A DNA stretch of 64,000 nt from the NCBI GenBank assembly GCA_965112735.1, contig OZ218956.1:3782001-3846000 (forward strand), written 5' to 3'. Numbering within the stretch: the stretch's first letter is position 1; the number at the start of each line of letters is the position of its first letter. This document shows positions 1 through 64,000 of the stretch, in pieces. The position numbers and the translations under genes are program-made. Below the pieces are notes generated by a model. That model saw nothing but the letters and a program-made list of their open reading frames with translations, made no database searches and was not told the origin of the DNA. Origin of the DNA: Phaeosaccion multiseriatum (lineage: Eukaryota > Protista > Ochrophyta, other classes).

Positions 1-327
1 CGGGCGAGCTCGGCAGGAGGGGCGAGGAGCAGGCCGCAGCCGCAGCAGCACAGGAGCAGCTACACGGCCGGGGCAGGAGGGGGAGGAGGGCGGAGACACA
101 GCGCGAGCAGGGCGATACCGCCTCACTACGTCACGCTGGGCCTCACGCAGTCTGCCACGCACACCGAGGTCAAGAAGAACTACCGCAAACTGGCACTCCA
201 ATACCACCCCGACAAGAACAAGGACGTGGGTGCCTCGGAAAAGTTCAAAGGCATCTCGGAGGCCTACGGAGTGCTCAGCGACGCCAAGGCTAGGGCCGAT
301 TACGATAGGGTCCAGCGGTACCTTTGA
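1..327 (+). CDS. 3' end of a protein with a C-terminal DnaJ (J) domain; 5' part lies outside the window
   Basis: Frame 1 reads ...[69 protein letters not shown] with the HPD motif. Stop TGA at 325-327. Not in the supplied ORF track. Confidence 0.92.
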
Positions 328-739
328 CCTCTAGCAGGGCTCGCATGACCTCTCTCTAGGGGTACTTGCTGGGCCCGCTTAGGTGAGGTGGTTGGTTGGC
401 AGCACAGCAGTCGTTCTTCTCGGGTGGGAGGTTACGGCAGGCAGGCAGAGTGGCAGGCCAACAGCAGCCCCAAGGCGCAGCCACAGGGCTCGATATATAT
501 ATACACATGCTTCTCACTCACACTGGAGCTAAGTGTGCATTAAATATTTTGAATTTGAATGTGTCCTTACCACCCCTTTTGTCACCCCCCAAGACTATGG
601 TACTCCTAAACAAATACCGCAAGCATCATCATCACATGACTCGTAAGACTGAGTAAGTACCTTCCCTTCCCTTCCCTTCCCTTCCACACTCTCCACCGAC
701 AAGACCCCAAGTAACTGACTGAAATGAGGTCCCATTAAC

Positions 740-3700
740 TTACTGAATGAGGTCCCGCACATTGTGCACGATCCTCCACATGCCCCTTGCCCTTCCTGGG
801 CTGTTGGCCCCCGCCGAGTGCAGCGCCCCCTTGAGCTCTGACTCGCTCAAGCCGCTACCCTCTGCCTCCACCTCAGGGGCGCAGAGCACCACTCCGTAGG
901 CCATCGACAGAGGGAAGACAAGCCGCAGCGTCGGAGACAGCCGCACAGCAAGCTTGGCCTCGCCCCCCCCCTCTCCCTGCCCATCTCCGTGCGGCAGCTG
1001 CAACTCCAACGCCAGCGAGTGGCTGTCTGCGATGTCCTCGAGAGAAGCAACGTCGTAAACGAGGTCCCTCGCCTTACCCACGAGCCACCCTGCCGCCTGC
1101 ACCTCCCCAGGGATGTCCGTGGGGGCACGAGTCCGAGATCGACCCTCCTGTCCTTGACCGCTCAGCCCGCTCTGCTGCGCCCCCCCGAGGGCGGAGGCGG
1201 TGACTCCCCCGATGGGCGAGAAGAGGCCCACCTTCTCGCCGAAGAGCAGCGCAGAAAGCTGCGAGGACACCTTCCCCAAAGGGGCCGCCGCCGCCCCTCC
1301 GTTGGCCCCGCCGCTGCTGCTGGAGAAGAAAGAGGAGCTCGCTCCGCCAGCGCCCGCCGTGGGAGCCGCCTTGATCAATCGCGTGTGCCTCGTCACCGTC
1401 ACGCTCGTGTCTGCGCGTCCGCCTCCTCCCCCGTCGGGAGCAACCCCTTGGCCGTCGCCGTCGTCAGTCATCTGAAAGAGCAGCTCCCACACCCTTGTCG
1501 CCGTGTGAGGCATGGGAAAACACACGCCCACCTGGTCCGAGCAGAGCTTAATGGGTGCACCCCACCCATGGAGTCCGATGAGCGCCTCCATGCGTGCCTT
1601 GGCCTCCCACGCCTCCGTCTCGGCCTCCTGCCTGCTCGTCACGGCCTTGGCCAGAGAGTGCCGCAGAGCCTTCTTGGCATCTCGGGCCTTCTTCCTCTCC
1701 ACAAGCTGGGCACGCGCCTCCTCTGCCTCGACGCGCCTTGCCTCTGAGCGCCTGAGATCCTCCTCCAGCTTCCGCACCTCCTCGTCCAACTGCTTTTGCT
1801 CCCTGTCCTCGGCTTCCTCCTCCTCCTTTGCCTTCCGCCTCGCCAGCTCCCTGTTGAGTGCCTTCTCCGCCCTCGCAAGTTCCCCTTCTATTCCTTCAAG
1901 CTCCTCCTCTGCGGTGTCCAACTCCTTCAGTTCCTGCTCCATCTCTTCCTGCAGGTCCGCTAGCGCGTCCTTCAGCCTTTTGAGCGCATTGAGCTCGGTG
2001 CGGCTCCACTCCTTGTCCACCGCGGCGGCAATCGCGATGCCCATGCGTTGCACCTGCTCCACAACATCCTCGTCCCTGCCGCGGGAGGCCCTCTGCAGGT
2101 CCAGCAGGATGGGCACCTCAGCGGCACCGTGGGCCTTCATCTCATCGAACATCCCCTGCGCGTCAAAGTTGGCGTTCTCCTGCAGCTGTACCAGCAGCGC
2201 CTCCAGCATTAGCAGCTCCAGCTGCCCAAGGGGGCCGTTCTCAAAGTCCATGCCATCCACATCCTCCTCCACCACAGCCCCAGCGGCGGCTGCTGTATCA
2301 CCAACTGCTGCAGAAGCGCTGATGCCCACAAGGCGGTTACAGTGGCTCACCAACGTGCTCTTGGAGCGCGCCAGGCTGAGCACCTCGTCCAGCCTCAACG
2401 TCAGTTCCTCCTCCTCTTCCTCCTCTTCCTCCTCCTCCCCCTCTTCCCTGGCTGACGGCACGGCGGAGTCTGCGCCAACCTTCCTTAGCTTGGTGACCGG
2501 AGAGCCTTCCTCCTCTTGTCCCTGCTGGACAGCAGCGGTGGTGGCAGCGGTCTCCCTACGGGACTGTGCGCTTGCTGGCAGAGACCTTCGACCCCTCCCT
2601 TCCCTCCTTGCAGACTCGGATTCCGTCGAGCCTGCCCCCTCGGGGACGGAGCCGCCGGTAGAGGCACGACCCCGGCCACGCTTCCTGCTGCTCCCTGCGG
2701 CGGCTGCTGCTGCTGCCGCTGCTTCCTGCTGTTGCTGTTTGTGCTTCTTCCTGCTCGCGAGGACCGTGGTGACAGGCAGATTCTCGTCCTCGAGTAGACT
2801 GTCGTCCATCTCCATTGCATACCCTCCCCCCTCCTCCTCCTCCTCCTCCTCGTCTCCGCCCACCTCGCTCATGACTACGGAGTCGTTGGCGCTGGTGTCC
2901 GTGGCCCCTCCTGCTCCGTCCTGCCCCAGCTCCTCCTCTGCAACAGATATGTCCATTTCGCTCGACGCGGATGACGTAGACAGTCTCCCGCTCTTCGTCC
3001 CTCTCGAGCCGGCCGAGTGTGGTGGCTGCTGTTGCTGCTGCTGTTGCTGCTGCTGTTGCTGCTGCTGCTTCTGCTGCTGCTGTTGCCGTCGCGCAGAGCT
3101 CCTCCGGCCCTGTGTGCCCCCTCCCCCTGCAGAGTCCCCGAGGCTGCTCATCATAGCCAGGAGGTCTCCCTCGAGCTCCACGGTCTCGTCCTCTCTGTCG
3201 TTGTTACCCACTGAGGAGGAGGAGCGCCTGCCGCGAGTTGTTGACGAGCGTCTGCTGCTGCCACTGCTGCTGCGTCGGCTGCTGGCGATGCTAGCGCTCC
3301 TCCGGCCCCCGCCTGCCCCTACACTGCCGCTGGTGTCCGCCTCGCTCTCCGACCGCTCTGTTCCCTCTTCCACGGTGGACAGGCTGAGGTCTTCCGCCAC
3401 GAAGGACAGATTCGTTCTCAGCTCGCTCTCCGGGTTGTCGCTGTCGGGGAGGGCAGCGGCTGCGGTGTTGGCCGCTAAGGCCGTCAAAGAGGGCTCGAGC
3501 TCCATTGTGTGTTCCGTCTCCTCCGCCTCCTCCGTCTCTGTAGACACAGACATGTCGTTGTCACTGCTGCTGTCGGCGCTCATCTTCCGACGGCTCCGCT
3601 TTCGCCCACCAACGCTTTTGCCATCGCTCCTTGGAGATGCCCCTCTTGGGCTCGCCGCTCCCTCTGCAGCAGCAGCAGCAGCCGGAGTAGAGCCAGCGCT

Positions 3701-6700
3701 GCTGCTGCCTCTCTTGGGACTGCTCCCGCCCCTCTTGCCCTTGCCCTTGCCCGACCCTTTCCCGCCCTTGCCTCTTGCCGGAGAGGGGGAGGCCTCTCCT
3801 CTCCTCTCCTCGGCAGCAGCAGCGACCCCACTTCCACCCATGGCCATTCCCCTCACGTCCAGTACTTCCGCAGAGTCTTGCTCGTCTGCGCTGCCCTCCT
3901 CGCTGCCACCCGCTCGTCCCCCGTCCTCCTCCTCCTCCTCCTCCTCGTCATCGTCGTCCTCCGCGGTATCGTCTGCCTCCTCGCTCCTGCCCCCCACCGT
4001 GCTCATCATACTCATGCCTCGCTGCCCGGCCGTCAACGAGGGGGGGGGGGTGCGCATCAGCATGCTGTCGCTCCTGCCCTTGTCCTTGCGAGGGCTGGGG
4101 CTGCGCCTCTTGGCCAGCAAGTCCTCATCAGCCTTCTGCTTGGCCGCCTTTTGTTCGTCAAGCTCCGACCACTGCCCGAGCACTGCAGAGTTGGCAGCGG
4201 TATTCTCATCGTCATCGTCGTCCCCTTCCTCCTCTGTATCCTCCCCGTCCTCCCCCTCTTGCCCCTGAAAGCCCTTGAACTTGGCCTTGGCTTCCCCGGT
4301 GGGCATGGGCGTGAGCACGTTGGACGGTTCCCCCTTGTCGAACGTGGCCCCCTGTGGACTCCCAAAGGCCACGCTCTTGCGAGCTGCCGTCGGAGAGGGA
4401 GACACCGCCATCTGTGAGCTGGTGCTTGGAGAGGGAGACGGAGGGGGCTGATCGTCCCCTTCATCCTCTGCGTCTGCGCTGCTCCGCCTCCTCCTGTCCC
4501 TCCTCCTCGATCCCTGCTGCGGCATCTCCCCCCCCTCCTCACCGTCGCTGGCGGCGGGCGTGCGCGGCTCTCGTCGCGCCGCTGCGGCCGCTTCGGGTGT
4601 CTTGTGGTCCATCCTCTTCCTCTTCTTGCTCGTGGAGAGAATGCCCTTGAGAGGAACGGCCGGCTGTGCCTGGGCCGGCGTTGACGCAGCACTAGAGGCA
4701 GGAGAAGACTTGGCTCCGCCTCCTCCTGCTTTCCGCCCCCTGCCCTTCTTGGCGCTCGAGGCGGGGGGCGTCATCTCCCCCTCCGCCGCACTACCAATGG
4801 CTGCAGCAGCGTCGTCGCCAGTCGGCGTGGACGGTCCAGAGGAGACGGAGGAGGCGGTGGGGCTGTCGCCCTCGTAGATCTCCGCAATGAGTCCCCCGAA
4901 AGTGCCCGGCGAGATTGTGTCTCGAGGCCCCCCTCTCGTCCTGCCCGATCTTGTCCTGCCCGCGGAGGAAGGCGAGATGGGCGTGAGGGGGAGCGAGGCG
5001 GCAGAGCTCGTCTCCGTCTCCGTCTCTGTCTCTGTCTCTGTCCGGCCTTTGCCGCTCTTGCGGGCTGAATCGGAAGTGAGGCGAGGCGATTTGTTGGGGG
5101 TGCCGTCTTTGCGCGGCCGCCCGGGCCCCCTCTTCTTGGCCTTGGAGGGTCGGCCCCTTGCAGATCGGGCCGGGGATGGCGCAGGCTGTGCTGCTGCTGC
5201 TGCTGCTGCTGCTGCCTCTTGGGCGGCCTTTGCTTGTGCCGCTGCTGCTCGTTCTGCTGCCTCTGCTTCTGCTTGCGCTGCTGCTGCCCTCTCTTCTGCT
5301 GCCGCGTCTGCTTCCGCCATTTGGGCTGCTGCTCGTTCTGCGGCTTCTTCTGTGGCTTCTTCCTCTGCCGCTCTCTTTGCTGCTGCCTCCTCTTCTGCTA
5401 CTGCCCCCCCCCCCTCTGCTTGCGCAAAGGAAGCACCTTGAGCCAAAAGGGCGGTCGTGGCCTCCTCCTCCTCCTCCCTCCGGATGGCGGCAAGCGTTTC
5501 CTGCACAAGGCCCGGGTCTGCAGTGGTCCTCCTCTCGGCGGCTGCCACTTCGTCCCCTCCCTCCCCCTGCTCCGTCGCTTTGGCCCGACTCCGCTTCTTG
5601 GTGGCGGAAGGAGGAGGCGTATCTGCCCATGCCCCTGCCCCTGCCCCTGCTACCTGCTCATCGTCGCTGTCCTTGTCAATCTCGGCCAGCAAGTCATCTA
5701 CATTGGTCCTCTCTGCCGTACGCCGTCGCTCGTCCACCTTGTCCGGACTGACCTCCACGCTGTTGTTCAGATCGGCGGCCATCGCTACAGACTCGCGCCT
5801 TTGCTCGCTGCCCCCCCCCCCCTCCTTCTCCTCCTCCTCATCGTCGAGCGCACCTAACAAAGCCTGTACATTTTCTGCCGCCGCCGTGTGCCTGCGATCA
5901 TCGTCCTCCCTCCGCGTGCTGTCTTCCGTGCTATCATTCAAATTACTCGCCATCACCACCGCCCCCTCCCCCTCCTCCTCCTCCTCCTCCGCGGCCCGGA
6001 GAGCCTCTCGCATCTCCATCACCGCACGCATGTCGGCCGTTTCTCGCCGCCCGCTGTCCGAGCCGTCCCCGCTCAGGCTTTCCTCCACGCCGCTGCTGCT
6101 GCCGTTCAACGCAGACTGCATCACCCCCCCGCCCTCCTCCTCCTCCTCCTCCGCACCTCTCGCCTTCCGCCCCTCCTTCTCTTTCTTCCTCTGGTCTTTG
6201 GCCTCCTTCTCCTCGCGTATCTCGACCATCTTGGCACTCTGGCGGCGCTGGGAAGGAGCTCTCACACCGAAGGCTGGGGATGAAGTCTGAGCCACCGCCT
6301 CCGCTCTTGGCCTGGGCGATGTGCTCTTCCTTCCGCGCTTCTTGGAGGGGGGGGGCGCCTCTTCATCTTCCTGCCCTCCCCCCTCCCCCCCTTCCTCCTC
6401 CTCCGGCTCGTCATCCTCGTCGTCGTCATCGAGTATGCCCCTTCGCAGCGCCTGCAGCAGCTCTGGGTCTGCCGTCTCCCTGTTCTGCGCGGGGGTGTTC
6501 TCCTCGTCATCCTGCCCCTCTTGCTGCAGATGCTGACGAAAGCCCTCCATCGACGCCTTCCCTGCCGTTCCCTTGCCCTTGGCCCGCCCCCTCTTCCGCG
6601 CGCCCTTCCTCGCAGGGGAGGGAGACTCGGCAGTGCTGTTGTTGAGGGTGTCGTTCATCACCACGCCTTCTTCTTCTTCTTCCTCCTCCTCCTCCTCCCC

Positions 6701-9700
6701 CCCCCCTTCCTTCTCCTCAGCTTTCTTGCTGTGGAAGTGACTCCGGCACATTCCGTCGAAGCCATACTGCTTGTGCTTAGCGCAATCAAGCACTGAGCAA
6801 AGCTTCCGGCTCCTCACCTCCTCTACCACTACCACCCTGTCCTGCTGGGGCTCCTCCTCCTCCTCCTCCTTCTCCTCCTCCTCCTTCTCAGGCTCCATTT
6901 CGTCCGTCTTCTCCTTCTGAGCGCTGTTGCTCTTCGCATTCGCTCTTCTGCTCCGAGGACTTGGTGTTCTACTCTCGGGACTTTTGCGGCTTGGGCGGGG
7001 CTCCTCCTCAGCCTCCCCTTCGTCACTGTTCTTCTCCTTCTGGGCGCTTAGGCTTCTGAAGTGACCCTTGCACATCCCGTCGAAGCCTGCCTGCTTGTAC
7101 TTGTAGCACCCCGCCAAAGAACATAACTTCTTGCTCGCCCGAGAACTCAAGTTGCTATCCACTTCCTTCTCCGTTTCCTCCTGCTGCTCCTCTTCCTCCT
7201 CCTCTTCCTCCTCCTTCTCCTCCACCTCCTCTTCATCCTTCTCCTCCTGTGAGGCGTTGAAGTGACGATGGCACATTCCGTCCAAGCCGGAACGCTTCAT
7301 CTTGGTGCACCCCTCCACGACACACAAAGCCTTCGCTTTCGGGGGAGGAGAAGCCGCTCCTGTGCTCCTTCTCCTCTTGCTGCTGCTGCTGCGGCTGCTG
7401 CTGCGTCTCCCTTTCTTGGGAGTGGTCTTGGAGGGGGTGCCCCTCTTGGGGGCACTCTTGTTGGGGGTTCCTTTGTTGGGTGTCCGATCCTGGCGCTTCT
7501 TGGTAGTTGAAGCTGCAGAGAGATACATGGAGACAGATACACACACGCACACACACAGAGAGAGAGAGCCAACCGAGAAGCGTGCAATGGGCGAAGCAAA
7601 GACGTTAGGGGGGCGAGCATGAAGCAATAAGCGCAAGGAACTAAGCACAAAGTAAGCAGAAGTGATGCTCTTCAGAGCTCGTCAGGGCTCGCTCCCTTTC
7701 TACTGCAGCCCTGCCGCACTTGCCCCAGACTTCTGCTATTGGAGACGATAGAGCGGAGTTCATGTGTGAGATTTCTCCCTCTCTCTCTCAAGGCTCAGGC
7801 TCGGACTAGGCCCCTGGTTATGCCCCTCGTAAGCACGGGTCAGAGTTACGCACCATCTTCCGAAGACACCGTCGCTGCGCTTGGCTCCTGCTCCTCCTCC
7901 TCCTCCTCGTCCTCGTCCTCCCCAGCGTTCTTGCTGTGGAAGTGACTCCGGCACATCCCGTCGAAGCCGTGTTGCTTGTACTTCTCACACCCATGCACTG
8001 AGCAAAGCTTGTGGTATTTCACTTCCACCACCGCCACCTCCTCCTCCGCCTCTTCCTCCTCATCCTCCAAGTCCACCACCTCCACCTCGTCCTGCTCCCC
8101 TCCCTTCTCCTCCTGCCTGTCTTTGGAGGAGCGCCGTCCCCCCCGGGGCTTCTCTGACGCAATGTTCTCGAGCCCCCTCCCTGTGAAACTGCGGCTCCTC
8201 ACGCTCCTCCTCGAGAGCGAAGAGAGCGAAGTGGACGGAGAGAGTAGGGCGGCCGCGCCACGAGCCCCACGGGCGGCTCTGACTCTTGGAGTGGTGGGGG
8301 GAGTCGGAGTCGCCGCCGGAGAGGCCTCCACAGCAGGAACTGAAACTGGAACTGACACTGTGGAGGGGGGTGCAGGTGGGTCCGCCACTGCGCCGGCGTC
8401 TTCGGCATCTGCAGCAGCGCTGTCCTCCTTCTGCTGCGTCTCCTCCTCCTCCTCCTCCTCCTCCTCTTGCTCCTGCTGCGTCGCCTCCTTCTCCTCCTGC
8501 TGCTGCGGCTGCTCCTCCTGCGGCTGCTGCTCCTCTTCCTCCTCATCAGCAGTAGCTGTCGCGACAGTAGCGGCAGCGGTTGGGGCTTGCTGACTCAGCT
8601 CATGACCCTCATTGGCCTCCTCTTCCCTCAGCCCCTGGAGGACACTCTGGAGTGCCTGTGGGTCTGCAGTCTCTCTGGCCCCGCTCCCCCCGCCCTGCTG
8701 TACGATCAACTGCTCGCTGGTGCCGCTCTCCGAGCTAACGTTGAGAAGAGCATCCAGTGCGGCACGCCCCAAGCCCGAGCTGTCGCCTGAAACGTCGGCC
8801 GAGGGGGAAGCGGCAGCGGGAGCGGCAGCTGAAGCAGCAGATGCAGCCGTTGGTGATACAGAAGTAGCAGCTACTGATACTACAGTCTGCCCTGTGCTCT
8901 GTGGCGGAGACGGCTGCTGCGTCTCGTCAGCCCCTACCCCCCTCACCCCCCCCCCCACCCCCTCCTCCTCCTCCTCCTCCTCCAGGGGGGGTGGCGGGGG
9001 TGGTGCTTCAGACTCGTCATCTGTACTGTCGGACGCAGACCCAAAGGGCCCCGGCTGCGGTTGCGGAGCAGCCGCTGCTTTATCACCAACGGCTACGATA
9101 CCCTCCGCCTCCTCCTCGCCTCCGTCTTCTGACTCAGAATAGGGGGGGAGTTCATCCAGAGGTGCCGTTGCTGCTGCTGCTGCTGTATCGCCAACTGCTG
9201 TTGCCGCTGCAGGAGCTGGCTCCTCTTGCTCTTCCTCATCCTCCGACTCTGAAGGCGAAGGGAGCAAGGGATCCTCCAGGGGAGCTGAAGGCGCCGAGGC
9301 CGCCCCCTCCCCTCCTTGGAGCCTTTGCATCCGCTCCATGAAGCTTCCGTCGTTGTAAATTGGCCCCCCAGCAATGCTCGGCACCATGGGCACCACTGGC
9401 ACGTGCGGCTGCTGGCTTTGGAGTACATTCTGGATGAAAGTGCCGTCCAAGGGGGTGGCACCAACGCCAGAAAGCCCCGCACCTCCAGCGGTTCCCTCCC
9501 ATCCCTGGACCTTGGCTTTGGCGCTGCTCCTTGCAGACTTGCTGCTGCTGCTGCTGCTGCCGCCGCCTAACCTTTTGGAGGACCTACTGCCACCAGATCT
9601 GCCCCTACTGGTCGGAGTCTTGGCCTTGGTGGTGAGGCGGAAGTCGTTAAGCGTCTCCTGATCCAGGTCCGCCCCCTCTTCCGCTGCTGCTGCTGCCGTT

Positions 9701-10031
9701 GCTTGGGGCACAGGTTGGAGCCTAGCTTCAGGTGGAGCGACGGCGGCGTCAGTGGCGCTCCCTCCGCGGGGGGTGCTAAGGCCGACCTTGCGACTCAGAG
9801 CGGCCGCCGCTGCTAAGGCTTTCTGTTGTGCTGCCAGTGCCTCCACCTCGCTGCTGCCCGCCCCTGCCGCCCCTGCTGCCCCTGCCGTACCATCAACTGC
9901 CCCTGTTGCCCCTGCCTCAGCGGAGGCCGCGAGGGGAGGGTAGCGGACGGGCGACTTGCTTCGCCGTGGGCTGCGACGCAGGGGAGAGGGGGCCATCGCC
10001 GCTGACGCTGACTCTCCTCCTCCCACTGCTG

Positions 10032-10074
<43 letters not shown>

Positions 10075-11331
10075 GGCGGCGGCGGCGGCGTCACCTGTGG
10101 TGGAGTCTCCTCCTTCTGATGCAGAGCGAGCCTCAGCCTCCGCCTCCACCCGCCCCTCCGCCCGCCCCCTGCTCCCCCTACCCGTGACCACTGGCGTCGC
10201 AGGAATGTCCTCCCACGTTTCAGCCGTCGGCTTGCCCACGTGATATGGCGACTTGGCAGTGGCGGTGGCAGTAGTAGTTGGTGATACGCCAGGGCCGGAC
10301 CCCTCCCCACCACCCTCGCTGCCGCGGCCATTGCGGCGTGCGTTGCCTCCGCGGCGAGGGCTGCCACTGCTGCTCCTGCCCTTGCTCCTGCTCTTGCTCC
10401 TGCTCTGACTGCTCCTGCTGCTACCGCTGCTGCCGCTGCTGCTTCTCCCCCTGCGCCTGCTGCTGCTGCTGCTGCTTCCGCTTCTGCTTCTGCTTCTGCT
10501 ACCACTGCTGCTCCTTGCCCTTCCGTTGCTTCGCTGCTGCCGCTGTGGCTGGCGACCTCTGCCCCGCTCATGCTCGTCATTCAGCCCGTCGAGCACGTCA
10601 GCACTAGCCTTGCGGCCGTAGCTGCCACTTTCCCTCCTTCTCCTCGGAGGGGAGTGGGAGGCGGAACGCCGCCGAGAGAAGCGGCCGCTGTCCCTTGAAG
10701 ACTCATTCCGTTCGTCCCACGCCTCCCAGTCGTCCCTCGTACTCCGGTCAAGATCCAGAGGCGACCTGGGAACATGCTGCTGTTGCTGCTGGTGGTGGTG
10801 GTGCCGGTTCTGCTGGTGCCAGTGGTTCCGGTACTGCTGCTTATTGTAGTGTCCAGAGTTCCGGCCGTCTCCCCTGCCTCTGCCCCCCCTGCCCCCCCCC
10901 CCCCTTCTGTCCCCCCCTCTCTCCCCTCGCCCTCCTCTATCCTCCCTCGCCTCTCGCCCCCCCCTTCTCTTGTCCTCCAAAGCCTCAGAGATACTGCTGT
11001 GGCGCCACTCCCTGCTGTTGCTCCTTGGGGGGTGCTGCCCCGAAGCTCTCCCGAGGACGGGATTGACCATGGTCTCCCAGGAAATGTCGCTCGCTGACGG
11101 CGCTTCCCCGTTCTCATTCCCCCAACCCTTCCTCGGCGACCGAGGGCGGTCGGAGCGCCGGTCGCTGTTGTAGTGGCCCCTGCCTCTCTCCCCTCTGTCT
11201 CTGCTGCCCCGACCTCCCCCCCCCCCTCGACCTCTGTCGTTTTTGTCTTCGCTGTCTCTGTCCCTGGCGCGGCTGCGGTCGGAGTCTCTAGGACGGCTCC
11301 TCTCCCCTCCGCCATACCCGGAAGGAGGCAT
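740..11331 (-). CDS. KNL1: Very large (~3,400 aa) low-complexity protein, KNL1/Spc105-like kinetochore scaffold; exons 11331-7854 and 7512-740; 5' end uncertain
   Basis: ORFs 7846..11475 and 740..7648 join in phase through a GTGCGT...CTGCAG intron (7853-7513) and share zinc-finger and RxTADP repeats. Contains a SILK-like KGILS (4634-4648), an RVxF-type RKSVAF (4361-4381), MELT-like motifs (TMELE, TVELE, EMDIS, MEMDD), a long coiled coil and a C-terminal globular region (IGLHGW...VWELLF) compatible with RWD domains. Orthology is inferred from motif order only. Confidence 0.6.
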
Positions 11332-11364
11332 ACCAGCAGTGAAATCTCTTTCACGAGCCCTTAG

Positions 11365-11408
<44 letters not shown>

Positions 11409-12432
11409 GATCGCCTCTAGTGCTGCCAGTCGCTGCACTCTGACAAGAGAAAAGGGATGGGCGAATGATAGGCACGACGCGTTAGTGCGAGGGAATTCGT
11501 TGCTCAGCTGAGTAAGCAGGTACTTGACGTCACGGCTCAAAGAAAGATGCGGAAAGGCTGAGTGGGACTGACCTGATCCGCTCGGCGGGCGAGAGGGGAC
11601 TGTCTCCGCCCCGCGCTCTCCCTTCTCCTCTTCGAGAGCAAGAACGGCCCCGCCGCTGCTGCTCCTTCCACTCCCCCCCCCTCCCCGTTCCTCCTCGATT
11701 CGCACTCTGCGGGAAGCACGTATGGGGTGCAAGGAAAGACAATGGGGCAGCGTTCACTGAGTACCGCGTTACGCCTCCTCTCCATGAAAGCTCAGTCAGT
11801 CAGTTCAAAAAACAAATCTACCTTTCCAACAACAACGCGCAACGCTCACCTCTACTGCCTCGCTGGCCTGCTGTTCACGACGCTTTCATCAGCAGCAAGA
11901 TGCGCACTCCGCCTTTCCTGGCCTGTCCTCTGTCTTTCACCCCCAAAACCTCGCAAATGCCAAACTGCCTCCTTGGCCTTCCTATCCGCCAGAGTCGCTG
12001 CTGCTGCTGCTGCTGCTGCCTCCTTTGCCGATCTGTCCTACGCTCGCTGTTCCCCGTAGCAGCACCATCACCCTCGATGTACCAGCCGAACACATCTTCC
12101 TCCCTTCTTTCCAACCCTCTCCCTCTCTCTCCTTTATTGGGTTGGCAAAAGTAGAGCTATGCCGCCCCGGGGGTGTACGTCCCTACTTTTGATGTCGAGG
12201 TATTGAAGCTTGTCCCAACCGTCCCTCCCCCCTTCCCCCCATATAATTAACCCTCCTTTCCTCCACTCATCCACCCCGCCCCCTTCCCTGGTAGATAGCT
12301 TCCTAGTCTCTCTGTAGTCCTCTTCCCAGTCGCTTTGACTAAGAATCGAGCGATTTTTGGCTGAAGAGGCTTCCGCTTGAAAAAGGAGATCACTTCTCGG
12401 ACTCTCCCCCCCACTTCTCTTCCAAAGGAGAC

Positions 12433-13793
12433 ATGTCGCAGCTCACGATTCCCTGCGCAGATGTCCGTGTCCACGGGCTTGTTACCAGTGATGGCGCCAC
12501 CATCCTCACGCCGCACGCCTTGAGGTGGGTCCTGGAAGAGGCGGGGAAGGCACACTTGAACTTCTCCCCCCGCCCCCTCATTCCCTCTCCGCTGCCTCCC
12601 TCGTGGCCCCTCCTCCACCAGGTTTCTGTCGTTCCTGCACCAGAGCTTCGACCAGCGCCGCCGGCTCCTGCTGCAGCTCCGCGAGACGCGGCAAATGGAG
12701 TTCGATGCAGGGGCGCTGCCCGACTTCAATCCGAGCACGAGGGCCATTCGAGAGGATGCCAGCTGGAAAGTGGCACCACCTCCGCCAGACCTGCAGGACC
12801 GCAGGGTGGAAAGTGAGTGTATCTGCTTGGCTTTTGCTCTTCTCGCTGATGCTGTATACTTATACTTCACACTGCAGGGCTACTGTCGCTCAGTCCTCCC
12901 TCCCTCCCTTGCTTTCTCCCCCTCTTGTCCTTCTTTCCTTCTCACCACAACAACTCCTCCTCCCCTCATCTCTTCCCTTCCTGCCAGTCACGGGACCGGT
13001 GGACCGCAAAATGGTGATCAACGGGCTCAACAGCGGGGCAAGCACCTACATGGCGGACTTCGAGGACTCTTCCGCCCCCACCTGGGCCAACATGATCGAC
13101 GGACAAGTCAACCTCCGGGACGCCGTTCGCCGCACCATCACCTACAGCAACCCCGCCACCGGCAAGAAGTACACCCTCAACTCGAAGACCGCCGTACTTC
13201 TCGTGCGGCCCCGCGGATGGCACCTTGAGGAGGCCCATGTGACTGTGGACGGTCGGCCCGTGTCCGCCGCGCTCTTCGACTTTGGCATGTACTTCTTCCA
13301 CAACGCCTACGACCTCATGCGCAACGGGTCAGGCCCGTACTTCTACCTCGCCAAGATGGAGAACGCTCTGGAGGCGAGGCTGTGGAACGACGTGTTCGTG
13401 GCGGCGCAGAGCTTCATGGGGGTGCCGCAGGGGACCATCCGGGCCACTTCGCTGCTCGAGACCATCACTGCTGCCTTCGAGATGGAGGAGATGCTTTACG
13501 GTGAGTCGCGGGGAGAGGGAGGGAGAGAGGGAGAGAGAGAGGGAGAGAGGGAGGGAAGGTGGGGGGGACGGAGAGGCAGTGGGCGGCTGTTGGGCACTTG
13601 TCTTGCTGCTGTTGTACTGCTGTTGTAGCTGTATCGATCGCCAGCAGCACCAAGAGTAGGCGGGTGTGGTCGTCGTAGAAGGCCGCCAACACAACGGTTT
13701 GGTTGGCAACGATGCCAGTAACACACCATACCGCGGCCCCTCCTCTGTCGCTTCACAGAGCTCCGCGAGCACTCTGTGGGGCTGAACTGCGGG

Positions 13794-13826
<33 letters not shown>

Positions 13827-14635
13827 CTCCGGGAGGACAGCCGACGCATCACGCCCGACAGGAAGTTCCTCACGGTCAGTGGTCAGTGGAAGGAAGAAGG
13901 GACTCGGCAAGGGCCTGTTGTGGCGCGCGCTCCCTCTCTCTCTATCTCCCTCTCTCTCTATCTCCCTCTCTCTCTATCTCCCTCTCTCTCTATCTCCCTC
14001 TCTCGCTCGTCCCTACTCTCGCTCTCGCTCTCCCTCGCTGTCTCTCTCTCCTTGTTTTACTCTGCCCTGACTTATGATGCCCCCCCTCCCTCCTCAATCA
14101 CAGATGGAGACGCCCTTCATGCAGGCGTACGTGGAGCTCCTCATACACACTTGCCACAAGCGAGGTGCGCACGCCATGGGCGGAATGGCGGCGCAGATCC
14201 CTGTGAAGAACGATCCCTTGGCGCAGGAGAGGGCCTTGGAGAGCGTCCGACAGGACAAGCTCAGAGAGGTGCAGGCTGGGCACGACGGGACGTGGGTGGC
14301 GCACCCCGCCCTCGTCAAGGTGAGCAGTTGGTGGTCTAGTTGGTTCGCTGCCAGTTGCTGGCGGTGGACGGTTGACCCTTAGTGCAGATAGCACATGACA
14401 AGGGGCGGAGTGCTCAGTTCTTGTGTCTCTGGCCTGACCTTAGGAGAAAGAGAGGGCGAGTCTTCTCTCCTCGGCCCAGAGCAGGCAGATAGGCAGGCAG
14501 GCAGGTAGACAGGCAGGCAGATAGGCAGGCAGGCAGGTAGACAGGCAGGCAGATAGGCAGGCAGGCAGGTAGACAGGCAGGCAGATAGGCAGGCAGGCAG
14601 GTAGACAGGCAGGCAGATAGGCAGGCAGGCAGGTA

Positions 14636-14684
<49 letters not shown>

Positions 14685-15977
14685 AGAGGCAGGCAGACCA
14701 CCTCCTCCAAGTGCCTCCATCCAACTCGACACCTTCCCCCCTCCCACCTCTCCCCCCGCAGGTGGCCATGGACATCTTCAACGAGCACATGCCGGGCCCC
14801 AACCAGCTGCACGTGCTGCCCGCCTGCTCCATCACCGCGGCAGACCTGCTCGAGCCGCCGAGCGAAGGGCAGGTCACCGCAAAGGGCCTGACTGAGAACA
14901 TCCAGGTACGGGAAACCTTTCAAGCCTGCTGCTGCTTGTGCTGCTGTTGCTCTCATTCCTCTCTCCTCTCCTCTCTTGCCTTGTTTGTTTAGGGGGTTCG
15001 TGAATGTTGCTTTGCTTTCACTCACTCTCCCTTCCTCCCTGCTTCCCTCTTCACTCCTCTCACCTCAACTCACAGATCTGTCTGGAGTACGTGGAGGCGT
15101 GGATCAGGGGCCACGGCTGCATCCCCCTGCATCACAAGATGGAAGATGCCGCCACCGCCGAGATCAGCCGCGTGCAGGTGTGCCACTCACTCACTCACTC
15201 ACTCACTCACTCACTCACTCACTCACTCACTCACTCACTCACTCACTCACTCACTCACTCACTCACTCACTCACTCACTCACTCACTCACTCACTCACTC
15301 ACTCACTCACTCACTCACTCACTCACTCACTCACTCACTCACTCACTCACTCACTCACTCACTCACTCACTCACTCACTCACTCACTCACTCACTCACTC
15401 ACTCACTCACTCACTCACTCACTCACTCACTCACTCACTCACTCACTCACTCACTCACTCACTCACTCACTCACTCACTCACTCACTCACTCACTCACTC
15501 ACTCACTCACTCACTCACTCCCTCACTCACTCACTCACTCCCACTCACTCACTCACTCACTCACTCCCACTCCCTCACTCACTCACTCACTCCCACTCCC
15601 TCACTCCCTCACTCCCTCACACCCTCACTCCCTCACTCCCTCTCCCCCTCACCCACTCACTTCCTCACCCACTCACTTCCTCACTTCCTCACTCCCTCAC
15701 TTCCTCCCTTCCTCCCTCGTTTTCTCACTAGGTTTGGCAGTGGGTGCATCACGGAGTGAGCACGACGGAAGGTCAGCTGGTCACCAAGCCGCTGGTGGAG
15801 GAGTTGGTCAACGAAGAAGTCGCCAAGATGCAGAAGGAGAGGGACAACAAGGGCCAATTCAAATTCTGGCTGGCGGGGCGCATGGTGCGGGGGATGATGA
15901 CGGACGACAAGCTGGACAACTTCCTGACGACCGTCGCGTATCCCCATCTCGTGGATGTGTCCCACTGCCGCCTCTGA
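12433..15977 (+). CDS. MLS: Malate synthase (glyoxylate cycle), 8 exons: 12433-12524, 12622-12812, 12988-13500, 13759-13874, 14104-14319, 14762-14905, 15076-15177, 15732-15977
   Basis: Conserved motifs [56 protein letters not shown] and [11 protein letters not shown]. All introns are GT-AG and phase-consistent. C-terminal -CRL resembles PTS1. Confidence 0.97.
14480..14697. repeat. (GGCA)n tetranucleotide repeat with GATA/GGTA variants, malate synthase intron 5
   Basis: Visible tandem array ggcaggcagataggcaggcaggcaggtagaca. Confidence 0.95.
15184..15700. repeat. (TCAC)n microsatellite filling malate synthase intron 7
   Basis: About 330 bp of perfect array, then degenerate copies. Confidence 0.97.
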
Positions 15978-15995
15978 GCAGTCGACCTCTGTTTG

Positions 15996-16050
<55 letters not shown>

Positions 16051-16289
16051 TGAGTGTGAGTGTGTGCGTTTGTCTGTTGGCTCGCTGTGCCTTCTCTTTC
16101 TTTTGGGGTTGGCTGTGCCCCACTTTCTCTCCGTGGAAAGGGGTTGGAGGGGGATGGCAGCGAATGGCAGTATACACACAGTGAAAGAGACGAGGGGCAT
16201 ATGCTTTGGGGAGACATACAGTACAGCGATTTTGCGGTTTTTGATGTATCATAGTCCGGCTGTCATGTAGCGGCGGCCAGACGGAAGGG

Positions 16290-16493
16290 GCCACCAACAG
16301 CGGCTCCAACGGTGCCCCCAACAGCAGCTCCAACGGCGGGTCCGCTGTTGCTGCCACCAACAGCAGCTCCAACCCGCCGTTGGAGCTGCTGCTGCCGTTG
16401 AAGCTGCTGTTGGTGGCCCCGTTGGAGCTGCTGTTGGGGGCACCATTTTGTAGGGCACAGCCATGCCAGGAGCAAGTTTTGTAGGGCACAGCG
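16290..16493. repeat. Intergenic inverted-repeat cluster of CCAACAGCAGCTCCAAC units
   Basis: 16311-16336 is the exact reverse complement of 16419-16444. Further direct and inverted copies lie inside, and TTTTGTAGGGCACAGC is duplicated just after. Confidence 0.85.
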
Positions 16494-16870
16494 CCCACGC
16501 TGAAACGGTACGTACCACGTACATTAGAGGGAGGGGCGGGAGGGGAGGACCAGGCGCCGCATATGGGGGCCCGTACATGCAATTACATGGACTGGAGAGG
16601 AGAACGGCCAGAAGCACTGATGCAGCAGGAGAGGGGGGGCGGGGCTCGGTTTTGTAACATACGTCTGTACAGGTACATGGGCACAAGGGAAACGCCCAAC
16701 TGCGCTGCTGGGCAGAGCTCCATAGTTGCGGCAACGGTACGAATAAGGGGCTTATATTATTCACCTTTTTTCTATATACTCTTTGATTCTCCCGCTGGGC
16801 TGCAGCAACAGCAGGTTGGCATGTATCGCGCACGTCGAGCCGGTCCCCCTTCCCTCATTCATCTCCTGCC

Positions 16871-17773
16871 TCATTTGGAGTCTTTTACTGCTGGCTCGCA
16901 ACTGTTGCTGCCTTTTTTCGCCTTGGTGCCCCACGCCTCGCAGCCGAACAGTCCGTAGTACTCCTGTGATGACGCCGCTCGAGGCGCCACGAACGCTGGC
17001 ACAGATACCTGCTGCGCCGCCAAAGAGAGGAACTCAGTAAGCGTCTCCACCACCTCCTCCACCTCCTTCACACGATCTTCCGACGAGCCGCTCTTCGCAG
17101 CCTGCTCCAGCTCGAGAAGGTGCCCCTGAGAGAGAGAGAGAGAAGGTTAGCCGTGGCAAGTGTGTGGTATGTAGACATTCATGGCTTGCGGCAGAGTAAT
17201 CCTAACCCTAGTGGCAGAGTAATCCTAGCCCTAAGCAGCGCTATGCACACACACCTTCATGGCTAGCGGCAGCGTGGCCAGGCGCTCCTGGTCCTTGGAG
17301 CTGCTTAACTTGAGCAAAGGGGCTGCCTCTGCCATGGCGTTCTGCAGGCGTGCGAAGGAGGACGCGTAGCGCAGCACCAGAGACTTATCGTCATCGGAGT
17401 CCCCGATGGTCTTGTCCTTCAAGCCGGTAAGCAGCGTCAGCAAAGTTCCCCGGTACCTGCCAATCTCGCCCACCAGACCCACTGCCGGATTCAAGCTAAA
17501 CGCGGCGGCTGGGGAGATAGGGGCGCCCCCCACTGCTGCTGCTACGACCGAGGCTGTGGCTACGCGGGATACAGCTTGCTGCAGCAATCTCCTCCGGCTT
17601 GTACCCACTGCTGCTGCTGCTGGTGGTGGTGCATGACATTGAGTTGCAACATGTTGCGCCGCGCTCAATTGAAGCCTCCTCCCTCGCTGCGTCTGCTTCT
17701 GCTGTGGTACGACGACTGTGAACGCAGCACACGAGGGAGCCAGCACAAGGAGTAGCAGCAGCAGGTGGTGCAT
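16871..17773 (-). CDS. Plastid thylakoid-lumen protein, possibly with a PsbQ-like helical fold; exons 17773-17255 and 17125-16871
   Basis: Signal peptide [17 protein letters not shown]|F (ASAFAP-type), a transit peptide, a twin-Arg SRRRLL plus hydrophobic stretch ending PAAA, and a helical mature part (GHLLELEQA...VKEVEEVVETLTEFL). The intron is phase 0, GT-AG. Confidence 0.78.
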
Positions 17774-18030
17774 AGCTGTGCTGTAAAGAGAGAATTGAAA
17801 GAGAGAGAAGACGAAAGGAGAGGAGATTTGGAGATTTGATTTTTACGAAAAGAGCAAAAGAGGATCAAATGGCCCATATGCCTGAACCTCGTCGCGCGCG
17901 CAACTCTTCAATAACCCGCAAATACGTGTGGGGGTGGTGGGGGGGGGCGACAGTATAGTCGCCTTAATGCGTGGGGCTGGAGGTTAGGGACGAGACGCTT
18001 TGGCGCTTGCGAAGGTTCGATTTTTCGCTG

Positions 18031-19349
18031 ATGGACAGGTGCGATGACGGGCGCCCGGACGCGTCAACCGTGTCGGGGGCAACTCCCTCCGAAGTACTTC
18101 TCTCCCTCTCTCGGCTGCCCAAGACAGTCCCTAGGCGCGTCTTCGAGTACCTCGGGCCCGTCTTCTCTCTGGATGATGTGCTGTATTCGCTACAACTCCT
18201 TCCTAGGGAGTGCGAGTGCACGATGGAGAAGTACTTGCGAGAGGGGCACACGGCGAGGTGGAGGGAGGAGGAGGGGCAGGAGAAGCAGCCACCCAAGCTT
18301 GTCATGCGCTGCGAATACTGCCAGGAGATCATCCTTCGCATTAGTTGCCGGGCAAACCTCGCCCACAAGGTGAGTAAGGTCAGCTGAAGGACGGCTCTAC
18401 GGCTCGAGCGATCAACAGTTGGGGTTTCATAGCTCTTCTGCTCTCTTTTCCCTGATTTCTTTTACCTTCTCAAGCAATGGGATAGTTTGACCCCTCACGC
18501 TCCATCTCCTCCTCGTGAGTACGCCTCTTTCTCTCTCTTTCTCTCCTCTCTTTCCTCGCTTTTGCTGTTTCCATCTTCCTGTTCCCCCTTGCACTCCTTC
18601 TCCTCCCCGTGCGTCTAACCCCCTGTCCTCTCTTTTGCCCCCATCCTCCCCCCCTCTCTCCCCCGCCCCTCCCCCTCTCTGTGTGCGCCCCCCCATAAAG
18701 ACGTTCTACGCAAGGGCCTCCGCCCTCGTCGCGTGTGCCCGGCGGCAAAACAAGCGAAAGAAGAAGCGCTTCCTCCCCCTGTCGCGCCGCTCCTCGGCGG
18801 TGGTGCTGCTCACCAGCCCCCCCTGCGTGCAGAGCAGAGACGGAGACGGCAGAGAAGACGGAGACCAAGTGGAAGAGGAGGAGCTCTGTCACGCGCAGGA
18901 GAGAGCTCGATTGGCGCAGGCTATTCTCGACTCCGCGGCCACAGACGCCGACAACGTCCGTCAAGCGCTCACGAGCCTGGACCTTCTCCATCGCTCCTCC
19001 CCTCACGGCCAGGTGGGCCGAACCTTCCTGGACGCTATGACGCACGAGTGGTCCTTCATGGCGTCGCCAATGCTGGACGATCTCAAAGCCTTCACCATCA
19101 GGGACCGGTCCGAGGCCGAGTCCGAGCGTTTCGAGCGTTACACCCAGTGCGGCATCTGCTTGGAGCCCATGTGCGAGCCCGTCCGCCTCCCCTGCTCGCA
19201 CATTTTGTGCGTGGACTGCTCCACCAAGCTCGTGAACGATGGCAAGAGCGCCTGCCCCGTGTGCCGCTGCCCACACGCCCTCTCCCACACCACGCCGCTG
19301 CCGCTGTGGGGCAAGGTGCGAAGCCTCTCCCTCCGTCTCTATTTATCTT

Positions 19350-19386
<37 letters not shown>

Positions 19387-19463
19387 ATGGCTCTCTGTCT
19401 CTCTCTTTCTCTCTTTCTCTATCGCTCTCTCTCTCTTTCTCTATCGCTCTCTCTCTCTCTTTC

Positions 19464-19550
<87 letters not shown>

Positions 19551-19702
19551 ATCGCTCTCTGTCTCTCTCTCCCGCCCTCCCTCTCTCTCTCTCTCTCTCT
19601 TTCTCTATCGCTCTCTTTCTCTCTCTCTCTATCGCTCCGTCTCTCCCTCTCTCTTTCTCTCTCTCTCTTTCTCTCTTTCTCTCTCGCTCCCTCCCTCTCT
19701 CC

Positions 19703-19750
<48 letters not shown>

Positions 19751-19960
19751 TTCTCTATCGCTCTCTCTCTCTTTCGCTCTCTCTCTCTCTTTCTCTCTCT
19801 TTCTCTATCGCTCTCTCTCCCTCTCTCTCTCTCTTTCTCTTTCTCTATCGCTCCCTCTCTCCCTCTCTCTCTTTCTCTCTCTCTCTTTCTCTCTTTCTCA
19901 CTCGCTCCCTCCCTCTCCCCCTCTCTCTCTTTCTCTATCGCTCTCTCTCTGTCTCTCCCG

Positions 19961-19998
<38 letters not shown>

Positions 19999-20002
19999 AT
20001 CG

Positions 20003-20049
<47 letters not shown>

Positions 20050-20586
20050 GTTCTCTATCGCTCTCTGTCTCTCTCTTTCTCTATCGCTCTCTCTCTCTCT
20101 CTTTCTCCCTCCCTTCTTTCTATTTGTCTGTATTTTCCTTTTCTTTCTCTCTCACTCTATATCGCGCGCTCTCTCTCTCTCTCTCCCTCTCTCCCTTGCC
20201 CAACCCCCCACCTCGCTCGTCTACTAAGTGTGGCGCCCTCTTTGTTTCATTGCCCCCCCCCGTCCTTCTCTTTGTGCGTGGCAATCACGGCAAAGCAGTC
20301 CAGCCCCTCGTCGTTGCTCCTTCCTTCCTTCCTTTCTTCCTTCCTTCCTTCTAAACAGCACTGCCCCCCCTCCCTTTGGAGGTTTCGATCATAGACCTGA
20401 CACTCACACGGACCCCCCCCCTGCCCACAGGTGGTGCGCGAGCTGTACCCGGCCTTCTGTGGGGGCAAGCGCAAGGTCAAGCCGAGAAGGAGCTCCGGAA
20501 AGCTGCTGAGGGGGCTGTTTTTGTCAAAGGGCCTGCTGGCAGAGGCCCAAGTGGCCCTGGCGACGGACAGGGGCTACCACGGCTGA
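18031..20586 (+). CDS. C3HC4 RING-finger protein (putative E3 ligase); exons 18031-18369, 18701-19315, 20431-20586
   Basis: CGICLEPMCEPVRLPCSHILCVDC...CPVCR. The phase-0 junctions give ...WGK|VVRELYP, typical of the post-RING helix. Confidence 0.82.
19352..20192. repeat. Compound (CT)n microsatellite with recurring TTTCTCTATCG interruptions, RING gene intron 2
   Basis: About 840 bp pyrimidine tract. Confidence 0.95.
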
Positions 20587-20670
20587 GCCACAGGAGCAGA
20601 GGGTGGAGGAGAGGGCACAGGGCAGAGGCGGGTCTAGCCTAGGCCCAGCTGGCGGGACTCACTTCACTTC

Positions 20671-20800
20671 ACCACAGAAGCAAGAGGTTCAATGAGAGTT
20701 TTGTCCGGTCACTTCACCAGAAGCAAGAGCTTCAATGCACCAGAAGCAAGAGGTTCAATTCACCAGAAGCAAGAGGTTCAATGAGAGTTTTGTTCGGTCA
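20671..20800. repeat. Short tandem repeat (CACCAGAAGCAAGAGGTTCAAT x4) downstream of the RING gene
   Basis: Four near-identical copies, two of them extended by GAGAGTTTTGTYCGGTCA. Confidence 0.85.
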
Positions 20801-21280
20801 GCGGACCGAAGAGAGGGGCGAGAGGGGCGCCACTCAATGCTGACGCTTAACGCCCCCCCCCCTCGTTGTATAACCAAGTGTACAGTAGGGGAGGTTGGGA
20901 AGGGAAAGGAATTTTTTTAAAAAAATAATTTAGATATTTTACCCTCCTTCTGTGCTTTGAGTGTGTATTGGGTTGAGATTCACTCTGACGATGCCCCCCC
21001 CCCCCCCCCTCAGTGGTCATCCCCCTCTCAGGGCAGCGCGTTGGGCGCGTCTGCCCCCCTGCATCCATCCACTGCCATCCTCCTCTCCCCCCTCCTCCTC
21101 CAATGTGTTCTCTCCCTCGCAGTAGGTGATTCCTACTAAGTCAATAAAAGTCCATTCCTCACGCCCACCGCCGTGCAAACAGGCAGTGGTCTCCCTCTTC
21201 CTGTTCTCCTCCTCGGCTCGCCCTGGCCTCTGAAACTCTTAGGTTGATTCCTGTAAGTCAATAAAATGGCCCCCCTCCCC

Positions 21281-23199
21281 CTACCCGTCCAGCGTCATGC
21301 AGCAGAGCTGACACAGCCACGAGCCGCCCCCCCTGTACCCAGAGGGCGGGCTCTGAATCTCCTCGAGCTCCTCGAGCTCCTCCGGCGGGTACTTCTGTCC
21401 GCCGCCCCTTGCGTAGCGCCGCCTTGACTTGTCGAGCGGTTTGTTCTCGGGGTCCAGCCGGAGCTTCCTGCTGCTGGTGGAAGAGCTTGGCGAGGGGTTG
21501 GCTGTTAGTGACGACACGTCCTGCCCATAGGCCCGCTTGGCCGCCGATATATTGTCGCGGTCACGGCGCTTGCGGCTGAGCTTGGAGCCGCTGCTGCTGC
21601 CCCTGCCGCTACTTCTGCGGCTCTCCCGTCCCCCCCCCTCCTCGACGTCGGGGAGTGCGCAACAAGCGATGGCCTCTTCCCACTCGCTGTCCGCGTCCAC
21701 ATCAAAGCCGCTCTCCTTCAGAAAGTTGCGCACGTCCTCCGCCCCGATGGAGTCTCTGCCTCCGATCCAGGCCTTTATGACCTCTGCCTTGGCACTCACA
21801 CTCACACTCACGCTGCTGCTGCTCCTCCTCTTCCTCGTGCCGTGCCCACTCCCACCCACACTCCCACCCCCACTACTCGCGTCGGATACGGCCTGCGTCA
21901 GGCGCTCCTCCAGCGAGAGGCGCTCCGGCCCGTCCGCTGGGATGAGGCTCGCCATGGCCACCTCCCACTCCACCATGGTGGCTCGGTGGTCAATGTTGAC
22001 CCCCAGGCCGGCGAGGAAGCGGCGCATGTTGGCTCTGCTCACGGCCATGAGGTTCTCCTGCTGGCGTGCCATCCAGTCCTTCACAACGTCCTTCTTGGCA
22101 CTCAGGTCCATGTCCTGCAGCTCGGCCAGGTAGATCTCTCTCGTTCCCCGCCTGCTTCTGCCGCCCCCTCGCTGACCTTCCTCGCCCCCCTCCACCTTCA
22201 CCTCCTCTTGCAGTATACTCTCCCACTCCTCATGGAATTGGGGGTTGCTTTGATCCACTCCCAAGTGAGCCAAGAAGGCCCTTGCGTTGCGGCGGTTGAC
22301 GTCGAGGAACGAGTCCTGAAGAAAGCAACGGGGGGCAGCACGCACATCACGCGGGGCGGAGAGAAGGGAAGCGTGCCGTCGCAAGACATCATCATCGTCA
22401 GAGGCACCCCCTTGACTTCTCTTACGTGTGGCAAGACCTTTTTTAAAAAACAACAATATACACAGCCCCTTTCGCAAGCATAAGAATTATTCAGTTGTGT
22501 CTCTGATGGAGGAGAAGAGGCGATGAGAGCCACGGAAGAAAAGTATACAGCAACCTGGCAGTTGTCTCTTGGCTTGACGAGAAGAGGCGAGGAGAGCCAT
22601 GAAGAAAGAAAGGAGAAGCAGAGCTGCAAGCGCGAAGCGACTGCTGAGTAAAGCAGCCTAAACGCCCCTGCACCTGCCACAGGTGTTGGAAGTACACCGC
22701 CCCCTATTGCCCCCCCCTCCCTTACCCGTTGGCGGTTGATCCACTCGATAATGAACTGCCGTTTGCCATCAAAGTCCAAGCCCTTGAGGTCCTCCAGGAA
22801 AGAGTCGGCTCTGTTGGCCTCAACGCGCATGTCGAGCAGCACTTCCCGCGCTGTCACTTCGCTGCCGCCCCAAGAGCCCTTGTTAGTAGAACTGCCAGGC
22901 GCCTGGAAAGGTGCCCTCCTCTTCCTCAGAGCCTCCTTATTGCTCTCCATAATGAGCATGCTCATGAGCTGCAGCTTCTCGTGTGCCATTCGTTTCTCCC
23001 ATTGGGCCTTGCGTGCGCTGACGGTCGTGGCTCCCGCCCCTTTAATCTCCCTCCGGATTTCCTCTTGCTTGCTTTGAGACCTCTTACGACCCGTCACCAA
23101 GTTCCTCGTAGCCTGGAGGTAGAGCGAGCGCTTCAGCGACGACCCCGTCGACTTCCGTCGGCGAGACCCCGTGGGCGATATCGACCCATCGCTAGCCAT
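21281..23199 (-). CDS. Hypothetical protein with 3-4 internal helical repeats; exons 23199-22726 and 22315-21281; termini uncertain
   Basis: ORFs 22198..23199 and 21281..22477 join in phase 0 (CGG|gtaag...ttcag|GAC). Repeated motifs RxFLxxLGV[DN]...EWE and K(x)3-4[IV]xxW. Confidence 0.62.
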
Positions 23200-24294
23200 G
23201 TTGCCTCTGCCCCTTGATGAAACGGGAGAGACCCCAAAGGATCTCCTCGCCTCCTGTACCCCTCTCCTCTGCTCGTCCCCAAACAGCCCCTCTGCAGTGC
23301 CCCCCCTTCAAACAAATCACTTCCTCCTCCCAAAGGCCTCAGCAAAGAAGACTTGGGTTGAAGACAGCAGCAAGGAGAGAGCTCTGAACACTCAGCCAGG
23401 CCTTCCTGTTGATTATACAAAAACGGTTTGTCTCCTCGGACTCCTTCCTCATTGAAAATTTACCGTGAAAAGCGACATCGAGAAAAAAGCTGGTGAAGAG
23501 TGCCAGTTTCCTGTATTCTCCAGGGGGGGGCATTCCTCTCCCACCCCCCCACATGCCGCTCGTGCCAGCGGGGAGAAGAGGATAGAGGAGGACAAGAGAG
23601 GAGCCAAGGACTGTGGTGTAGGTATTAGCGGCATATTCAAGAGGGCTCCCTGCAAAAGAAGGTGAGTTTTTCCCTCCTCCCCCCCACACCTCTCCCTCCG
23701 TTAGTTGTGGTAGGAGTTTGGGTAGGAGTTTGGGTTTTGGGGGGGGGAGGGGGGGTTCACCTCGGAACCGCCCCGCCCACACCCCTACAGGGGCTCTGAT
23801 TGCTTTGGCATTGCCAAAAGCCCTCCTTGTGCGGCGACAGCACTCTCCAGTGTTCGATAGTGGCAGAGCTGTTTTCGGACTTTTTCCCGAACTGCAACCA
23901 GCCCTCACGATCTTCCTTTTTCTGAGTGGCCTGTGCCTAGCTTAGCACCCTTGCGACCGATAGCAGCTGATCGGCGCCGCTCGCTCTGCCATCATCATCC
24001 ACTTCTTATTAGTCATCCCTCCCGCAGCCGCAGACCGTGGTGCTGCTGTGGTGCGCTCTGCCTTTTTTTTCACCAGTCTTTTCTCTGTGTGTCTGCGCTG
24101 TCCCTCCGACAGATTGCAAGTGGGAGTAGGGGGGGGGGGTTGGTGATTGGAAAGGCCATGCTGGACGCTTGGGGGTGCAGGAGCTACCGACACGCGTAAG
24201 CACATTTCCAAAACCGAACCAGGGGGGGGAGGGGCGAAAGATAAAAGATTCGGTGGCTGCAGGGCCTCGAAGAGGCTGGTGTGGAGCAGCGGGA

Positions 24295-27200
24295 ATGGTG
24301 CCCACTGTCATGCAAAGCCCGCCACGGGGCTGCAAGGTAGCTGTAGCTCTTTCCTCTTGCTCCTCGACGCCACCGACGGCAGATTTAAGGCGGCGAAGTG
24401 GGAGGACAGTTATTGCCAAGGGGGGCAGTTCGCCGATTGGAGCGGGGGTGGCGGCGGGCGGTCTTGTGCAGCCGCATACAGCAATGGCGGTGGTCGTCCC
24501 CTCCACCATGGAGGCGGAGGGGGGGCGGCAGACTCCAGGGGTGGAGGGTGCGGAAGTGCAGAAGCAGCAGCTAGAAGGGGAAGGGGGAGAGGAGATTGGC
24601 AGAACTCAACCGCCCCCGGCTGGCCCTCTGCCAGCTAAGTGCCCGGAGGATACTCCTTCAGGAGAACAGCGAACAGGAGAGCAAGCAGCAAAAGAACAAC
24701 CACCAGAAGCAGCAGCAGTAGCACCAGCACCAGCACCAGCAGCACCAGCAGCACCAGCAGAAGCAGCAGAAGCAGCAGTCGCAACCTCAGCCGTGGAAGG
24801 AGCAGCTCCAGTTACTGTTAATAGTGGGGACGGAGGTCTTACCCCTCCTCCCCCCCCCTGTACCCATATGACGGAGACTGAGGAAGTGATGGCCCCACTG
24901 GCGGCAGCTGCGTCAGAAGAATCACCCATGCTACCATTAACAGCCCTGGAGGACATGCCTGTTGGCGTCGCGGCAGCGGCACTGGCCGCCGCTTCCGCAG
25001 CCGCAGGCACAGCCACCATCACCAGCACCAGCACCCCCCGTGAATCCAAAAAGAGGGGGCGGACGAGGAAGCCTGCCGGGCGGTGGGAGGTGGGCGGGTC
25101 GGTCGATAGCTGTGGACCTCGAGCTAGTCGCAGGCGGGCAGCCCCAAACAGATTTTCCACAGACCTGCCGTCTGAGACGGAGTTGGCCAACATCCAGCAG
25201 GTGAGACGAAGCAATGGAAAGAAGGGAAGGGAAGGGGGGGTGCAAGGTTCAGTTCTTATTCACCCAGCAGTTTCAGTTCCAGTTTCGACCCAGTTTCAGT
25301 TTTTGGAGGGTTTTATTGGTTCCATCCCTGCGTCCGCACAGCCTCGCCCCGCCCCTCCCATGGGCCCTCTGTTCCCCCCCGCACATCCCACAGACGGCCC
25401 TCCTCATCAGCAGGCCCCTCCATAAAGTAATAAACCGAGAGTCCCGTGTTTGCGTTTGTGTCTTCCCCCTTTCTCCTTCCCCTCTGTGCACATGAACTGC
25501 CTTCCTTGCTTTCTCCTACACCACAGTAACAGCAGCCCCCACCTTGTCCCCTAACTCTCAAAAGATAGCCTGCTTTTCTACGTCCTTCCTCTCATTTGTT
25601 CTCTCCTTGCGCAATAAGAAGAGGATATCTTCCCCTTGTGTGGGGCGTTCACCCTCTAAGCACGACCAGAGCCATGCGTTGGTCCAAAACACACATTGAT
25701 TGGCATTGAAGGGGTGTAGTGCGTCTGCAGCGAGGGTCCTTGCCCTCCCCCCCTGGGGTTTTGCCGAAAGAGCACATTGCTTGAGGCAGGACTCTCCCTG
25801 CACAGAGGGGGAGAAACGGACGTTTGAGTAACGGTTTCCGAATGCCCCCCCCCCCCTTCCCCACCCCCGTCTCCTCTACTATCGTACTTTGCAGGCCATT
25901 GAGAACTCGAGGGCGGACCAATTCCACCAAGAGGTAGGGCAGGAGACCGTTCCCCTTGCCCCCACCTTCTTCCCCACCATTGAGGAGTTCAAAGATCCGC
26001 TCAAGTATATTGAGTCTATTCGGCCCGAGGCGGAGAAGTATGGGATTGCTAAAATCACCCCCCCGACGGGATGGAACCCGCCAAAGATAGACGAAGCGCC
26101 TCACGCACACAAGAAGTTTCCGACCAAGAAGCAGCGTGTGGACCAGCTGCAGCAGGGGGAGTCGTTCGACGAGGGGGACGAGTTCACTCTGGATGAGTAC
26201 CGGCAGCAGGCCCTTCGCTTTGCTGAGAGTTGGACGCGGACGCACTACGGCCCCGGCCGCCAGAAGCAACAAGAGGAGGAGGGGCAGGGGGGGGAGCAAC
26301 AGCCGCCGCTGCCGCCACAGAAGCCACAGAAGCTAGAGGAGGACGGGGTGGAAGGGGTAGGGGTCGCATCAGCAGCAGGGGCAGCAGGAGGAAAGGCGGG
26401 CGGGCCCTCCCTGGAAGACCTGGAGCACGACTACTGGCGCCTCGTGAGCACGTCGTCCTCTGAGGTGGAGGTGCAGTACGGCAACGATCTCGACGTGCAG
26501 AGCTACTGGAGCGGCTTCAGCGCCAGCCCCGAGGGGTACATGGAGGGCAAGTGCTTTGATCGGGAGGCGGAGATTGACTTCTCGCAGGCCGACTATTACA
26601 AAAAGTGCGGCTGGAATCTCAACAATCTGGCGTTTTGGCCAGGCAGTGTACTGCGCTTCTTTCGGGCGCACATCCGCGGCGTGACGGCCCCGTGGCTGTA
26701 CATTGGCATGCTCTTTGCCACGTTTTGCTGGCACACCGAAGACAACTACCTCTACAGCCTCAACTACCACCACCACGGGGCCCCCAAGCAGTGGTATGGG
26801 GTGCCGGGTACCAAGGGGAAGCGCTTTGAGGATGTGGTCAAGATGCACCTCAAGGGGGCCATGGAGGAGGTGCCGGACCTGCTGTACCATATCACCACCA
26901 TGCTCTCCCCCTCGCTGCTGCTGTCGAGGAAGGTGCCTGTACACCGCCTCATTCAGTACCCTGGGGACTTTGTCGTCACCTTCCCCAAGGCGTACCACGG
27001 CGGTTTCAGCTACGGCTTCAACTGTGGGGAGGCGGTCAACTTTGCCGTTCCCAAGTGGGTCAAGTACGGCACGGAGAGCAACGAGATATACCGCCGCTTC
27101 AAGCGCCCCTCCGTGTACAGCCACGATCGCCTCATGTTCACGCTCACCATGTACCTCCCCGACCACCCGCTGGAGGGCTGTCAGGAGCTGGTGGCGGAGC

Positions 27201-27862
27201 TGAAGCGTATGCAAGAGGAGGAGATGTATCTGCGAGGCATGTTGACGGACTTGGGCGTGCGAGATGTGAGCAGCAAGGTGGTGCTGCCCAAGTTCCGCCT
27301 CACGGTCATTGAGAGCAAGGCACTGGACTACGACGACCGCCGCATGTGCAAGACGTGCCAGCACACGTGCTTCATGAGCGGCGTCAGCTGTGAGTGCACG
27401 CAGAAGGATGTGTGCTGCCTGCGGCACTGGCGCGACCTGTGCAAGTGCCCTCCCCAAAACATGTTCTTCTTCTTTTGGATGACGAAGGAGGACATTGATC
27501 ACATCGTCAGTGTGGCGGAGAGCTTTGTGAAGCGCCTCGAGGCCAACGGGGGCCAGGCCGTGGCCGCAGAGGCGGACAGCTTCCTGCAGAGGCTCATACC
27601 CTCCTCTCTCAGCGACGCGCAGGCTCTGGAGCAACAGCAGCAGCTTGAGCGGCAGCAGCAGCAGTTCGTGCAGCAGCAACGCCAGCAACTTGAGCAGGAG
27701 CAGCAGCAGGCGTTGGTGGCACAGCAGAAGGCTATGCAGAGTGTGAAGCAGGAGCAGCAGCAGGCGTTGGTAGTACGGCAGCAGGCTATGCAGGCCCTAC
27801 TGAAGCAGGAAGAGCAGCAGCAGCAGCAGCAGCGGGCGGCGGAGCAGCAACGCCAACAGCTT

Positions 27863-27896
<34 letters not shown>

Positions 27897-28468
27897 TCCA
27901 GGAGCAGTACATGATGCAGCAGATACAGCAGGAGCAGCAGAGGCATCAACAGTACATGATGGAGCAGTACGCCCAGCAGCAGGCTTTGCAGCTGCAGCAG
28001 CAGCAGCAGCAGCAACAGCAACAGCAGCAGCAGCAAGCAGCGCCCCCCCCCACGGCGCAGCTCGCCTCCCCCCCGCAGCAGCAGGAGCAGCAGCAGGAGC
28101 AGCAGCAGGATCCTGGCCAGGCCTCACAGTCCGAGCCCCCCCTGGCTCCACCCTCCCTTCCCGTACAGCAGCAGCTTCAGGAGCCGACCTCCGCCTCGGC
28201 ACTACCACAGAGCTCACAGCTTGTGCAAACAGTCTTACAGGAAGGCCAAACAGGGCAGGTACAGCAGGAGCAGGAGCAGCAGGCCCCCTCACCATCGGCA
28301 GGGGCAGCTCGAGTCAGCCCCGAGCCTCTGCCTGACGGGCCTGTCGGAGGGGTGGCCGGCACCGTTTGTGTGGCGGTCGCACCCAACGAGAGCGCCGGAG
28401 GCGGCTCCCCCTCCTTACCCGCTGTGCCTGCCGTGCCCACTCTGCCTGTTGTCATCGGGCACATGTGA
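24295..28468 (+). CDS. KDM5/JARID1-type JmjC histone demethylase (JmjN, JmjC, C5HC2 finger, poly-Q tail); exons ~24295-25200 and 25895-28468; start uncertain
   Basis: JmjN APTFFPTIEEFKDPLKYI. JmjC WNLNNL...PWLYIGMLFATFCWHTED...KQWYGVP...FPKAYHGG, with the Fe ligands H-x-E...H intact. C5HC2 CKTC...CEC...CLRH...CKC. Junction QQ|AIENS is phase 0. Confidence 0.92.
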
Positions 28469-29377
28469 CTGAGATGAAGCGCCCCCTCTCCCCCATATAC
28501 ACCATACACTGAGATAAGCGCCCTCCCCCCCTCTCTTGGCCCCCATACACGCGAACCTAAATGTACACAACAAATGAAGAGCCGGGAAGCGGAAAGGTCG
28601 CGTCGGTTCATTGCGGACCGAACACTCCCCACTCTTTTTGAATATACTTAGTACGATACATACACGCATGCATGTGCTACCACGCTCCTCTGTGCGAGAC
28701 ACCCACAGCCGACTTTTTCACTACCATGGATTCGATGCCCTGAACATCACAGCCGCTGTTCCCTCATCGAAGCAACAAGCACGCGCCTTTCATTCACAGG
28801 TCCCGCTCTGTATCACCAACTGTTGAGGCAAAATTTCCGTTGTCCCTCTCATTTCTTTTTTCCGCTCTCCACCCTCCTATTCAATATCTCTGCTACTTCA
28901 CAAGGCAAGGAGGACTCAGGCTCTCTCTAAGGAACCCTCTGCTTCACGATGGGTGAAGATAGAGTGTCAGGCGAGAAGGGCGGACAGGAAGTATGAAAGA
29001 AACACGGGAGACAGTTACGGAATGGTTAGGTCATCGGGTTGGCTGCAGCTGCGAGGGTGAGGCCGGAGAGCGCAAAACAAACGATCACCCACCCTACTGT
29101 ATTCCGTACTTACAGCAGAGCATTTTTAGTGTCTCCCCTCCTCAGACACAAAGGCGGTCAGGCATTGCACGCTGGCCATGAATGCGTCATGAGGATCAGG
29201 AGCACCACTTTATTTTGCGTAAAGAGCGTGTTCCTGCAGAGCGTCTTGCAGAGCGAATACCAGAAGCAGTAGCAGCAGCAGCAGCAACAGGAGGAGTAGC
29301 AGCAGCTGGTGGCGCGAGAAGGCCCAAAGGAACGCTCTTGTTGCGTGATTGACTGATCCCTCCACTGCACTCGAGCC

Positions 29378-29871
29378 ATGTCGGAGAGCCTCAGCACCAA
29401 GGCCTTCCGCCTCATCAGCCGCCCCTCCTTCGACCGCTTTATCATCCTGGTCATCGTGGTGAACTGCGTGTTCTTGGCTCTGCATGACCCCATGCAGGAT
29501 ACACAGCCCGACTTCCTCAACGTGGGGGACAAAGTGTTCACCGCCGTCTTCCTCGGGGAGATGCTCGTCAAGTGGTGCGCATTGGGCATGGGCGGCTACT
29601 TCAAAGACTACTGGAATTGGCTCGACAGCTTGGTGGTGGTGACGGGGGTGCTGGGCTTCTTGCTTGAGACGTTTGGGGGTAGTGTGCCCAATGTCAGCAC
29701 CCTCCGAACCCTGCGAGTGCTGCGACCGCTGAGGGCGGTGAGCTTCGTACCCGAGGTTCGGCTGCTTTTCGAGACCATCATCAAGTCAGCAGGGGTCATC
29801 GCAACCCTGCTGAGCTGTATCTTCTCCATCTGCCTGCTCTTTGGCAACTTCGCGTGAGTACTACGTGTGTA

Positions 29872-29929
<58 letters not shown>

Positions 29930-30836
29930 GTGTATGTGTATGTGTGTGTGTGTGCGTGTGCGTGTGTGTGTGTGTGTGTGCGTGCGTGAGTGCCTGTGTG
30001 TGTATATGTATGAGTACCTGTTTGTGCATGTGTGTTTGTGTGTGCGCGCGTGTGCATGTGCGTGCGCGTGTGCTTATGTGCGTGCAGCTGGTGGCACTCC
30101 CCCCCGCCGTGGTGTGAGTGATGACTCGATACGGGGAAGCACTTTGCCGCCGCTCGCCCGTGGCAGCTGAGCCTCACAATCGCAGGACTACAGCGCCTCC
30201 TTCGAAAGCAAGCCTTGGCCTCCCCTCCCACCCCCTGTCACACCCTGCCACCTTTGCAACTACGTCTTGCGGCTGACTGAAGCGACTCTCTGACTCTCCC
30301 TTTCGTCTCCAACACATGCATAATACCCCTAATGTTTGGGCACCTCCCCCCCCCTCCTGACGTACGAACGTACAGTTACACGTACTGGGGAGGCACCATG
30401 AAGCGCACTTGCTTCTCGCTGGTCAGTGGGCTCTCGTGCGCTGACGAGGGGGTGTCCTGCGACTGCGATGACTCCGAAGCGCTGCAGCCTCTGCAAGACA
30501 CGGTAAGTGTGACAGTGGCGTGACAGTGGCGGCCTTAGTCTCTTAGTCAGGACTTCTTGGGGGGGGCGGGTAGAACGGTGTCCCCCCTCCCCCCCCCATT
30601 TCTGTACTGTCCCTGCCGCGGCTTGTAACCGTCCCCACTGCCCCGTTTGATCCAATGATCCAATGATCCAATCGCTTTAGTGGGTCCCGCCGGAGCCCTA
30701 CGGTAATGAGCTCACGTGCAGCGCGGACTCCGAGGCGGGGTATGGCTGCCCCTCCTTCGCCGTGTGCTGCCCCTCGTCAGCCGCCCCCAACGCCGGCGTG
30801 ACTCACTACGACAACATCTACTCCGCCTCCTACCAG

Positions 30837-30926
<90 letters not shown>

Positions 30927-33900
30927 GTTTGTGCGTGTGTGCGTGTGTGTGTATGCGTGTGTCTCCATGCGTGTGTGTGTGAGTGTGTGTATGTGCGTGT
31001 ATACGTGTATGGGTGTGTGTGGGTGAATTTGTGTATGCGTGTGTGTGATTGTGTGTGTGCGTGTGCGTGGGTGTCCAACGCCGGCGTGACTCACCAAGAC
31101 AACACATATTCCGCCTCCTTCCCTCCTTCCCTTCCTCCCATCCTCTGCCATCCCTCCACAGATGTTCACGATGGTGTCTATGGAGGGCTGGTTCAAAGTG
31201 GCGGCGCTCACGGCCGATGCGGTGGGAAGCTGGGCGGTGCTGGCGCTCTTTGTGGCGTTACTTTTGGGCAACGTGTGTTTCGTGTTGCTACTGCCTGCCG
31301 CAATGAGCACCAAGCTTCAAGTGGCTATCGAGGAGAAGGAAAAAATTGACTTGCTGTTCGAGCAGGAGAGGGAGGGGGCCAGAATTGAGGGGGGAGGAGG
31401 GGAGGGAGAGGGTGGGGTGGGGGGAGGGGAGGGCGGTGAAGCGGGAGGCGGGGGGGGAGGGAGAGGAGGAGGAGGAGGAGGAGGAGGAGGAGGAGGAGGG
31501 GGGGGGGCAAGGAAAGGGGTGGGGAAAAGCCAAGGTCGATCCTCCTCCTCCTCCTCCTCCGCGGCCGGCAAGGGCAAGGCGCTGTCGGAGCTGGAGCAAC
31601 TGCTGCAAGACTACAACAAGTACCAGGAGAAGGAGATGGCCGGCATCGAGCACGAGGAGGCAGTGAGGAGGGGGGTCATTAAGGAGAAGCCCGTCGAGGA
31701 GCCTGCCCCGCCCAAGTACACGCCCTATCCTACCCACCGGGGCTGGAGGTGGCTGAGGAGACTGGTCACGGCAGATACAGGGCCCTTCGCAGCGGCGGTG
31801 TATGTGATCATCTTCCTCAACGCGGCGTTGCTGACAATTGTGAGTGCGGGGGAGGCGCCTGACACCACGTACGCGCTGCTGCAAGTGAACTATGTGTTCA
31901 CTGCCTTATTCGTGGCGGAGGCCCTGATCAAGATCCTCGCTTTGGGACCCGTGGGCTACTGCCAAGACAGGTGCGCGTGAGTGTGTGTGTGTGTGTGTGT
32001 GAAAGAGAGAGAGAGGGTGTGTGTGTGTGTGAGTGTCTGTGTGTGTGCGTGCGCGTGTATTCGTGTGTGTATGTATGTGTGTGTGAGAGTGAGTGCGCCG
32101 ACTACCATCCTTTACTTTCCAACATACGGAAGCATATGGAAGCTTGGAGTTTCGGCGGAGGGGACGCTGGTGGAGTAGGAGGAGCAATCAAAAGCAGGAA
32201 GGGAAGGGAAGGGAACGCTTACATCTCTCATCCTCCCTGCTCCCCCCCCCCCCTTCACCCACACACGCCCGCCCGCCTCCACTCATACCCTGCCATCCAC
32301 TGCCATCCACTACCATCCACCGCCATCCCTCCCCCCCTGGGCAGATACAACGTGTTCGACTTGTTCATAACTTGCCTGGGGGTGGTGGAGGTTGGCCTTG
32401 AGGCGATACCCTTCTTCGCCGCCTTCCGCATTGTGCGCATCTTCCGAGTGGCGAGGGTCATGCGGCTCGGCTCCCTGGCCAAGATGGGGGGGAGGGGAGC
32501 GGATATACAGCAGTCCACGCCTTCACCACAGGTAGGGAAGAGGGGGGGGGGAGAGGAGCGCTTGCTTCAAGGCTCGGAGGGGAGGGGAGGGAGGGGTTGC
32601 TGTGCTGGGGTGGTAAGGGGGCGGGGTAGCAGCAGCAACAGAGAGGGGCAGGGGCGGGGGGAGCCTTGGGAGCGGAAGAAGAGCAAAATTGTTGACAGCG
32701 TCCAGAGCAAGCTTACAAGCACCCACCCCTCCACCCCTCCACCCCTCCCTCCCTCCACCCCTCCACCCCTCCACCCCTCCACCACTCCATCCCCTCCCTC
32801 CCTCCCTCCCTCCCTCCCTCCCTCCCTCCCTCCCTCCCTCCCTCCCTCCCTCCCTCCCTCCACCCCTCCCTCCACCCCTCCATCCCTCCACCCCTCCACC
32901 CCTCCACCCCTCCACCCCTCCACCCCTCCACCCCTCCACCCCTCCACCCCTCCACCCCTCCACCCCTCCACCCCTCCACCCCTCCACCCCTCCACCACTC
33001 CATCCCCTCCCTCCCTCCCTCCCTCCCTCCCTCCCTCCCTCCCTCCCTCCCTCCCTCCCTCCCTCCACCCCTCCACCCCTCCACCCCTCCACCCCTCCAC
33101 CCCTCCACCCCTCCACCCCTCCACCCCTCCACCCCTCCACCCCTCCACCCCTCCACCCCTCCACCCCTCCCTCCCTCCCTCCCTCCCTCCCTCCCTCCCT
33201 CCCTCCCTCCCTCCCTCCCTCCCTCCCTCCACCCCTCCACCCCTCCACCCCTCCACCCCTCCACCCCTCCACCCCTCCACCCCTCCACCCCTCCACCCCT
33301 CCACCCCCTCCCTCCCTCCCTCCCTCCCTCCCTCCCTCCCTCCCTCCCTCCCTCCCTCCCTCCCTCCCTCCCTCCCTCCCTCCCTCCCTCCCTCCCTCCC
33401 TCCCTCCCTCCCTCCCTCCCTCCCTCCCTCCCTCCCTCCCTCCCTCCCTCCCTCCCTCCCTCCCTCCCTCCCTCCCTCCCTCCCTCCCTCCCTCCCTCCC
33501 TCCCTCCCTCCCTCCCTCCCTCCCTCCCTCCCTCCCTCCCTCCCTTCCTTCCTTTCCCCCTGCACAGCTGGACCTTACCCGCATCCTGGGCATCCTTGCG
33601 TCAAGCTCCATGTGGCTGCTCAACATCTTCTCCATCCTCACCCTCTTCATGTACATGTTCGCCGTCTTGGCAGTGCAGTTCTTCGGGGGAGACATTCCCG
33701 ACCTACTCACAGATACCACCAACGGATTACAATTCACCTACAACTCGTTTGGAAGGGCCTTTGTCACGGTGCTGGGGCTGTTCACCGGCAACCGATGGGC
33801 GGATATGGTGTACACCACTGTGGCGGAGAAGGGGGAGGACACAACGGGTGCAGAAGGGGTCTACTTGTTCTACATTGCCTGGTGAGTGGGGGGGGGGGCG

Positions 33901-36900
33901 TGTATATAGTGCGTGTGTGGGTGGGTGCGAGGGAGGGAGGGGGAGCGGGAGGGGGTGGGAGGGAACACGGGAGGAAAACCTACGGCCGCAGTAAAAACGG
34001 CTCCTTCACGCGACGTACGTACCTCGCTACTTGTGCGCGTCTCCTTCCTACCCCTTCTGTCGCCTTTCCCATCCTTCCGTGACCACTCCTTCCGTGACCA
34101 CTCCTTTCCTGACTACTCCTTCCGTGACCACTCCTTGCGTGACCACTCCTTCCCTGACTGCTCCTTCCGTGACCACTCCTTCCGTGACCACTCCTTCCCT
34201 GACTGCTCCTTCCGTGGCCACTCCTTCCCTGACTACTCCTTCCGTGACCACTCCTTCCGTGACCTTTGGTACCAAAAAAGGACGGTGGTGGGTCGGTGGC
34301 TGCTGTCGGCCATCGTTGTAGCGGTGCTGTTCTACGAAGTCGACAAGGATGGAGAGGACCACCTCAAGCTCGTGGCCAGGGGCAACATGCGGGCCGTATT
34401 TGCTGTGGAGAGAGCCTACAGCAAGGGGCTGAGGAGCGCCGTGTACATGAAGTGGAGAAAGAAGTTTGAGGCCAGCGCCATGGGCCGGCAGAGGTGCGCA
34501 TGTGGAGGGAGGGGGAGGGAGGATTGGGAAGGGGAGGGAGGGGGGTGGTGTATGTGTGTGTGTGCGTGTGTGTGAGTGTGTGAGTGTGTGTGTGGGTGTA
34601 TGTATGTATGTGTGCGTTTGTGTGTGTGTACGTCTATGTATGCGTGTGGCTGCTGCTCTCGGCCCTCAGCGATGAAGACACCGCGTACAATGTATGCGGA
34701 TGCTTGTGAGGCCCTAGCGGAATGGTGCCTCTGACTGAATGCCTTTGAATGCCTCTGGATGCCTCTGTATGCTTCTGTATACCTGTGGATGCCTCTGGAT
34801 ACCTCTGGATGCCTCTGGATGCCTCTGTATGCTTCTGTATACCTGTGGATGCCTCTGGATACCTCTGGATGCCTCTGGATACCTCTGTATGCTTCTGTAT
34901 ACCTCTGGATGCCTCTGGATACCTCTGGATGCCTCTAACCGATCGCCTCTCAGTGCCTTCGGATGCCCCTGGATGTCTCTAGCTGAATGCCTCTGGAGTC
35001 CTCTGAATGCCTCTAGCTGAATGCCTCTGGATCTAACTCATCGCCTCGGGATGCCTGTAACCCAAATGCCCCCGACTGCATGGGTCCTGAGTAGGAGGGC
35101 GGGTGGAGCCATCAAACTCATCGCCCCCGCCGTGCAGCCCCCGAAGCAAACTCTCTGGCGCCGCCTTGCCGACAGTCAGGACAGCTTCTTGCTCTTCGCG
35201 GAAAACAACCCTGTCCGGCAGTTCGCCGCCTGGCTCACAGATGGCACCTCAGTCACAGACGGCAGCAGATTCGACTCTCCTCCCGAGGAGCCTGAGGGGG
35301 GCAGGATGTCCAAATGGCATTCCGCGGTGGTGTACAACCAACAGCTGCGGCGGGCCTGTCATTACGCCTTCGAACTTTGCTTTGTGGGGGTGGTGGTGCT
35401 GAGCGCGGTCACCGTGGCGCTGGATGTAGAGTTCTTGTCGGGACATCGCTCGGATGAGGGGCTAAGAGAGAGCTTGGTGCAGCTCGAGCGTTTCGAAACG
35501 GCCTTCTTCTGCGGGGAGATAATGCTCAGGTCCATCGCCAACGGGTAAGTGAGTGAGTGAGTGAGTGAGTGAGTGAGTGAGGAGTGAGTGAGTAAGTGAG
35601 TGAGTCAGTGAGTGAGTAGTGAGGGAGTGAGAGAGTGAGTAGGGGGTTTCGGTGGGCGGGTGGGCGTGTAAGTGAGTGAGGGAGTGAGTGAGTGAGTGAA
35701 GGGAGGGAGGGAGGAGGGGAACGCCGGGGAGAGGAGAGGGGAGGGGAGGGGAGGGAGCGAGGAAGGATGGAAGGGAGGGAGGGAGCGAGGGACGAGGGGC
35801 GAGGGAAACAGCAGGGGAGAGAGAGGGAGGGAATACGTGAGTGGGTGGAAGGGAGAGGGAAAGAGAGGGAGAGATAGAGAGGGAAGTGAAGTGAGTGAAG
35901 TGAGGGAGCGAGAATGAAGTGGATGTGTGACAGTGACTGACTGACTGAGTGACTGACTGACTGGATGGATAGGACTGGAGAAGGAGCATCCACCTCACCT
36001 GGGGGGCCGTTCCTCTCCAAGCCCTCCAAGCGCGTCCTTCCCCTCCTCCCCGTGACAGTGAGGGTCAAGGGTCAACGCCCCAACCCAATCAACAATCGAA
36101 CGACCTCAACCCCCCCCTCCCCACCCCCCGTGATTCTCCCAACGAACATTACCATGCCATGAACTAGGCTGTACTTCCTCCCTGGAGCCTACCTGGAGAG
36201 CCCTTTGGCCAAGCTCGACTTGCTCGTCACCGGCAGCGGCGTGCTGAGCCTCTGCCTCGACGACTCCCTGCTTGACTCGGACTCCGGGTCGGGAGGACAG
36301 AACGCCACCACCACCACCTCCCTCTCCGCCCTCCGCATGCTTCGCCTCACCCGCCTACTGCGTCTGCTCCGCCTCGGCTCTCGCTCCAAGGCCCTGGTGC
36401 ACCTCATCGAATCACTGCGTAAGTCAACAAGGGCCATGTTGCTCTCCTCCCTCATAGTGCTCTTCTTTTGGTACCTGTGGTCCGTCATGGGGTTGCAGCT
36501 CTGGGTGGGGCGCTTCGGTTACTGCTCCGACGACGGACGGGCACAGGCCAACGGAGTCAGCGAGTTCCACATCTGGGCATCCGGCTCTGGCTCTGGCGAC
36601 GACGATAGCGACGATGCTGGCGATGACTGGACCGAAGTACCAACTCGCGAGGCTTGTGAGGCGGACCCCTCCTTGCGCTGGGTGGGGCACGCCCTACTGA
36701 ACTTTGACGACTTTGCACAGAGCCTCTACTCCGTCTTTGTCATATTCGCCATGGATGACTTCCAGCAGGTCAGGAGGGAGGGAGGGAGGGAGGGAGGGAG
36801 GGGGGAAGGGTGGGGGGAGGGAGGGAGGGAAGGAGGGAGGAATGGTGTGGGTCATGCCTTTGCTGCGCTTTGGGTGCTGTACGACTTCCCCGAGTCCTTC

Positions 36901-38355
36901 CTTAGGCATCGAAACAAAATCAACGCCATCTGTGATACACAAACTCAACCAACTCAATGCCGCTTCTCTCCTCCGCTCCTCCCTCCCCTCACCCCTCCCC
37001 CCCCCCCCCCTCCTTAGATCATGTTCTCCGCCCTGAGCGTGAACGGCGCCTCCGAGTCGAACAACGCCGCTCCTTACAGCAACATGTGGGCGTCCCTCTT
37101 CTTCTTCTTCGCCATCCTGAGTTTCTCCCTGCTTGTCTATCTCTTTGTGGCCGTACTGTACTCCACCTTCATGTACCTCAACTACACCTCCTCGAGCAAC
37201 CGCCTCAACACCACCAAGGAAGCTTTTTGGTACATGTACCGTTACAAACTCTTCAACATTCCGCCCATCGTCGGCGCGAAACGGCCCCTCTCCACGCTCC
37301 GCGGCCGCCTCTTCGACGCCATGGTCTCTGTTCCTGCCGTGGCCGGCGCCCCTCCTGACCAGCAGTCAAGCCGCCCTCCGTTCGATCGCGCCTTCTCACT
37401 GCTTTTGGCGGCCAACATCTCTATCCGTTTCCTCTACGGCGGGCTGTCTCCATCCTACGACCACATGCCGGCCTGGGTCAAGTTGCAGGAGATAGTGTTT
37501 GCAGGCCTGTTTGTGGCGGAGTTTGGCGTGCGAGTGTTCGCCTCGGGGGGTTTCCGAGCGTCCATGCAGTCCCCCTATAACGTCATGGACCTCGCTGTAA
37601 CCGTCGTCATGGCGCTCTTGGGGGTGAGTGGGAAGGGAGGAGAAGGCAGTATACGGACATGGCCTGTGGGCACCGACTCCTCGCCCGCCAGTGATCCTCG
37701 CCAGTGCTCCTGACACCCGTGACTGACCTCACCTGTCTGTGTATGACTGACCTAACCTGTCTGACCTGTCTGTCCGCTCCAAGGTCCTGACACCCCGTCC
37801 GGACACGCCGTCCTGACACCCCTAACCCTGTTCCGCTCCGTCTCAGGTGGACTTCCTGCTGGGGGCGGCGTCGAACTCTTTGTGGAAGCTCGTGCAGGCC
37901 GTGTCTCTGGTGCGGGGGGTGCGCCTCGCCAAGGCCTTTCCTTGTGTAATGGAGGTAACAGCAAACAGAAGCGTGACATTCACATTCATATTCATATTCA
38001 TATTCATATTCATATTCATATTCATTGACGTTCGGGATACTTGGTTGTAGAAAGTCGGTGTCGATATTGTGCATAGGCATCGATTTGGGTCCGTCATGGC
38101 AAAGGTGCAATGAACTAAAACTGAAACTCAACTCAACTGAACTGAAACTCAACTGAGCAGGTGGCCACGGTGGGTTGGAGGAGCGTACCCACGCTTGCCC
38201 CTCTGCTGCTGCTGCTCTCTCTGTGCACCTTCATATACGCCGTGCTAGGCGTCCTGCTCTACGGACATCTCGACACTCAGGTGAGGAGGGGCGCACGCAC
38301 GCACGCACGCACGCACGCAAACACAAACACAAACACACACACACATACACACACA

Positions 38356-38399
<44 letters not shown>

Positions 38400-41300
38400 C
38401 TCTCTCTTTCTATCGCACACTCTCCCTCTCCGTCTCACCCCCTGATGTTCTGTGGTCCTATCTGAATCCCCCCCCCTGCTGGACTCCACAAGGACGAGGA
38501 GGAGGTGGGCTTATTCGGTCCCTCCTGGACGCTATTCTCCCGCCACATCGGCTTCTCCTCCGTGTGGAAGGCAGGCATGACCCTCCTCGGGGTGGCCACA
38601 AGCCCGGGTACGTGCGTGGCTCGAGCCTTAGGGGGCCGGGCACTTGAGACTTGAGGGGAGGAGGTTAGTTACACTTACACTTCGTACGATGAGGCTCAGG
38701 CTGTGCTGTAGGAGATAAAATTACGATTGTGCTACCATTGAAGGGTGAAAAGTAAGACTTTGAGCCTGTGGGGTGGAGGCCCATTGAAGGGTGAAAAGTA
38801 AGGCTTTGAGCCTGTGGGGTGGAGGCCGAGGTGAGGCTCAACTCCTGCTGTCCCTCCCCCGCCACCCCACAGGCTCAAACATGTGGATCTCTACGATGGA
38901 GGCATATCGGCTAGAGGAGGAGCCTCGCTTCCGTTGGGGGGTGGTCTTGTTCTTCTCCTCCTACGCCTTCCTCACGCGCTTCCTACTGTGGAACCTGTTC
39001 ATGATGTGCCTTCTCTTCAAGTTCAAGATACATGGGAGGGACAAGGTAGGGAGGCGGGGGGCAAAGCCAGCATGCACGCATGCACGCACGCGCGCACGCA
39101 CGCACGCACACACACACACACACACACACGCACGTGCTGCCTCTCCATCTGCCTGTTCATATGCCTGCCCTGCTCATATATCTCCCCAGGTGGGTCTGGC
39201 GGTGCAGCAGCTGGAGCAGTTCCGCAGGGCGTGGCAGGTCGTGAGCTTCGACCAGACGGGCAAGCAGACGGGCAAGCAGACGGGCAAGCATATAGTTCGG
39301 CACATCGGCAGCCCCCTGGGGGGAGTCAGACCGAACCCCTTCAAGATCAGAGCGGGGCAGCTTGTGTGCTTCCTGCGCACGCTGTCTCCACCCCTGGGGA
39401 CGGGCCCTGCCTCAAGCGTGCTCGAAACTGAAGTGCTTGCTGAGAAGGTACTGTCATAGTATAGAGGGGAGGGGGGGCTGCAAGAGAGAGAGAAGGAGGT
39501 GTAGATAATATAGGGTCTGGGGTTTGGGCCGACATTGGCTCATCTCATCTCATCTCCTCTCCTCTCCTCCTTTCCATGTCACCAACTTCTCGTGTCAGGT
39601 GCTTGTGTTGATGGGCAGACATTGGGCCGCCCCCCTCGGGGAGTACTACAGCAGCAAGAGCACACACGCACGGGCAAGTACGACGCTCAGCGCCTTCCTC
39701 TCTCGCCCCTCCCTCCGCGACAAGCCGTTACGCTTCCGAGACGTGCTCGTAGCCGTACACAAGCTTCTGGTGTTCGGGCTGGTGTTACCCAATGAGAAGG
39801 AGACCAAGGAGAGGAGAGGAAGAGCCCAGGCCAATCTGTCTCTTCTCAAGCTTGCCGTGCACAGTTTCCTTGACAAGAAGGCGGGGGGCACAGGGGGTTT
39901 GGGGGGGGCGCAGCCCCGGAGGGGCATGACGGCGGCGCCGGGCGGGGCGGGGGCAGGACCTGCCGTGCCAAGATCAGAGGGTTGCAACAGCGAGGTAAGG
40001 GAGTGTAGTGCAGTGCAGTGCAGCAGAGGCCGGGAGGAATGGAGGGAGGGAGGGACGGACGGTACTGGCTGGATGGGGGGGCTGCGGCGGCGACTGCTAA
40101 CTGTGTCCCTAGATGACCAACTGCCACGGCTGGATGGGGGCTTGTCGGCCTGAGGTTGCATCTCGTCTCTCTGTCCTCTCCGAAGGCGAAACTGAGAATT
40201 GGCAAGCAAGTGCAAAACTCAAACTCCAACTCGCCCATCCCCGCTGCGCCCCTGCCCGTGCCCCTGCCCCATGCAATGCCCATATGACTGCCCACTCCCC
40301 CCACCTTTCCCCCGTCCCTGCCCCGTGCCCCGTGCCTCCTACCCCCCCCATCCACTGCCATCCGTCTGCCCCCCAGGCAATGCAGGAGATGTCTCTTCTG
40401 CGGCGCCAGAGCCCTTCTCACTACGAGCTGTCGAAGCGCTGCGCCGTACTGTTCCAGGGAGAGTTCTTGAGGTGGACAGAGGCCATCGATGAGGAGGGCC
40501 TCACGCACAAGTCAAGGAGGGAGGGGCAGTGCCTGTTGGCTGCCATCGCACGGGAGGTCAGTCAGTCAATCACTCACTCACTCAGTCAGTCAGTCAGTCA
40601 GTCAGTCAGTCAGCCCAGTCCTGACAGCCCTCGTCTCTTTCCCAGACTTACTGCCCCTCACTGACTTACTGTCCCTCACTGACTTACTGTTTCTCACTGA
40701 GCAGGTGTCTACCTCTGCCCTGCGAGAGGTGGTGGAGGGGCGGCTGTACGAGCGACACGTGGGGGACAGGAGGCAGAGGGCACGCTTCACGGCCGCCAAG
40801 AAGGCACACACCGCCCTCAAGGAGATCTACAACAGAGTCAAGCAAACGGAGGTAAGGGGACGGATGGGCAGGGGGCTTGGAGGCGTAGTATGGGCATGGA
40901 TGGAGGCGTAGTATGGGTATGGATGGGCATGGATGGAGGAGTATGGGCATGGATGGGCATGGATGGAGGAGTATGGGCATGGATGGGCATGGATGGGCAT
41001 GGATGGGCATGGATGGAGGAGTATGGGCATGGATGGAGGAGTATGGGCATGGATGGGCATGGATGGAGGATTATGGGCATGGATGGGCATGGATGGAGGA
41101 TTATGTCCATGGATGGGCATGGATGGAGGAGTATGGGCATGGATGGGCATGGATGGAGGAGTATGGGCATGGATGGGCGTGGATGGGCATGGATGGGCAT
41201 GGATGGAGGAGTATGGGCATGGATGGAGGAGTATGGGCATGGATGGGCATGGATGGAGGATTATGGGCATGGATGGGCATGGATGGAGGATTATGTCCAT

Positions 41301-44300
41301 GGATGGGCATGGATGGAGGAGTATGGGCATGGATGGGCATGGATGGAGGAGCATGGGCATGGATGGAGGAGTATGGGCATGGATGGGCATGGATGGAGGA
41401 TTATGCGCATGAGGCTTGGCGCTTGGGGCTTGGGCTTGAGCACTGGAAGGCACTGGAAGGCCACCCCTCTCACCCCTCTCCCCTCATCTCGTTGCCTCTC
41501 TCCCCCCTCAGGCTATGCACATCACCCCTACATGGGACGGTGCGACGCTCAGCACAACTCAGCGGATGCGGATACAGACACCGGGCTCTGGCGCCTCCCC
41601 CCCTTGGGCAAGGACCCCCCCCGGGGCAAAGGGTAAAGCCAAGGCCGCAAAGGGTTCCCTCCCCGGAGGTGGTGGCGATGATGTTGGGGGTGGTGTGGGT
41701 GTGGGTGTGCGTGCCATGTGTGGCTCTGCGTGCGGCGAGTGGCTCTTTCTGAGCTGCGATGACGCCGCTGTGAGGGTCTTTCGACGGCGGAAGCGCAAGC
41801 CGGACTACCAACTGACGCAGCGCCTCGAGGTGGGGGGGCAGTCATACGGACAGGGGCAGGGGCACGTTGGTGGGCCTGTTGGTGATACAGTAGCGGGGCC
41901 TGTGGGGCACTGCATGTGCTGCTCGGCGGAGGGCAAGCACGTGTGGGTGGGCTGTGAGGATGGCACCGTACGGCACTTTACGCAGGACCTGCGTGCCTGG
42001 AAGGACGCCCTGGCCAAGCAGCAGCAGGCGTATGGGCAGCAGAGGGCCGACCATGTGGGCAATTCCGGTCCTGACACCGGGGGCGGCAAGCATATGGGCA
42101 ACAAGAGACCGGCCCGGCCCGCCATCCCCTACCGAGCCGACAAGGTGGGCAAGGGGCACAGTGCGAGTGTGCGCTGCATGGCCCAGGCCTTGGAGAGGGG
42201 CCTGCTCTTTACGGGCGGGGCGGAGGGCTCAGTGAAGGTGTGGAAGTGCTCCAAGGGGGGAGGAAGCTCCCCCGCCCTCTCCTGCGATGTGTCCGGCGGC
42301 ATCGTGGGGGGCAAGCCTGTGCGCTGTCTCACGGTTTGGCAGCCCGAGCTGTCCGACGCGGTGCTGGCGGCGTGTCTGTCTGTGGATGACCAACTGGTGC
42401 TGGAGCCGCCGCGCTACCTCCTGGCTGGAGACGGGTTGGGCTTCTTGTCTGTGCTGCCCCTCCGCTCGGACGCGCGCTTCCTCACAGGACTCGACGTCTG
42501 GAGACCCATATACCGCCAGAAAGTCGCAGAGGGCGGTGGGCGCAGCAGCGGCGGCGGTGACGGCTTCACAGATGGCGAGGGCGTAACGGCTGTCGAGGTG
42601 GCGTGGGGCCGCATCTATACAGCGAGTGGCGACAACGGTACCATCCGGGTGTGGGAGGTGGAGTGGGACAGTCCGGAGTCGGACATCAGCAACCCCAGCG
42701 CCAAGGACAGTAGTCCCAAGGGCAGTCCCAAGGGCAGTCCCAAGGGCAGTCCCAAGGGCAGTCCCAAGGGTACTCATCATACCCATGAGGGCGCACCCTT
42801 GCCCCTCGTCGGGGGGGGGCTGTCGGGCCTCACAGGCATGACTCCGTCATCTGTGATCCGAGGGTTGACTCAAGTGGCGCTCATCTCCACGCACTCGGGG
42901 CCCGTCACGGCGCTGGTGGCAGGGGGAGGCTTCCTCTTTAGTGCGAGCGCGGACCTCTCCATCGTTACCTGGCACAAGCCGCTAGAGGACAAGCAGCAGC
43001 AGCAGCAGCAGCAGCAGTTGGTGGTACGACAGGAGAGGCGAGCTAGCGGCGATACAAGTAGTAATCTCGCGGCGGAGGTCAGCAGCCGAGGCACGGGATC
43101 TCCCTCTCCAAGGGCCCCTCCAAGGGCCGCGGGATACTGGCCTCAAAGTCCCGGGGGGGAAGGCTCGTCGCCGCGCCGAGGAGAAGACGAAGAAATGGAG
43201 AAGAAAGGAGAAGAAGAAAAGAAGGAAGGAATGGCGGCCTTCGCGCAAGCACTGTTCGACGCGTCCTCACCCTCGCCCACCCCCATACCCTCACCCGTGC
43301 CGAGCAGAAGAGGCAGCGCCACCTCCTCCTCCTCCGCCGGAAAGGGCTCTGGTCCTGTTACTCTGTCGCCATCTGTAACGTCGTCGCCAACCACGACCAC
43401 CAACACGCTACACGCCCCCCAGCCCGGCACCATCCTGCACGAGGAGACCGTGACGTGTATGCACGTGACGCGCGACGCATGCATCTCCGCCGACCTCAAG
43501 GGGACGGTCGTGGTGCGCCGCCCGGGCAAGTGGATACAGACCTACAACATACGGGTGAGTGAGTGAAGGAGTGAGTGAGTTAGTGAGCGAGTGAGGGAGG
43601 GAGGGATGGAGGGAGTGGGTGGGTTGGTGGGTGGATGATTGGGTGGGTTGGTGAGTGAGTGAGTGAGTGGGTGGGTGGGTGGGTGGTTGGATGGGTGGGT
43701 GGGATGGTGAGTGAGTGAGTGGGTGGGTTGGTGGGTGGATGAGTGGGTGGGTTGGTGAGTGAGTGAGTGGGTGGGTTGGTGGGTGGGTGAGTGAGTGAGT
43801 GAGTGAGCAAGCGAGCGGGGCCTTCCTTCTCGAGTCCTTTGTGAGCCCTTTTGTTGAGTCCTTGTGGGGCAGGGGAAGCACGTGTTGGGGGGACCCTCTC
43901 TCTTGCATTACGTATGTATGCATGTGTGTCTTATGTATGTCTACGTACATCTCTCTCCTCCTCTCACTCACTCACTCACTCACTCACTCACTCACTCACT
44001 CACTCACTCTCTCTCTCTCTCTCTCTCCCTTCTGTCTCTCTTTCTTGCTCTCCCTCTCTCCCTTGCCCCCCCTCTATCTCTTGCTCTCTAAGGTGATGCC
44101 CTCTGCAGCGGAGGTAGAGAGGCTCAAGCCCCTCGCCATAGAGACCCTTCGCGCCTACAAAGCAGCGGGGAGGGTGTCCACAGTCGGAGGAGTAGGCGGG
44201 CCCGGGGGAGGGACGGCAGGGGAGCGAGGCGGGGGAGGAGGAAGAAGCGGAGGAGGAGGAGGAGGAGGAGGAGGAGGAGGAGGGGGGGGGGGGCGGTGGA

Positions 44301-46293
44301 CGTGAAGGAGGGGGAGGGGGGGGAGAGGGGCCCGACGCGTCCTCAGGGCCTGCCATGAGCGCCACCGCACAGTCCATGCGGGTGCGTGACGGGGCGGTTA
44401 TGATAGAGGCGTATGGGGAGGGAGGGACGGAGGGACGGAGGGACGGAGGGAGGGAGAGGGGCGAAGAAGGCCCTTTTGCTGGAGTGTTTTCTTCGCCCGC
44501 ACACACACACACACGCCCGCACGCACACACACACATACACACAAGCACACCCATACTCCGTCCTACTTCTTCATCCGGACTCCCTACTCTCTCCTCCCGT
44601 CGATATCGCATTTCAATCTCCACCTATTCTCTCACCCCCACTGCCCCTCCCCACTCACATCCACTGCCATCCCGTCAGTTCCTGCTTGGTGCCCGTCAGC
44701 GGCGTGCTTTGGCACGAAAGTCGAGGGCCAAGGCTCACCGCGCGGCACTCGCGCTCAAGTACTCACAACAGACATATGGGCAGGGGCAGGGGCAGGTATA
44801 TGGGTCACTGGCCCACACGCAGCAGCCGCAGCAGCAGGATGCCACGCTTCATCGTCTCGCCTCTGGCACTGACGCTGGCCGTGAGTCTGCCTCTGAAACG
44901 GGCACTGAAACTGGCAACAGCATGATGGCCTACGACCCCCGGGCCACGCTCGTCAGCACCATGCACTTGCTTTCGGCCAGCGACAGTCACACGCAGTCCG
45001 ACAAGTCCTCCTTCAACTCGTTCGGCCAGCAGCAGGGGCAGCGCGGCTCAGGCCTGAGCTCCTTCCCCTTCCCGTCATCGGGGGTCTCCTCCTCCTCCCC
45101 CTCCTCTGGCGGCGGCGGAAGCGGGGGCGGGCCTTCCCTAGCCGCCTCGCAGACACTGCTGCTCAAGGCTCTGCATTTTGGGGGCGTTTTGGCGGGAGAC
45201 GGCATCGCGTCTACTGCCATCCCCCTCAGCATCGCCAAGAGAACCACACCTGATTTCCTCCGGCCAGAGAACGTGAGTGCTTAAGTTCGTTCTGGCCCAG
45301 CCGCGGAGGGGGAGGGAAGGGGGGACGTTCGATCGCTCCTTCGTCTCTGTCGCCCTTCAGCAGCACCTTTCATTCCATACCATTCCCTCTCACTCTCTCA
45401 ATCACCCACTCTCTCACTCTCTCACTCTCTCACTCTCTCACTCTCTCACTCTCTCACTCTCTTGCTCTCTCACTCTCTCACTCTCTCACTCTATCACTCT
45501 CTCACTCTCTCACTCTCTCACTCTCTCACTCTCTCACTCTCACTCTCTCACTCTCTCACTCTCTCACTCTCTCACTCTCTCACTCTCTCACTCTCTCACT
45601 CCATCACTCCATCACTCTCTCGCTCTCTCACTCTCTCACTCTCTCACTCTCTCACTCTCTCACTCTATCACTCTCTCACTCTCTCACTCTCTCTTCCCAT
45701 ACTTCGTATTGGCCGACTGACTGCGCTATCCTCCGTCCCTCCGTCCCTCCCTCCCTCCCTCCGTCCGTCCGTCCGTCCGTCCGTCCGTCCGTCCGTCCCT
45801 CCCTCCCTCCCTCCCTCCCTCCCTCCCTCCCTCCCTCCCTCCCTCCCTCCCTCCCTCCCTCCCTCCCTCCCTCCCTCCCTCCCTCCCTCCCTCCCTCCCT
45901 CCCTCCCTCCCTCCCTCCCTCCCTCCCGTCCTCCCTCTCTTTCCTCCCCTCTCCTCCCCCGCTCGCCCCCCCCCCCCTCCAGCATCCTGCCTACGACTCT
46001 TTCCTCGTTCACCCCGACATGTACACAGCCGAGCTCATGGCCTATCACTGGCCCATCCTGCCGCTCCAGCCATCCAAGTTGGTGATACAGAAGGCCGCCA
46101 AGCAGGGGGAGGCACTGGACGAAAGCCTTTCGATGACTGTTGCCCCCGGGATGCCGGACTGGAGTAAAACCCCCCGGGGGGGAGGCACCAGCCCCAGGAG
46201 GAATGACGAAACAAACCCCCCTGTTTACTCAATAGATACCCCCACGGAGGTAGGAGCGAAGGGAAGTTTGCCCTGCGCTACTGCCGGCTGCAG

Positions 46294-46327
<34 letters not shown>

Positions 46328-47592
46328 CCCTCTGTTTCTCTCTCTCTCGATCTCCCTGTCTCCTTCTCCCTCTCTCAGTCTCTCTCCATCTCCCTGCTTG
46401 TCGGCCTGCGACGCAGTCAGGCGGGCATGTGTATCGTCCTTGTTGTCAGGCCGTCTGCCCATGTATTTGTGCTGTGTAGAGTAGTCATCCTGCTACGTTT
46501 ACCCTTTCACCGACCCCTTCCGACCCCTTCCTTGTCCTGTCACCGCCCGTCACCCTCTTGCCGCGAATGGAACTTCACCCCATACAGACCCGAGGGGGGC
46601 GCGACCTCGATAGCCTGCGGGGTGGCAATCAGATGGGCAATCATATGGGCATGGCTGCTGGCAAGGCTCCGTCCCGGGGGGGCTCACGACCGTCGCCATC
46701 CTCCCTTCCGCGAGGTACTCCACAGGGAAGCGGACGGCGCCCACTGCCATCCAGAGTCGACGTGAGAGGTGTGAGGGGCGGAGAGAGAGGCGCCGCTGCT
46801 GCTGCTGGTGCTGCCCTAGGGGACCACTCGGCGGAGGATGAAGAAAGTGAGGCCGACAGTGACGAGGGAAGTGAGGAGAGCAGTGAGGAGAGCAGTGACT
46901 ACGAAGGGGAGGAAACAAGTGACGGGGACAGTGACGAAGCCAGTGAAGAGGAAGAAGAGGAAGGAGAGGCGCACTCCTCTCTGCGACCACCGCCCAAGCC
47001 CAAGCTCGAGAGAAGCATGAGCAGCACTTTTCGCAGCAGCCGCAGGTTTGGGAGGCGCGTTGGTGGTACTCCGTCTGAGGCGTCGTCGACAAGTTCAAGT
47101 TCAAGTAGTAGCTTCTCCAAGGCCCTTCTCGGGTTCTTCGGGGGGGCGACAGGGGGCGACAGAGGCAAAACGGATGCTAACGAGCCCCCAGCTGCTCACC
47201 GGCCTCTGTCGCGGCCTCGGCCTGCAGAGCGGATCCTTGGCGGGATTGGCGGGGGAGTGTTCACCCTGTCAGAGGGAGAGGACGAGGACGAGGACGAGGG
47301 CGACGAAGACTATTACGACAGTGACGACCAGAAGGAGGAGGAGGAGGAGGAGGAGGAGGAAGACAGTGACTATGAAGGGTATGAAGTTGGAGATGGATCT
47401 TCGCGAGTGAGCGATGACGGAACGGGGTCAGGGTCAGACTCCTCCGCGAGGTGTTTCCGAAGCGAGATGGGGTCCGCATTGGCCTTGGAGGAAGGGCTCG
47501 GGTTAGGGAGGGGCAGCGGGAGTGTTAGTGTTATGGGCAGCATGATTAGCGAGAGCGACGGGAGCGACGACAGCGGCGGCAGTCGCGGGTAG
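29378..47592 (+). CDS. Four-domain voltage-gated cation channel alpha subunit (Cav/Nav-like, divergent) with a C-terminal WD40-like region, ~3,200 aa. 23 predicted exons: 29378-29853, 30376-30502, 30681-30836, 31162-31970, 32345-32531, 33568-33881, 34281-34493, 35095-35544, 36168-36768, 37018-37623, 37847-37954, 38161-38280, 38493-38607, 38873-39045, 39190-39447, 39599-39994, 40377-40556, 40705-40851, 41512-43554, 44093-44381, 44679-45272, 45983-46249, 46588-47592
   Basis: Four S1-S6 units. S4 segments [39 protein letters not shown] and a degenerate fourth. Domain I WNWLD. Post-S6 QLEQFRRAW...LRTLSPPLG...LRFRDVL matches the Cav/Nav EF-hand-like tail. All junctions are phase-compatible except one frameshift in the G-run 44282-44293. 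Exons after 40851 are less certain. Confidence 0.85.
29865..30085. repeat. (TG)n degenerate microsatellite, channel intron 1 (similar tracts at 15997-16066, 30837-31070, 31971-32095)
   Basis: Visible dinucleotide arrays. Confidence 0.93.
32725..33545. repeat. Compound (CCACCCCT)n/(CCCT)n satellite, channel intron 5
   Basis: Alternating blocks of 8-mer and 4-mer units. Confidence 0.96.
34072..34263. repeat. 15-bp minisatellite (GACCACTCCTTCCGT)x~12, channel intron 6
   Basis: Head-to-tail units with point variants and no unique spacers. Confidence 0.95.
34736..35032. repeat. 10-bp minisatellite (GCCTCTGGAT)n with 60-bp higher-order periodicity, channel intron 7
   Basis: The 60-bp lines starting at 34741, 34801 and 34861 are near-identical. 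Confidence 0.93.
35545..35965. repeat. (GTGA)n and purine-rich (GGGA)n tract starting at the donor site, channel intron 8
   Basis: gtaagtgagtgagtgagt... Confidence 0.88.
40887..41411. repeat. 10-bp-unit minisatellite (GGATGGGCAT/GGATGGAGGA/GTATGGGCAT), channel intron 18
   Basis: About 52 tandem 10-mer units. Confidence 0.95.
43555..44030. repeat. (GTGA/GGGT)n at the 5' end and (CTCA)n/(CT)n at the 3' end of channel intron 19
   Basis: 43555-43806 and ~43962-44030 are mutually complementary repeat classes. Confidence 0.9.
45388..45940. repeat. (CTCTCACT)n followed by (CCGT)n/(CCCT)n, channel intron 21
   Basis: Visible tandem arrays. Confidence 0.93.
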
Positions 47593-47938
47593 AGATGGAG
47601 CAGATGGATTGACTTTCTTCAATGCATGGACTTGTGATTACATAGATTTGGCGTTTCCATGCCCATATGCCCATTCGTCTATTGGCCCTTCCATGCAAGT
47701 GAGAACACTGCAGTGAGGCAATAAGTGTCACCCACCCCCCGCCTCGGCCATGGACTTGATTTTTATTTTTTTACTGATTATGGTCGGTGCATACCATAAC
47801 CAGGTGAGCCCAGCGCCGAGGAGGGAGGGAGAAACTGACCCACACTATTACATAAAACAAAATTACATGGTCTCATTTCAATACATGCACGTTCCGCCCT
47901 CTCATGGCAGTGGAGGGGCCCTCCACCCCCGTCTCCTG

Positions 47939-50143
47939 CTACCCCCGCCATCTTCGGAGCCAGCGTCTCAGCAAACCTGTCTGTCTCCTCTCCAGTTCTT
48001 CCGTCTGCCTCCCCTCCGATGCTTCCTTGATGGCTTGCGTAGATGCTCTCCTCCTGTCCAAGTCTTCCTTGATGGTCATCTCAAAAGCCCTATGTATCGG
48101 AGAAATCATCTTGCTCCTCTCCTCCTCCCACAGCACATTGCTCTTAAGCAGGTACTGGAGACTGAGCTCTTCCTTCTCATCCGTCACATCATCAGGTAGA
48201 AGCTGCAGAGGAGACCCATGCAGCTTCTCCAGCACGCGCAGGCGGCAATCCTCGGCATCAAACCCTGCGTCATCCCAATCCTTACCCGGCACTTTCAGAA
48301 AAAGCTGCAAAGTCGACTCCTTGCGCAGCTCTAATGGTGGAGTCAAGTACCCCCGCCATTCCTCTCCGTGTGACCTCCAGGGCCTCCTTCAGAGTCTTTC
48401 CACTGCGGAGCCTGGAGTGCACTTTATGGACCTCCCCCGCATGCCCCCCCACCACATCCCACAGTTGTTTGAACTCATCTGCGGTAAAAAACTCGATGCG
48501 CTTGCCGTTTTCGAGACACTCCGCATCTCGCACGAGCTCCCTGCGCGCCTCTTCCTTGGGCCACAGCGTCACCTCTATGGCCTTCAACGACTCCGGCGAA
48601 GACTGCAAATACGGTTGGAGGTCGCCCCAGAGACACTCGCAGCTCTCCACGATCACAGGTACCCTAGAGGTTCCCTGCTTTCGATTCTCAAAAGTGGTGA
48701 ACAGAGCGTCAAACACAGCCTTACCTGCCGCTGTGCTACTGCCTTCGTCCACTGTGACCAGGTCCTGCACCTCCCTCACAATGTTTGTCTCTAACTCCTT
48801 CAGTAGCTCATTGTAAATGGTGACCCCAGGAAAAGCCTTCAAAAAGGTCTGAACAATTATAGCCGCGGCCAGGGGGATGGAAGAAGTATCGCCTGCGCTC
48901 AGAGAGCTTAGGGCTTTCGCCAGGAGCTCATCATCGTTGGCACTGATACCAGTCTTCAGCTGCGCCAAAACAGCCCTAAATTTTTCCATGCCTCCCTCCA
49001 TGATCTTGGGGACCATTTCCCCCAAGGTGGTACTAACGGCTCCGTCTTCGCCCACTCTCTGAACCTCTTTGAAGTATTCACTCCACGTCATGGAAGGAAG
49101 TGTCTCGAAGTCAATGTTGACCGTCTTTAGATCGATCTCCACCACCAGCCTCCCCTCTGCTCTCCACTCCTTGATGGCCTCCTGCATGGTGCGGGTCTTG
49201 CCCACCGACTTGCGGCCCCACACCATCAGGACTTGCCTCACCGGAGTCTCAAGCACGTACCCCTTCAGACCCTCAAGATAGGCGCCGTGGTTAATGCGGG
49301 GCAGCTCCTGCGTGCCTGATACAAAACGAACAAGAATCCGACGTCAGTGCGCAGTCATACAATAAGAGTCGCACGTTTGCTAGACTGGCACCTTCACGCT
49401 CTTTACCAGCAGCCTACGCCATGACTCGTACCTTTCCACCGCCTCGAGGGAGGCTCTCCATTATCGTGCTTCATGTACAGAGCAGAAGACACGCCACGAG
49501 TCGGACTTCGACATGGGCCACTCGCTACGGCCCGGCCCCTGTGGGAGTGCAGTGTTCTTGGGGCCTGCCACGCCGTATAAAGCCCAGCAGGGACGCTGGG
49601 AAGAAGCAAAGGAGCACAACACGGGCATGTGACACAGGGTGTGCGGGCAGGTCAGGCCGGCACAGCATGGGAATTCAAAGCCGACGAGACAGGAAGATAG
49701 CAGATGAGAGTACCAGAAGAAGACAGAGAGGAGCACAGACTGAAGGAGAGGGAGAGACAGGAAGAGAGAGAGAGAGCAACACGTGGAAGAGAATAATACC
49801 AAACGCCCATCACCGACACCACCTGCCCCAAAAGACCGTAAAACAAGCACTCGACTGCGTGGGCAGATACAAAGAGGGGATTCAAGAACAGAAAGAGACA
49901 GAGACAAACACAGCGAGAGAGAGACAGAGGAGAGAGACAGACGGGGCGAGAGAAATCTCACCTACCCCAACAAGCACCACCCATCACAATGCTGCTCTTA
50001 CCGTACTTCATGCTCCTGGTGGGAGCTTCGGCCGCGGGGGAGTGTGGCCCGCCAATGTGCAACGCCACCGCCGGTCCGCCGGAATGAAAGGCCAGCCCAA
50101 GGCGGGCTACCAACCCCAGCAGCAAAAGCATGAGCACCCGCAT
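47939..50143 (-). CDS. P-loop ATPase (archaeal-ATPase/STAND-like), frameshifted near 48300; main exon 49315-47939, upstream exon 49595-49432, probable signal-peptide exon from 50143; possible pseudogene
   Basis: Walker A VLMVWGRKSVGKT, Walker-B-like IVREVQ, strand VPVIVES and the GxP-equivalent LWDVVGGH. The C-terminus (LQYLLKSNVLW) is in another frame. I could not fully reconcile the 5' exon phases. Confidence 0.62.
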
Positions 50144-50481
50144 GCTTTTGGATGAAGTTGCTTTTGGACAAGGTGTCAAGCAAAGGGGCAAGAAAAAAAA
50201 CATGCCGCTTCCCCACACACAGTCACTCTTGCCTTCCCAATCTATATCCTCCTCCGACTACGATACCGGACCCGCTTCTTTCTATAAAGTTACCGGATGT
50301 CGGGCTGGATTTGGTGGGGGGGCGACATCAAAAAGAAGGGATGTCAAGAAGGGGGAGCAGAGCACATCATCATGCATGGGCCGGTGCGACGCATTTCATG
50401 ACTTACTGTACGGTCGTAACGGCGAACAAGGGAGGACGGGAGCAGAAGAAAGCGCTTAGAGCAGACAAAGAGGCACGGAGT

Positions 50482-52878
50482 ATGGCGTCCGCCGCGACGG
50501 AGAGCACGGCGGAGGCGCCTGCCACAGCAACGGCTCCGGCACTGGTCCGCAAGCAAAGCTCCAGGAGGGGAAGTATGGACGCTGGGGCTGCAGCGAGGAG
50601 GTTGAGTTTGCAGGACATGAAGGGCCCACGCAAGAACGAGGTCACCACGCAGCAGCTGGAGCAGAGGGAGAAGGTCAGTACCAGGGCCGGAGCCAGCCAT
50701 GGAGCGGGCCAAGCAGCAGCTGCGAAGCAACAGCTGTGAAGCAGAGCACCTTTCCCTTGTCGGTTGTGCAACAAGCAGCAAGGAAACAGAAGAGCTTAGA
50801 GTTTAGAGCCAGCCTCTTATGCCGCACCAACCCCATCCCTAACCTCGCGTAATACACCCCCCTCCAGAACAAGGAAGCCCGCCGCCGCTCCTCTCTGATG
50901 CGGATGGGACTGGGCGAGTCGCTCAAGAGTGCAGCGGCAGTGGCTTTGGCCGAGGGCGCAAACAAGGCTCAGGAGGGCACGGCGGAGAGGACGCCCGGGG
51001 AGCAGCTCGAGCAGATGCTCACACATGCCAAGGAGAAGGGTGAGTGAGAAGAAGAGACTAGTCGCTGTGGGGGAAGGGGGGTAATGACACCCGCTGTACC
51101 TGTAGAGTGGAGTGGTGAGAGCCTAGTGGGAAGCACAGAGAAGAAAGAGAGAGAGAGAGCAGCTGCGCTTTACTCTCTTGGAGGTGCAAGAGGTGTATAA
51201 GCGAGAGAGTGGAGAGAGTACATCACACCTGTCGCCTCCCCTGCTCACCCCCATCCAATCCTTTCTCTTTGTGCCCTCTGTCTCTTTGGCGCAGGAGTGT
51301 GTGCGGAGAAACTGTTCGAGTTCTTCGCGCCCCGCGGAGAGTCCAGCATCACCCCTGAGGCCTTCGAAAGCGGCCTGGTGCAGCTGTGCCCCGCCCTGTT
51401 CAAGAGCCTCTCCAAGGACAGCGTGTCACAGATGGTGAAGATGTTCGACTCGAATAACAACGGCCTCATCGAGCTGTCGGAGTTCATGGAGTTCTGCCTG
51501 AGCATCAACTCCCTCGCGTGGAAGGCAGAGAAGGCCCGGCGCCTCGGCAACACGGACACGCAGCCCGACCATGATCACCCCATTGCCAGCGCCGCACGGA
51601 ATGTGGAGCGCCGCAGGTCTTTAGTAGTCTAAAAGCGCTTACTGATGGGGCAGGGGGGTATGCATACGCCTGCCTCGGCCACTACTTCTCTCTGTGGCCT
51701 GACCCGTTTCCTATACCCACGTTGTGCTGACAGGCTGTTGATCTGCCCGCCTGCCCCTCTCTCTGTCTCACACGTGCCCTCCTCTCCCTCTCCCTCTCCC
51801 TCTCCCACTGCCTGTACCCATACTCCTCTTGCTGCTAGGAGCATGCTCAAGGCTATTCCTCTGGGGACCGTGCTGCATACCTCCTGCAAGCTCTTCTGGC
51901 GCTCCAAGATGAACGTCGACATCGCCATCTGTGAAAACACGGATGAAAAGGTCATCACCATCAGCACCCGCTGCGTGGACACGGGGGAGGTGTTTCCCGT
52001 GTTGTTCCTTGACGCCCTGAAGATCCCCATCTCGAGAAAGGACGTCATTGCCTCGCTGGAGAAGGGCGTGGACGCCAAGGACGTAAGTAGCGAGGTTGGG
52101 CGCGGGGGGGGGGATTAGCGACCAGCCGCTAGCTGTGGATCTCGCCTTCCCTCTCGCTGATGCTCTCTCTCTCTCTCTGTGTCTTTCTGTCTGTCCGTCT
52201 ATTGGCTCTTATTCTATCTACTGCCTTCTCTCTCCCTCTCTGGCCTTCTCTCTCTCTCCCACCCTCTCTCTTCCTCTCCCTCTCCCTCTCCCGCTCCCCC
52301 CCCCCCTTCTCTCCCTCTCCCTCTCCCTCTTCCTGTTCCTCTTTTCTCGCTCCATCGCCTTCCTCCTTTCCCCCTCCCCCCCCCAGCTATCAGCAATGGA
52401 GGCAGAGGAGAAGGAGAAGGCGATCACTGAGCACAGGGCCAAACTTGTTGTGGAGTATCTGCTCCACAGGCTCAAAATCAAGTGAGTGCGTAGCAAAGGC
52501 GTAAGTGTACCCCTGGTTGGCTGTATTCCCCACTGCTCGGCTCACCCTTGACGCCGATGCCACGCAGTCCGAATCAGGGAGAGAGACGCATATGCACACA
52601 CACTGCTGACCAGCCTTGTCTGTCCGTCTGTCCGTCTGTCCGCCTGCCTGCTCTGCCCATGTGTTTCCCCTGCTTTGCTCTTGTGCCTGCCCTACTCTGC
52701 CTGTATGCCCGCATGCCCCTGCTTGCTTCTGCGTCTCTCTCAAAGCGACGACGGGGCGTGTGACGTGGACGGAGGCGTGGAGAGACGCCGCAGCAGCGCG
52801 GGAAGCGCAGCAATGATGGCAGCGGCCGCAGCAGCCACAGCCATCGCCGCTGCCAATGAGGGGGGGGGAGGAGGAGAC

Positions 52879-52914
<36 letters not shown>

Positions 52915-53552
52915 GGAGGGGCGGCAGCTGGTGATACAGTCGGTGAGCCCTATATAGTGAAGCTGAGCAACGACGAGTACGACACACTGCAGATCTTTGG
53001 AGCTTTCACGGTGGATGTGCCACACTCCTTCAGGGCGAGGAGAAAGAGCAGCATGGCAGCCTTTCGGAGAAAGAGCGCAGAGGTGAGGAGGAGGTCACAG
53101 ATGGCTGGTGAAAGGCCGTACTCTGCTAGAGGGTGACAAGCTCTTTCAAGGGACACGCAAAGCATGCTCTTGGCCTTGCTTTGTCTTAATGCTCCTTTTG
53201 CCTTGCTTTGCCTTGCTTTGCTATGCAGTGCTCGGCTCACCCCCCCCCCCCCCCCCCCCTCATCCACTGCCATCCCCCATCGACTGCCATCCCCCCATCC
53301 AATGCCAACCCATCGACTGCCATCCCCCATCGACTGCCATCCCCCCATCCACTGCCATCCCCCCATCGACTGCCGTCCCCCCATCGACTGCCATCCCCCA
53401 TCGACTGCCATCCCCCCATCGACTGCCATCCCCCCATCGACTGCCGTCTCCCTAAGGTGGACGCTATGGCTGACGACATCGCTGCTCTGGCGGTGATGGC
53501 ACAGGAGAAGCTCGAAAAGGCAGAGGACACGCTCTCCAACACCAACTCATAA
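50482..53552 (+). CDS. EF-hand calcium-binding protein; exons 50482-50673, 50868-51039, 51295-51616, 51839-52082, 52387-52481, 52746-53082, 53457-53552
   Basis: Canonical EF loop DSNNNGLIELSE preceded by a degenerate EF hand. Junctions are phase-consistent GT-AG. Confidence 0.8.
53261..53450. repeat. 17-19-bp minisatellite (CATCGACTGCCATCCCC[CC])n, last intron of the EF-hand gene
   Basis: About 10 tandem units ending just before the acceptor. Confidence 0.92.
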
Positions 53553-54269
53553 AGGATGGCAGTGGATGGGGGAGAGATGGCAGCGGATGGCTGCCCTGAC
53601 GCTATCGTAGTGGTTGAATGAATGCGTATACACCACCGTATCACCAACCCTCTAACCACCGTATCACCACGAGGGAGAGAGAAAGAGAAACGCAACGAGC
53701 GATGGCAGAGGCACGAATGGCAGTGGATAGAGACAACGGGAGGGGGGTGGGTATATAGAAAGAGGGTAGACCGATGGGGGGGGGCTCGACCCTTGCATCC
53801 GGAGGCATACAGAGGCGCAGCGTCTCCGCACCCCAAGACCATGTCCTTTGGAAGGGCGCCGATTGAGTGGTTTCAGTGCCAGTTTCAGTACCAGTTTCGT
53901 GCCCGCGAGCGAGAGTTCGGCGTGCTAGGGTTGTTCTCTCCAGGGGGGGGGGGGTCCCAGGGGTGCAAGAAAGAGAAGGCGCAGGCGTAAGCGTTTGTAT
54001 CTATATATGTACACCAATAATGGTTTATCACCAATATCAAGCCTTCTGTCTCTCCTCCGTCTGGTGCCATCGACGTGCCTTCTCCGTTTCCCTCTCCATC
54101 TCTTTCTCTCTCTCTTTTCTCTCTGTGCGGCAGTCAGTCAGTCAGTGAGTCAGTCAGTCAGTCGGTTAGTCAGTCCGTCAGTCCATCTGTGCTGACAGAT
54201 GGGCCCCATCCCCCATCCAAGACCGTCCACTCGAGCCCCCCCCCCCCCCCAAGTGACACACATCCCAAG

Positions 54270-54885
54270 TTATCCCTCGAAGGCAGGCAGGAGGTGCCCA
54301 AACACATTCCGAAACGCCAGGGCCTGATCCGGCGGCGGCCAGTCGCCACTTGTGAGCCTCTTCGAGTACCCGGGGGGCAGGCGGCCCAGAGCGCGCGTGA
54401 AGGCCACGTCAAAGTCCGAGCGTACAGGCAGCGGCTGTAGCGAGGAACCGTGGCGATGCGGAAACCCTCCGTTGCTGCTGGTGCTGCCCGTGTTACTGCT
54501 GAAGGCAGGGGCAGGGGCGGCCCCTTCTCCTCTCCCTCCTCCTGTGGGACTGACGAGAGGCGCCGCTGCCATCGGAGAGCGAAGAAAGAAGGGCGAGTGT
54601 AAGGGCGACAAGGGCCCTTCGGTGGCCGCCCCTGCTGACAGGGGTCCACCCCCTGCTGACAGGAGGGGTGCGGTGCTGCTCAGTGACGCCATCTGTTGTA
54701 CTGGGGCGGTGCTTCCCCTCCTTGTTCGCACCGTGGACAGGCCCTCCAAGTTCACTGCGGGCATTGGAAGCATAGCCTGGTGCTGTACTCCCAACTGCTG
54801 CTGCTGCTCGGCGAGCGAGAGGAGGCTTGGCGTGTGCCGGAGAGGGTCGGGATGCGAGCAGGGCTCCTCCTCTCCATCCTGCTGC

Positions 54886-54926
<41 letters not shown>

Positions 54927-57900
54927 ATCACCAACGGGGCTGCTGCTCAGGATACCCGCATGGGCCAAGGCCATAACGCTCCGATAGAGAGACGCTCTCG
55001 GCCGTCTCTTGCCCCTCCCACTCCCTCCCCGACTCCCTCCCCGGTCCTGCCCCCCAGGCTGCCCCTCGAGCCCCCTTTGCCCTTCGGAGGCTGCCTGCCG
55101 CTCTGCCTGCCGCTCTGCCTGCCGCTCTGCCTGCCGCTCTGCCTGCTCCTCATCATCGAGCAGAGCGACGACGGTGCGGTACATCCAGTCCGACGACTGA
55201 GACACCGCCGGGCCTCCTCCTCCTCCTCCTCCTCCTCCTCCTCCTCCTAGCACCGCTGCTTGTTCACCGATAAGTGTCGAGACAAAGCCCCCCCCCCCCC
55301 CCTCCTTCTCCTCCTTCGCCCTCCCTCCACTGGCGCTACTCCCAGCGGCGGCGGCGGCAACGGCTGGGGACACCTTCGACCCCGGTTGGAAGCGCCTCAG
55401 CAAGGGGTGGGGCTGTCCGTGGCCGCCTTCACTCATGTATGCCATCTGCTCCTGCATCTGCTGCTGCTCCCTCTGCTGCTGCTGGCGGTAGTAACCCTCT
55501 TCCTTGCCTTCCTTGGGCCCCCCCCCTCCTGCCCCCCCCCCAAGCTTGTCCTCCATCTCCTTGAGGGCGACCCTCCCAGCTGCGGTGGCTGTGTCCCCGC
55601 AGAGGGCCCCCACAAGCACCCACACCTGAGCACGACGAGAGAGGGGAAAGCTTGAGTTAGTAATGGTTTAGGTACGGTAAGTAAGGTAAGGTGAAGTAGG
55701 GGTAGGGATGGATAGAAGCAAAAGGTCTAATGAGCTGAAACTGAACCTCAAACCAGCAAGCCATCACCCCACACGCCCCGCACCTGCCCGCTGGGCCGGC
55801 CCTGCTTGAGAGCGCTCTCTGGCAAGGGCAGAGGCAGCCCCATTCTGGCGCACAGCCACCACAAGTTCCAGAACAAGTCGGGCTGCTGCTGGGGCATGCT
55901 CTCCAGGCTGAAGGCCCCCTCCCCCTCGCTCCTCAGCAGCTGCTCCAGCCGTTCGCGCACCAGAGAGGGACTCAGGTACAGGCAGCTGTGCAGCTCCTCC
56001 TCCTTCTCCTTCTCGCTGCTGGTGCGAGAGTCAGCAGCAGGGGCTTCTTCTGCCGCTGTGATGGTGAGTCCGGTGGGCGTAGAGTAGAGCAGAGCAGAGC
56101 AGAGCAGAGCAGGGCAGGGCAGAAGAGACACCGTGGGGAGAGGGAAGGGCGCAGCATGGACACAGGGGCGTAAGAGGAGGCAAGCCAGTGTATAGTTGGC
56201 CAAGCTGTTGTGCATACGAACGATTCTAAGCCGAAGCCTAACTCTATCATCAGCGCTACATCGCATGGCAGTGTACGGCAGTTCTATGGCAATCGATGGC
56301 AGTGTATGTCAGAGTATGGCAGTGCATGGCAGTGCATGGCAGTCTATGGCAGTCTATGGCAGTGGATGGCAGTGTATGGCAGTGTATGGCAGTGTATGGC
56401 AGTCTATGGCAGTGTATAGCAGCATATAGCAGTGTATAGCAGTGTAAAGCAGTGGATGGCAGTGGATGGCAGTCTATGGCGGCGCATGGCACTGTATGGC
56501 AGCGTAAGGCAATGCGTGGCGCACCCCCCCACGTACCCCCCCGCTCTCTCTGTCTCACCTTGCTCTCGCTGAGCCTGACTTTCGGCAGTAGCGCAGTCGT
56601 CGGCATTGTCCGCGGTGGGAGATCCAAGCCGCGCAGGGCTGTTGCTCCTGCTCCTGCTCCGGCTCCTCACTCCCCCTCCCCCCCCCCCTCGCCTGCCCCG
56701 AGTGTTCTCCCAAAGAACTTTCCTATCCCGCCAAGAACGCTCGACGGAGAGGTCAGGGAACGTGCCGAGGATGGCGATTGCGGCGACCCAGGGGGCGATT
56801 GTGTGTGTGACCCAGGGGGTGACCGAGGTGACCCCAGAGTGGACCCCACAGAAGAGCGTGGGGAGCGTGGTGAGCGCGGAGAGCCTACCCTGCCCACGAG
56901 CCCCTTCAACTTGGCCAGGGGAGACCCCGGGGGAGAGGAAGCCCCCGGGGGGGATCCGAGGGTGGAAGAGAGAGGTGAGCCCAGGGGGTTAGGGGGCGGG
57001 TAAACGCCCTGATCCGAAGAGGGGGAGAGCGGGGAAGGAGGCGTGTGTGTGCGTGTAGTACCCTTCTCCTTCTCCTTCTCCTTCTCCTTCTTCTTCTCCC
57101 TCTTGCTCTTGCTCTTGCCCCGCCCCCCCCGCCTCTGGGCGATGGGCGAGAGGGACCTGGAGCGCCGCAACAAAGGGAGCCTCCTTCCCTTCCCCCCCCC
57201 CCCCTTGGGCGAGGAGGAGGAGGCGGGGGAGAAGGGGGAGGACGACAAGGCAGACAGATCCAAGGTCACAGCGAGCGGCTTGGAGCTGGAGGTAGAGGTG
57301 TCAGGCAGTCCCTCCCTCTCCCCCTGCCCCTCCTTCTGCTTGTTGCGAGCGTCCGATGTTGCTGCACTGGCGCTGCGCTCGTCTCTGCTCTGTGCTGCGG
57401 GTGCGAAGGTCACGCCCAAGCCACCACCACCACCACCACCTCCCTCTCCGCTGGTGCCCTCGTCCTCTTGACTGCCAAGCTTTGCCGTAGAGCCAACACG
57501 CTCCCCATGCCCCTGCCCCTGCGGGCCGGTGACGTCACTCCCCGCCCCTGCACTCTTGCTTGTGCCTGGGCTTGAGCTACCCTCCGCAATGGTCGTTTGT
57601 GTGCTGCTGCCCTTTATTCGCGTCGGGAGATTGCAGAGAATTTTGGTTCTCCTCTCTGCTCCTCCTCCCCCCTCGTCCGCGGTATCCACATGGGTATCAC
57701 CAACTGCTGCACTACCCCTGAGGATGGCAAAGTGCAGCCTGTGCAGGTACATCCTCCCACAACCTCGACACTGCACCTTGCGCGTGCCCGTGGTGATGGC
57801 CCAGCTGTAGAGAGCAGGGGATGGGGGATGGCACCAGACGGAATGAAGGAGGGGAGATAGCACCGATGGAGGGTTGGAGGGGAGGTGCAGGGGAGGGAGG

Positions 57901-60900
57901 AGCAAGGCGGGGCGGGGACACACAGGACCAGGAGGAGGAGGGTGAGGTCAGCCAAGAGAAGCGCCGTCTGTCTGTGACCGGCGAGCTCAGCACAAGCAGC
58001 CCAGCGTGACCTATTCAATCCCTCCCTCTCCTTCCGTTTCATCGTACGTCCCAAAACACGCGCACCACAAAACAAGACTAACACTCTCTCTCTCTTTGTA
58101 CCTGCTCTGAATCTCCTCATCGAGCGGCGTGTATCCGCAGCACTCGGCCGCCGCTCCGCTCCACATGCACACCACCCCTCCGACCCCCAGCAGTTGGTCA
58201 TCCAGCTCTGCCCCCCCCTCCCCCTTACGGAAAGGCAGCAGCCCCGGCAGCGTTGACGAGAGGCACACGCTTGCTGCCGACGTTTCTGTGTGCTGCACCT
58301 CCTCGTCCCTCTCGTCCCCGCTGTCTTCGTCCGCTGCCATCGCTCCTCCCCCTCCTCGCCCTGCTGCTGGCCTTGCTGCGCTGCTACTACCGGGCTGGGT
58401 CTTGAGGGTGGCATTCGAGACATGAGAGTGAGAGGTGGCAGAGGTGGCGTTGGAGGTGGAGGATCGGCTGCCCAAAGAGTCCACCGCCTCCTTTGCCTCC
58501 TTCCCGCCCGCGGCATCGCTGCCCATATGACTGCCGCTGACTCCGCTACCGAATGATGCCAGGTCGCCACTGCGATTCAAGCGCACCCCCCGAGGCCGCG
58601 GCTTGTGCTGTTGCGGCTGCTGCTGCTGCTGCTGCTGCTGTATCACCAACTGCTGTGGCGCCGCGCCCTGTGCTCCGCCTCCGCCTTTTTCCACCTTCTC
58701 CTGCTGAGCCTCTGCCTTGGCCGAGAGGCCCCACACACTGCTCCGCCGCCCGAAAGGGCTCAGGCTGGCGCTTCCCGTGGGAGCCGTGCCTTTCAGCCTC
58801 TGCTTCTCCTTGGTGGAGCTGCGGAAGGCCGGCAGCCCGCTGATGCTCCTCCGGCGCCTGCCCGGTCGGTCCAATGTTCTGCTGCCTTCCTTGCCCTTGC
58901 CGGTGGTGGAGGAGGACAGAGGGGAGAGCAGATCAAGCCTCCCCCCCTGGGCCCCTTCCCCCTGGGCCCCTTCCTTGCCCCCTGCCTCTCCTGCATCTCG
59001 CCCTTTCTCTTCTTGCTCCTGCTGCTGCTGCTGCTGCTGCTGTATCATCAACGGCCGCACCGAGCCATCTGTAGCAGGAGCCGCAGCCGCAGGCGCCGCT
59101 ACCCCAGTAGGCCCACTGAGCTTCATCTGCTCCAGCCAAGAAAGAGCCTTGTCTCTGTCCCCCGGGGGGATGTCCCCGGCGGTGGCCCTCCTCGGGCTCT
59201 TCTTCCGCAGGATGCTGAGCACACGCTTCCTCTCCTCCTCCTCCTCCTCCTCCTCCTCCTCCTCCTCCTCCTCCTCCTCCTCCTCCTCCTCCCCCGTCTC
59301 CTCCTCCTGGCGCCTCACCGCACGGCCACTGGTACTTCGCCACTGATTGACGCCCGTGAAAGCCCCCTTCGGAGCACCACCACTCCTGCCCCAACTTTCA
59401 TCTCCTCCGGTGGTCGCCCCCTGTGATCCCCTCCTCCTCCTTGCCCCCCCCAAGCCTAAGCCCCCCGCCCGGCCCCTGTGCGGCGAAGACGCGGACGAAG
59501 GAGAGGAGAACAAGTCTCCAGTGGAAGCTCGGTGACGAAGGCCCACCACCCCCCTGCCAGTACCAGCCCCCCCCCCAAGCTTGCCGAGTCGCGGCCTCCG
59601 GAGTGCCTCTACCCCCTTACCGAGCCGCCACACGAGCCCGTCCGTCTCGAGCCCCTCAAGACGAGGGTCCAGTCGAGTCATTGCCGTCTCCAGCGCTCTC
59701 TGCCGGGCCAGGCGCGCCTCTCTGCTGCTGCTGCGGCTGCTGCTGCTTCCGCCATCTGCTGCCATCTGCTGTGCCTGCCCCCCGCCCTTGGCCCCTTTGC
59801 CGTCTGCGTGTGCGATGGTTTGTGTGTACACTCCGTACGTGATGGCGTTGGCGCGGACGATGCCCCCGGGGCCGAGCTGACCACAGATGGCAGCAACACG
59901 ACAACAACACGGCATGGATGGGATAACAACATACAGCAACACGCACGGAGGCGGTGGGGGGTGGGATGGCGCACGGCTTTTTAAGAAGGCACTCTCTGCC
60001 GCACCTATACCCCAACCCCCTCCTCACCCACCCACCCACTCACTCACTCACTCACTCACTCAACCATCGACCCACCCACTCGCCCAACCACTCACTCACC
60101 TACCCACCCACCCACACTCACTCACTCACTCACCCATTCACCCACCCACCCACCCGCCCAACCACTCACACTCACTCACTCACTCGCTCACTCACCTATC
60201 CACACACCCACCCACCCACCCACCCACACTCACTCACTCACTCACCCATTCACCCACCCGCCCAACCACTCACACTCACTCACTCACTCACTCACTCACT
60301 CACTCACTCACTCACTCATTCACAAACTCACTCACACACCCATCCACACTCACCCACCCACCCGCCCAACCACTCACCCACCCACCCACCCACCCACCTA
60401 CCCACCCAGTCCCTCACCATCTCGTGGAAAAGCCTCACTGCGTCCCTGCTGTGGTCCCCGTCCGCCCTCCCGCAGCTCAGCATGAGTGCTCTGTAGGCTG
60501 CCTCGTCTGGCCGCAGCCCCTTCCTCCTCCTTGCTGCAGTGAGCACCCCAAAGGCCCTCAGCAGCGCTCTCTCGGGTGAAGACAGGTGGTCCCAGAGCAT
60601 GGACACGGCAAAACAGAGGAAGTAAGACCCCAGGAAGTGCGTGGCCAGAGCTCGTGGCCTCTCCCAGTGGTCTCGTACTACCACGTCGCCTCTCCCTCTC
60701 CCGCCCAACCTCCCTAGGGTGTCACCCCTTCCCAGAGGCCGGGATAGGGAGGACCCAAACACCGCGCCGCCGCCGCCGCCGATACTCTCCCGGCGGGTGG
60801 AGGGCTTAGAGGGGTGAATGGGTGGATGGTAGTGGATGGTAGTGGGCGAGTGGGTGGGTGGACAGAGGGAGAGGAGAGAAGACGTGGCGCGAAAGCCGGG

Positions 60901-63900
60901 GAGGGGAGGGGAGGGGAGGGGAGGGTAAGGGGGGGGTAAGGGGAGAGGGCTCCAGGGCTGCGAAACTGAATGACGCCCTGCTTGTTGCTCCTCTCGAGGG
61001 AAGTCTTCGCTAGAGGGCACAGAGGGCAAAGCTAAAGGGGCACATTGACTGACCGACCGACCGACCCATCAGCCAACCACAAGCAGCTCTGGCAAGGCAA
61101 GAGGATACACAGCCCGCCCTACTCAACTCGTTCCTTACACCTCCTGACACCCACCCACCCTCGCTCTGTCCTGACACCCAGCAACTCACCCTCTTGCCGC
61201 CCCCCGGGGAGCCGATGTCTGCCCCCCCCTCCCCCCCCCCGGGCGTCGCTCTCTGGCGCTTGTTGGTCTTTTTGGTCGTGGAGAAGAAGGCGCTACCCCC
61301 CCCTCCTCCCCCCGCCGCTCCCGCCGCTCTGCCGCTGCCTCTCCCCGAAGCTCCGCCGCCCTCCCCAGGAGTATACGCTCGGGCCGCCGCCGCCGCCGCC
61401 GCCGCCGCCACCTCCTGATTTCCTCTGACAAGTACTCGAGCCGACAGGCCGCCCCCCTGGGACCAGTACACCCCTCCCCCTCCTCCTCCTCCTCCTCCTA
61501 CTCCTCCTCCTCCTCCTCCTCCTCCCCCATTCACTGCCATCTGCTGCCGATGCTGAGACGGAGAGCCCGCCAGCGCTCCTTCCTTCCCCCCCTCCACGAG
61601 TTGGTTCTTCAGCAGCTCCACATCGAGTCGCCTTGGCCAGCCCGCCTCTCCGTTGGCAGCCGTGTAACTGTAAGTCGCTTCCTCCCCCCGGGGGGCGGCA
61701 AGGTTGTTGGAAGGCCTCAGAACGCGAGTGCGTAAGTCGAGGAGCTCGACTTTCTGAGAAGAGGTCAGAGAGCCGCGCCGCGTAGACGAGAGGCGCGAGG
61801 ACCCTCTAGTCAGCGCGAGCCAAGAGAAGAAGGAGTCCGTGCTCCGATCGCTATCGCCCCCTTGCCCCTGTCCCCCCTGCCCCCCCTGACCCCCCCACGC
61901 TTGACTCCCTGAAGAGGTCGATCCGCGCGAGCTCGCACTAGGAAGGGGGTCAAACTTGCTCCACTCCTCCTCCCCCTCCCCCTCCTCCCTCCCCCAAGGG
62001 GAGCAAGATGAGGCGCGAAGAGCATTCCTTAGGGGGGAGGGCCGAAAGGTCTGTGCGAAACGGTGCTCCCCTTGAGCAGCCTTGCGCTTCCTGCTGCCTC
62101 TGCGGTGCCACCTGCCGACCCCACTCGAACTCAAACTGCGTCGGACAGGCTTGACACTGCCGGTGCTGTTGGCCTTGACCGGTCCAAAGCCGTTGCTCGG
62201 GCTGCTTTCCTCCGCCTCTTCCTTGCCCCGCCCCGCCCCCTCCTCCTCCTCCTCCTCCTCCTCCTCCTCCTCCTCATCGTCAACATCATTATCAGATAGA
62301 ATGATGTTAACCACCGAAACATCAAGCCCGCCCCTCTTACGCCGCCTCCCCCCCTTCCCACCCTTCAGAGTTTTCGGCAACGTGGAGCGGCGCATGTCCG
62401 CCTTGTCCACCTTGGTGGACCTCTTCAAGTGGAAGCGCTGGCTCAGGCCAAGGCGACGAGCCCACCCCCCCTTCTTCTTTTTGGGCTTGTCCACCTCCTT
62501 CTCCCCACCGCCGCCCGGCTGCCCCTGCCCCTGCTCCTGTTGTACTACCAACTGCTCCTGCTGCATCACCACCTGCTTCTGCTTCTGCGGGGGCTCGCCG
62601 CCGATATCGGACACAGCCTCAGCATCGCCACAAGGGCTGCTGCTGGCTTTGGCGTCCCCCCCCCCCTGCCGTGGGACTTGGTAATACGGTCGCTGCCAGC
62701 ACCGCGTGGCCCGTCGCCTTGGTGGTGGAGGCCCACCCCTCCCCATCCCCCTCCCCATCCCCCTCCCCATCCCCCTCCCCATCCCCCTCCCCATCCCCCT
62801 CCCCTCCCGCCCACCCTGGCCTGCCGCCACTGCCACCCTCCCCTCCTCCCTCCATCCTTCCCTCCTCCCGTCCAGCCCCTCCTCCCCCTCTGCGGTCCAG
62901 CACAGGCGACTGAAGCTCCCCCCACCGGCGTTTGGCCTCGCTCCTCGTATCACCAACTGCTGTGGTGGAGTCTGTGAGGAGTGTCTTGCGGCGCGGATGG
63001 AGGGTAAAGTCCTGCGGCCTTGCTGCGTACGTCTCCAGGCAGTGGTCGAAAAACGCGCACCTTGTGTGGTGATACAGCAATAGGGGGGGGCGTTGGTGGT
63101 CCGTGAGACGCGCATGCCAGGTGTGAGACGTGCATGCATTCTCTTACTCTTCGCTACTCACCCCTCCACCATCCACTCCTCCCTCCTCTCTCCCCACTCC
63201 CCACCCCACTTGTCCGCATTCCTCACAGACCTCACTCCTCAGTCGTCGCTACTCACATGGGGTCGCTGCTCTCTGTGCGCAATTGCACGAAGTTGGCGAA
63301 TATCTGCGTCTGCATCAGCGCCTGCAGGCAGGGGAGGCTCTCCTCCGGCGCCCCCGCCAAGAAAGCGCGCTTATCGAACCACTCCCCGCCCCCCACGGAG
63401 CGCCAGTGCACGGAGGGGGGGATGAGGGAGGCAGAGTAGCCCTTTAACAAGCCGCACATGCAGCACAGAGCTGCCTCTCTTACCGCGGTGTTGTCCAGGG
63501 GCGCAGGGGGGCCATCTCCTCCTCCGGCTGCGTCTCTGCTTCCCTTTCTCCCGCCCCGCATGCCTCCTCCCCCCAACCCCCCGCTGCCTCCACTTCCCTC
63601 CTCGCCGCTGCCCTCCCCCCCGCTGCCCTTCCCTCTCCCGCTCCCGCCAAGGCTACTGCGCCGCCGCCGGTCCCTCCTCCTCTCCGACCCCCTCCTCCCC
63701 CTCTCCTCCTCCTCCTCCTCCCCCTGCTGCTCGGGCGTGAGTCCAAAACTAAAGGGCACCGTCTGCTCCAGCAAGACGGCGGCATCCCCTGTCCTGAGCT
63801 GTGCCTTGTCTAACAAGTGCTGCCAGCGCTCCGCCAGAGCGCTTCTCAGAGAGGGGGGCAGCAGCATGCCGTCCCTCAGCCTGGGGCCCAGAGCTGCACC

Positions 63901-64000
63901 TCCGTGGGCAGACACAACCTCGTCCCTATCGAGGTCTACAACGACCACTTGGCTGCTGTCCTCCTCCTCCGTCAGCACCTGCTCCACCACCTTACGCAGC
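54270..64000 (-). CDS. DENND4/CRAG-like DENN-domain Rab GEF with PPR-like repeats; 5' part outside the window. Exons >64000-63257, 63060-61190, 60804-60418, 59876-58102, 57804-56559, 56055-55784, 55625-54270
   Basis: dDENN (FDKRAFL...LMQTQIFANFV...FFDHC), PPR-like PDEAAYRALMLSCG and NAITYGVY, and DENND4-type C-terminal blocks (CGYTPLDEEI..SW...CRGC; YLSP..VRERLE; PDLFWNLWW). Two frameshifts in C-runs (62656-62666, 56678-56688). Confidence 0.82.
56264..56502. repeat. 10-bp minisatellite (ATGGCAGTGT/ATGGCAGTCT/ATGGCAGTGG)n in a DENN gene intron
   Basis: About 23 tandem units. Confidence 0.93.
60024..60410. repeat. (CACT)n/(CACC)n compound microsatellite in a DENN gene intron
   Basis: Visible array; reads (GTGA/GGGT)n on the gene's strand. 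Confidence 0.92.

Follow-up and report, generated by a model that had tools for sequence, protein, structure and literature searches.

Introduction

Accounts of ion selectivity in four-domain cation channels usually rest on three animal-centred rings of pore residues (EEEE/EEDD, DEKA, and EEKE). The established filters, EEEE in Cav, DEKA in Nav, and EEKE in NALCN, are found in a T-x-[E]-x-W context. In Cav channels the high-affinity Ca2+ site is a ring of four carboxylates, and a lysine in the ring leads to the sodium permeability of Nav and NALCN (PMC6259924). In addition, sodium permeability correlates with a neutral residue other than glycine at the position directly past the filter residue (+1) (PMC10120453). 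In TPC channels, replacement of MGN by VNN in filter II turns a non-selective plant channel Na+-selective (summarised in PMC11085791).

Unconventional filters have been described for four-domain channels of protists, including RSDD and RADD of prasinophytes, SESE, TEND, E/S/L/L, and others (Verret 2010; Pozdnyakov 2018; Fux 2018). Neither E/S/D/N nor E/N/D/N, the rings reported here, occurs in the text of these catalogues, figures apart. Non-animal filters 'unlike any animal representative' are already documented (PMC6259924; PMC5824947), therefore the present filter is less of a surprise than the preliminary description of the locus had implied.

Here, a predicted four-domain channel gene of Phaeosaccion multiseriatum is compared with these systems. 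The window is the whole stretch of DNA that was analysed (64,000 nucleotides), and coordinates refer to it.

Gene structure

The predicted channel gene has 14 exons on the + strand (29378-39045) and encodes 1486 residues; its 4458 coding bases contain no stop codons and all 13 introns are GT-AG. Exon 1 (29378-29853) contains the start codon and DI S1-S5, with five R/K in S4, and matches Pfam Ion_trans (E 2.7e-33). It has a GTGAGT donor and is colinear with L001, one of five related loci (L001-L005) from metagenome-type assemblies. Exon 2 (30376-30502), which continues the phase of exon 1, encodes the DI extracellular loop past S5, and exon 3 (30681-30836), aligned to L001, the DI loop and the start of the P1 helix; both have AG/GT borders. 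The DI pore loop and S6, the I-II linker with a Gly-rich tract, and DII S1-S2 are in exon 4 (31162-31970; Pfam Ion_trans). Exon 5 (32345-32531) encodes DII S3-S4, with six R/K in S4, and an S4-S5 linker insertion specific to the clade described below. DII continues with S5, the pore loop, and the start of S6 in exon 6 (33568-33881; Pfam Ion_trans) and with S6 and the start of the II-III linker in exon 7 (34281-34493), which is strongly conserved with L001.

The end of the II-III linker and DIII S1-S2 are in exon 8 (35092-35544), the acceptor of which is placed to within a few bases. Exon 9 (36168-36768) encodes DIII S3-S5, with seven R/K in S4, and the pore loop (Pfam Ion_trans, E 1.7e-21), and exon 10 (37018-37623; Pfam Ion_trans) the DIII P2 helix and S6, the III-IV linker, and DIV S1-S3. 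In exon 11 (37847-37954), DIV S4 is weakly charged, being cut to two Arg and one Lys in register (R-x-x-R-x-x-K). Exon 12 (38161-38280; weak Pfam Ion_trans) carries the DIV S4-S5 linker and S5. The DIV pore is divided between exon 13 (38493-38607), with the DIV loop, the P1 helix, ATSP, and the first base of a Gly codon before a phase 1 GTACGT donor, and exon 14 (38873-39045), with the remaining bases of that codon, S-N-M-W, the P2 helix, and DIV S6. Overall, matches to Pfam PF00520 (Ion_trans) cover pieces of all four repeats, and the library search gave four matched stretches per target, which fits four 6-TM repeats in one polypeptide.

The introns are rich in repeats, and short-read contigs break within them. 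Logan contigs from four runs of one sample have no differing letters across the DII, DIII, and DIV filter codons, these runs probably being the assembly's own source and not independent support. The neighbouring JmjC gene suggests that the host is an ochrophyte stramenopile and not a green alga; green-algal Cav channels are not the relevant comparison.

Selectivity filter residues

The DI filter is S-M-E-G-W (31177-31191; Glu codon GAG, 31183-31185) and the DII filter is T-G-N-R-W (33784-33798; Asn codon AAC, 33790-33792), with Arg at +1. In DIII it is A-M-D-D-F (36748-36762; Asp codon GAT, 36754-36756). In DIV, A-T-S-P-G (38595-38607) is followed by S-N-M-W (38875-38886; Asn codon 38878-38880), the Gly codon being split G|GC by the phase 1 GT-AG intron between exons 13 and 14. 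These are the four pore-loop readings of the preliminary description, each of which is recovered at the same position in the spliced model. The DIV insertion that it reported is also borne out and comprises three residues; in two independent alignments, by MAFFT of 154 sequences and by phmmer to Cav3.2, N1431 lies opposite the canonical DIV Glu/Asp and P-G-S is extra. In the phmmer alignment to Cav1.2, the filter Glu is matched by the first Asp of AMDDF and the conserved Trp by its Phe.

The filter ring of the Phaeosaccion multiseriatum channel is thus Glu/Asn/Asp/Asn, with two carboxylates on opposite repeats. The Trp two residues past the filter residue is kept in DI, DII, and DIV of the window, and is Phe in DIII. 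A Lys of the Nav1 or NALCN type is absent from the DII and DIII ring positions, which are Asn or Ser and Asp, respectively, in the window and its orthologues. The window Arg at DII +1 lies outside the ring, and the orthologues do not share it.

Comparison with the nearest described channels

Against 149 library representatives of the nearest four-domain channels, this pore stands apart. The ring is E/E/E/E in 74 of the 149, and four acidic residues are present in 110 of the 143 that could be scored. None of the 149 has an E/N/D/N or E/S/D/N ring, a three-residue DIV insertion with intact flanks, Asn at the DIV filter position, or Arg, Lys, or Tyr at DII +1, where 117 have Asp or Asn; the DIII Trp is replaced by Phe in one. 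Overall, the channel is only about 23 % identical to any of the representatives outside the clade.

By sequence, the closest solved structures for DIII are Cav1.2/Cav1.3 and those for DIV are Cav3, with Nav and NALCN far behind (best E-values 1.9e-27 to Cav1.2 with DIII and 9.9e-22 to Cav3.2 with DIV). Likewise, the predicted fold of an orthologous DIV resembles Cav3, Cav1.2, and NavMs, with AtTPC1 weaker than Cav. With Cav1/Cav2 (EEEE) and Cav3 (EEDD), the channel shares a single chain of four 6-TM repeats, charged S4 segments in DI-DIII, a matching fold, and P1-filter-P2 loops of the form T/S-x-[filter]-x-W, DI SMEGW being canonical. It differs in having two acidic ring residues, not four, in the longer DIV filter loop, in Phe for Trp in DIII, in Arg (Tyr in relatives) instead of Asp/Asn at DII +1, and in the weak DIV S4 and the loss of the conserved S6 Asn in DII and DIII.

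NALCN and fungal Cch1 (EEKE, EKEE, NEEE) are similar in their non-EEEE rings and weakened sensor charges in late repeats, but the window channel has no ring Lys and its match to NALCN is far weaker (E about 3e-5 versus 1e-27 for Cav1.2). NALCN sits in a large cytoplasmic complex, with UNC79/UNC80 as its partner, whereas here the partner would be a fused or adjacent WD40 propeller. The likeness to TPC channels, in which Asn side chains line part of a narrow filter, is a functional analogy only, as those are two-repeat dimers and this is a four-repeat monomer.

Ser or Asn in DII together with Asp in DIII is also found in P0049, P0039, P0017, P0015, and P0037, the first of which is an E/S/D/D channel of the green alga [Myrmecia] bisecta. 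However, over longer alignments these sequences share no more than 23-27 % identity with the clade; they are not adjacent to it in the tree (deep node support 0.37), and include no member with the DIV insertion or DIV Asn.

A conserved clade of channels

The orthologues at L001-L005 are 37-41 % identical to the window protein; colinearity extends over residues 5-1486 in L001, L002, L003, and L005, and L004 comprises DIV alone. Their filter ring is E/S/D/N. The DI Glu and Trp are kept in every orthologue, the DII loop is TGSYW with Ser at the filter and Tyr, a neutral non-glycine residue, at +1, and the DIII loop is T-[FM]-D-[FY]-W with Trp in all. The DIV loop, ATSPGSNGW, is encoded in uninterrupted frames with no intron at the join in L001-L005, and A-T-S-P-G-S-N-x-W is also continuous in P0152-P0154. 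These continuous frames settle the exon 13/14 join without cDNA, and a mis-splice concealing canonical loops, as the preliminary description had envisaged, is contradicted by the same non-canonical DIV loop in orthologues that lack the intron.

Across clade members, the DI Glu, the DIII Asp, and the entire ATSPGSN segment are invariant. All members have the DII S4-S5 linker insertion, which is absent from the nearest outgroups, and the weakly charged DIV S4 is also found in the orthologues. The clade is monophyletic with support of 1.0 and sits on a long branch. In an AlphaFold2 model of the L001 DIV (mean pLDDT 85.7), the P1 helix stops at the Thr and P2 begins at the Trp, leaving a six-residue loop (S-P-G-S-N-G) between them; being of one domain, the model cannot tell which residue of the lengthened loop faces the pore.

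Purifying selection is supported by the dN/dS of L002, L003, and L005, which is 0.07-0.20 across their DII, DIII, and DIV segments, values at odds with neutral evolution as a pseudogene. Pore loops are the best-conserved part between distant members (75 % versus 50 % for L001-L003). The window pore loops also exceed the whole protein in conservation (49 % versus 41 %), and in the window filter neighbourhood six positions differ from otherwise conserved orthologues.

As judged from the sequences, the gene is neither a pseudogene nor a mis-splice, and with its orthologues it forms a subfamily of four-domain channels that is conserved and as yet unannotated. The suggestion of a possible new channel subclass gains support from the filter pattern, DIV insertion, weak DIV S4, and DII linker insertion being common to orthologues as divergent as these, together with the clade support and purifying selection. 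The clade appears to be small, its predicted members being Phaeosaccion multiseriatum and a few uncultured marine eukaryotes.

The downstream WD40 region

Downstream of exon 14, the + strand continues with C-terminal exons (39046-43563), and a reading frame at 41440-43563 within this region encodes WD40 repeats; the region is colinear with the orthologous loci by tblastn of the L001 reading frames onto the window. The window WD40 match scores 40.3 bits (Pfam cut-off 27), L001 11445-11852 also passes the Pfam WD40 cut-off, and L002, L003, and the P0153 contig likewise have WD40 matches 3′ of their channel. In L001, a single frame runs from DIV to 34 bases short of the WD40 frame. It is probable, from this arrangement, that the 39046-43563 region and its WD40 frame belong to the channel gene. 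Cav channels have a C-terminal region with EF-hand-like and pre-IQ/IQ parts past DIV S6. Residues 300-560 of the L001 reading frame, just past DIV S6, have no match to a solved chain at E up to 1; the clade-conserved P-x-P-L-G motif may recall the Cav proximal C-terminus.

Permeation and alternative interpretations

The reading favoured here, with a probability of about 60 %, is that the gene is intact and maintained by selection, and that it encodes a four-domain voltage-gated cation channel of low Ca2+ selectivity, belonging to an unannotated clade. The pore would still conduct, gated mainly by the DI-DIII sensors, and gating may be unconventional, given the loss of the DII and DIII S6 Asn and the weak DIV S4. 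Ca2+ binding would be much weaker than in EEEE/EEDD channels because there are two carboxylates on opposite repeats, no ring Lys, and a reshaped DIV wall. Reduced calcium selectivity is the leading reading of permeation that these residues suggest, the channel being a putative poorly selective or monovalent-preferring cation channel. In the window, the +1 residues of DII (Arg) and DIII (Asp) and the DIII Phe suggest lineage-specific retuning of the outer vestibule; however, the six filter-region differences could instead reflect relaxed constraint in this lineage. The WD40 propeller, probably in the same polypeptide, may serve as an intracellular tether or reporter of the channel.

More tentatively, the clade could be a new class, in which the lengthened Pro-Gly DIV loop and two-carboxylate ring give a selectivity unlike that of Cav, Nav, or NALCN, the fused WD40 couples voltage sensing to a cytoplasmic assembly, and the window lineage has retuned its vestibule with an Arg/Asp pair. 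Permeation would then be of monovalent cations or otherwise unusual, set partly by backbone carbonyls.

It is rather unlikely that this is still a calcium channel, with ring carboxylates, nearby acids, and DIV-loop backbone carbonyls forming an adequate Ca2+ site for a usual algal Cav role such as flagellar or excitability signalling. Its nearest solved relatives are Cav1 and Cav3, algal four-domain channels have been linked to flagellar Ca2+ signalling (PMC11085791), and some Ca2+ affinity could be regained through the window Asp residues at DIII +1 and past the DII Trp. However, these extra acids are not conserved, the +1 residue of the orthologues being Phe/Tyr in DIII and Tyr in DII, and the window itself has Arg at DII +1, where no representative is basic. 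Furthermore, Ca2+-selective channels as a rule have four acidic ring residues (PMC6259924).

Doubtful, too, is a non-conducting voltage sensor, in which the remodelled pore passes no ions and voltage changes are transmitted mechanically to a fused WD40 propeller and its partners, much as skeletal-muscle Cav1.1 transmits them to RyR1. A ring reduced to two carboxylates, a DIV loop longer by Pro-Gly-Ser, the lost S6 Asn residues, the WD40 domain 3′ of the channel across loci, and window pore loops that drift more than those of other members are all consistent with such a role. The conservation of pore loops between distant members, the invariant DI Glu, DIII Asp, and ATSPGSN, and the low dN/dS in pore segments argue against it, the last being hard to explain without an ion-handling filter.

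Artefact from mis-assembly or mis-splicing, or early pseudogenisation, is largely refuted and highly improbable; although filter-region substitutions are more numerous in the window copy than in its relatives and repeat-filled introns break contigs, the frame is open over 14 exons with canonical splice sites, contigs agree at the filter codons, five other loci share the non-canonical pattern without introns at the DIV join, and the relatives evolve under purifying selection.

Significance

Natural channels that selection has kept although they break the rules of selectivity make useful test cases. The clade described here combines a ring of two carboxylates and two amide/hydroxyl residues, the sole lengthened filter loop among about 150 diverse relatives, and Tyr/Arg at DII +1, and it bears on ideas of how the DII +1 residue and ring charge set Na+/Ca2+ preference. 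Electrical signalling in stramenopile algae is thought to rest on few Cav and single-domain EukCat channels, to which the clade would add a further type of voltage-gated channel. The apparent WD40 fusion hints at a new wiring of the voltage sensor to the cell interior.

Gene structure and filter motifs

The window has a GC content of about 0.58-0.66 and many introns. A Pfam scan identified Ion_trans (PF00520) in six of seven stop-free pieces on the plus strand between 29.4 and 39.0 kb, with a best E-value of 2.7e-33. Each junction was inspected in a three-frame display, giving a model with 14 plus-strand exons (29378-29853, 30376-30502, 30681-30836, 31162-31970, 32345-32531, 33568-33881, 34281-34493, 35092-35544, 36168-36768, 37018-37623, 37847-37954, 38161-38280, 38493-38607, and 38873-39045). 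All 13 introns are GT-AG, and the 4458 coding bases are stop-free, encoding 1486 residues from the start codon through S6 of the last of the four Ion_trans repeats (DI to DIV). The S4 helices contain five (DI), six (DII), and seven (DIII) Arg/Lys residues, while that of DIV has an R-x-x-R-x-x-K core only.

Two of the introns contain further features. In intron 3, directly 5′ of the exon 4 acceptor, there is a decayed partial copy (31075-31121) of the 3′ end of exon 3 (30790-30836), which is without a GT donor and encodes 15 residues rather than the 16 in exon 3. Almost all of intron 5 is made up of CT-rich tandem repeats, together about 0.95 kb (32617-33560), and the translation in each of the three frames is P-P-S-L or P-P-L-H-P-S-T.

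The four pore motifs reported in the preliminary description are present on the plus strand exactly as described: SMEGW in DI (31177-31191), TGNRW in DII (33784-33798), AMDDF in DIII (36748-36762), and, in DIV, ATSPG (38595-38607) followed by SNMW (38875-38886), with the Gly codon split G/GC by a phase-1 intron (38608-38872). Against Cav1.2, the first Asp of AMDDF is opposite the filter Glu and the Phe is opposite the conserved Trp. For DIV, the MAFFT and phmmer/Cav3.2 alignments are concordant: Thr-Ser corresponds to Thr-Gly/Gln, Pro-Gly-Ser is an insertion, the Asn is opposite the filter Glu/Asp, and Trp is opposite Trp. Based on the Cav1.2, MAFFT, and Cav3.2 alignments, the ring of filter residues, one per repeat, is therefore E/N/D/N.

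Contigs from four sequencing runs have no differing letters in the DII, DIII, and DIV pore exons. Since these matching runs all come from a single DNA sample, from which the assembly itself was probably made, the agreement excludes consensus error only; the locus is absent from every run on record as RNA. The ends of the run contigs fall in repeat-rich introns and are unrelated to splicing. In two runs of this DNA sample, contigs of low depth connect 36129 directly to 36993, with a single T added, a junction that would delete exon 9. Both ends are in C/T-rich tracts, therefore the junction is most likely a shortcut in the assembly graph rather than a transcript or a deletion allele.

Orthologues and the DIV insertion

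A word search using the 201-residue DIII exon found no match, as expected from the length window of the method. Homologues were instead sought across the library by HMMER with the DI exon as the query. The top match (P0078), with 45 % identity in DI, is a partial ORF from a contig of a JGI metagenome (locus L001); the remaining matches have about 23 % overall identity to the window channel. The L001 contig encodes an orthologue that is colinear with window residues 5-1486. Using its DIV frame as the query, three further proteins were identified in NCBI assemblies, leading to loci L002 and L003 (GCA_024449685.1 and GCA_024449855.1), and a metagenome scan found L004, which has DIV only, and L005. 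The source assemblies of L002 to L005 are huge and fragmented.

At all of the orthologous loci, A-T-S-P-G-S-N-G-W is within one unbroken reading frame, and the window exon 13/14 join produces this same sequence except for Met in place of Gly. Because the unbroken orthologue frames carry the matching sequence, both the join and the DIV insertion are real. The other loops are S-[IL]-E-G-W in DI (S-M-E-G-W in the window), T-G-S-Y-W in DII (T-G-N-R-W), and T-[FM]-D-[FY]-W in DIII (A-M-D-D-F), within proteins that are 37-41 % identical to the window channel.

A conserved subfamily

A 154-sequence alignment was made with MAFFT FFT-NS-2; away from the conserved helices, its deep columns are rough. 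In the tree from its 1050 well-occupied columns, which left out L004, the window channel groups with the four near-full-length loci in a clade (support of 1.0) on a long branch, and the sister of this clade is an ENA metagenome protein with an E/E/E/E ring. Derived characters common to the clade are a DII S4-S5 linker that carries an insertion, a weak DIV S4, in which the in-register charges are two Arg and one Lys (window, L001, L002, L003, and L005), and loss of the conserved S6 Asn in DII and DIII. Across these same five sequences, this Asn of four-domain channels is retained in DI and DIV, is Ser or Ala in DII, and is Tyr in DIII.

Comparison of L002, L003, and L005 gave dN/dS values of 0.07-0.20 for the pore-bearing segments, having discarded pairs with the L005 DII segment due to intron read-through within it. 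For the window gene, synonymous sites are saturated, the nearest relative being 41 % identical. No other part of the protein is as well conserved as the pore loops, which are 75 % identical between L001 and L003 (versus 50 % overall) and 49 % identical between the window and L001 (versus 41 % overall). These identities indicate that the window lineage has altered the surroundings of its filter more than its relatives have, yet short of neutrality.

The new channel subclass raised as a possibility in the preliminary description is thus supported, by the loops and DIV insertion common to the clade with support of 1.0 and by the low dN/dS of the relatives. On sequence grounds, the window channel is a member of a conserved, unannotated subfamily of four-domain channels.

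Rarity among related channels

The clade was compared with the 149 representatives in the library that are closest to the query. The ring is E/E/E/E in 74 of the 149, and 110 of the 143 that could be scored have four acidic residues. Neither E/N/D/N nor E/S/D/N is present in any of the 149, nor is Asn at the DIV ring position; at the DII position, Asn is seen once and Ser four times. The residue following the DII ring position (DII +1) is Asp in 63, Asn in 54, Gly in eight, Ala in five, Ser in three, and Gln in two, with gaps in 14; it is basic or aromatic in none of the 149. Phe replaces the DIII Trp in one representative only.

A three-residue DIV insertion with intact flanks is likewise absent from the 149. 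Two proteins of the set, P0015 and P0099, appear to carry one, however their flanks are disrupted. The canonical DIV motifs of the representatives have three residues between Thr and Trp. In an AlphaFold2 model of L001 DIV (44-row alignment, mean pLDDT 85.7), the P1 helix stops at the Thr, a six-residue loop follows (S-P-G-S-N-G), and the P2 helix begins at the Trp.

Predicted permeation

In Cav channels, the four ring carboxylates form the high-affinity Ca2+ site, and a Lys in the ring confers permeability to sodium on Nav and NALCN (PMC6259924). Selectivity is also modulated by DII +1, at which Asp favours Ca2+ selectivity and neutral residues other than glycine are correlated with sodium permeability (PMC10120453). 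Of the ring residues in the clade, two are carboxylates, located on opposite repeats, and two are small and polar; DII +1 is Tyr, and the DIV wall is longer. It is likeliest that this combination would bind Ca2+ weakly and that cation flow would be poorly selective or monovalent-preferring. In the window copy, DII +1 is Arg, DIII +1 is Asp, and in DIII the P1 Thr is replaced by Ala and the Trp by Phe; these changes look like further retuning of the vestibule.

A pore that retains Ca2+ selectivity is a less probable alternative; two of the ring carboxylates are kept, however DII +1 is Tyr in the orthologues and Arg in the window, rather than Asp. Likewise less probable is a non-conducting voltage sensor with charged S4 helices beside an unusual filter; the clade channel is taken to conduct because all of the parts of a voltage-gated pore are present and selection is hardest on the pore loops. 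A gene in decay, to which the extra window substitutions might be attributed, is unlikely given the open frame across 14 exons, the matching DIV loop at the orthologous loci, and the purifying selection on the relatives. Weak Ca2+ binding with poorly selective or monovalent-preferring flow is the predicted outcome preferred here.

Neighbouring genes and carriers of the clade

At every locus, in the window and in the orthologues, WD40-type frames are present 3′ of the channel on the same strand. Those at window 41440-43563 and L001 11445-11852 pass the Pfam WD40 cut-off, and the window region is colinear with L001 11445-13045. In L001, a single 733-residue frame from DIV, already including a weak WD40-like stretch, stops 34 bases short of the WD40 frame, therefore the channel and WD40 repeats are probably fused in one protein. 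None of the papers in the library searched connects WD40 with such a channel, and the C-terminal region (residues 300-560 of the L001 frame) had no match among solved structures at E up to 1. Between the C-terminal channel exons and the WD40 frame is a tandem repeat (40880-41410), either intron or coding, which reads as a 10-residue unit or as E-E-Y-G-H-G-W across the three frames.

Directly upstream of the channel gene, one long exon (25832-28465) encodes a histone demethylase (JmjN/JmjC/zf-C5HC2) whose long tail is rich in Gln. Among named organisms, its best matches are from Chrysoparadoxa australica and Scytosiphon promiscuus (both 51 %), with others from Tribonema minus, diatoms, and pelagophytes. 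For this one neighbouring gene, the matches point to an ochrophyte stramenopile; a green-algal origin, suggested by an Atlas hint for the protein, was rejected on the basis of these named matches. The top match overall (55 %) is from a sequencing run that also contains an L001-type channel. Good matches are also present in JAANSU, which shares an accession series with the L002 and L003 assemblies, and in PJEL01, the assembly of L004 and L005, which is made up of the contigs left unassigned in the metagenome of a Globobulimina foraminifer (PMC6783311). The PJEL01 contigs are 42-44 % GC, versus 34 % for the foraminifer, and are therefore from an associated eukaryote. The carriers of the clade seem to be related, mostly uncultured marine eukaryotes.

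Relation to known unconventional filters

Unconventional rings in protist four-domain channels are described in the available text of Pozdnyakov et al., 2018 (PMC5824947), including E/S/L/L, E/Q/D/E, N/E/D/N, N/D/D/N, T/E/N/D, and D/D/D/D, as well as prasinophyte filters containing Arg or His; such rings are also treated by Fux et al., 2018, citing Verret et al. (PMC6259924). In the available text of these two papers, figures aside, there is no mention of E/S/D/N, E/N/D/N, or a filter insertion. The comparison set includes an x/[S,N,A]/D/x group, among them P0049 (E/S/D/D), annotated as a hypothetical protein in the green alga [Myrmecia] bisecta, and marine relatives. Kinship of the clade with these x/S/D/D proteins is not supported, as identity is 23-27 % over the longer alignments and the two are not adjacent in the tree, in which deep nodes are weak. 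Filter diversity is already recognised in protists; to this, the present channels add a filter-loop insertion that is unique to them and a probable fusion to WD40 repeats.

Follow-up and report, generated by a model that had tools for sequence, protein, structure and literature searches.

A four-domain Cav-like channel very probably fused to a WD40 propeller in Phaeosaccion multiseriatum and in rare microbial relatives

Very probably one gene on the + strand of the Phaeosaccion multiseriatum window, the whole 64,000-nucleotide stretch of contig OZ218956.1 analysed here and the source of all positions given below, encodes a Cav/Nav-type channel fused to a WD40 propeller. The predicted gene is long and intron-rich and would start at about 29.36 kb and reach at least 44.17 kb, possibly 47.59 kb (Table 1). 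Its protein would begin with a four-domain Cav/Nav-type channel and a Cav-like proximal C-terminal region, continue through some 250 residues of helical linker into the propeller and finish in a variable low-complexity tail. An earlier note made from the letters of the window alone had proposed such a fusion, and its central element, a single polypeptide bearing both parts, is upheld by stop-free frames in two relatives, by a Discosporangium gene model and by a conserved spacing of 44 residues, whereas the G-beta-like function that was attached to it lacks specific support.

Table 1. Features of the proposed channel-propeller gene in window positions
Feature	Position	Strand	Basis and remarks
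Four-domain voltage-gated cation channel, exons and introns	29357..40851	+	Ion_trans, S4 ladders, tblastn order; domains I-IV, then Cav-type proximal C-terminal region (weak GPHH/EF-hand-like signal), then helical linker
Ion_trans (PF00520) matches	29423-29854, 31786-31977, 33577-33882, 36181-36780, 37378-37617	+	Five exon groups
Proposed phase-0 intron, channel C-terminal region to WD40 exon	40852..41511	+	Donor AG/GTAAGG, acceptor CCTCTCTCCCCCCTCAG/G
WD40 exon	41512..43554	+	Single exon, 681 codons, stop-free; Pfam and relatives' alignments; short conserved linker (W of ITPTWDG), 45-residue low-complexity insert, seven WD40 blades
WD40 blades 1-3	41734-41790, 41905-41988, 42154-42252	+	
WD40 blades 4-7	42313-42468, 42580-42666, 42889-42981, 43435-43530	+	
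Phase-0 intron	43555..44092	+	Donor CGG/GTGAGT, acceptor ...CTCTCTAAG/GTG
Short exon after the propeller, 27 codons	44093..44173	+	Homology to P0002
Possible further tail exons	44174..47592	+	E.g. 44679-45272 and acidic ORF 46558-47592; open frames, phase-compatible GT/AG

The channel and its relatives

By sequence the channel part is Cav-like. Four Ion_trans repeats are found, their membership of a single polypeptide being suggested by the splice sites, and S4 arginine/lysine ladders can be read in the translation of domains I to IV, with fewer charges in the S4 of domain IV, as is also so for the relative P0002 (STVRFIRIGS). Translation also shows the S5-S6 exons that complete domains I and IV, and tblastn with P0002, P0003 and the ORF of a further relative, L012, gives collinear matches as far as 40842. 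For GPHH the window scores E 0.02, under the model's cut-off, with weak GPHH signals seen in all four family members tested; Pfam detects no IQ domain. Comparison with solved channels was made with the continuous L012 ORF and not with the split exons of the window, and ranks Cav3.2 (E 4.6e-66) and Cav1.1 (E 1.3e-63) before Nav (about 1e-40). The channel part of L012 searched against the Phaeosaccion genome gives equally weak matches in C7, C1 and C12, and of the 188 matches to Ank_2 in this genome none among those listed lies beside a channel locus.

Channel-propeller proteins appear from their sequences to be a conserved but rare family, represented in a basal brown alga and at least three other microbial eukaryotes. 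Fusion is supported most decisively, at the level of predicted frames, by L011 and L012. In the first of these (Logan SRR24908242, GC 48%) one stop-free frame of 1,599 codons, from 39 to 4835, covers the channel from domain III through domain IV to the C-terminal region and then the complete set of seven blades, and so no splicing need be assumed for the fusion. In the second (JGI 3300071654, GC 61%) one ORF of 1,440 codons holds three Ion_trans stretches (E 3.5e-84) corresponding to domains II-IV, the linker and blades 1-3, and blades 4-7 (P0004) start 24 nt after this ORF. The brown alga is Discosporangium mesarthrocarpum, whose gene model P0002 (CAM9119973.1) runs from domain IV through the C-terminal region into the propeller and then a tail; it is itself a prediction, and the annotators divided the channel between two models. 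L014 (GC 35%) has the motif of the channel C-terminus (pairwise E 4e-10) and, 70 nt downstream of it, the linker and propeller (pairwise E 5e-28), and Pfam PF00400 scores 51.4 bits in P0002 and 71.4 bits in P0003. Length-limited word-index protein searches with the WD ORF, residues 880-1340 of P0003 and residues 250-900 of P0002 returned only the queries and generic WD40 proteins, metagenome locus scans with P0003 and the WD region of the window found no relatives, and nothing usable came from a feature search of the ESM Atlas with P0003.

The propeller and its kinship

The open frame around the WD40 exon extends over 708 codons in DNA of 63% G+C, where a stop would by our own estimate be expected about every 36 codons, and so its length is far above chance. 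From about 41740 on GC3 is 0.70-0.84, compared with 0.78-0.84 in the channel exons, and over the first 220 or so bases (41512-41733) the coding signature is weak with GC3 at about 0.6. The exon matches P0002 at E 3.1e-54 and P0003 at E 2.5e-11, and a genome search found no paralogue of it in the same genome. All six of the WD peptides quoted in the earlier note are present in the frame-0 translation of 41440-43563; a seventh blade at 42313-42468 (KPVRCLTVW...), which aligns with blade 4 of the relatives, had been missed. Several of the blades are set apart by disordered inserts of 40-152 residues. Alignment of the family members yields a signature, AWxR[IL]YTA..DG together with HSGPVx[SA]L...GGxLFSASxDxS[IV]V, and shows blades 5-7 to be strongly conserved.

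On alignment and modelling the C-terminal module is a real seven-bladed WD40 beta-propeller, of which a closed form with about seven blades is indicated by seven blade-like repeats aligned across the family, by AlphaFold2 and by Foldseek; the blade count itself comes from the alignment and the strand pattern, five of the seven aligned sequences being partial or truncated. Both Pfam and structure prediction bear it out. The former returns the Ion_trans matches as well as WD40 (PF00400) above the cut-off (40.6 bits against 27, E 2.9e-10), and the latter, with AlphaFold2 run on alignment A2, gives a confident propeller core (pTM 0.65, 298 residues at pLDDT of at least 70 and 144 at pLDDT of at least 90) in which low-confidence stretches are limited to the inserts between blades. 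From the single sequence the prediction is poor (pLDDT 35.6). At least 500 PDB matches are found by Foldseek, and all 50 of those listed are WD40 propellers, with TM-scores by target of up to 0.67 for the seven-bladed Ciao1 and RACK1 (RACK1 about 0.60-0.66).

Animal Cav2 channels are inhibited in trans by G-beta-gamma, a WD40 propeller acting via the I-II linker and termini, and on this precedent the algal propeller could be read as a cis-acting G-beta analogue which binds the channel's own loops and holds gating 'reluctant' until release. The long helical linker before the propeller could let it reach channel loops, and the conservation of blades 5-7 would fit such a task. However, G-beta is absent from the best 60 PDB sequence matches of the family profile, these being designed propellers, FBXW7, beta-TrCP, Apaf-1, UTPs and RACK1, and by fold it first appears in Foldseek at ranks 29, 40 and 47 of the 50 matches listed, with TM-scores by target of 0.55-0.59 that lie below those of RACK1 and Ciao1 and are no better than those of RACK1, Ciao1 or Tup1. 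The propeller thus looks, in profile and model, like a generic WD40 domain and not a specifically G-beta-like one, the suggestion in the earlier note of a built-in G-beta-like regulator gains nothing specific from either comparison, and cis action of this kind is rather doubtful.

Since it follows the last transmembrane segment, the propeller is expected to be cytoplasmic and tethered permanently under the pore. Its most likely role there would be that of a docking platform by which the channel is held to a partner, for instance an anchor in the cytoskeleton or flagellum, a signalling enzyme or a peptide regulator, and by way of this partner it would determine the location of the channel and possibly its gating. 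It is unlikely, though conceivable, that the propeller is instead a covalently tethered gating regulator, an evolutionary alternative to the control of Cav2 by G-beta-gamma, in which case binding to cytoplasmic loops of the channel itself, or to a ligand that depends on a signal (e.g. a phosphopeptide), would let it switch voltage-dependent opening. Were this true, receptor-type regulation would be built into a four-domain channel of flagellated stramenopiles.

The junction between channel and propeller

Left unspliced, the channel frame stops at 40909-40911. Between the two homology anchors only five stop-free GT-AG joins exist, and that of 40852/41511 scores best by far, its acceptor side (41440-41511) being a textbook pyrimidine tract followed by CAG; inside the intron a 522-bp tandem repeat with units of 30 and 190 bp occupies 40890-41411. 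Splicing of 40851 to 41512 puts 44 residues between the channel-tail motif and the conserved W, exactly the spacing from LFDRHVGDRR to W in P0002, and in the alignment the first residues of the WD40 exon (W of TPTWDG) fall on residues inside the linker of the relatives. The exons of the window match P0002 collinearly from domain IV through to 44155. Four DNA runs, from one sample in one study, reproduce the stretch without differences as contigs spanning introns and exons alike. Apparent 'joints' in these runs were spurious, their 21-letter sides lying within C-rich repeats.

It could be argued that two adjacent genes are present, the channel ending at the 40909-40911 stop and a WD40 protein starting at an ATG at 41515 or about 41716, so that what is conserved is gene order. 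An ATG (41515-41517) does directly follow the acceptor, one codon inside the exon, a second lies near 41716 shortly before blade 1, the coding signature of 41512-41733 is weak as noted, and the sequence runs for the stretch are of DNA, not RNA. Against this, both parts share a stop-free frame in L011 and L012, the residues right after 41512 belong by alignment to an internal linker, the spliced join reproduces the spacing of P0002 behind a proper acceptor, and a 3' UTR, a promoter and a 5' UTR would all have to fit into some 600 bases that are mostly tandem repeat. A pair of genes is on this balance quite improbable, and the single fused gene is preferred; a separate or additional WD-only transcript is possible, given the ATG at 41515 and the weak signature at the start of the exon. 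That the WD40 stretch is a relic, decaying or without function, or else an artefact of assembly, as blades broken by low-complexity inserts of 40-152 residues and the poor single-sequence fold might suggest, is hardly credible against 681 stop-free codons with strong GC3 bias over the blades, blade residues conserved in alignment with four other organisms, a confident core when folded with an alignment and four DNA runs identical in sequence.

Known systems and significance

Few membrane proteins have been studied as thoroughly as Cav/Nav alpha subunits, and to our knowledge their regulation by WD40 proteins (G-beta-gamma and RACK1-type scaffolds) is known only in trans. The algal protein resembles these subunits in its four Ion_trans repeats, S4 arginine ladders and an EF-hand/GPHH-type region after domain IV, and differs in about 700 or more extra C-terminal residues predicted to form the seven-bladed propeller. 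As with G-beta-gamma and Cav2, a seven-bladed WD40 propeller would be positioned on the cytoplasmic side of a Cav-type channel, but the algal one would be a covalent part of the alpha subunit and is without specific affinity to G-beta. TRPA, TRPN and TRPV channels carry ankyrin-repeat N-termini as built-in scaffolds and so offer a parallel in which a cation channel of six-transmembrane type bears a fused module of interaction repeats, although with ankyrin in place of WD40 repeats, at the other terminus and in another channel family; the parallel suggests tethering, or a coupling to force or to a partner. RACK1 and Rabconnectin-3 are reported to bind Cav2 in trans as WD40 scaffolds (PMC6599304). 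The algal propeller would share with scaffolds of the RACK1 type a generic propeller as docking surface, RACK1 being among the best fold matches listed, whereas those scaffolds are separate proteins and the algal one appears to be encoded in the channel gene with a family signature of its own.

The four-domain channels (Cav1-3, Nav, NALCN) have been surveyed across eukaryotes as the 'FVCC' family (PMC5824947). The word WD40 is absent from that survey, from the brown-alga genome paper (10.1101/2024.02.19.579948) and from a diatom channel survey (PMC11085791), and a literature search found no paper describing a channel-propeller fusion; in the databases the sequences stand only as predictions without names. 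Automated annotation splits or truncates these genes, and so domain-architecture surveys miss the family. The fused channel probably serves flagellar or gamete signalling, the task that stramenopile channels of this type are usually given (10.1101/2024.02.19.579948). As a conserved natural fusion the family offers a defined and testable case of a propeller permanently joined to a Cav/Nav-type channel, and it suggests that algal excitability involves either a partner of the channel or a mode of autoregulation.

Tail and upstream neighbour

Downstream of the propeller, the intron 43555-44092 carries many (GTGA)n and (CTCA)n repeats, and its splicing removes an apparent stop at 43564-43566. The exon which follows is homologous to residues 886-907 of P0002, KVLPEEEEMRSLMPLAVEAVKA (z = 3.1 against shuffles), and the donor AGG/GTGTCC at 44174 lies no more than a codon away from where the exon ends in Discosporangium. 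When 44174-48300 was compared with the P0002 tail no significant similarity was seen beyond 44155 (z of at most 2.5), and Pfam gave no match on 44174-47592. The long acidic tail that the earlier note had drawn to 47592 is thus borne out by homology for its first 27 codons, and its acidic ORF does exist, but that ORF is no more than a candidate part of the gene and has a lesser codon bias (GC3 0.64, GAG:GAA 32:15 versus 39:4 in sure exons). Codon bias in the candidate exon 44679-45272 is coding-like. At the other end, the upstream neighbour, which carries a KDM5-type zf-C5HC2, ends at 28465.

Probable fusion of the propeller to the channel

A channel with an integral WD40 domain is very probably encoded in Phaeosaccion multiseriatum, as judged from gene structure and from relatives. 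The plus-strand gene of the window is, on its predicted translation, a Cav/Nav-type channel of four domains; translation between the Ion_trans exons listed in the table yields the other S5-pore-S6 segments, together with four S4 arginine ladders. Its last channel-side exon stops at 40851 in phase 0 and is followed by an AG/GTAAGG donor, and 41440-41511 is a pyrimidine tract with a terminal CAG/G acceptor, again in phase 0. The 660 bases between 40851 and 41512 are mostly a 30/190-bp tandem repeat, typical of the microsatellite-filled introns elsewhere in the gene, and the unspliced frame after 40851 meets a stop at 40909. Splice enumeration anchored on homology-supported residues either side of 40852-41511 left only five stop-free GT-AG pairs, with 40852/41511 clearly the best.

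Matching of relatives to the window bears directly on this join. Searched by tblastn, the Discosporangium mesarthrocarpum protein P0002 (CAM9119973.1) is collinear with the window at 38517 (domain IV), 38929-39456, 39728-39853, 40359-40571, 40702-40842, 41905-43557 and 44090-44155, and the long ORF of metagenome contig L012 (JGI 3300071654) is collinear from domain II on. Over the proposed splice the window has 44 residues up to the conserved W of ...ITPTW, and the spacing in P0002 from LFDRHVGDRR to ...DFAW is exactly 44 residues; a phase-0 intron in Discosporangium lies two codons from the window intron position. The start of the WD exon at 41512 encodes this W and the residues that follow it, and they align to positions inside the linker of L012 and of two further relatives, P0003 and P0025. 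Collinearity, spacing, intron position and the alignment at W together make the 40851/41512 join very likely. The four runs containing the stretch are DNA contigs from a single sample. An ATG stands one codon inside the WD exon and the coding signature of 41512-41733 is weak, and an additional WD-only transcript may exist.

Relatives sharing the architecture

With the WD ORF as query, an exhaustive representative-sequence search yielded no more than three matches below 1e-10. P0002 (E 3.1e-54, 41% identity, 1,415 aa), from a basal brown alga, is a 24-exon model that runs from Ion_trans (domain IV) through the channel C-terminal region and propeller to a tail. It and a separate model upstream of it, for domains I-III, look like one channel gene split by public annotation; a survey of domain architectures would for that reason overlook the combination of four domains with WD40. 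P0003 (1,546 aa) comes from the 6.1-kb Logan contig L011 (SRR24908242), in which one stop-free frame (39-4835), beginning at an acceptor site, takes in domains III and IV, the C-terminal region and all seven blades, so that no splicing needs to be assumed. The 33-kb L012 has one 1,440-codon ORF, which codes for three Ion_trans stretches (E 3.5e-84) and for the linker with blades 1-3. The remaining blades, 4-7 (P0004), follow 24 nt further on, and the stop-containing gap near 9978-10000, with its surrounding …CCTGCAG/GTGCC, suggests a very short intron and not a broken gene. A further contig, L014, has the conserved channel C-terminal motif FxxILIAxHxxAxxGLxLPDE (pairwise E 4e-10) 70 nt 5' of an ORF that encodes both the linker and the whole propeller (pairwise E 5e-28). 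The relatives' contigs span 35% to 61% G+C and so come from different organisms; the shared layout is thus a conserved architecture and no artefact of a single gene finder. The fusion proposed in the earlier note is supported by the phase-0 splice and, through relatives, by the single frames of L011 and L012, the P0002 model and the spacing.

No description of a WD40 domain in a four-domain or voltage-gated channel was found in full-text searches that included stramenopiles, brown algae and flagella, nor in the eukaryote-wide FVCC survey (PMC5824947), the brown-alga genome paper (10.1101/2024.02.19.579948) or the diatom channel survey (PMC11085791). The family sequences are deposited only as unnamed or partial predictions. 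The fusion would be of interest to channel biologists, and would become a new principle only once function is shown.

The propeller and its possible role

Over 708 codons (41440-43563) frame 0 has no stop, and its translation contains all six WD-type repeat strings cited earlier; six blades had been seen, and a seventh, at 42313-468, overlooked. Pfam WD40 scores 40.6 bits on the WD exon (gathering score 27). A single-sequence fold was poor; AlphaFold2 with the seven-sequence family alignment gave pTM 0.65 and 298 residues at pLDDT of at least 70, the low-confidence stretches coinciding with low-complexity inserts that separate blades. In the PDB, Foldseek found 500 matches or more, the 50 listed all being WD40 propellers, with RACK1, Ciao1, Tup1 and LIS1 at the top, and the family profile matches 606 PDB sequences, led by designed propellers, FBXW7, beta-TrCP and Apaf-1. 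The WD40-like propeller suspected from 41512 onward is borne out by score, model and fold matches, and is a generic seven-bladed one; blades 5-7 carry a strongly conserved signature specific to the family. Low GC3 and atypical codon use mark both the linker (41512-41733; GGT over GGC) and the insert that parts blade 6 from blade 7 (42982-43434; GAA over GAG); the two look like fast-evolving disordered segments within an exon whose codon bias is strong elsewhere.

WD40 propellers serve as docking platforms. Here the order is last transmembrane segment, a Cav-type EF-hand/GPHH-like region (its signal weak yet consistent in four members), then propeller, which would accordingly be cytoplasmic and permanently attached. 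The most economical reading is that of a built-in docking scaffold, which would bind a partner and fix the channel's location or complex. Stramenopile four-domain channels have been linked to flagellar signalling (10.1101/2024.02.19.579948). A gating role like that of G-beta-gamma is possible, the earlier note having suggested, from the action of G-beta on Cav2, a built-in regulatory module, but G-beta is the preferred match neither by sequence nor by fold and nothing specific favours it.

The tail and the gene surroundings

A CGG/GTGAGT donor at 43555 stands just ahead of the stop at 43564. A phase-0 exon that matches P0002 886-907 begins at the best acceptor, 44092, so the protein runs on past that stop, and this exon ends at a donor within one codon of the Discosporangium exon end. 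The long acidic tail reported earlier thus holds as far as 44173; the two later frames in the table are phase-compatible, but neither homology to the tail of P0002 nor a Pfam domain was detected in them. Tails differ greatly among relatives. The tail to 47592 may plausibly belong to the channel gene.

Features of the channel gene, its neighbours and the Discosporangium locus
Feature	Coordinates	Strand	Basis or content
Ion_trans (PF00520) exons	29423-29854, 31786-31977, 33577-33882, 36181-36780, 37378-37617	+	Pfam match
Tandem repeat in proposed intron	40890-41411		522 bp, units 30 and 190 bp, ATGGGCATGGATGGAGGAGT-like
Open frame	44679-45272		phase-compatible; coding-like codon bias
Open frame	46558-47592		phase-compatible; acidic, weak codon bias
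Repeat-packed intron stretches	29855-30280, 30850-31080, 32500-33570, 43555-44090, 45290-46000		microsatellites/short tandem repeats
Upstream neighbour, last exon	27002-28465	+	C5HC2 zinc finger (E 6.5e-14), weak KDM5 C-terminal helical match, then very long poly-Q/QQE tract
Convergent downstream AAA-ATPase-like gene	48285-49256	-	weak ATPase_2/AAA_16 similarity, E 3e-5, below cut-off
Discosporangium channel (GCA_964200235.2, L010), domains I-III model	588-8753
Discosporangium channel (L010), domain IV + propeller + tail model	9504-21766		flagged 'partial'

The upstream neighbour is, by its predicted domains, a JmjC/KDM5-type histone demethylase. The ends of the flanking genes confine the plus-strand unit to about 29.3-48.2 kb; some 700 bases separate the 3' end of the downstream gene from the point, 47592, where the acidic ORF ends.

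The source genome is 67 Mb in 22 contigs, and the window is G+C-rich (about 60%); its exons have a GC3 near 0.8. The 522-bp repeat is open in all three plus frames; Logan contigs break and depth rises there, which suggests that the unit recurs elsewhere in the genome. The channel gene's introns are crowded with microsatellites and short tandem repeats such as (GT)n, (CCTCCCTC)n, (GTGA)n and (CTCA)n, and these produce open frames on each strand that are long but spurious, for example SLTHSLTH- and PPSLPPSL-type 'ORFs'.
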